Position numbers and translations under genes: made by a program | In this document: positions 1 through 64,000 of the stretch, piece after piece | Numbering within the stretch: position 1 is the stretch's first letter | Layout: each line of letters opens with the position of its first letter | The notes under the pieces: generated by a model | Told to the model about the DNA's origin: nothing | Databases searched by the model: none | The model's input: the letters and a program-made list of their open reading frames with translations, nothing else | DNA from: Antedon mediterranea | Lineage: Eukaryota; Animalia; Echinodermata | Direction of reading: 5' to 3' | DNA length: 64,000 bases | Assembly (NCBI RefSeq): GCF_964355755.1 | Contig: NC_092673.1 | Span: 20,581,648 to 20,645,647, forward strand

Positions 1-1488
1 TTAGGACACTATAAGACAATCCTTATTCAGAGGACATCCCAGCTAATAATTAAGAACTGCTAAACCCCTGAGTTTAACCATGGACCTAAATTAGGACACT
101 ATAAGACGATCCTTATTCAGAGGACATCCCAGCTATTAATTAAGAACTGCTAAACCCCTGGATTTAACCTTGGACCTAAATTAGGACACTAAAGACAATC
201 CTTATTTAGAGGACATCCCAGCTATTAATTAAGAACTGCTAAACCCCTGGATTTAACCATGGACCTAAATTAGAACACTATAAGACAATCCTTATTCAGA
301 GGACATCCCAGCTATTAATTAAGAACTGCTAAACCACTGGATTTAACCATGGACCTAAATTAGAACACTATAAGACAATCCTTATTCAGAGGACATCCCA
401 GCTATTAATTAAGAACTGCTAAACCCCTGGATTTAACCATGGACCTAAATTAGGACACTATAAGACAATCCTTATTCAGAGGACATCCCAGCTAATAATT
501 AAGAACTGCTAAACCCCTGGGTTTAACCATGGACCTAAATTAGGACACTAAAGACAATCCTTATTCAGAGGAAATCCCAGCTAATAATTAAGAACTGCTA
601 AACCCCTGGATTTAACCATGGACCTAAATTAGAACACTATAAGACAATCCTTATTCAGAGGACATCCCAGCTATTAATTAAGAACTGCTAAACCCCTGGA
701 TTTAACCATGGACCTAAATTAGGACACTATAAGACAATCCTTATTCAGAGGAAATCCCAGCTAATAATTAAGAACTGCTAAACCCCTGGGTTTAACCATG
801 GACCTAAATTAGGACACTAAAGACAATCCTTATTCAGAGGAAATCCCAGCTAATAATTAAGAACTGCTAAACCCCTGGATTTAACCATGGACCTAAATTA
901 GAACACTATAAGACAATCCTTATTCAGAGGACATCCCAGCTATTAATTAAGAACTGCTAAACCCCTGGATTTAACCATGGACCTAAATTAGGACACTATA
1001 AGACAATCCTTATTCAGAGGACATCCCAGCTAATAATTAAGAACTGCTAAACCCCTGGATTTAACCATGGACCTAAATTAGGACACTAAAGACAATCCTT
1101 ATTCAGAGGACATCCCAGCTAATAATAAAAAACTGCTAAACCCCTGGGTTTAACCATGGACCTAAATTAGAACACTATAAGACAATCCTTATTCAGAGGA
1201 CATCCCAGCTAATAATTAAGAACTGCTAAACCCCTGGGTTTAACCATGGACCTAAATTAGAACACTATAAGACAATCCTTATTCAGAGGACATCCCAGCT
1301 AATAATTAAGAACTGCTAAACCCCTGGGTTTAACCATGGACCTAAATTAGGACACTAAAGACAATCCTTATTTAGAGGACATCCCAGCTATTAATTAAGA
1401 ACTGCTAAACCCCTGGGTTTAACCATGGACCTAAATTAGAACACTATAAGACAATCCTTATTAAGAGGAAATCCCAGCTAATAATTAT
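1..1488. repeat. 90-bp tandem satellite, array 1 (open at window start)
   Basis: Unit ttaggacactataagacaatccttattcagaggacatcccagctaataattaagaactgctaaacccctgggtttaaccatggacctaaa repeated head-to-tail with few substitutions and occasional 89-bp units. Confidence 0.98.
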
Positions 1489-1609
1489 GTGTACACGTTG
1501 TTAAATATCGAAGGTGTCCTTAAACATGGGTTCTATTGTAGTAATAGTTAGTGGTTTAATGAACGGGGCCTGAGAAGGAGTATAAAGTAGGTCACGAAAG
1601 AAATAGGTG

Positions 1610-2588
1610 CTACATAGGCAGGATCATGTATAAAATAAAACAGACAAAGTAAGAAACGATCGGTTACATTCATTTAACGTTTAGTGAAACAACTTTGTTA
1701 ACATTGCTTTATCGGAAACCCATTGGTGGTGTTTGATATTGATTAACGTTATCATTTGAAATCCACACAAATTTATGAAAACAAAAGGTTATGTGGAGAG
1801 TGCAGTTTGATACCATCATCTCTTCGGCGTTTATTCATTTTTTGGTGGACCAAGCAAGAGAATGAATTGATTGATAATGACGGGACACCTACAAAAATGA
1901 AAAAAATAATTTTATAGAACAGCATGCGTACTATATAATAATATATATAATATTATATACCCCTTACCAGCTACGGTTTGACTTAAATTGTTATATATAC
2001 ATTTTACCCTTCTCCCAGCAGGGCCATAGCCAGCATGAGGAAGAGACTAGGCTAGCGCCATCTCCCATCCCAATTCCCCAGATATTTTATATTAGTAATT
2101 ATATTTAAAGCATCTTAACCTCTCGCTACGGCCCAGCGCTACCCTAGCTATATCCTTTCACTCATAATATAATGTATATTTACAGTTTAAATTCATTAGT
2201 ATTCATAAGAGTCTCTACATTACTATAAGTGTTTGATATGACCGTAAATACGTTGTTTGCGTTTCCTTTGCGTTTCATCGTTAATCTCCCTTAATTTCGT
2301 TATATCGTTAACTTAATTGTATATTTGTAATTAATTAGATCTCCGTATTATTTGTTAATTGATTTCAAACATTAAAACAAATTAAAATTGTAATTGCCAA
2401 CTATTGTGTACTGATTGTGGATCATATTTCCATACGTTATTGACTATAATATTTGAATCAGCAATGTTTGCAAGCCAGATTTTGTTTACAATTATTGTAT
2501 ATGTATATTTAAAAAAATCTATCTATCAAAAGAAAAATTAAAATTAATGATTTAAATAATTATGCGTAACAGTATTACTACAGTAGAA
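1610..2588. repeat. ~1-kb spacer, copy 1 of a local duplication (paired with 3912-5058)
   Basis: Near-identical from ctacataggcaggatc to tacagtagaa in both copies. Confidence 0.95.
2019..2136. mobile_element. Short degenerate TIR element (hAT-like CAG terminus); also present in spacer copy 2
   Basis: Imperfect inverted ends cagggccatagc ... gctacggcccag. No clear TSD. Confidence 0.45.
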
Positions 2589-3912
2589 AAACTGCTAAAC
2601 CCCTGGGTTTAACCATGGACCTAAATTTGGACACTAAAGACAATCCTTATTCAGAGGACATCCCAGCTAATAATTAAGAACTGCTAAACCCCTGGATTTA
2701 ACCATGGACCTAAATTAGAACACTATAAGACAATCCTTATTCAGAGGACATCCCAGCTAATAATTAAGAACTGCTAAACCCTTGGGTTTAACCATGGACC
2801 TAAATTAGAACACTATAAGACAATCCTTATTCAGAGGACATCCCAGCTAATAATTAAGAACTGCTAAACCTCTGGGTTTAACCATGGACCTAAATTAGAA
2901 CACTATAAGACAATCCTTATTCAGAGGTCATCCTAGCTAATAATTAAGAACTGCTAAACCCCTGGGTTTAACAGTGGACCTAAATTAGAACACTATAAGA
3001 CAATCCTTATTCAGAGGACATCCCAGCTAATAATTAAGAACTGCTAAACCCTTGGGTTTAACCATGGACCTAAATTAGAACACTATAAGACAATCCTTAT
3101 TCAGAGGACATCCCAGCTAATAATTAAGAACTGCTAAACCCCTGGGTTTAACAGTGGACCTAAATTAGAACACTATAAGACAATCCTTATTCAGAGGACA
3201 TCCCAGCTATTAATTAAGAACTGCTAAACCCCTGGATTTAACCATGGACCTAAATTAGAACACTATAAGACAATCCTTATTCAGAGGACATCCCAGCTAA
3301 TAATTAAAAACTGCTAAACCCCTGGGTTTAACCATGGACCTAAATTAGAACACTATAAGACAATCCTTATTCAGAGGACATCCCAGCTATTAATTAAGAA
3401 CTGCTAAACCCCTGGATTTAACCATGGACCTAAATTAGAACACTATAAGACAATCCTTATTCAGAGGACATCCCAGCTAATAATTAAAAACTGCTAAACC
3501 CCTGGGTTTAACCATGGACCTAAATTAGAACACTATAAGACAATCCTTATTCAGAGGACATCCCAGCTAATAATTAAAAACTGCTAAACCCCTGGGTTTA
3601 ACCATGGACCTAAATTAGGACACTATAAGACAATCCTTATTCAGAGGACATCCCAGCTAATAATTAAGAACTGCTAAACCCCTGTGTTTAACCATGGACC
3701 TAAATTAGGACACTATAAGACAATCCTTATTCAGAGGACATCCCAGCTAATAATTAAGAACTGCTAAACCACTGGATTTAACCATGGACCTAAATTAGAA
3801 CACTATAAGACAATCCTTATTCAGAGGACATCCCAGCTAATAATTAAGAACTGCTAAACCCCTGGGTTTAACCATGGACCTAAATTAGAACACTATAAGA
3901 CAATCCTTATTC
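2589..3912. repeat. 90-bp tandem satellite, array 2
   Basis: Same unit as array 1. Ends abruptly mid-unit (ccttattc|tacatagg). Confidence 0.98.
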
Positions 3913-5150
3913 TACATAGGCAGGATCATGTATAAAAATAAAACAGACAAAGTAAGAAACGATCGGTTACATTCATTTAACGTTTAGTGAAACAACTTTG
4001 TTAACATTGCTTTATCGGAAACCCATTGGTGGTGTTTGATATTGATTAACGTTATCATTTGAAATCCACACAAATTTATGAAAACAAAAGGTTATGTTGG
4101 AGAGTGCAGTTTGATACCATCATCTCTTCGGCTTTTATTCATTTTTTGGTGGACCAAGCAAGAGAATGAATTGATTATGACGGGTCACCTACAAAAATGT
4201 AAAAAATAATTTTATAGAACAGCAGGCGTACTATATAATAATATATATAATATTATATACCCCTTACCAGCTATGGTTTGACTTAAATTGTTATATATAC
4301 ATTTTACCCTTCTCCCAGCAGGGCCATAGCCAGCATGAGGAAGAGACTAGGCTAGCGCCATCTCCCATCCCAATTCCCCAGATATTTTATATTAGTAATT
4401 ATATTTAAAGCATCTTAACCTCTCGCTACGGCCCAGCGCTACCCTAGCATATATCCTTTCACTCATAATATAATGTATTTTACAGTTTAAATTCATTAGT
4501 ATTCATAAGAGTCTCTACATTACTATAAGTGTTTGATATGACCGTAAATACGTTGTTTGCGTTTCCTTTGCGTTTCATCGTTAATCTCCCTTAATTTCGT
4601 TATATCGTTAACTTAATTGTATATTTGTAATTAATTAGATCTCCGTATTATTTGTTAATTGATTTCAAACATTAAAACAAATTAAAATTGTAATTGCTAA
4701 CTATTGTGTACTGATTGTGTATCATATTTTCATACTTAAGCTCTGTCCACACTATCAAACTTTATGTGTCAAAAAAATGTGATGTGCCCATATATGGACA
4801 TGATGATGTCATATCACTACCATATTTAAGCATAGCACTACCATATATAGGCACATCAAACTTTTTTGACACATAAAGTTTGATAGTGTAGACAAGGCTT
4901 AATACGTTATTGACTATAATATTTGAATCAACAATGTTTGCAAGCCAGATTTTGTTTACAATTATTGTATATGTATATTTAAAAAAATCTATCTATCAAA
5001 AGAAAAATTAAAATTAATGATTTAAATAATTATGCGTAACAGTATTACTACAGTAGAAAAACTGCTAAACCCCTGGATTTAACAGTGGACCTAAATCACT
5101 AACAACACTAAAGACAATCCTTACTCAGAGGTCATCCCAGTTAATAATTA
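3912..5150. repeat. Spacer copy 2 (contains a MITE) followed by one diverged satellite monomer
   Basis: Aligns with 1610-2588 apart from the 4739-4899 element. 5059-5150 is a single degenerate 90-bp unit. Confidence 0.93.
4739..4899. mobile_element. MITE, AGCTCTGTCTACAC family (PIF/Harbinger-like)
   Basis: TIR agctctgtccacactatcaaactttatgtgtcaaaaaa / ttttttgacacataaagtttgatagtgtagacaaggct, with tta/taa flanks. Further copies at 30981, 33396, 33971 and 39264. Confidence 0.88.
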
Positions 5151-5262
5151 TCAGCCTATGCCTATAAAAAAAAATAATATTATATGTTATTATTTATATT
5201 AAGATTAACAAGTTCTTCCCACTTTGTTTATGTTTCTGGACCTTTGATATGGAATCAATTAG

Positions 5263-5455
5263 ACACCAGTATTGAATTACGCTTCCTCTCTCTCAACTTT
5301 TCGTAAAAAAATATTAAAAATCACTTATCATCATTGTATTCGAACTAGATCTTCAAACTGTTTTTGTCATGACCTTATTTTATTTATATATATAATTATA
5401 TACAAATGTATTTTTTCTTTTCGTTTATGGGCCTTGCGTGACAAGAAATCTCTTA
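5263..5455. repeat. Dispersed ~190-bp repeat, homologous to ~9982-10166
   Basis: Shared accagtattg...tcattgtattc.aactaga.cttcaaactgtttttgt...gtgacaagaaatctctta. Confidence 0.85.
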
Positions 5456-6228
5456 AAGCAAGATCTATTAATGGTATTAATTGTTTCATTATTATAAATT
5501 ACCATTTTCATTTTTGTTATTATTCATTAAACAAGTTATTTCTTTGGTTTCAATATAGGCCTAAAATTTAAACAAAAACGGTACTGCAAACAGGCCTATC
5601 TGCATCTCGATGGTAGAATGCGAGAGACACTAAGGTAAGAGGCCTTCAGATATGCAAAGCGTACTTTAGATGTTCGAAGCATTTGTCGATAATTAATAAT
5701 AATGGAATCTACCCTCCATCATCATCATCGGTGTTCCAAGTGTAATATAACCGATATTGTTCCCAGGGGTATATAACATTTCTATGCTTCTGGATCCATT
5801 AAGAGATTCATTTCCATATCAACTCAACATCGAGGAAGGGAGCAAAAGGAACGCGCTAGGGAACAGAAAAAATCAATGGGGAATAACTGAGTCCGGAAAT
5901 CTATCCTTCATTACTAGGTCAGTTTCTCTACAGCAGTGGCCGTATTTTGCAATAAATTAAATACTGTTAAATCATTTATATAATGTGTTTTAATTAATTT
6001 AACTCTTCCCTGGTGTGAGCTTAAATGGCTAAAATGTTCAAGGCACATACATTAAGTTCCACGTGTACGCGTGAACATTACACGCGTACACGTAACTTAC
6101 GTTGATTTAACGCCGATATTTGGACAATATAACTGTCCTGTTAAATCGCCCTCTTTCTTGTTTCTGAAATAATGTCGACGTTGTGACGTTATAACGTGAT
6201 TCAGCACGTTCAATTTACGTTATCCTTA

Positions 6229-6362
6229 AGGCCAAATTACACAGACGAGCGGTAACGGTAAGCGGAAAACCGCGTAGCTGCCCCACGTAGAATCTGTTCC
6301 TTATGACCATTTACATAAAGCGCGGAGCCGAGCCGTTACCGATCGTCTGTGTAAATTGGCCT
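6229..6362. mobile_element. MITE, AGGCCAATTTACAC family (PIF/Harbinger-like)
   Basis: TIR aggccaaattacacagacga / tcgtctgtgtaaattggcct with a tta duplication. Confidence 0.85.
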
Positions 6363-6626
6363 TTATACTGTACCACAATTCCTGAATCGTTTAGTTTTTA
6401 GCACTGAAGTAATAAGCTGTATAGTAGGATGTGGATAATTGTTTACTTTTTTTTACTAATTTCCAAATTCGTGACATTACTTATAATTGATTGATTAGCC
6501 AAATTGATATGAGCATTGTAACGGTCATATTACAGAAACTGAATAAGGGGAAAACGTTTTTGTACTAGAATATGCTCGATTCTTGGAATTGATTTCATGC
6601 CGTAATTAAAATCGTGTTAACAATTA

Positions 6627-6800
6627 AGGCCAATTTACACTGACGAGCGGTAACGGTAAGTGGAAAACCTTGTAGAATCTGTATCTATTCTGAGCGGAAA
6701 CCACCCGTTCGCTCCGCATTTTGTGTAAATGGTCATAAGGAATAACATAGATTCTATATTTTTATCGTTACCGCTTACGGTCTCATGTGTAAAATGGCAT
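6627..6800. mobile_element. MITE, AGGCCAATTTACAC family, second copy
   Basis: Same left end (aggccaatttacactgacgagcggtaacggtaag) and a degenerate right TIR gtgtaaaatggcat. Confidence 0.8.
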
Positions 6801-7035
6801 TATTAATAAGCCGGTTTAATCTAGGCCTCATGAAATAAAAATAATGACAATAAAGAGACTAATCTATTGGTAATTTGAAAACTATCAATGTGGTTATTGT
6901 GATTAATAAATTCACTCTAATAAAATTAGCAAAGCGATATCATACGGTATAAAAGCAAGTTAAGTTCTAAATTACTTGGGTGTATACACAAGGCACGTTT
7001 AAACTTTAATCGTGAATCTACTTGATGTTGTGGGA

Positions 7036-7156
7036 GTATGTTTCCATACGTGTTTGATCCCAAAAAAATACTGGGGTAATAATGCTTGTAAAGCGCCTTT
7101 GAGCATGATTACTCATGAAAAGGGCGCTATATAAATGTGGTATTTTTATTATTATT
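7036..7156 (+). mobile_element. 3' part of a SINE with an L2-like tail
   Basis: gtatgtttcca...tgtttgatcc...ggggtaataa is shared with the SINE at 29852. Tail tgtaaagcgcctttgag...gggcgctatataaat...(att)n. Confidence 0.65.
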
Positions 7157-8456
7157 GTGCATAAGTAATGTAACTTTTTATTTCCTATATTCAATCAGAG
7201 GCATAATTTATTCTTTTAAAATGTGTATAATTTCAATTGTGTGAATAATAAATTTACTTTATAAAATCTCAAACCGGTTTTTTTTTTAATGGAAAAAAAT
7301 ATTTTGATTTGGATTACGTGACTGTTTTATCAGTTACAAAATGCAGTAGCATAACTCTACATTGTAAAAGTGCCGACACGATCGTTTACTGACCACAATG
7401 TATTTTAAACGCACGTTCTATTAAGATGTAGGATGTTTAAACGCCCTTTGTTTGTATCGGAGTTACATTGCGGTTTAGTTTGTTCAAACGATACACCATC
7501 GTTGTAATATAAATCCGATTAGGAATGTATTTTTTATTGCTGTTCTAACTTTCTGAAACCGCGTTACATCGGAGGTCCATCCGAGTTCATGAAACACCGT
7601 AGTATAACTTAACATACTCAGTATGATTCGGATCAGCTTAACTCGGCTACTGTAACGCAAGCGCGTGTGAACACGGCATGTGAAAAACGTGTTTGCCGGA
7701 CGACAAACGGGATGAAATCATAGAAATAGCTTTCTTAATTGAACAAAATTACATGTTAAAACTCACTAAATGTATTACTTGAGATAAAAAGAGTTTCATC
7801 GAAACGTTGGTTGAAGTATCTTTGTGATAAACCGGTCGGATATGTGACGTATAATTAGAAAACAGTCGTTCAAATAGCTCATAGTGCTCTTCCGTGCCAA
7901 GCGTTCCTGAAAAGAAAAACGTTCGTGTTAGTTTAATACGTGTGTTTTAACTATAGCTTAAAGATATACAGTACTGTCTCCAATAAAAGGATTTTTTTTT
8001 TTTCTTTTTTTGTTTTTTTTTTTCTTTCGTGGGAGTAACCCACCTTTATTGTACATTTTTTTAAAATATTTATATTAATTTTATCACCATACAATATCAA
8101 TATCGGTACAAAATGCTTGAACCAATCCATATATATATATATATATATATATACAGTATGCATGGTACTGAGTACTTTCATATATATTTTACAATCGGTA
8201 TAATTTTTACATTTTTTTATAACACATTTTTAAGCTTGTTTTAAAAATATTCTATGGCCAAAATAACAACATCAATATAGTTTAGTAATCAATATCTAGT
8301 GATATCCTTTTTTCTGCGGAAGTGATTAACTTGATTAAAACTACAAAATGGCCTATTCAAAGTCTTTTTAAAATTAATCCTCAATTGTCATGTTTTTGGT
8401 GAAAATAAAGGCCGCAGTATATGCGTTATTATATCAAACATTTTATTTGTACCTTT

Positions 8457-8952
8457 TTAGTCGCGTGGACACGACTCTATAGTTCACTATGTCGGTCGGT
8501 CGGTCGGTCGGTCTTTCGGTCTGTCTGTCTGTCGGTCTGTCGGTCCGGTATCACTATGCGTTTTATCGCTTTTCTGTACTTTTTGAACTGTTTTATTTAA
8601 CATAGGTCAAAAACCAAATAACATTTTAAATTGAAACTTTGCAAAAGTTTAATTTATATCAGGCGCTAACTTTCTGTTGAAAAAAAATGTGTGTTTTACA
8701 CAAAGTTACGTACGCACGCGCATTTAAAATTTTAAAATGCGCAAAATTAATTTTTAATCAACTTTCTACGCGTTTCTTGTCATTTTGAGCATGTCAAAAC
8801 TTCCCATACGCGTGATTTATGTTTTTGCAGCCTTTTCTAATAATTTTACCAACAATTTCGACTTAAAATTACGTCATACGAGCACGTCGAATTGGATAAT
8901 TTGCGCACGTTTTTGATGAAAAAGTTCAAAAATTCGTCAAAATTATGCCTTT
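8457..8952 (+). mobile_element. Helentron/DINE-1-like non-autonomous element (5' part) carrying the same core as the 40-64 kb elements
   Basis: T-run, then ttagtcgcgtggacacgact 5' hairpin and a (gtcg/gtct)n microsatellite. 8594-8950 is near-identical to ~46807-47240. Confidence 0.8.
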
Positions 8953-9084
8953 TTAGTCGCGTGTGGACGCGACTCTATAGTTCACTATGTCGGTCGGTCG
9001 GTCTGTCTGTCGGTTTGTCGGTCTGTCTGTCGGTCCGGTATCACTATGCATTGTAGCACGCGACTTAATGGCTGTTGGCCTTGT
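8953..9084 (+). mobile_element. Complete minimal Helentron/DINE-1-like element
   Basis: 5' hairpin agtcgcgt-gtgg-acgcgact, GTCY/GTCG microsatellite, 3' subTIR cacgcgact, short 3' hairpin ggctgttggcc. Lies in a T-run with no TSD. Confidence 0.82.
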
Positions 9085-9699
9085 TCATTTTCTGTGTGGT
9101 CCCCAGATATGGTAACTATTACTGAAGGAAGTTCTAATTGCAGAAGTTTCCCAAACTCTGTATTTTACCATTTTAAAGAATATTCATGTTTTTATTTTTT
9201 AATTTGTATACAATAACTAAATATTTATGCCTGTATATTAGTGTGTAGTGAATAAAGGTCTAAGTTGGTCAGATGTTTGCCCTCTGACGTAATTTTGTAC
9301 TTTATGCTATTATTAGATACATCGCGAAGACTTTTTCGCAAGTAGGCCTAATTCTCTGTTTTTACTTTAATTTTAAGCAGGATTCAGATTATCATATTCA
9401 ATCTTTTCCTGCTTACACACCAACAAGAATAAACATATTATTATTCTTGTCATGGGACTACGTAGATATATATTATATATTTGTTTACAATATCAATGTA
9501 ATAAACAGATATACAAATGTCGGAATTGTATAAATGTTACCGAACGGAATCCTCATTAGATCTGTTAATCCACCATTAAGGCATTAATAACCATCGACCA
9601 TAACATATTGATTCCCAATTTACAAACACCTCATTTAAAAAAACGTGTTATAACTTTCATTTTGTAGTAGATACAAACAATTATGACTAGGCACATTAA

Positions 9700-9872
9700 A
9701 GCGTGGTTCCCACTAGCGACGCAACACAAGGACGTAACGCAACGCAAGTGAATTGACCAATCACAAGCGATGGCTTATTCGCTTGTGATTGCTAACTGTC
9801 TATACTTCGCTTGTCATTGGTTAAAACGCTTGCGTTGCGTTTACGTCCTTACGTTCTAGTGGGAACCAAGCT
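9700..9872. mobile_element. MITE, AGCTTGGTTCCCACTAG family (PIF/Harbinger-like)
   Basis: TIR agcgtggttcccactag / ctagtgggaaccaagct with a taa duplication. Inverted copy at 24602. Confidence 0.9.
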
Positions 9873-10785
9873 TAAGTTGACTGCTGACAACCGTTTGACA
9901 TTGCGACGAAGACGGATGTGTTGATTTATCGGGCGTGGTTAGTTGCGCTTACTATACGTCTTTGGGTTGCGTCCTATAGATACCAGTATTGTTAACTCTT
10001 CCTCTCTCTCTCTCTCTCTCTCTCAAAAAAATAATTTATTATCATTGTATTCAAACTAGACCTTCAAACTGTTTTTGTAATAACATTACTTTATATATAA
10101 TTAGGCCTATATGCAAATGTATTTTTTCTTTTCGTGTTTGGATCTTTTGTGACAAGAAATCTCTTATTTCATGATTTTTAATATTGTTTTACCATTGATT
10201 ATAGAAACTAATAAATGTTGAATTATTATAGTGGAAACAAGTTTTAATGTTGTGATGACTGTACAGGATAGATTCCTTGCAATTCATTCGCTGGAAAGGA
10301 AATGATATGCGTTTCCCGAAGGATTAAGTCAGGTATTATTGTAATCTTATTCTTCCCTCATTAAATCTAAATTCACCACAAAAATTCCCCGTGTAAACAA
10401 ATTAAACGTTTACACTCAGGCCTCAATCTACCGGAGGTGTACTCATAATAAAACTTGTATCACGGATACTTACTATGCCTTCAACACACAAAATCAATTA
10501 AGCGAAAAGCATATTCGCCCATCCATTTCAGATTTAAATGATTTTGTTTTTAAAATCCGGATGTTAAAGGTAATTGAAGTTCAAACTTACTATAAAATAT
10601 ATACTTAGATGTCCTGGAGTACTTTTCATATTAATCATGGCGCATTATGTAATCAAATTTTCTTTTTAGATATTTTTTAAATCTATATTTAAAGAATCTT
10701 CGTTCGTTTGTTCAATTTAATATTTATTACATGCCTTTATTGAATTAATATTTTACTTTATTTTGAATTATATGTGGAGTGTATT

Positions 10786-10975
10786 TGAATTATGTAATAT
10801 TGAACGGAACATTGGACAAGGTTAGCACTTCATTTAAACATTTGTAAGCAATGTGTCCCTCCCGCTTCCCTCCCCTCCCCCACCATATATAGAGTTTATT
10901 CGAATTATGTACTATTGAACGGAACATTGGACAAGGTTAGCACTTCATTTAAACATTTAAGCAATGTTTCCCTCC
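10786..10975. repeat. Local direct duplication of ~75 bp
   Basis: gaattatgta.tattgaacggaacattggacaaggttagcacttcatttaaacattt occurs twice. Confidence 0.9.
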
Positions 10976-12072
10976 AAGTTGATCCGTGTGGCCGATATGA
11001 TTCACTTGATTACTCAAACTGTAAAGAGTACCTTCGATGTCCGTTATGATCCGCTACATAACTGTTATCAATATTAAATGGATCTGGCATTAGACTACGA
11101 CCACCAAAAGCCAATCTATGTAGAACTTATGAAGTCCTTTCTTGCAAATAATTATGTACAATTCTAACGTTCGACGATAACTCTTTGCTGTCATTTTTAT
11201 TTTGAATTTTAATCGTTTTAACAGTATTTTACAGCTACTAATTGCAATACTTAGAATACAATTTCTATAGGCCTAAATTAAATATTTAATACCTTTTACC
11301 ATGTTTACACATTCTTATTAATGGTGTTAACTTATTTGTAAAAAGTAATGAAAAAAAAGAAGAAAAGGAGTGGAATTAATAAAGGTGGGTTGTTCACACG
11401 AAAGACAAAAAAAAGTATTTTACAGGGCCTATGGCGTTTTTGCAATCTGCATTTGTAATAGTAAATTCTTAACAGTATTTTAACAGCATTTTAACATAGG
11501 CCTATATTAATAGTATTTTAACATTGCCTTTTGCAATTTTTCTTTGTTCTTGTTTTTTTTTATTGTCTTAATTATGCCAAGCAAAACAAATTTCCATTTT
11601 AAAGTGGACAAATAAAATTTCATAAATCTTAATAAGGAATTTGTTGAATTATTTGGTACATTAATTTAAAAATGCAAATTCTATTTTTAGAATCGAAGGA
11701 TCTAATATTCAGAGAGTTCGTAATTGCTTTTTAAATATATAAAAACAAGTTTATGATGTTTATTAGCATTTAGATTGTTAAGTTATTCAAAATTATCGGG
11801 TGATTAAATTAATCACCTTTTAATATTGATGGAATATGATTAGCCTGTGTAGTGTTGGTCCATTGGATATGAAAGAATGAATCCTGGCTAAGTATGTCCT
11901 GTTCCTATCCTGACTAATATAAAATCCTAATCATACATTGTTATACATAAATCTTAGGAGCAAGTAAACCGACAACATTCTAACCTTTTCTCTTTCTGAC
12001 ACTTTCGTTTGGAAGATACATAAAGATATATAAAAAGAATACGCAATTAATTACATTAATTAACTGATTAAT

Positions 12073-12162
12073 TCATTCAAAGCATTTCATTCAAAGCATT
12101 TCATTCAAAAAATTTCATTCAAAGCATTTCATTCAACAACTTTCATTCAACAACTTTCATCC
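12073..12162. repeat. 14-bp minisatellite (ttcattcaaagcat)n
   Basis: About six degenerate tandem copies. Confidence 0.9.
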
Positions 12163-25792: not shown

Positions 25793-26648
25793 AACTAGAA
25801 CGGAACCATATTTTGTATTTACCTTGATATGTTGTTGTATATAATTATAATATAGTGTATAACTCTATACTCATAAAGAAGCTTAAAACAAAATTATTTT
25901 TTTCACTAATTTTATTGTATATAGAGACACAACGGAATTATTCGTGACTTTCGCTGGCGTTGTAGTCTTTGCATTGTACTTGAGTATCGAGAATATTAAT
26001 TAAAAACAAGATAGGCTCTTCTAAATTCTATAGTAATAATTTAATAATGTAGTAGGCCTAGCCTAACTAAGTTAAGCCTTAAGTAATTTTAAATATAATA
26101 ATTAATCATTAAATGCTTTTACATTTTATAATTTTATTATATCCATGTTGGTTTACAATAGAGACGTGACACAACACAAGGACGCATAGCGCATTTATTC
26201 GCGAACTGCCGTTTGCGTTGCGTCTACGTACGTCGTCTTTGCATTGTTTCCAAGTTTGAACCAAGCTTTATCCAGTAGAATAGAATGTACGTACCATAAT
26301 AAGATACTAAAATGAATTAAATGTTTGATTCCTAAAAATATTTATTTTATTTCTGTGTTTTATAGTTCCAATTAATAATCTTAATTAATGTTGATGGCAT
26401 TATGAGGAAGATTATTATTTATATACATATCAATTATATTGATAGAAATTATACTTATTAATATTAATAATGATGACGAATGATGAGGCGACAGAGTACA
26501 CGAGTACACTGTGCAGAGCCATTGAATATTATGGCTCTGACACATTGCAGTAGCGCCCTCTGTTTCTTTCGTTTTTGTCCCATGCTTGCATACCAACCAC
26601 CCACACATGTGTATTCCTTGTATAAAAAGTTGATTGAAATTGAAAAAG

Positions 26649-29600
26649 ATGTCAAATGACCAAATTGAAGCACTGGTAAGGAAAGGTATTTTATATGCAT
26701 GAGAAGTGGTCAGTTACCGTGCATAAGCCTAAATAATATTCAGTAACTGTAGTTAAGATAATTCGGATAACTGGCTAGGCTAGGCCTACTTACTACTACT
26801 TAATAGCTAGCTAAGCCTAAGAAGCTAGCCTAGGCCTAGCTAGTATAGTAGGGCCTCCTAAGGCTAGCTAGGCTACTAACTAGCTAGGCTAGAGTAGTAG
26901 GTAGGCTAGCCTGCGTCAACGTTGTATCACTACTACTAACTAGGGGCCTAGAGTAGAAGTCTGGGTTACGATTTTTTTTTCCGTACGAGAGTTTCTCCAT
27001 CGGTTCGTTTCGGACTCAATCGACTCTCTTCGGTATTTGGTAAAGTCAGCTCACTGATGCGTGACAACATAATACAATTTACATTTACAAACCGCAAGCT
27101 AATACAGCCTCAGGCTCTCATAATAGTAAAATGAATCTACACTAATACAAGTTTTGATGACATTAATTAACTAGGCCTACTTAGTAATTACATTAAGAAC
27201 CCAAACCAATAGCATATTAAAGATATTTAGGTCTACGACCCAATAGTAGGTCGTATCAGATATTATTTTTTGAAGTTGAACGACCTTTTGTCACGAACGA
27301 GGCTCTTTTCTTATCGTTATGGTATTGTAGATATATGACCAAAGCGGCCACGAGCGAAAGCGGCCGCCAATAGAATCTACGAAACGCCAAGTACGTCATA
27401 CAAATAGTTGGGGCAGTCACCAATGTAGCCTGCATGTCATTGTAGTACTGTATTATTAGGTTATTATTTTGGTACCGTTCTCGGGTATATTTAAAGGTCT
27501 CAACTGGTTCAGAAACAAAAAGGTGTTAATTTTAAATATTATGCCTTGAATGGACACATTATAATCATATCTCTGTATTGTATAAATGAATACAGTATAT
27601 CATATATTACGGATATAGATCACAGTATCTAGAAATCCTTTAAAAAATATTCAATATCCGACCTGTGAAAAGGAAATAAAGATAAATGCAGTAGGCCTAC
27701 TATATAATATATAACTTCTGTTATTATATAAGTTCTGTTTTATTTCTGCAGCATTCAGAGAAATGCATGCTTTTTTAGCCCATGGCTAGCCTTGCCAAGC
27801 TTGTGTAGGCCTATGCAATGTATTACGTTTGAATTTAAAATGATTATGTACAGTAGGAATTCCTATGCACAGTGTATGTTTTTTATACCTTTTAAAATAA
27901 TATTAAATTAATATTTATATTGTAAGGTAATGGAAATTTTACGTTAAAGATGTACGTATTATCCCCAATCATGAAAAATAAAGATTTCAGACTTTTAATA
28001 ATAGGCCATTTTGGAGTTTTAATTAAGTTATAGGCCTACAACTAATATTGTTGTTTATTATGTGTATATGTAATTTGGAAAATCATAAAAAATACATGCA
28101 AAGTAAAAACATTTTATTACGGTACTGACACGACTACAAATACGTTTTTAATAATAACACATTTTCCAGGAAGCTTATATGTGATACTATCATCTTATGA
28201 AGATCGGTTTTCTGTATTCCATATTCTTGATTTTATTTTTTTTATTATGGTTTCTGAAATTAATTTAAAAAAAAAAATTGTTCATTTTATTTCAACATTT
28301 CCACCGGCCAAGATATCAATATTATTAAATTAACACAAAATTAAACGCTTTATAAGCAAGCATGTGTTTCTATACATTACAACTTACAAGAATACATGTT
28401 GCTAGGCCTATAATGTATACAATTTTTCAAATGTTACACTTTAATAAAAACCTGAAGAAAATTGTAATTTTCTTGATAAAAACATCTGTTAGTGTTACTG
28501 TACATATAATTTCTAACCTACTACTTCATTTTATTAAAATAAAAAATAGTACTGTAGATAGAAATGTACTACATTGAAGCACACGTACGAAGGGCTAGGC
28601 TAGCTAGGCCTTGCTTGTGTGACGACCAACAAAGTGCTGCTGCTGTGTGTGTGTTACTGTTTGTGAATCTGATGACCTACATACATTGGTTTGTGGCTGC
28701 CTATACAGTATTATATTATTAAAATTCTAGGCCTATTATTATTACAATGATGTTCAGTACTTCTATCAATATTTATTATATTTACAGTGAGTATAGTATA
28801 CTGTAGTATGTATAAATCTGTCACTCGTGCAAAAAAGCTGCTCACGTTTTGTCTTGGGGATGCTGTCACGCATCAGTGAGAATCGGAGGCTTACCGAAGA
28901 GTCGATTGAGTCCGAAACAAACCGATGGAGGAACTCTCGTACGGAAAAAAAAATCGCGTCCGGGTCTGGCCTAACCTAGTTTCGTTGGCTTGTTTGTGGC
29001 CGGATCAACACCTTCGGCCTAAAGGTTTTTTAAATTACTGCTGGCTAAACTTGTTTTTAAAGTTGGGCTATGATGGGCTAACATTTCACAGTACTTTTGA
29101 GAATAAGTTAATAAAAAAAACGTAGGCCCTTCCTATATTTTATTAAATATTATATATAGTTTAATAATTTAAATTGTTTAATATTTACGCCGTAATATTT
29201 AAAATGTAATAATTGGTACTAGGCCTATATAATCATTATTAAATGCTTTTTTTACATTGTTTTGTATAAATTAAAGTTACGGACATTAGTTGTCCAAATA
29301 TGCATACAATAATAAGATGATCAATTACTGATTGTTTTATGCTTTTTTGTTTTACTTTTAAATCAGTCTCTAATATCAATAAAGATATATTATTTAAAGG
29401 GGTTAAAAAACAACAATTTATTTTTACTTTACATAGGGGGCTGGTGGAGCACTCGCAGCAAAAAATGCACTCTCACAGCCAGCAGAGAATTATGTCAATG
29501 ATGTAAGTACAATATGTAATGACATCCAGTTAACTAGAGTGTTCACAGAATCAATTGCCTGAGGTTAGAATGGTAACCATACATTTATGTAGGGCAACTA

Positions 29601-32600
29601 AACCTAAAAAGGCAACCTTTCTGTCCTTTTGAGTAAAAATCTTTAAAATAGTTTTATAAATAAAGGTGAAGAAATTCAGGAGGAAGGACGATAAACTAAA
29701 CAATTGGAAGGACAGCCATTCCAGGGAATTTTACGAGCACTGAGTTATACAAATCCTTATTGATATGAGATAATATGATGATTTGATTTCAACAATTTGT
29801 TTTAATTTTATAAATGTAACTTAAAAGTAAATTTGTTTATCCAATCTTTATGGGTGTGTAGCGCAGTGTGTTGGACTACGAATCGTGGGTTCGAATCCAA
29901 CTCTCGTCGCATATCCTTGGGCAAAACACTTTACTTATGTTTGCCTCTCTCCACCCAGGTGTACAAATGTGTACCTTGTATTAAGGTCAAGACACAACTT
30001 TGCACTGATTACTAGCTACATTATGCCACACTGTAGTATGTTTCCAAACATGTTTGATCCAGAAATTACCGGGGTAATAAAATATCGCTTAGAGGTTGCA
30101 AGACCTTAGGCACTTTATATTAAATCCAAGATATTATTATTATTAAAATCATTTAATTGTTTGTTGATTGATCTAAATCTTTTAGGCAAATATTGAAATG
30201 CAGTGGGCAATGAAGGCATTCAAACACGCAGAGGTCTATTACAATGTAAGTTAACAGTTAAATAGTGAACAATAGAGAGAAATGGCGAACCGACGTCTAA
30301 AATCCGAGTGGGTATAAAATCATAACAAACCGTTGAGGGAGGCACATTTCCTATGTTTATACACGTGAATCATGGAGTCGTCTAACCAATGTTGTTGCTG
30401 TAACGCATAATTCTTTTTCTATTTGTGTATTTAGTCATCCATCATTCACAATCATATTCCTAAAAATATCTCATATCTGTAGGTCTACATTAGACTAGGC
30501 CTATAGTATTATAGTAGAATGGTGTTATCAAATATTCATTACTGGCGGTAGCCCCCCTGCAGGAAGCATCACTTACACTAGCCACATAACAAAAAAATGG
30601 CAGTTGTCAAGCTGAAACTACGTCTACTAGAGATGCTCTATTTAGTCTTATAGCTAAAGTAGTAGTGGTACAGAGCTGGGTACAGTATATAACAAAAACG
30701 CGTCTTAATTCAATCCAAATTGAAATAAAATATGTTAAGATTTGCCCATATAACATTAAAATTGTTAAGGGTGTTGAAAAAAAAAAAGATACTGCTATTA
30801 TGTGTGTTTTAAACGTTCTTTTCTAACTACCTTTTTAACTCAACCCATCGGAATTTCCCATATAAAAACATGTGGCGAAATGGTTTGTTTACAATCTATA
30901 CCCACTCGGTGAAATTTGAGTGATGTCATCGCGGTTCGCCATTTCTCTCTATTATAAACTACATTCAATGGCATTTCTTAAACTTGGTCTACACTGTCAA
31001 ACTTTATTTACTAATTTACTTACAAAAAAAAAACATGATGTGCCCATGTATGGACATGATGATGTCTCATATCACTACTATATTTGGGCATACCGCCACC
31101 ATATTTGGGCATATCGCCACCATATTTGGGCACATCACATTTTGTTTGTCAAACTAGTTTGATGGTGTAGACAGAGCTTTAGATCAATTTTAACATAACT
31201 ATTTTTTCAACAGTTAATATCTTCAGTTGATTCTACAAGTCTAAAACTTACAAAACATGACGATGAAATTTTGGAGAATTTCAAGAAAGATTTTCCAGAT
31301 TTTAAAATTGATAAATTTGAAGAAGGTGACTTAAAATCAGATACTGCTAAATCTGTAAGTATTTTATCAATCAACGAGTAAAGATAGCCTGTCATTTTTG
31401 CGAACATTTTATGTCCGTATTCATATATACAGTAGATATAAGTTGAGTTATGAATAATTCCTTTTTGAATTTTTTAAAAACGATTACTTTGATTAAAACA
31501 CTACAAAAATATTAATTGTAATGTTATATATTATTCCTGAGGACTTTCAAAGCATATTGATTGAAACGTCGAGAAACTCAACAGTTCTTTTCAGAACTAA
31601 TACAGGTGGTGCACCGCAAACTTTATCAACATTTGATTTCGCCATGCAAACCAAATTCACTTAAAATATATTTATATATTTTTTTAACATAGAACTGTTA
31701 CTCTTAAATATATTTTCAAAAATTCTACTTATAGCAAATTTCATAACTCCGATTTGCTTCGTTGAAATATAACTTTTATTATTTACCTCATGTTATTATT
31801 TTTACCATTTTCCACTCATCAACATTCATTATATGTTTGATATTTTTTATCAAGCACTTTAGTTTTATCTATTTGTACAGTATATGTAATTGTAAATAAT
31901 GTTGTCATTAGAAATGGAGGCCATTTTGTAATCATTTTGATGGTACAGTGGAAGATTTCAACTATGGAACCCTTTTACGGTTAGACTGTACTAAGGACTA
32001 CTCGGAAGAGAATTCGACTTTAGGTAAATATTTTATCTCTGTTACGATTTTTATTAGCTAACAATGCTAAGGATGTCAGAATTGTGTTCTCACAGCAAAA
32101 ACAAATCAAATTGCAAGGTAAGATTGTTTTCACCTATATTAAAAATGGTAGCTTTGTTTAAAATGGACCTGAAATGGACTTTCGATTTTCAAGAAATTCA
32201 CACATGTTATTTAAATGTATCAAATTAACACAAACCCATACAAATAAAAACAAAATTTATAGTATTTTGAGTAAAAACGAAATTTTAAGATACTATTGTA
32301 AATTAGCGAAAATTACTCACGCCATTGAAATATTCTATTTCAACGGCCGTCGGGAAGCCTCTATATTCACGACGTCACATATACAGGGTCGATGATATCG
32401 AGAGCATGTATGCCGCCCGATAGTCAGTGAATGATCGACGGCCTGGAAAGATACGCGAAGCGTTGACACTAATACTAATTTATTCAATATCTGATGTTGT
32501 TGAAATATAGGTCCCTAAAATGTACTTCGTTTGTTCTAAAACCCGAATTTAGAAGGCCTACCTCCCAAACCTTTACCTAGGCCTAGGCCCCCAATCCACA

Positions 32601-33808
32601 TCATGCGGCGAGGCTCCGTTTCATGTGCATCCAAGGACCAAAGCGATATCAACAACTTGCTGCGCTCATTGTCAAGCCAAAGTAAAATATGAATAAAATT
32701 CGTTTTCGAACTGCCTGATTCGTGACAAATAAATTATCATCTCATATTACTAATTTAATTCTGCTAAACTAAAAACTAAAGAAACTAACACATTTTAGCA
32801 GTATAAATTACGAACGATATACAAAATACACGAACGGAAAATATGGATACGCATCATTGCGCACGGAGCTGTATCCCGGACAACGTTGCCAGGCCAACTT
32901 CGGTATTGCCAGAAAAAAACCGTTGATTTTAAGATTTTAAATCGTCATTTACTCGATGAATAACCGTTTATACGGTAATAATTTTATCTAAAAAAATTCT
33001 AAATACGTTTCTGCAAATGCACAAGCATTTTTTAGAAAATACCCCATAGATTTCAAGAGTTATAGCCAAAAAACTGCAAATTGTCCATTGGAGGGATAGG
33101 AATATATTCGCAAAGTGACGTCACCCGCGAATTTTTTTGATTTTCAAATGGGGCTTTCCCCAAAAGGGCCAATTTATATTTTGTAACAATATACATTCTA
33201 GCAACACCTAATAGCCCCCAAAACATCATTCTAAAATGAAAAAAATCGAAAATCCATTTCAGGTCCATTTTAACTATTTATTTTAAATGAAACAGATTTT
33301 AAAACATAGAGGACTTGTTAAAATTAATTTGGACTATTGACAGCTACTTAAAAAAAATAATGAAATTCATGTTCCATGCTTAAACTGCACTCTGAAGCTC
33401 TGTCTACACTATCAGACTAGTTCAACAAAAAAAGTTTGATTTGCCCAAATATGGTAGTGATATGCTTAAAATATGGTAGTGATACAATATTCTTAAAATG
33501 TGGTAGTGATATGCTTAAATATGGTAGTGATATGCTTAAATATGGTAGTGATATGACATCATCAGGCATCATGTCCATATATGGGCACATCACATATTTT
33601 TGTCACATATAGTACTGTAGTGTAGACAGTGCTTTTAAATTCATCATGGTTACATTGTCGTCATAGTTGCTCCTTTGCTTTTTCAGCCACAAAGATTCAG
33701 TTTTATGCGATTGAAATTGCAAGAAACAGAGCAGGTCTAAACTTAATAAATAGGAAGAAATTGGAATCAAAGCAAAATGAGATGACAAGAGAAGAAAGCA
33801 AATCATAG
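26649..33808 (+). CDS. PBDC1: Polysaccharide biosynthesis domain-containing protein 1, 6 exons, 175 aa
   Basis: Exons 26649-26675, 29437-29502, 30186-30245, 31214-31354, 31912-32023 and 33687-33808 (GT-AG). Motifs IEMQWAMKAFKHAEVY, LKLTKHDDEI, KWRPFC..F...VEDFNYGTLLRLD and KIQFYAIEIARNRAG match the PBDC1/CXorf26 family. aataaa at 33815. Exon 1 is the least certain. Confidence 0.95.
26950..28971. mobile_element. ~2-kb non-autonomous DNA transposon with ~110-bp imperfect TIRs in PBDC1 intron 1
   Basis: cgattttttttccgtacgagagtt...cggactcaatcgactct...ctcactgatgcgtgaca is mirrored at 28860-28971. No transposase ORF. Confidence 0.82.
29852..30144 (+). mobile_element. tRNA-derived SINE in PBDC1 intron 2
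   Basis: A-box-like tagcgcagtg, B box ggttcgaatcc (29888), central tccttgggcaa...ctccacccaggtgta, (att)n tail. Confidence 0.8.
30271..30953. mobile_element. Non-autonomous TIR element in PBDC1 intron 3
   Basis: aatagagagaaatggcgaaccg / cggttcgccatttctctctatt plus an inner inverted ccgagtgggtata / tatacccactcgg. Superfamily not determined. Confidence 0.8.
30981..31178. mobile_element. MITE, AGCTCTGTCTACAC family
   Basis: Same core gatgtgcccat.tatggacatgatgatgtc and right end gtgtagacagagct as 4739-4899. Confidence 0.85.
32162..33269. mobile_element. Non-autonomous Kolobok-like DNA transposon in PBDC1 intron 5
   Basis: ttaa|aatggacctgaaatgga ... tccatttcaggtccatt|ttaa: TTAA duplication with RR...YY termini. 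Confidence 0.85.
33396..33633. mobile_element. MITE, AGCTCTGTCTACAC family, with expanded internal ~21-bp tandem
   Basis: Ends agctctgtctacacta / tagtgtagacagtgct. aaatatggtagtgatatgctt repeated about five times. Confidence 0.88.
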
Positions 33809-33970
33809 CACTTGAATAAAAGACAACAAAATTTAGTAGTAATAATCATGTCACGTTTATTAAGTATACAATGTATATTTACGGTAAATCATTGATATAT
33901 CTACCTATGGCAGTAGAACCTGTTACAGGGGCGGGTCTAGGATTTTGAAATAAGGGGGCTCAGACACTTG

Positions 33971-34081
33971 AGCTCTGTCTACACTATATAAAAAAAACTG
34001 TGATGTGCCGAAATATGGTAGTGATATGACATCATCATGTCCATATATATGACCACACAAATCACAAAGTTTGATAGTGTA
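33971..34081. mobile_element. Truncated AGCTCTGTCTACAC-family MITE among other DNA-element fragments
   Basis: agctctgtctacacta...atggtagtgatatgacatcatcatgtcc...aagtttgatagtgta. Confidence 0.75.
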
Positions 34082-34500
34082 CAGTACATTTGAGCCGCAT
34101 GACCTAAAGCATGTTTATCCTTAAGTTTAAGTCGCATCGGATTTAAGGCGACACCTTCAGGACCAAACAAAGTTTCCCCTGAACAGGGGGGTACTCTGAA
34201 TAGAGGTGTGGCCTTGTGTTAGAACATATATTCTCCCTCATTCATTTAATAGCAAAGTGTCCCCTTAATACTACTGTAGTTCTTACATAATTGAAGATTA
34301 TGCATAATGAAAACCCTTATCTTTATTTATTACACCCGTTATTGCATTCGTGCAATTTTATTTGGAATTCGCTCTATCTCATGGAAAAGTGATATCTAAT
34401 GGTGATAATGAACAGTATGCCTCGTTAAAATAGAGCAGTCAATTTTTCAACTCATGAAATATTTTCAGTATTCAACTCATAAACATTAATTATTTGTATA

Positions 34501-34686
34501 CAGTCAACTCTCCCAATACCGGACACCTTTGGGCCGGCCAAATAAGTCTGGTTTTCCGGAAAGTCTGGTATTCGGAATGTGTTTTTAATGGTAAAAATAA
34601 ATTTGGGACCTTTTGGTCCTCAAAAAAAGTCTGGTATTGGGAGAGTTTCTGGTTTTCAGAGAGTCCGGTATTGGGAGAGTTGACTG
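34501..34686. mobile_element. TA-flanked Tc1/mariner-type MITE with CAG...CTG ends
   Basis: ta|cagtcaactctcccaataccggac ... gtccggtattgggagagttgactg|ta, a perfect 24-bp TIR. Confidence 0.92.
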
Positions 34687-35099
34687 TACTATTGAACTTC
34701 TTGTAGATTTCATTAGATATGATATCACTTTGATGAGCGCCCTCATTGGTTAAACGTTTATACAGTGTAATGTACAGTCTGTATAGGCCTTTTAAATGTG
34801 TATAAAATTTAAACTCCAGTAAGAAATAATGGTATAGGAAAGTATATTTGTTTAGTACAAATTATTATACAAAGAGTATGTATCATCTACATAGTATAAT
34901 TGTAGTTATATTAAAAAAAACATCCATAGCATTTATTTATGAGCACCTCTGTACATTGCTTTCATAGCACCGTGTCCGTATTGAAATCTATTCAATTAGT
35001 AAATGAAAAACAGAACTAAAAAATCATGAATATGCGCTACTAGTACTACTGGAAAAATGTGAAGTTCAAAATTGGTGGTTTCTGCATTAATGTTAACAA

Positions 35100-36317
35100 T
35101 TACAAATTTGGTTTTCCTTTTTTTGGATACGGTGAAATCAAGAAATCCCACCGATCCTCTGCTAATTCCAAATCACATGTTACAGTGTCTGTATTCGGTA
35201 AAATCTTTTCGGCTGTTGTTGACGTAGATGAGTGATGCTTGCACTCTGCACTTTCTAATGTTTTTAACCAATCACGGCAGCGCTGCTCGTTTTCCGCCAT
35301 GTACAAAATATCGTCAAATTCTGAGCCCCTTAATAATCGAATTTCATGTGGTTTACCTTCCGCCAATGGTATGACGAGATTTGATGCTTCCGGCATTTCC
35401 GATGCATCGATAACCATACTATGTGTTCTGTGGATATTCGAACGTAATCGTTTGTCTTTGGCTTCAATTCTCAACTTTGACCTATTCACTGAACTCAAAT
35501 CAAGCTTTGATCTTCCGTTATCTGGGGGTACCTCTACAACAGTGAAGTTTTGCCAAGATGGCGGCTTCGGACGATTGTTGGGATATCTTTCTTTGCTATT
35601 CTCCTTTCTCCTTGTTTTCGATTTTTCTGGAGTTTTTTCTCGATGTTTCGAAGATCTTTCATTTTGGTTGGCATCGTACAGTTCATTATCGTTAACTTTG
35701 CGGGGTTGATGCGCATCCCGTTTGCATTTTGATGTATCGAAAGTTTTTCCCATTGTCTGTTTAGCACACTTTCTAAAGTTATCTCCAGTTGTTGGCACAC
35801 ATACCTTCAACCTATCGCTTTGCTGTAAAGATGGCCACGAATACGAATGTTTTATAAGCCTAACATTTACCTTATCGTCTTCCTGGTACTCGTTTAAATA
35901 CGGTAAACTGCTAAATTCATTTCTACCATTGAAGTTTGTAATGCGATATCTATCAAAGATCTTTGTGAATTCATAAAATCGTTTTAGATTTTTCAGTTTT
36001 GCACGATCACGTCCTGAAGTCGTCTTTGGAGTCGATGGAACGCGCTTTTTGTCGTCTCTCTGTATATGCCTTGCGTGTTTATTTCTATACACGTTGTTAG
36101 ACGACAACAAACGTTCGTTTTCTTTCGTAGTAGGCCTACCTGCAATTGGATCAAGCCTGTTCTTTGATGATTTACGTGGCAACTGTTGACCGTATGTTTC
36201 ATCCGGTGACCGTACGGTTATTTTGTCGAACTGCGTTACCAGATTTTTAGTCGGTATTTTGCCGATTCTAGTTAGGTCCTTGCATGCACTGTTCTTCGCA
36301 ACACGCCGAACACTCAT
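35100..36317 (-). CDS. Uncharacterised 405-aa K/R-rich protein with a PRR18-like C-terminal motif
   Basis: The only long ORF in the window, with a higher-GC coding-like composition. Minus-strand acceptor tattctag|g at 36367/36366 just upstream of the ATG. Convergent with PBDC1. Confidence 0.85.
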   Translation of the reverse strand: MSVRRVAKNSACKDLTRIGKIPTKNLVTQFDKITVRSPDETYGQQLPRKSSKNRLDPIAGRPTTKENERLLSSNNVYRNKHARHIQRDDKKRVPSTPKTTSGRDRAKLKNLKRFYEFTKIFDRYRITNFNGRNEFSSLPYLNEYQEDDKVNVRLIKHSYSWPSLQQSDRLKVCVPTTGDNFRKCAKQTMGKTFDTSKCKRDAHQPRKVNDNELYDANQNERSSKHREKTPEKSKTRRKENSKERYPNNRPKPPSWQNFTVVEVPPDNGRSKLDLSSVNRSKLRIEAKDKRLRSNIHRTHSMVIDASEMPEASNLVIPLAEGKPHEIRLLRGSEFDDILYMAENEQRCRDWLKTLESAECKHHSSTSTTAEKILPNTDTVTCDLELAEDRWDFLISPYPKKGKPNL

Positions 36318-38044
36318 ATCTTTTCAGCCTACTATCGGAACAACAATCCAATCTTGCGATTCATTCCTAGAATAAACAAGAATAAACCCTCAATATCGGA
36401 ATACATATAAAGCTTACAATTAACAATATAGCTTCAATTATCCACCTAAACCACTAGACAATGCTCACTGTACACGTGTTTTGTGTTATTTATACCGTAC
36501 ACAATGGGCTTTACGTGAAAAGTACTTTAATGCTTGTTGAAATATAAAGAAAGAAAGCCTTGGCGGATCTCGCCACATTTTTTTCAAACAAATAATGGAT
36601 TTATTTATTATTTTCATCCGTTCCATAGCATTAACATTCAACAGGTAAATAACAGTTTATAAAAGATCATCCTGAAATGGTTTGCTGTGTGAAAAATACT
36701 TTAAACAAGCTGATGAGGTCTTAAACATGTTAAAGTGTATCCAGGAATGTGGAAGTGGTTGTTTAAGCAAAGTCATAACAGTTAAATGTATATAAAAATG
36801 ACAAATTAAATATGATGATGCTAATAAAAATCAATTTATTCCATCAAGGAAAAATACAAAATTAAGCTCTAATAGAAAAAAAAAATTATACTGGTACAGG
36901 CCTAAACATAATATATTATAAATATCTTATTATACAAATCAGGCAAATTACTGAAAAATGACAATGCTCTGGGTATCAGTGGCTGGATCTCAATGGAGAT
37001 ACAAAATCATAAGCAAAAACCTAAATCAAATCGATCGGATAAAGTAAAACTTTCGTGCATCAGTTATTATTATTATTTATTCAGGCAAAAGATACATTTT
37101 ACAAAATATAATACAAATCAACAAATTAAACAAACACAACGCAAGAAGAAAATATAAAATCAGTCACTAGCTGCCAGGAAAGCACAAAAGCAGCCTAGGC
37201 CACTGTCACCAATTAGGTGTGTACCTCCAACAAGTGACATGTTCGTGTTATTATTTATTATTATTATTTATTTAGGCAAAAGATACATTAGTTTATATAT
37301 TTTAAAAATATGTTATTGCAACAAAATTGTTACCTAATTCTTTGTTACATAAAATACGGTATCGGAAATGGAACAGATTTACGTGCCCCGAAACCAAAAA
37401 CGACCTGAATTTACTATAAGAAATCCAACCGTAGCTCCAGGTGCACCTTCGGCTCCACTCAAAATGCTGACCCTGCTGCCTACGCCTATTAAAACTATTA
37501 CTTGTTGCTGTTGGTTAATCAACTCTTCTTATGTCTGGTGTCAAACGCTTGACCGTTTTTTTTGTGGACTAAATTGAAGATTATTTATCTTATATAGTAC
37601 TTGAATTAGATGACAGAGGACACTTAAAGTTAAAATGTATTATACAGTACTTGGAATTTCTGTATCTTACCGATGACGTAACGACTAACGTCAATCATCA
37701 AAATTACTTACCGGGGATTTGTAAATACTGCAACCATGGCTCCCTGGTTATACCAAAAATGTGTACGTACCACTGTCGACGCAACGCAAGGACAACGTCA
37801 TACTCGCAACACAATTACGCAAGTTGAGTAGACCAATAACAGGCGACAATTCCGATGACCGCGTCCTGTCGTCAAATGACTTGCGTTGATGTTGTGTTTT
37901 TTTTATATACATACGGTACATTGTCGTCGTAGTAAAATATTTTGTTGTAATAATCGATTAAATCTCATTGTACTGAAAATACATTTTTATAGAATACTAA
38001 AATAGTTATCTGGCAGGTGGCCAACAAAATAAACAAAAGTATAA

Positions 38045-38236
38045 AATCCAATTTACACAGACGAGCGATAATAACGATAATAAAAATATAGAATATATTC
38101 CTTTTGACCACTTCACACAACGCGGAGAAGCGGTCGACTGGGCGGTTCCGCTCAGGATAGATACAGATTCCACGTGGGACATTCACAAGCTACACGGTTT
38201 CCGCTTACAGTTTACCGCTCCTGTGTAAATTGGCCT
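38045..38236. mobile_element. MITE, AGGCCAATTTACAC family, third copy
   Basis: ccaatttacacagacgagcg ... ctgtgtaaattggcct|tta. Confidence 0.8.
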
Positions 38237-38498
38237 TTATAGAAAAATCACACTGTAATTCTCGTGCCAACGTGCTAAACTGGAACAGTGCCATTTTGCT
38301 TTCCCTTGGGTGCGTGGGTAGTCAATTGCTGATAGGCCTACTACCCCAGGACCGTATGTAGTGCGATTTTCAGCTAAAATCGCTAACGGAAATTCAACTT
38401 CAAGAATAATCTTAACCTCGATAGATCGATGCTTCTAAATTAACAAATTCACACACTTTTATTTTCTGAGAACTATACCACCCACCTGGTTTGATAAA

Positions 38499-38821
38499 AG
38501 ATGTATTGTCCCCCGGAAAAATAATGTTTTCACTTAAGCCCCTTTCTCACAGAGCTGTGTGCCAGGAATGTTGCGGGAATATACCATTACTATGCCGGTA
38601 TGGTTTTCTTTCAAAATAAACGGTTAAATTCAATCAAAAACCAATTGGCTGGCAGCCAATTTGACTATTATTGTTGCTCTGTTTTTTAAGATGTTTTTTT
38701 TTCTCGATCAAGTTGTTAGTAAAAAGTGAATAACTATTAATTATGTAACCTTAAATTGCATATTATTATTCAACCAAAATTAGTGACATATTGTTTTAAG
38801 GTGGACAATAGGCCTACATCT
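38499..38821. mobile_element. Degenerate Kolobok-like MITE
   Basis: agatgtattgtcc ... ggacaata[ggccta]catct|ttaa. A related left end lies at 27948. Confidence 0.6.
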
Positions 38822-39263
38822 TTAAAACTTGACAGTCGTATGAGAACTAGTATCTTTATACAAAACTGAAACAAAGTTTTAGTTTACATCCAAAATATTC
38901 CAGCGCAACGCAACGGAGGATCATTAATACAGAGTGGAAGGGGAAATGGGGCAGGGCAAACTAAACGTCATTGGAAAATAAATTGCGGATTGTTTGATTG
39001 CATTTGCCGAAAATTTAGAGGTCCAGGTGTGAGGGAGGTTCCCCACTTCGTCTTGCTTAGTGCAAGGAGGTATACACATTCTTTTATACCTCGACCCTGC
39101 TTAGTGTAGTATGATGTGTAGAAATTGCAAAACAACACGTACCATGTCAATGGACCTGAATGAACTTTATATTGATTTAAAAACGTAGCTTTTTACAACA
39201 CCCTAGTGAACTTCTCATCGTGTACGTTGTTATGTATTTACCATTCATACCAACTGTGTGTAA

Positions 39264-39356
39264 AGCTCTGTGTCCAAATATGGTAGTGATATGACATCAT
39301 CATGTCCATATATGGGCACATCACATTTTTTTTTGTCACATAAAGTTTGATAGTGA
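39264..39356. mobile_element. Internally deleted AGCTCTGTCTACAC-family MITE
   Basis: agctctgt joined to the core atggtagtgatatgacatcatcatgtccatatatgggcac...aagtttgatagtg. Confidence 0.75.
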
Positions 39357-40084
39357 TATTGAATAATTACCATGAAAAAAAGAGGCATCTTACGGTACTA
39401 TGCGCGCGTAAATATATAAATGATGCATAAAGCCCCGATATAGGCGGCCCCTCATATTATTATTCATCTTTAAACAACTGTGAAATAAATACGTCATAAA
39501 AATGAACTACTAAAATCAGAACGTGTACTTACAAGTGACATTTCGAGAATTAATTGTAGTACTGTAAGGCCTAGTTAGTGACAATACTGTGTTTACACGC
39601 TAAGCTTCCTTTACCTGCCTGTGACAAGACAAGCGAACAGAATAAAAGATGAACAGACAACGAAGAAGAAGCAATAGAGGCGACACAAAGGTACATCAAT
39701 GGCTAGATTCATTTATGTGCGTATAATAGTAGGTTTCGAGGTGGTGAAGAGGACAAATTACCAAAGATCTGGCCTACTACAGCGCTCAGTCGCATTAGGT
39801 CTCACAAAATACTGAAATATAAACACTGAATCCAAGATTCTTCACCCCAGGCCTTGATACCTAATCTGAACTCGAGTCAAATTACAAAGTGATGATGGTG
39901 GAGAAGAATCGCTCGCCGGGCGCTGACGTTTTGGTTTTTGATTTCTTTTTTAGGTTCAACATTTATTATTTTATCATACACACTAACATACACTTAACAT
40001 TCTCTTATTTAGGCCTCAACTCTGAAAAATATTGTTTTGGTCTATTAACTTTTATGTCTATCAATGATGATGTTTTTCCTCTTT

Positions 40085-43000
40085 TTAGTTATCCGCTTGG
40101 TATACCAAGCGGATAACTCCTTGTGATTGTATGAGATCAACAGTTTTTTTCTGTATTATTAGTTATCCGCTTAGTAGCGGATAACTCCTTGTAATCGTCC
40201 TGGATCTTTTTTTTTTTTTTCTTTATTAGTTATCCGCATTCAGCGGATAACTCCTTGTAACTGTCCTGTTTCATCATCTTTTTAGTTATCCGCTTAGTAG
40301 CGGATAACTCCTTGTGATTGTAGTGGATCAATATTTTTTTTTTAGTTATCCGCATTGAGCGGATAACTCCTTGTAACTGTCCTGTTACTTTTTTTTAGTT
40401 ATCCGCTTAGTAGCGGATAACTCCTTGTGATTGTAGTGGATCAATATTTTTTTTTTTTTTTTCTGTATTCTTCTTATTTCTTTCCCATTTTTTTGTGAGT
40501 CACGTTTCTCTAAAATGTGTAAACATAACATTTTATAACTTTGACAACATGTGGGCATTTACGTGAAGTTGTGCATCTCCTATTTTGAATGACGTCAGAG
40601 TTGCGCAACGTGACTTGCGCGCGATTTTATGATTTTTAATGATTGATCATAGCTTAAAAACCAAGAGTAATTTTTTTTTTACCCTTTATGAAAATTTAAG
40701 TCATATCAAGGGCAAATTGTTAGTGCACTAAAAATGGCATGTTTTACAAAAAGTTACGCGTGCACGCGCATTTAAAATTTCAAAATGCGCAAAATTAATT
40801 TCTAATCAACTTTCTACGCGTTTCATGTCATTTTAAGCATGTAAAAAATTCCCACGCGTGCGCACATTTTTGCGTGTGCGGTGCGCACGTAGCATTAAAA
40901 ACATATTTTTTTCGAGTGATTTATGTTTTTCCAGCCTTTTATAGTAATTTTACCAACTTTTAAACACTTCCGACTTAAAGTTACGTCATACGAGCACGTC
41001 GAATTGGACAATTTGCGCACGTTTTTGATGAAAAAGTACAAAAATTTGTCAAAATTATGCCTTTTTTTAAACAGTCGTAATTTCTAAACTACACGGTCAA
41101 CTTTTTGTGGATGACATATTCCGGAAGTTGATGAGTTGTAGATATCAGATCATGTATTAATATGGCTAACCGGACATTTTAACGTCATCGTATGGCCACG
41201 CGAATATAAAATTGAGGATTTTTGTATCTTTCGTCATAGCTCATCACATTTAATAGAGCCATTCTCCACTTATCCATTTTCCATTTTCACCCCGATTTTG
41301 ATATTGTCTAGGTCAATCAACTATCTTTCGCATGAGTTAAAAATATTTTAATTATTATGACGTCATCATGCCTAAAAATTTAAATTACATGTGGCATTAA
41401 TTTCATCTTTACAGAAAATTTTAATCTGTTATAGCTCGTAAGAATAAAATGTGATAATCACGATTAAAACGTTTTCTGGAAGATATTGGATTGTAGATAC
41501 AAAATCATGTAAACATTTGGCAAATCGGATGTTGTGACGTCATCATATGGCCAGTTAAATAAAAAAAGTCGTATTTTCATATTTTGCGTCATAGTTCATT
41601 ACATTTAAAAGAGCGCGCATTAATATTTCACGTATTAAAATTTCTTCTACACGTTAATATGTTGTTGCTGAGATAATTTCCTTCCGAAATTGCTATATCA
41701 GTGTTTCATTTTCATACCGTCACCATGTTAAAAATTGGAATAAATGACGGGACCCGTAATTTCGCCTATCCTACACTGTAATAATATGTATACAGATTAT
41801 ACTATGTATACTGTAAATAGTATATGACACAAAATATACAGCATTTAGCACTAACAACATATTATACTCTTCAGTTCATGTCAATATGCCATAATCTTTT
41901 TCTGTGTCCAATATATGACGTGCACGTGGCGTTTGTCGTGCGGATAACTAACTCGTCAAAGTGACGAGTTTCATGTCTAGTATTTTTTTTTTTTTTCTGT
42001 ATTATTAGTTATCCGCTTAGTAGCGGATAACTCCTTGTAATCGTCCTGTTTCATCATATTTTTTTTTTTTTTCTGTATTATACTTCTTTCCTTCTGTCAT
42101 TTTTGTGCGTCGTGTTTCTCTAAAACGTGTAAACAGAACATATCGTAACTTTCTCAACATATCGACATTTACGTGAACTTGTGCACCTCCTATTTTTGAA
42201 TGACGTCAGAGTTGCGCAACGTGACTTATGCGCGATTTTATGAATTTCAATGATTGATCATAGACTAAAAACCAAACATAATTTTGTTTTGACACTTTGT
42301 GAAAATTTAAGTCATATCAAGCGCAAACTTTCTATGGATTAAAAATAGCATGTTTCACAAAAAGTTACGCGCGCACGCGCGTTTAAAATTTTACTATGGG
42401 AAAAATCAACTTCTAATCAACTTTCTATGCGTTTCATGTCATTTTGAGCATGTCAAAAATTCCCACGCGCGCGAAAATTTTTACGCACGCGGTGCACACG
42501 AAGCGTTAAAAACATATTTTTTTTGCATGATTTATGTTTTTTCAGCCTTTTCTAGTAATGTTACCAACTTTTAAACAATTTCGACTTAAAATTACGTCAT
42601 ACGAGCACGTCGAATTAGATAATTTGCACGCGTTTTTGGTGAAAAAGTTCCAAAATTCGTCAAAATTATGCCTATTTTTAAACAGTCATAGATTCTAAAC
42701 TACATGGAGAACTTTTTTTTAATTACATATTCTGGAAGTTGATGAGTTGTAGATATCGAATCATGCATTAATATGGCTAACCGAACATTGTGACGTCATC
42801 GTATGGCCACGCGAATATAAAATATAGGATTTTTGTCTCTTTCGTAATAGCTCATCACATTTAATAGAGCGCATCTCCACTTATTTTTTGTCCATTTTCA
42901 CCCCGATTTTAATATATTCTAGGTCAATCAACTATCTTTTGCATGAATTAAGAATTTTTTAATTTGTTTAACGTCATCATGCCTAAAAATTTAAATTACG

Positions 43001-46000
43001 TTGGTCATTAATTTCATCTTTACAGTAAATTTTAATCTGTTATAGCTCGTAAGAATAAAATGTGATAATCACAATTAAAACATTTACAGGATGCTATTGT
43101 ATAGTAGATACAAAATCATGTGAAAATTGTGCCAATCGAATGTTGTGACGTCATCATATGGCCAGTTGAATAAAAAAAGTCGTATTTTCATATTTTGCGT
43201 AATAGTTCATCACATTTAAAAGGGTGCACATCTATATTTTACGTATTCAAATTTCTTCTACACGTTAATATGTTTTTCCTGAGATAATTTCCTTCTGAAA
43301 TTGCTATCTAAGTGTTTCATTTTGATACCGTCGCCATGTTAAAAATTGGAATAAATGGCGGGTCCCGTAATTTCACCTATTCTACACTGTATGTAATATG
43401 TATACAGATTATAATGTTTGCATGTATATACTATATGACACAAAATTGACAGAATTCAGCACTAACAGCATATCTTATTCTTCAGTTCTTGTCATAATGC
43501 CATAATCTTTATCTGTGTGCAATATTCCAACGTATGACGTGCACGTGGCGTTTGTCGTGGTGCGGATAACTAACTCGTCAAAGTGACGAGTTTCATGTCT
43601 AGTACTTCTTTCCTTCTGTCATTTTTGTGCGTCGCGTTTCTCTAAAACTTGTAAACAGAACATATCGTAACTTTGTCAACATATCGACATTTACGTGAAC
43701 TTGTGCACCTCCTATTTTTGAATGACGTCAGAGTTGCGCAACGTGACTTACGCGCGATTTTATGAATTTCAATGATTGATCATAGACTAAAAACGAAACA
43801 TAATTTTGTTTTGACACTTTGTGAAAATTTAAGTCACATCAAGCGCAAACTTTCTATGGATTAAAAATAGCATGTTTCACAAAAAGTTACGCGCGCACGC
43901 GCGTTTAAAATTTTAGAGTGCGAAAAATCAACTTCTAATCAACTTTCTATGCGTTTCATGTCATTTTGAGCATGTCAAAAATTCCCACGCGCGTGAAACT
44001 TTTTACGCACGCGGTACACACGTAGCGTTAAAAACATATTTTTTTCGCGTGATTTATGTTTTTTCAGCCTTTTATAGTAATGTTACCAACTTTTAAACAA
44101 TTTCGACTTAAAATTACGTCATACGAGCACGTCGAATTAAATAATTTGCACGCGTTTCTGGTGAAAAAGTTCAAAAATTCGTCAAAATTATGCCTATTTT
44201 TAAACAGTCATAGATTCTAAACTACATGGAGAACTTTTTTTAAATTACATATTCTGGAAGTTGATGAGTTGTAGATATCGAATCATGCATTAATATGGCT
44301 AACCGGACATTGTGACGTCATCGTATGGCCACGCGAATATAAAATATAGGATTTTTGTCTCTTTCGTCATAGCTCATCACATTTAATAGAGCGCATCTCC
44401 ACTTATTCGTTGTCCATTTTCACCCCGATTTTAATATATTCTAGGTCAATCAACTATCTTTTGCATGAATTAAAAATTTTTCAATTTTTTTAACGTCATC
44501 ATGCCTAAAAATTTAAATTACATTGGTCATTAATTTCATCTTTACAGTAAATTTTAATCTGTTATAGCTCGTAAGAATAAAATGTGATAATCACGATTAA
44601 AACGTTTTCAGGAAGCTATTGTATAGTAGATACAAAATCATGTGAAATTTTGCCAATCGAATGTTGTGACGTTACCATATGGCCAGTTAAATACAAAAAG
44701 TCGTATTTTCATCTTTTGCGTTATATTTCATTACATTTAAAAGAGCGCGCATCAATATTTCACGTATTCCAATTTCTTCTACACGTTAATATGTTGTTGC
44801 TGAGATAATTTCATTCTGAAATTTCTACTTTTGCATTTCATTTTGAAACCGTCAAGATGTTAAAAATTACAATAAAATACGGGTCCCGTAATTTCACCTA
44901 TTTTACACTGTTTGTGATATGTATACAGATTGTACTGTGTATACTATATGACACAAAATAACAGAATTCAGAAATAACAACATATCATATTCTTCAGTTC
45001 AGGTCATAATGCCTTAATATTTTTCTGTGCGCGATATTGTAACGTATGACGTGCACGTGGCGTTTGTCGAGCGGATAACTAACTCGTCAAAGTGACGAGT
45101 TTCATGTCTAGTACTTCTTTCCTTCTGTCATTTTTGTGCGTCGCGTTTCTCTAAAACGTGTAAACAGAACATATCGTAACTTTGTCAACATATCGACATT
45201 TACGTGAACTTGTGCACCTCCTATTTTTGAATGACGTCAGAGTTGCGCAACGTGACTTACGCGCGATTTTATGAATTTCAATGATTGATCATAGACTAAA
45301 AACGAAACATAATTTTGTTTTGACACTTTGTGAAAATTTAAGTCACATCAAGCGCTAACTTTCTATGGATTAAAAATAGCATGTTTCACAAAAAGTTACG
45401 CGCGCACGCGCGTTTAAAATTTTAGAATGCGAAAAATCAACTTCTAATCAACTTTCTATGCGTTTCATGTCATTTTGAGCATGTCAAAAATTCCCACGCG
45501 CGCGAAACTTTTTACGCACGCGGTACACACGTAGCGTTAAAAACATATTTTTTTCGCGTGATTTATGTTTTTTCAGCCTTTTATAGTAATGTTACCAACT
45601 TTTAAACAATTTCGACTTAAAATTACGTCATACGAGCACGTCGAATTAAATAATTTGCACGCGTTTCTGGTGAAAAAGTTCAAAAATTCGTCAAAATTAT
45701 GCCTATTTTTAAACAGTCATAGATTCTAAACTACATGGAGAACTTTTTTTAAATTACATATTCTGGAAGTTGATGAGTTGTAGATATCGAATCATGCATT
45801 AATATGGCTAACCGGACATTGTGACGTCATCGTATGGCCACGCGAATATAAAATATAGGATTTTTGTCTCTTTCGTCATAGCTCATCACATTTAATAGAG
45901 CGCATCTCCAGTTATTCGTTGTCCATTTTCACCCCGATTTTAATATATTCTAGGTCAATCAACTATCTTTTGCATGAATTAAAAATTTTTTAATTTTTTT

Positions 46001-49000
46001 AACGTCATCATGCCTAAAAATTTAAATTACATTGGTCATTAATTTCATCTTTACAGTAAATTTTAATCTGTAATAGCTCGTAAGAATAAAATGTGATAAT
46101 CACGATTAAAACGTTTTCTGGAAGCTATTGGATTGTAGATACGAATTCATGTAAACATTTTGCCAATCGGATGTTGTGACGTCATCATATGGCCAGTTGA
46201 ATAAAAAAAGTCGTATTTTCATATTTTGCGTAATAGTTCATCACATTTAAAAGGGTGCGCATCTATATTTTACGTATTCAAATTTCTTCTACACGTTAAT
46301 ATGTTGTTTCTGAGATAATTTCCTTCTGAAATTGATATTTAAGTGTTTCATTTTGATACCGTCGCCATGTTAAAAATTTGAATAAATGGCGGGTCTCGTA
46401 ATTTCACCTATTCTACACTGTATGTAATATGTATACAGATTATACTGTTTGCATGTATATACTATATGACACAAAATTGACAGAATTCAGCACTAACAGC
46501 ATATCATATTCTTCAGTTCTTGTCATAATGCCATAATCTTTATCTGTGTGCAATATTCTAACGTATGACGTGCACGTGGCGTTTGTCGTTGTGCGGATAA
46601 CTAACTCGTCAAAGTGACGAGTTTCATGTCTAGTTTTTCTTTCCTTCTCCCCCATTTTTGTGTCTCACGTATCTCAAAAACTTGTAAACATAACATGTTA
46701 TAACTTTGTCAGCATGAGGGCATTCACGTGAAGTTGTGCACCTCCTATTTTTGAATTATGTCAGAGTTGCGCAACATGACTTACGCGCGATTTTATGAAT
46801 TTCACATATTTAACATAGGTCAAAAACCAAATAACATTTTAAATTGAAACTTTGCAAAAGTTTAATTTATATCATGCGCTAACTTTTTGTTGAAAAAAAA
46901 ATGCGTGTTTTACAAAAAGTTACGCGCGTACGCGCATTTAAAATTTCAAAATGCGCAAAATTAATTTCTAATCAACTTTCTACGCGTTTCATGTCATTTT
47001 GAGCATGTCAAAAATTCCCATGCGCGCGCAAATTTTTACGCGCGCGGAGCACACGTACCGTTAAAAACAGATTTTTTTCGCGTGATTTATGTTTTTTCAG
47101 CCTTTTCTAGTAATTTTACCAACTTTTAAACAATTTCGACTTCAAATTACGTCATACGGGCACGTCGAATTGGATAATTTATGTGCGTTTTTGATGAAAA
47201 AGTTCAAAAATTTGTCAAAATTTGTCAAAATTATACCTTTTTTTAAACAGTCGTAGTTTCTAAACTAAACGGTAAAAGTTATTTTTATTACGTATTTTGG
47301 AAGATGATGAGTTGTAGATCATGTATCATGCATCAATACGGCTTACCGGACATTGTGACGTCATCGTATGGCCATGCGAATATAAAAAATAGAATTTTTG
47401 TATCTTTCATCATAGCTCGTCACATTTAATAGAGCGCATCTCCAATTATCTGTTTTCCATTTTCACCCCGATTTTGATATTGTCTAGGTCAATCAACTAT
47501 ATTAGCATGAGTTAAAAATATTTTAATTTTTATGACGTCATCAAGCCTAAAAATTTAAATTACGTGTGGCATTAATTTCATCTTTACAGTAAATTTCAAT
47601 CTGTTATAGCTCGTCAGAATAAAACGTGATAATCATGATTAAAACGTTTTCTGGAAGCTATTGGATTGTAGATACGAATTCATGTAAACATTTTGCCAAT
47701 CGGATGTTGTGACGTCATCATATGGCCAGTTGAATAAAAAAAGTCGTATTTTCATATTTTGCGTAATAGTTCATCACATTTAAAAGAGCGCGCATCTATA
47801 TTTTACGTATTCAAATTTCTTCCACACGTTAATATGTTGTTGCTGAGATAATTTCCTTCCGAAATTGGTATCTTAGTGTTTTATTTTGATACCGAAGCCG
47901 TGTTAAAAATAAGTATAAACGGGGGGACCCGTAATTTCACCTATTCTACACTGTATGTAACATGTATACAGATTATACCGTTTGCACTGTATATACTATA
48001 TGACACAAAATTGACAGAATTCAGCACTAACAGCATATGATATTCTTCAGTTCAGGTCATAATGTCATAATCTTTTTCCGTGTGCAAAATTCCAACGTAT
48101 GACGTGCGCGTGGCGTTTGTCGTGCGGATAACTAACTCGTCAAAGTGACGAGTTTCATGTCTAGTTTTTTTTGGTTATCCGCACTTGGCGGATAACCCCT
48201 TGTTATTGTCAGGATCTTTTTTTTTCTTTTTTTTTTTCTATCTTATTCTTCTTTCTTTCCCGGAATTTTGTTCGCAGCGTATCTCTAATTCTGGCCAATA
48301 TAAGATTGTGTAACTTTGTCATAAGATTGACCTCTAGCTGTAGATGTGCAGGACGTTTCGTTTTTTAACTTTAGAGTCGCGCAGCGTAAGTTACGCGCGA
48401 TTTTATGAATTTCAATGATTGATCATAGCTTAGAAATCAAAAGTCATTTTGTAATGAAACTTGGTGAAAATTTAAGTCATATCAAGCGCAAACTTTCTAT
48501 GGATTAAAAATGGCAAGTTTGACAAAAAGTTACGCGTGCACGCGCGTTTAAAATTTCAAAATGCGAAAAATCAATTTCTAATCAACTTTCTACGCGTTTC
48601 ATGTCATTTTGAGCATTTCAAAAATTCCCTTGCGTGCGCAATTTTTTTACGCGCGCGTGCGCACGTAGCCCAGAAACATCTTTTTTTTGCTTGATTTTTG
48701 TTTTTTCAGCCTTTTCTAGTAAGTTTATCAATTTTAAATCAATTTCGACTTAAAATCACGTCATACGAGCACGTAGAATTAAACAATTTGCGCGCAATTT
48801 TGATGAAAAAGTTCAAAAATTTGTGAAAATTATGCCTTTTTTTAAACAGTCATAGATTCTAAACTACGTCGTAAACTTTTTTATATTTACATATTCTGGT
48901 AGTAGATGAGTTGTAGATATCGAATCATGTATCAATATGGCTATCAGGACATTGTGACGTCATCGTATGGCCACTCGAATATAAAATATAGGATTTTTTT

Positions 49001-52000
49001 CTCTTTCGTATAGCTCATCACATTTAATAGAGCGCATCTCCACTTATCCGTATTCCATTGCCCTCCATTTCTTTATATTGCCTATGTCAATCAATTATCT
49101 TTCGCATGATTCACCATTTTAAAAATTGTTATGACGTCATCATGTGCAAAAGCCTCAATAACTTTGGTCACTTATTTTCACCTATTCTGAACTGTATGTA
49201 GTACGTATACGGTATATAGTGTATACCGTATACACTTTGACGTGACACAAAATAGAGAGCGCACTCACATTTTTTCAATGGCATAATCGTTTTTCTGCGC
49301 GCAATATTCCAACGTATGACGTGCACGTGGCTTTAGGACTGCGGATAACCTAACTCGTCCGTAGTGACGAGTTCAAATCTAGTTCTGTATTCTTCTTATT
49401 TCTTTCCCATTTTTTTGTGAGTCACGTTTCTCTAAAATGTGTAAACATAACATTTTATAACTTTGACAACATGTGGGCATTTACGTGAAGTTGTGCATCT
49501 CCTATTTTGAATGACGTCAGAGTTGCGCAACGTGACTTGCGCGCGATTTTATGATTTTTAATGATTGATCATAGCTTAAAAACCAAGAGTAATTTTTTTT
49601 TTACCCTTTATGGAAATTTAAGTCATATCAAGGGCAAACTGTTAGTGCACTAAAAATGGCATGTTTTACAAAAAGTTACGCGCGCACGCGCATTTAAAAT
49701 TTCAAAATGCGCAAAATTAATTTCTAATCAACTTTCTACGCGTTTCATGTCATTTTAAGCATGTAAAAAATTCCCACGCGTGCGCACATTTTTACGTGTG
49801 CGGTGCGCACGTAGCATTAAAAACATATTTTTTCGAGTGATTTATGTTTTTCCAGCCTTTTATAGTAATTTCACCAACTTTTAAACACTTTCGACTTAAA
49901 GTTACGTCATACGAGCACGTCGAATTGGACAATTTGCGCACGTTTTTGATGAAAAAGTACAAAATTTGTCAAAATTATGCCTTTTTTTAAACAGTCGTAA
50001 TTTCTAAACTACACGGTCAACTTTTTGTGGATGACATATTCCGGAAGTTGATGAGTTGTAGATATCGGATCATGTATTAATATGGCTAACCGGACATTTT
50101 AACGTCATCGTATGGCCACGCGAATATAAAATTGAGGATTTTTGTATCTTTCGTCATAGCTCATCACATTTAATAGAGCGCATCTCCACTTATCCATTTT
50201 CCATTTTCACCCCGATTTTGATATTGTCTAGGTCAATCAACTATCTTTCGCATGAGTTAAAAATATTTTAATTATTATGACGTCATCATGCCTAAAAATT
50301 TTAATTACATGTGGCATTAATTTCATCTTTACAGAAAATTTTAATCTGTTATAGCTCGTAAGAATAAAATGTGATAATCACGATTAAAACGTTTTCTGGA
50401 AGATATTGGATTGTAGATACAAAATCATGTAAACAAATCGGATGTTGTGACGTCATCATATGGCCAGTTAAATAAAAAAAGTCGTATTTTCATATTTTGC
50501 GTCATAGTTTATTACATTTAAAAGAGCGCGCATTAATATTTTACGTATTAAAATTTCTTCTACACGTTAATATGTTGTTGCTGAGATAATTTCCTTCCGA
50601 AATTGCTATATCAGTGTTTCATTTTCATACCGTCACCATGTTAAAAATTGGAATAAATGACGGGACCCGTAATTTCGCCTATCCTACACTGTATTAATAT
50701 GTATACAGATTATACTATGTATACTGTAAATAGTATATGACACAAAATATACAGCATTTAGCACTAACAACATATTATACTCTTCAGATCATGTCAATAT
50801 GCCATAATCTTTTTCTGTGTCCAATGTATGACGTGCATGTGGCGTTTGTCGTGCGGATAACTAACTCGTCAAAGTGACGAGTTTCATGTCTAGTTGGTTA
50901 TCCGCACTTGGCGGATAACCTCTTGTTATTGTCAGGATCTTTTTTTTTTTTTTTTTTTTTTTTTTCTATGTTATTAGTTATCCGCTTAGTAGCGGATAAC
51001 TCCTTGTAATCGTCCTGTTTCATCATATTTTTTTTTTTTTTTTTTGGTTATCCGCAACTTTAAGTTGCGGATAACCCTTGTGATTGTAAATATCTTTTTT
51101 TTCATCTTCTTCTTTGTTATTCTTCTTTCTTTCCCGGATTTTTGTGCGTCGCATATCTCTCATCCTTGTCAACATAAGATTGTATAACTTTGTCAAAAGA
51201 TTGACCTGTAGCTGTAGATGTGCAAGAAACTTTGTTATATGACGTTAGAGTTACGCAGCGTAAGTTATGCGCGATTTTATGAATTTCAATGATTGGTCAT
51301 AGATTATAAACCAAAAGTCGTTTTGTATTGACACTTGGTGAAAATTTAAGTCATATCAAGGGCAAACTTTCTATGGATTAAAAATGACATGTTTCACAAG
51401 AAGTTACGCGCGCACGCGCATTTAAAATTAAAAAATGCGCAAAATTAATTTCTAATCAACTTTCTACGCTGATCATGACATTTTTAGCATGTCAAAAATT
51501 CCCACGCGCGCGAAAAAAATTACGCGTAAGGTGCGCACGGAGCATGAAAATCATGTTTTTTTTTCTTGAATTATGATTTTACAGCCTTTCTTAGTCATTT
51601 AAAAAAAGATTTATATCATTTCAAATTAAAATGACGTCATACGAACACGTTGATTTAGACAATTTGCGTGCGTTTTAGTTGCAAAAGTGACAAAATATTG
51701 TCAAAATTATGCCTACTTTGAATCAATTATAGCTCCTCAGGATCAACCGTTACCCCCAATTTTTTTAATATAATATGTAAGCAGATATGTTGTAGATATG
51801 AATTCATGCAGAATCTTTACCCCTCGGATGTTATGACGTCATCGTATGGCCACACGAATGTAAAATATTGGATTTTTGACTGTTTCGCTATTGCTCATTA
51901 CATTAAATAGAGCGCATATCGCTTATACGTATTCCATTTCCTCAGATATTTTAATACTGTCTAGGTCAATCAACTATCTTTCGCATGAGTTAAAAATATT

Positions 52001-55000
52001 TTAATTTTTATGACGTCATCATGTCTAAAAATGTAAATAACGTGGGTCACCTATTTTCATCTTTACAGTAAATTTCAATCTGTTATAGCTCGTCAGAATA
52101 AAAAGTGATCATCATGATTAAAACGTTTTCTGGAAGCTATTGGATTGTAGATACAGATTCATGTGAATATTTTGCCAATTAGATGTTGTGATGTCATTAT
52201 ATGGCCAGTTGAATACAAAAAGTCGTATTTTCATATTTTGCGTCATAGTTCATCACATTTAAAAGAGCGCGCATCTATATTTTACGGATTTAAATTTCTT
52301 AAAATTTGTATTAATGTAATTATTTAGATACTTATCTTCTAAAATTGTTATCTTTATACGTCGATTTGATGACGTCATCGTGTTAATAATTGGATTTCAA
52401 AGATGGGTCTCGTAATATCGTCTATGCTACACTGTATATAACATATACAGCGTATTCTGTAAATACTGTAATATGATGTATGCTACAAAATAGGTACAAT
52501 TCAGCACTGTAAACATATTTATTTCATGTCATAGGATGGAATAATAATTGTCGAGGTTCATATGGTTAAGTTTGTGCATGTTGCGTTTGCGCGGATAACC
52601 CGAACTCGTCAAAGTGACGAGTTCAAATCTAGTTTTCTGTATTATACTTCTTTCCTTCTGTCATTTTTGTGCGTCGCGTTTCTCTGAAACGTGTAAACAG
52701 AACAAATCGTAACTTTGTCAACATATCGACATTTACGTGAACTTGTGCACCTCCTATTTTTTAATGACGTCAGAGTTGCGCAACGTGACTTTACGCGCGA
52801 TTTTATGAATTTCAATGATTGATCATAGACTAAAAACCAAACATAACTTTGTTTTGACACTTTGTGAAAATTTAAGTTACATCAAGCGCAAACTTTCTAT
52901 GGATTAAAAATAGCATCTTTCACAAGAAGTTACGCGCGCACGCGCGTTTAAAATTTTAGAGTGCGAAAAATCAACTTCTAATCAACTTTCTATGCGTTTC
53001 ATGTCATTTTGAGCATGTCAAAAATTCCCACGCGCGCGAAACTTTTTACGCACGCGGTGCACACGTAGCATTAAAAACATATTTTTTTCGCGTGATTTAT
53101 GTTTTTTCAGCCTTTTATAGTAATGTTACCAACTTTTAAACAATTTCGACTTAAAATTACGTCATACGAGCACGTCGAATTAAATAATTTGCACGCGTTT
53201 CTGGTGAAAAAGTTCAAAAATTCGTCAAAATTATGCCTATTTTTAAACAGTCATAGATTCTAAACTACATGGAGAACTTTTTTTTAATTACATATTCTGG
53301 AAGTTGATGAGTTGTAGATATCGAATCATGCATTAATATGGCTAACCGGACATTGTAACGTCATCGTATGGCCACGCAAATATAAAATATAGGATTTTTG
53401 TCTCTTTCGTCATAGTTCATCACATTTAATAGAGCGCATCTCCACTTATTCGTTGTCCATAGCGGATAACTCCTTGTAATCGTCCTGTTTCATCATATTT
53501 TTTTTTTTTTTTTTTTTCTGTATTATACTTCTTTCCTTCTGTCATTTTTGTGCGTCGCGTTTCTCTGAAACGTGTAAACAGAACAAATCGTAACTTTGTC
53601 AACATATCGACATTTACGTGAACTTGTGCACCTCCTATTTTTTAATGACGTCAGAGTTGCGCAACGTGACTTACGCGCGATTTTATGAATTTCAATGATT
53701 GATCATAGACTAAAAACCAAACATAACTTTGTTTTGACACTTTGTGAAAATTTAAGTTACATCAAGCGCAAACTTTCTATTTCAATTTCATATTTTTTTC
53801 GCGTGATTTATGTTTTTTCAGCCTTTTATAGTAATGTTACCAACTTTTAAACAATTTCGACTTAAAATTACGTCATACGAGCACGTCGAATTAAATAATT
53901 TGCACGCGTTTCTGGTGAAAAAGTTCAAAAATTCGTCAAAATTATGCCTATTTTTAAACAGTCATAGATTCTAAACTACATGGAGAACTTTTTTTTAATT
54001 ACATATTCTGGAAGTTGATGAGTTGTAGATATCGAATCATGCATTAATATGGCTAACCGGACATTGTAACGTCATCGTATGGCCACGCAAATATAAAATA
54101 TAGGATTTTTGTCTCTTTCGTCATAGTTCATCACATTTAATAGAGCGCATCTCCACTTATTCGTTGTCCATTTTCACCCCGATTTTAATATATTCTAGGT
54201 CAATCAACTATCTTTTGCATGAATTAAAAATTTTTTAATTTTTTCAACGTCATCATGCCTAAAAATTTAAATTACGTTGGTCATTAATTTCATCTTTACA
54301 GTAAATTTTAATCTGTTATAGCTCGTAAGAATAAAATGTGATAATCACGATTAAAACGTTTTCAGGAAGCTATTGTATTGTAGATACAAAATCATGTGAA
54401 AATTGCTCCAATCGAATGTTGTGACGTCATCATATGGCCAGTTAAATACAAAAAGTCGTATTTTCATCTTTTGCGTTATATTTCATTACATTTAAAAGAG
54501 CGCGCATCAATATTTCACGTATTCAAATTTCTTCTACACGTTAATATGTTGTTGCTGAGATAATTTCATTCTGAAATTTCTACTTTTGCATTTCATTTTG
54601 AAACCGTCAAGATGTTAAAAATTACAATAAAATACGGGTCCCGTAATTTCACCTATTTTACACTGTTTGTGATATGTATACAGATTGTACTGTGTATACT
54701 ATGTATATGACACAAAATAACAGAATTCAGAAATAACAACATATCATATTCTTCAGTTCAGGTCATAATGCCTTAATATTTTTCTGTGTGCAATATTCTA
54801 ACGTATGACGTGCACATGGCGTTTGTCGAGCGGATAACTAACTCGTCATAGTGACGAGTTTCATGTCTAGTTGGTTATCCGCTCTTGGCGGATAACCTCT
54901 TGTTATTGTCAGGATCTTTTTTTTTTTTTTCTATGTTATTCTTCTTTCTTTCCCAAAATTTTGTGTCACGTGTATCTCAAATTCTGATCAACATTACATC

Positions 55001-58000
55001 GTATAACTTTGTCAGAAGATTAACCTCTATGTGTAGAAGTGCAGGACAGCTCGTTTTTTTACTTTAGAGTCGCGCAGCGTAAGCTACGCGCGATTTTATG
55101 AATTTCGCGTATTTAACATAGACTAAAAAGCAAAAGTCATTTTGTAATGACACTTGGTGAACATTTAAGTCATATCAAGGGCAAACTTTCTATGGATTAA
55201 AAATGGCATGTTTGACATAAAGTTACGCGCGCACGCGCGTTTAAAATTTCAAATTGCGAAAAATTCATTTCTAATCAACTTTCTACGCGTTTCAGGTCAT
55301 TTTGAGCATTTCAAAAATTCCCAGGCGTGCGCATATTTTTTACGCGCGCGTGCGCACGTAGTGCAAAAACGTCTTTTTTTTGCTTGATTTTTGTTTTTTC
55401 AGCCTTTTCTAGTACATTTACCAATTTTCAATCAATTTCGACTTAAAATCACGTCATACGAGCACGTAGAATTGAACAATTTGCGCGCGTTTTTGATGAA
55501 AAAGTTCAAAAATTTGTGAAAATTATGCCTTTTTTTAAAAAGTCATAGATTCTAAACTCCGAGGTGAAAATATTTAAAATTTCAGATTCTGGAAGTAGAT
55601 GAGTTGTTTTTCTCGAATCATGCATTGATATGGCTAACCAGACATTGTGACGTCATCGTATGGCCACCCGAATATAAAATATAGGATTTTTTTCTCTTTC
55701 GTCATAGCTCGTCAATTTAATAGAGCGCATCTCTACTTATCCTTATTCCATTTCACTCAATTTTTTTATATTGTCTAGATCAATCAATTACCTTTCGCAT
55801 GATCCACCATTTTAAAAATTGTGATGACGTCATCATGTTCAAATGCGTCAATAACTTTGGTCTCTTATTTTCACCTATTCTGCACTGTATGTAGTACGTA
55901 TACAGTATATAGTGTTATACCGTATATACTTAGACGCGACGCAACATAGAGAGCGCACTAACATTTTTCAATGCCATAATCGTTTTATTTTTTTGCGCGC
56001 ACTATTCTAACGTATGACGTGCACGTGGCTTTTGCGCTGCGGATAACCTAACTCGTCCGTAGTGACGAGTTCAAATCTAGTACTTCTTTCTTTCTGTCAT
56101 TTTTGTGCGTCGCGTTTCTCTAAAACGTGTAAACAGAACATATCGTAACTTTGTCAACATATCGACATTTACGTGAACTTGTGCACCTCCTATTTTTGAA
56201 TGACGTCAGAGTTGCGCAACGTGACTTACGTGCGATTTTATGAATTTCAATGATTGATCATAGACTAAAAACCAAACATAATTTTGTTTTGAAACTTTGT
56301 GAAAATTTAAGTCATATCAAGCGCAAACTTTCTATGGATTAAAAATAGCATGTTTCACAAAAAGTTACGCGCGCACGCGCGTTTAAAATTTTAACGTGCG
56401 AAATATTAACTTCTAATCAACTTTCTATGCGTTTCATGTCATTTTGAGCATGTCAAAAATTCCCACGCGCGCGAACATTTTTACGCACGCGGTGCACACG
56501 TAGCGTTAAAAACATATTTTTTTCGCGTGATTTATGTTTTTTCAGCCTTTTCTAGTAATGTTACCAAATTTTAAACAATTTCGACTTAAAATTACGTCAT
56601 ACGAGCACGTCGAATTAGATAATTTGCACGCGTATTTGGTGAAAAAGTTAAAAAATTCGTCAAAATTATGCCTATTTTTAAACAGTCATAGATTCTAAAC
56701 TACATGGAGAACTTTTTTTTAATTACATATTCTGGAAGTTGATGAGTTGTAGATATCGGATCATGCATTAATAAGGCTAACCGGACTTTGTGACGTCATC
56801 GTATGGCCACGCGAATATAAAATAGAGGATTTTTGTCTATTTCGTCATAGCTCATCACATTTAATAGAGCGCATCTCCACTTATTCGTTGTCCATTTTCA
56901 TTCCGATTTTAATATATTCTAGATCTATCAACAATCTTTTGCATGAATTAAAAATTTTTTAATTTTGTTAACGTCATCATGCCTAAAAATTTAAATTACG
57001 TTGGTCATTAATTTCATCTTTACAGTAAATTTTAATCAGTTATGCCTCGTAAGAATAAAATGTGATAATCACAATTAAAACGTTTTCAGGAAGCTATTGT
57101 ATTGTAGATACAAAATCATGTGTAAATTGTGCCAATCGAATGTTGTGACGTCATCATATGGCCAGTTAAATAAAAAAAGTCGTATTATCATCTTTTGCAT
57201 TATATTTCATTACATTTAAAAGAGCGCGCATCAATATTTCACGTATTCAAATTTCTTCTACACGTTAATACGTTGTTGCTGAGATAATTTCATTCAGAAA
57301 TTTCTACTTTTACATTTCATTTTGAAACCGTCAAGATGTTAAAAATTACAATAAAATACGGGTCCCGTAATTTCACCTATTTTACACTGTTTGTGATATG
57401 TATACAGATTGTACTGTGTATACTATATGACACAAAATAACAGAATTCAGAAATAACATATCATATTCTTCAGTTCAGGTCATAATGCCTTAATATTTTT
57501 CTGTGTGCAATATTCTAACGTATGACGTGCACGTGGCGTTTGTCGAGCGGATAACTAACTCGTCAAAGTGACGAGTTTCATGTCTAGTACTTCTTTCCTT
57601 CTGTCATTTTTGTGCGTCGCGTTTCTCTAAAACTTGTAAACAGAACATATCGTAACTTTGTCAACATATCGACATTTACGTGAACTTGTGCACCTCCTAT
57701 TTTTGAATGACGTCAGAGTTGCGCAACGTGACTTACGCGCGATTTTATGAATTTCAATGATTGATCATAGACTAAAAACGAAACATAATTTTGTTTTGAC
57801 ACTTTGTGAAAATTTAAGTCACATCAAGCGCAAACTTTCTATGGATTAAAAATAGCATGTTTCACAAAAAGTTACGCGCGCACGCGCGTTTAAAATTTTA
57901 GAGTGCGAAAAATCAACTTCTAATCAACTTTCTATGCGTTTCATGTCATTTTGAGCATGTCAAAAATTCCCACGCGCGTGAAACTTTTTACGCACGCGGT

Positions 58001-61000
58001 ACACACGTAGCGTTAAAAACATATTTTTTTCGCGTGATTTATGTTTTTTCAGCCTTTTATAGTAATGTTACCAGCTTTTAAACAATTTCGACTTAAAATT
58101 ACGTCATACGAGCACGTCGAATTAAATAATTTGCACGCGTTTCTGGTGAAAAAGTTCAAAAATTCGTCAAAATTATGCCTATTTTTAAACAGTCATAGAT
58201 TCTAAACTACATGGAGAACTTTTTTTAAATTACATATTCTGGAAGTTGATGAGTTGTAGATATCGAATCATGCATTAATATGGCTAACCGGACATTGTGA
58301 CGTCATCATATGGCCACGCGAATATAAAATATAGGATTTTTGTCTCTTTCGTCATAGCTCATCACATTTAATAGAGCGCATCTCCACTTATTCGTTGTCC
58401 ATTTTCACCCCGATTTTAATATATTCTAGGTCAATCAACTATCTTTTGCATGAATTAAAAATTTTTTAATTTTTTTAACGTCATCATGCCTAAAAATTTA
58501 AATTACATTGGTCATTAATTTCATCTTTACAGTAAATTTTAATCTGTTATAGCTCGTAAGAATAAAATGTGATAATCACGATTAAAACGTTTTCAGGAAG
58601 CTATTGTATAGTAGATACAAAATCATGTGAAAATTTTGCCAATCGAATGTTGTGACGTTATCATATGGCCAGTTAAATACAAAAAGTCGTATTTTCATCT
58701 TTTGCGTTATATTTCATTACATTTAAAAGAGCGCGCATCAATATTTCACGTATTCCAATTTCTTCTACACGTTAATATGTTGTTGCTGAGATAATTTCAT
58801 TCTGAAATTTCTACTTTTGCATTTCATTTTGAAACCGTCAAGATGTTAAAAATTACAATAAAATACGGGTCCCGTAATTTCACCTATTTTACACTGTTTG
58901 TGATATGTTTACAGATTGTACTGTGTATACTATGTATATGACACAAAATAACAGAATTCAGAAATAACAACATATCATATTCTTCAGTTCAGGTCATAAT
59001 GCCTTAATATTTTTCTGTGTGCAATATTCTAACGTATGACGTGCACGTGGCGTTTGTCGAGCGGATAACTAACTCGTCAAAGTGACGAGTTTCATGTCTA
59101 GTTCTTCTTTCTTTCCCAAAATTTTGTGTCACGTGTATCTCAAATTCTGATCAACATTACATCGTATAACTTTGTCAGAAGATTTACCTCTATGTGTAGA
59201 AGTGCAGGACAGCTCGTTTTTTTACTTTAGAGTCGCGCAGCGTAAGCTACGCGCGATTTTATGAATTTGGCGTATTTAACATAGACTAAAAAGCAAAAGT
59301 CATTTTGTAATGACACTTGGTGAACATTTAAGTCAAAGCAAGGGCAAACTTTCTATGGATTAAAAATGGCATGTTTGACATAAAGTTACGCGCGCACGCG
59401 CGTTTAAAATTTCAAATTGCAAAAAATTCATTTCTAATCAACTTTCTACGCGTTTCAGGTCATTTTGAGCATTTCAAAAATTCCCACGCGTGCGCTTATT
59501 TTTTACGCGCGCGTGCGCACATAGCGCAAAAACATCTTTTTTTTGCTTGATTTTTGTTTTTTCAGCCTTTTCTAGTACATTTACCAATTTTCAATCAATT
59601 TCGATTTAAAATCACGTCATACGAGCACGTAGAATTGAACAATTTGCGCGCGTTTTTGATGAAAAAGTTCAAAAATTTGTGAAAATTATGCCTTTTTTTT
59701 AAAAGTCATAGATTCTAAACTCCGAGGTGAAAATATTTAAAATTTCAGATTCTGGAAGTAGATGAGTTGTTTTTCTCGAATCATGCATTGATATGGCTAA
59801 CCAGACATTGTGACGTCATCGTATGGCCACCCGAATATAAAATATAGGATTTTTTTCTCTTTCGTCATAGCTCGTCAATTTAATAGAGCGCATCTCTACT
59901 TATCCTTATTCCATTTCACTCAATTTTTTTATATTGTCTAGATCAATCAATTACCTTTCGCATGATCCACCATTTTAAAAATTGTGATGACGTCATCATG
60001 TTCAAATGCGTCAATAACTTTGGTCACTTATTTTCACCTATTCTGCACTGTATGTAGTACGTATACAGTATATAGTGTTATACCGTATATACTTAGACGC
60101 GACGCAACATAGAGAGCGCACTAACATTTTTCAATGCCACAATCGTTTTATTTTTTTGCGCGCACTATTCTAACGTATGACGTGCACGTGGCTTTTGCAC
60201 TGCGGATAACCTAACTCGTCCGTAGTGACGAGTTCAAATCTAGTTTTTTTTCTGTATTCTTCTTTCTTTCTGTCATTTTTGTGTCTCGCGTAACTCAAAA
60301 ACGTGTAAACATAACATTTCATAACTTTGTCAACATGTGGGCATTTACGTGAAATTGTGCACCTCCTATTTTGAATGACCTCAGAGTTGCGCAACATGAC
60401 TTACGCGCGTTTTTACGAATTTCGCGTATTTAACATAGATCGAAAACCATATAACAATATATTATGAAACTTAACAAAAGTTTAAGTTATATCTTGCGCT
60501 AACTGACTATGGAGAAAAAATGGCATGTTTCACACGAAGTTACGCGTGCACGCGCGTTTAAAATTTCAAAATGCGAAAAATCAATTTCTAATCAACTTTC
60601 TAGGCATTTCATGTCATTTTGAGCATGTAAAAAATTCCCAAGCGCGCGCATTTTTTTACGCGCACGGTGCGAACGTAGCGTTGAAAACAATTTTTTTTGC
60701 GTGATTTATGTTTTTTCAGCCTTTTCTAGTACTTTTACCAACTTTTAAACAATTTCGACTTAAAATTACGTCATACCGGCACGTTGAATTGGATAATTTA
60801 CGTGCGTTTTTGATGAAAAAGTTAAAAAATTTGTCAAAATTCGTCAAAATTATGCCTTTTTTTAAACAGTCATAGATTCTAAACAACGAGGTGAACTTTT
60901 TTTTAATTACATATTCTGGAAGTTGGTGAGTTGTAGATATCGGATCATGAATCAATATGGCTAACCGGACATTGTGACGTCATCGTATGGCCACACGAAT

Positions 61001-64000
61001 GTAAAATATAGGATTTTTGTCTCTTTCGTTATTGCTCATCACATTCAATGGAGCGCATCACGCTTATCTGTATTCCTTTTTCTCCTACATTTATATATTG
61101 TGTAGGTCAATCAACTTTCTTTAGCATGAGATAAAAATATTTTAATTTTTATGACGTCATCATGCTTAAAAATTTCAATTACGTGGGTAATTAATTTCAT
61201 CTTTACAGTAAATTTTATTCTGTAATAGCTCGTAAGAATAAAATGTTATAATCACGATTAAAACGTTTTCTGGAAGCTATTGGATTGTAGATACGAATTC
61301 ATGTAAACATTTTGCCAATCGGATGTTGTGACGTCATCATATGGCCAGTTGAATAAAAAAAGTTGTATTTTCATATTTTGCGTAATAGTTCATCACATTT
61401 AAAAGGGTGCGCATCTATATTTTACGTATTCAAATTTCTTCTACACGTTAATATGTTGTTCCTAAGATAATTTCCTTCTGAAATTGCTATCTAAGTGTTT
61501 CATTTTGATACCGTCGCCATGTTAAAAATTGGAATAAATGGCGGGTCCCGTAATTTCACCTATTCTACACTGTATGTAATATGTATACAGATTATACTGT
61601 AGTGTTTGCATGTATATACTATATGACACAAAATTGACAGAATTCAGCACTAACAGCATATCATAATCTTCAGTTATTGTCATAATGCCATAATCTTTAT
61701 CTGTGTGCAATATTCCAACGTATGACGTGCACGTGGCGTTTGTCGTGGTGCGGATAACTAACTCGTCAAAGTGACGAGTTTCATGTCTAGTATTATTCTT
61801 CTTTCTTTCTCCTCCATTTTTGTGTCTCGCGTATCTCAAAAACTTGTACACATAACATTTCATAACTTTGTCATCATATGGACATTTACGTGAAGTTGTG
61901 CACCTCCTATTTTTTAATGACGTCAGAGTTGCGCAACGTGACTTACGCGCGATTTTATGAATTTCATTGATTGATCATAGGATAAAAAATAAAAGTTATT
62001 TTGTATTGACACTTGGTGAATATTTAAGTCATATCAAGGGCAAACTTTCTATGGATTAAAAATGGCATGTTTTACAAGAAGTTTACGTGCACACGCGCAT
62101 TTCTCCTCCATTTTTGTGTCTCGCGTATCTCAAAAAAGTGTAAATATAACATTTCATAACTTTGTCAACATATGGGCATTCACGTGAAGTTGTGCACCTC
62201 CTATTGTGAATGACCTCAGAAATGCGCAACGTGACTTACGCGCGATTTTATGAATTTCGCGTATTTAACATAGATTGAAAACCATATAACAATTTAATTT
62301 GAAACTTAGCAAAAGTTTAAATTATATCTTGCGCTAACTTTTTGTGCACTAAAAATGGCATGTTTTACACAAAGTTACGCGCGCACGCGCATTTAAAATT
62401 TAAAATGCGCAAAATTAATTTCTAATCAACTTTCTACGCTGATCATGACATTTTGAGCATGTCAAAAATTCCCACGCGCGCCAACAATCTTACGCGCGTG
62501 GTCCGCACGTAGCGCTAAAAACATCTTTTTTGCGTGAATTATGTTTTTTCAGCCTTTTATAGTAATTTTATCAACTTTTAAAACAATTTAGAATTAAAAT
62601 TACGTCATACGAGCACGTCGAATTGTACAATTTGTGCGTGTTTTTAATGAATAAATTCAAAAATTCGTCAAAATTATGCCTTTTTTTAAACAATCATAGA
62701 TTCTAAACTACGAGGTAAACTTTTTTTTTCACTTACATTTTCTGGAAGGTGATGAGTTGTAGATATCGGATCATTAAACAATATGGTTAACCGGACATTG
62801 TGACGTCATCGTATGGTCACACGAATGTAAAATATATGATTTTTGTCTCTTTCATTATTGCTCCTCACATTAAATGGAGCGCATCACCGTTATCTGTATT
62901 CCTTTTTCTCCGAGATTTTAATATTGTCTAGGTAAATCAACTATCTTAAGCATGTGTTTAAAATTTTTAATTTTTATGACATCATCATGCCTAAAAATTT
63001 AAATTAGGTGTTATACTGTGTACTTTAAAATGTATATATTATATGACACAAAATAGACAGAATTTAGCACTAACAACATATCATATTCTTCAGTTCAGGT
63101 CATAATGTCATAATCTTTTTCTGTGTGCAACATTCCAACGTAAGACGTGCACGTGGCGTTTGTCGAGCGGATAACTAACTCGTCAAAGTGACGAGTTTCA
63201 TGTCTAGTTCTTCTTTCCATCCTTCCTTTTTGTGGATCGCGTTTCTCTAAAATGTGTAAACATAACATTTCTTAACTTTGACAACATATGGGCATTTACG
63301 TGAAGTTGTGCACCTCCTATTTTTGAATGACGTCATAGTTGCGCAACGTGACTTACGCGCAATTTTATGAATTTCAATGATTGATCATAGATTAAAAACC
63401 AAAAGTCATTTAGTATTGACACTTTGACAAAATTTAAGTCATATCAGGGGCAAACTTTCTACGGATTAAAAATGGCATGTTTCACAAGAAGTTACGCGCG
63501 CACGCGCATTTAAAATTTCAAAATGCGCAAAATTAATTTCTAATCAACTTTTTATGCGTTTCTTGTCATTTTGAGCATGTCAAAAATTCCCACGGGCGCG
63601 CAATTTTTTACGCACGTGGTGCGCACGTAGCGTTAAAAACATATTTTTTTCTCTTGTATTATATTTTTCAAGCCTTTCCTAGTAATTTTGAAAACAATTT
63701 AGACCTTTTCCAATTTAAATAACGCCATACGAACACGTTGAATTAAACATTTCATGTGCGTTTTTTATGAAAAAGCTTAAAAAATCGTCAAAATTTTGTC
63801 TTTTTTTAAACAGTCATAGTTTCTAAAGTAAACCGTGAACCGTTTATTTTTATTACAAAATCTAGAAGTTGATGAGTTGTAGATAACGGATCATGCATCG
63901 ATAAGGCTAAAAAAACATTGTGACGTCATCGTATGGCCACACGAATGTAAAATATAGGATTTTTGTCTCTTTCGTTATTGCTCATCACATTCAATGGAGC
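40085..64000 (+). mobile_element. Nested cluster of non-autonomous Helentron/Helitron2-like (DINE/HINE-type) elements, 1.2-1.6 kb each
   Basis: 5' heads tt(a/g)gttatccgc-loop-gcggataac at 40085, 40159, 40226, 40282, 40342, 40395, 42005, 48171, 50894, 50974, 51044 and 54871 (partial at 53461). 3' ends gcggataac + hairpin aactcgtc-N5/6-gacgagtt + CTAG|T at 41980, 43602, 45111, 46633, 48164, 49382, 50893, 52632, 54870, 56080, 57587, 59101, 60243, 61790 and 63207. No TSDs and no Rep/helicase ORF. Confidence 0.92.

Follow-up and report, generated by a model that had tools for sequence, protein, structure and literature searches.

Nested non-coding rolling-circle elements in Antedon mediterranea: a 24-kb block probably built by repeated insertion into resident 5' ends

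How can a block of mobile elements come to carry most of its 5' ends stacked at one edge, with the bodies following kilobases later and all in a single orientation? This question is raised by a 64,000-nt stretch of the Antedon mediterranea genome (contig NC_092673.1; the window), in which positions 40085-64000 (~24 kb) consist of one family of non-coding rolling-circle elements. At least 16 copies from several subfamilies are present, represented by 12 heads (5' ends), 15 CTAG ends (first at 41980, last at 63207) and one open body, throughout on the + strand. The initial annotation described six heads stacked within 40085-40460 with headless bodies further on, and nesting six levels deep; six heads do start there (40085, 40159, 40226, 40282, 40342 and 40395), and depth six is reached along two paths. 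The remaining heads start at 42005, 48171, 50894, 50974, 51044 and 54871. The head palindrome has 12 matches, every one within the nest, and none in 100 shuffles. Bodies are 1.1-2.2 kb long and 72-99.5% similar. The parts are arranged as follows:

40040..40084, +, unique left flank, rich in T; the empty allele goes on from the same T-run
40085..40158, +, head 1, outermost, broken at nt 74; partner body 63208, paired solely by order and by continuity at the junction
40159..40225, +, head 2, broken at nt 67; partner the first part of 61791, junction imperfect
40226..40281, +, head 3, broken at nt 56 by elements 40282 and 50894; partner body 60244
40282..40341, +, head 4; with 48165-48170 and 49383-50893 the twin of the 40395 element
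40342..40394, +, head 5; partner body 46634, with 41981-42004 also assigned to this head
40395..41980, +, intact element, depth 6, 1586 nt
41981..42004, +, 24 nt of host T-tract left over, with an insertion on either side
42005..43602, +, intact element, likewise at depth 6
43603..46633, +, pair of headless 42005-type bodies, both beginning at that type's landing site; the second mosaic
46634..48164, +, body of head 5
48165..48170, +, six T from the T-run of head 4, between two insertions
48171..49382, +, intact element of the short type, 1212 nt
49383..50893, +, body of head 4
50894..50973, +, head 9, broken at nt 80; partner body 59102
50974..51043, +, head 10, 42005 type, broken at nt 70; partner body 52633
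51044..52632, +, divergent intact element at depth 6
52633..54870, +, body of head 10, carrying an internal duplicate
54871..56080, +, intact element of the short type; its twin is head 9 plus body 59102
56081..59101, +, headless 42005-type bodies 56081 and 57588
59102..60243, +, body of head 9
60244..61790, +, body of head 3
61791..63207, +, chimeric body: ~311 nt of one subfamily, then near 62101 a jump to ~nt 87 of another
63208..64000, +, body of head 1, incomplete at the window end and predicted from element length to close ~0.7 kb past 64000

By the anatomy of their ends, these are non-coding elements of HLE2/HINE type, a label taken from non-coding copies alone, the strict Helentron being defined by an autonomous partner with RepHel and AP endonuclease that shares its ends. 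The 40395 element comprises TT, a palindromic 5' subTIR, a T-tract, a 3' subTIR, a hairpin and CTAG. Its start matches the reverse complement of the 3' subTIR over 12 nt, with the 3' subTIR 41 nt from the end (HINEs: 11-15 bp; 38-60 nt, as given for mite HINEs in the available text of PMC4067079). An inverted repeat overlaps the 5' subTIR in 12/12 heads and folds into hairpins of -11 to -16 kcal/mol in the three heads folded, while the 3' stem-loop motif occurs at 15/15 ends and forms a stem-loop in all three folded. All heads start with TT and all ends are followed by T, as expected of a T-rich target with T on both sides and no duplication, and the longest stop-to-stop frame in the nest spans 150 aa. 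The Helentron-type anatomy proposed from the letters alone is therefore borne out. Helitron1/HLE1 elements share the 3' hairpin and CTRR terminus (hairpin plus CTAG at 15/15 ends) but start with 5' TC and have no subTIRs, unlike the 12 heads here. The term 'satellite-like' holds only loosely, as units of such unequal length and similarity, nested within one another, are not uniform head-to-tail monomers of fixed period; a tandem finder (periods up to 500 only) reported only the head stack and short runs. There was no Rfam match in the nest, no Pfam match at cut-off for an ORF near it, whose atlas leads all stayed below 0.9 and pointed weakly to an animal, and no match to motif scans in metagenome contigs (two scans) or viral contigs.

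As first described, insertions lie ~50-80 bp from the left end of the host, before a T and in the same orientation: 11/11 inner heads are at host nt 53-80 before a T (any-N^T null for nine junctions, ~2e-15). The idea that elements land in their own 5' T-tract is correct as to self-insertion in this T-rich region, but four of the 11 miss the T-run by a few bases and lie beyond it, at a TA^T site. Removal of inserts restores intact hosts, as had been claimed, and does so exactly in all three hosts that have a twin. Head 40282, 48165-48170 and body 49383 together reproduce the 40395 element (130/130 positions at the 5' end, T16 run included; 14 mismatches in 1576 aligned positions), the T16 run being restored over two insertions. 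Head 50894 joined to body 59102 matches element 54871 over the junction (16 mismatches in 1210). In the host with the internal duplicate, which starts at 53461 and has an unbroken head of its own (T20), restoration against this duplicate gives T20 = T16 + T4. A TT target duplication was rejected, given that 6/15 ends are followed by TA and hosts are restored exactly, in line with the reported lack of duplication; the base preceding the TT start is T in six cases, A in four and G in two, and a one-T ambiguity remains.

The head tract is the most T-rich 40-mer of each element (28-31 T, vs 23-27 elsewhere), so a plain preference for T explains position and orientation within the element. No intact copy is present in the 40-kb flank, which has 14 clusters of at least 26 T in 40 nt. 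In a toy urn model that assumes genome size and copy number, applied to a window chosen for being a nest, the largest nest reached 2-11 in all 30 runs at equal weight, and a nest of 16 only at a weight of at least 10. The model suggests that T-richness alone may be too weak for a nest of such size.

Assigning heads to bodies is complicated by their unequal counts (12 vs 16). Naive bracket matching assigns other partners, leaves the stack empty at 59101 and was rejected because of four extra headless bodies (43603, 45112, 56081 and 57588) and one chimera, with a head-body congruence of r 0.20. The bracket pairs listed in the initial annotation are right once these four bodies are set aside, but clean nesting fails. 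The pairing adopted here ranks 33rd of 5040 permutations (r 0.765); better-scoring permutations exchange the partners of heads 1, 2, 3 and 5, and congruence thus leaves these four unfixed. The joint from head 5 to its body (40394 to 46634) occurs in contigs of 3/4 short-read runs, all three from one sample, at ~8-12x single-copy depth. The two subfamilies joined in body 61791-63207 are 82% alike across their shared segment, and '40159 to 63207' is therefore not one simple element. Bodies 57588 and 43603 are 99.5% identical, and twin copies only 0.9-1.3% apart lie at different depths, one within the other, indicating that the subfamilies were active together. Judged by these sequences, the nest appears to record insertion order and not, as had been proposed, the relative age of subfamilies.

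Short-read contigs bear on the history of the site. Contigs of three runs (X2-X4), all from one sample, depart from the window at 40086. The flank contig whose letters were read matches to 40086 and then continues for 169 letters of T-rich non-element sequence at depth 38.8; contigs of two further runs of this sample extend 102 letters past the departure. This empty allele agrees with the unique flank predicted earlier; its right flank begins ATTTATTTTTG. The flank contigs differ from the window by 0-1 substitutions each. The block is likely a presence/absence polymorphism, the empty T-run allele having been read in one contig, and since a pile-free version of the site exists, recent growth of the pile through repeated self-insertion is likely. 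Among the eight contigs listed of 169 pieces, none spans the junction of flank and head 1, and depth at 40056-40077 equals that of the empty-allele contig alone, leaving the nest at this site without direct read support. Head-before-head joins are represented by one piece with only 12 letters on one side and by a loose end before 40159. Solo copies in unique flanks also occur, and single contigs at ~20-58x single-copy depth indicate dozens of near-identical copies per subfamily (summed contig depths were left out as a copy-number measure). Run X1, from another organism (share 0.06), yielded 1853 contigs with short related pieces, those listed being 126-272 nt with 7-17 differences; it supports no claim made here.

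The probable explanation is that at least 16 HLE2/HINE-type copies accumulated by repeated insertion before a T, 53-80 nt inside a resident 5' end, beginning with a single copy at a unique site rich in T. Copies moved by a RepHel transposase encoded elsewhere would each supply a fresh landing tract, such that the nest would feed itself. In nests of a single subfamily, heads could be lost through collapse of identical 76-nt head repeats, or when a copy starts at an inner head and reads through the first 3' end; either route would leave the four headless bodies. The tract may be favoured ~tenfold or more over ordinary T-rich DNA, probably owing to its position 27-54 nt away from the 5' hairpin, the expected binding site of the transposase. 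Biochemical data exist for the bat Helitron, a Helitron1, in which bypass of the end and a T after the insertion point were shown, in support of this mechanism; the element shows no local hopping, which counts against the mechanism (PMC4778049). The head/body imbalance, the imperfect junction of head 2, the four partners that congruence does not fix, the T-richness of the head tract and the solo copies in unique flanks were likewise counted against the explanation.

It is unlikely that the block was mostly assembled elsewhere and moved in as one or a few composite units, through starts at an outer head and 3' read-through. Such read-through would leave headless bodies, 3' bypass has been demonstrated for Helraiser (PMC4778049), double-headed FoHelis transposed as units (available text of PMC5148889), and absence of the block from a near-identical allele calls for fast arrival. 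However, transfer of the whole block demands that ~15 terminators be bypassed, self-insertion is still required at the donor site, and the two runs of one head with three bodies are not positional copies: their first bodies are ~93% alike, and the 99.5% pair occupies second place in one run but third place in the other, on which ground a common donor for both was rejected.

The absence of the block from X2-X4 contigs and of a junction contig among those listed could also reflect an assembly artefact of a high-copy repeat, in the block or its placement. This is very improbable: the junction falls exactly at an element's TT start inside the T-run, nested order with base-exact restoration is unlike mis-joins, head-before-head joins are found in the short-read contigs, if with 12 letters on a side in one, and contigs of this type drop variants. 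Least probable of all is a tandem array in which rolling-circle over-replication or unequal exchange amplified heads and bodies separately, as in plant centromeric Helitron arrays, where several 5' ends are reported (Xiong 2016, as summarised in the available part of PMC12628747). Four bodies are plainly tandem and mosaic bodies point to exchange among units, but units are only 72-99.5% alike, stacked heads come from different subfamilies and only the headless runs are covered; base-exact restoration of split hosts largely refutes an array.

Repeated self-insertion has partial precedents, which are compared here from the available parts of each source. The elements resemble HINE/DINE-1 non-autonomous Helentrons (Thomas et al. 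2014; PMC4067079) in being non-coding, with a palindromic 5' subTIR near the start, a 3' hairpin, a T-rich target and no target modification. They differ in ending with CTAG, as Helitron1 and proto-Helentron do, in the 4/12 heads that follow A and in lacking an internal microsatellite or tandem array; no deep self-nesting was found for HINE/DINE-1 in that text. Self-insertion with multiple 5' ends is already known for fungal Helitrons: in FoHeli (Chellapan et al. 2016; PMC5148889), non-canonical Helitrons insert in another copy's first ~30-85 nt, with one case interpreted as two insertions into a 5' end, and composite units arise through choice of start and stop, as may apply here. FoHeli cases have two or few heads and one 3' end, whereas the nest has 12 heads and 16 bodies from several subfamilies at six levels, its bodies have stayed in order, and an empty allele exists, though the FoHeli supplements list multiple-termini cases that may include deeper ones. 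In Xenopus, the HLE2 element HelenXT233 also carries a pair of differing 5' ends in direct repeat (HELIANO; PMC11417382), but is one autonomous element with two heads and no nest described, in contrast to this non-coding nest.

TE dimers from double insertion seed satellites (McGurk and Barbash 2018; PMC5932611), and these dimers and SaTar arrays (PMC5907723) share with the nest a target preference that leads to repeated insertion at one site and to arrays of mixed elements. They belong to other superfamilies and lie side by side, SaTars being explicitly non-nested, and 'Helitron' occurs 0 times in PMC5932611. Maize Helitrons insert near other Helitrons (Yang and Bennetzen 2009, cited in PMC12477314), and plant centromeric arrays carry several 5' ends (PMC12628747); both are of Helitron1 type, and the arrays are attributed to over-replication instead of a fixed internal landing site. 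A literature search, outside which most subscription papers fall, returned nothing on deep HINE nests, on such depth or on a polymorphic nest.

Many dated insertions are preserved in the nest at base resolution, so that recruitment of new copies by resident ends can be tested directly. To our knowledge, target choice by HLE2/Helentron transposases is poorly understood. It is conceivable, though rather doubtful, that a resident 5' hairpin directs these transposases to integrate 27-54 nt downstream of it, that one insertion can snowball into a 25-kb nest six to eight deep within the lifetime of one polymorphism, and that such nests are a recurrent, overlooked source of large structural variants in animals. 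Repeat annotation that joins each 5' end to the nearest 3' end would be expected to misread these loci, as naive pairing failed on this nest. Should the block be polymorphic in its entirety, a single short insertion can become a structural variant of 25 kb close to a probable gene.

From position 40085 to the end of the window, the sequence belongs to a single repeat family on the + strand: non-coding rolling-circle (HLE2/HINE-type) elements nested within one another. In anatomy they share the tested HINE features of Thomas et al. 2014 (PMC4067079). Five copies are intact (40395, 42005, 48171, 51044 and 54871; 1.2 or 1.6 kb), running from a TT start through a palindromic 5' subterminal repeat, a T-rich tract and a non-coding body to a 3' part in which an inverted subterminal repeat, 41 nt short of the end, is followed by a stem-loop and CTAG. 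The nest holds 12 element 5' ends (heads), versus none expected by shuffling, together with 15 ends and one body (the remainder after interruption) cut off by the window end. Its bodies are 72-99.5% identical, its open frames reach at most 150 aa, and an Rfam search of it gave no match. The six-deep, same-strand nesting of the initial annotation was confirmed, with depth six reached at 40395, 42005 and 51044. A blast search of positions 1-40000 for the family returned nothing beyond an internal fragment of 360 nt and two weak matches in T-runs. Other features of that region are:

8455-9080: second, unrelated family with a GTCG/GTCT microsatellite, presumably HINE/DINE-1-like from its anatomy
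35100-36323, - strand: 407-aa open frame, with 3.8 kb between it and the nest
1-1487 and 2590-3912: one 90-nt tandem repeat, arrayed at both places, 96% matches
39269-39355, flank: short, very high-copy repeat

At 8455-9080, two similar heads lie on either side of the 360-nt nest-family fragment (8595-8954, 79-88% alike), the second within that fragment's internal T-run. Atlas leads for the 407-aa frame, all below 0.9, point toward animal PH-domain proteins, and Pfam gave nothing at cut-off. The loose ends of the flank repeat carry a 21-nt motif common to tandem repeats at 33447 and 4810.

All 11 inner heads stand at nt 53-80 of their host (the copy split by the insert) and immediately before a T, much as had been proposed, at a distance of 27-54 nt beyond the host's 5' hairpin. 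The base preceding the head's TT is T in 6/12 cases, A in 4/12, and in the other 2/12 it is the G that closes an adjacent CTAG. TT duplication is excluded by TA following 6/15 ends, with one terminal T assignable to either element or target. The landing tract is the most T-rich 40-mer in each element tested, and no comparable site was found on the opposite strand of the elements; its T-richness and single-strand occurrence thus explain insertion position and orientation. Heads 40159, 42005 and 50974, which are intact and identical over their first 41 nt, each landed at a TA^T site outside the T-run, and four headless bodies likewise imply TA^T landing; on these small numbers, fine target choice may differ between subfamilies.

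Removing inserts restores intact sequence, as the initial annotation held. For three of the split hosts an intact twin exists. Together, head 40282, six T (48165) and body 49383 reproduce element 40395 at 130/130 positions, across a 16-T run from which two inserts are taken out, and head 50894 with body 59102 equals element 54871 over the junction, T-run length aside. Head 50974 carries 16 T and its body restarts with 4 T; the duplicate within this element, at 53461, shows 20 T. This duplication (53461-53780) restarts at nt 17 within the 5' palindrome and jumps from about nt 331 to 509; the duplicate's head is uninterrupted, so the 51044 insertion is likely later. Contigs from three short-read runs of one sample (X2, X3, X4) connect head 40342 with body 46634, at approximately 8-12 times single-copy depth and with short sides of 24-25 letters. 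Heads 40085, 40159 and 40226 were paired with 63208, 61791 and 60244 from their order and from continuity across the junction, which is imperfect for 40159. By head-body congruence, the proposed pairing ranks 33rd among the 5040 possible ways of assigning the 7 split heads (r 0.765, mean 0.218); the partners of 40085, 40159, 40226 and 40342 are less firm, because better-scoring assignments swap them.

Simple bracket counting fails, giving wrong partners from 45111 on and being exhausted at 59101. Four bodies lack heads (43603, 45112, 56081 and 57588); all are of the 42005 subfamily, begin exactly at a 42005-type landing site and come in runs that follow a headed member of that subfamily. The best reading is that they were nests within the one subfamily whose heads have since been lost, which would put the original depth at up to eight. 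Body 45112 is mosaic, and body 61791 is chimeric, with two parts 82% alike and separate in the tree. At 62101, two subfamilies meet with short T microhomology; this junction may be a deletion that fused one nested copy to another, in which case a 17th element would have existed.

The left flank is present in five runs. In X2, X3 and X4 its contig matches the window to 40086 with 0-1 substitutions (and a 9-letter gap in two runs), then continues for 102-169 other letters, which in X3 are T-rich and unlike the element. A block-free version of the site therefore exists, at single-copy depth. None of the 8 pieces listed of 169 spans the flank and head 40085; since variants are dropped from these short-read contigs, the sample could lack the block or be heterozygous for it. 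In X3, heads following unique T-rich or TTA flanks mark solo insertions. A 59-nt X3 contig has a tail like that of head 40085, then 12 letters of another head (under the 31-letter bar), and a 40342-type tail directly precedes another head with one T more than in the window; these joins are a hint that heads are stacked at other sites or at this one. Mis-assembly of the nest is considered very improbable.

The T-richness of the tract does not readily explain the pile-up, because the 40-kb flank has 14 clusters with at least 26 T in 40 nt (100 at at least 22) and no intact nest-family copy in them. In a toy urn model assuming a 300 or 1000 Mb genome and 2,000-50,000 insertions, equal weights gave a largest nest of 2-11, and reaching 16 took a weight of at least 10; the model is rough and leaves selection out of account, and the nest was itself the reason for choosing the window. 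Probably, a RepHel whose gene lies elsewhere places new copies before a T within the T-rich tract that all copies carry, so that each inserted copy would supply a new target; a nearby hairpin possibly guides insertion, a more tentative proposal. Heads would then be lost as identical head repeats collapse, or when transposition begins from an inner head and runs through a 3' end, a read-through that has been shown for a bat Helitron (PMC4778049). Transposition of composites as a block is unlikely, and over-replication or unequal exchange scarcely credible.

Helentrons are defined by an endonuclease-bearing partner. Related arrangements have been described. Chellapan et al. 2016 (PMC5148889) report fungal elements whose 5' ends, 31-85 nt long, are repeated; they propose self-insertion and mention a case in which a 5' end may have been entered twice. 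A Xenopus HLE2 has two left termini (PMC11417382), and reviews mention clustering in maize and arrays in plants. A literature search that took in few subscription papers turned up no description of a nest with many levels and several subfamilies, nor of one that has an empty allele.

The nest had been proposed as a record of subfamily age. This is contradicted by twins at unequal depth, one within the other (40395 inside 40282; 54871 inside 50894), which indicate that the subfamilies were mobile at the same time and that the nest records the order of insertions, not of subfamilies.
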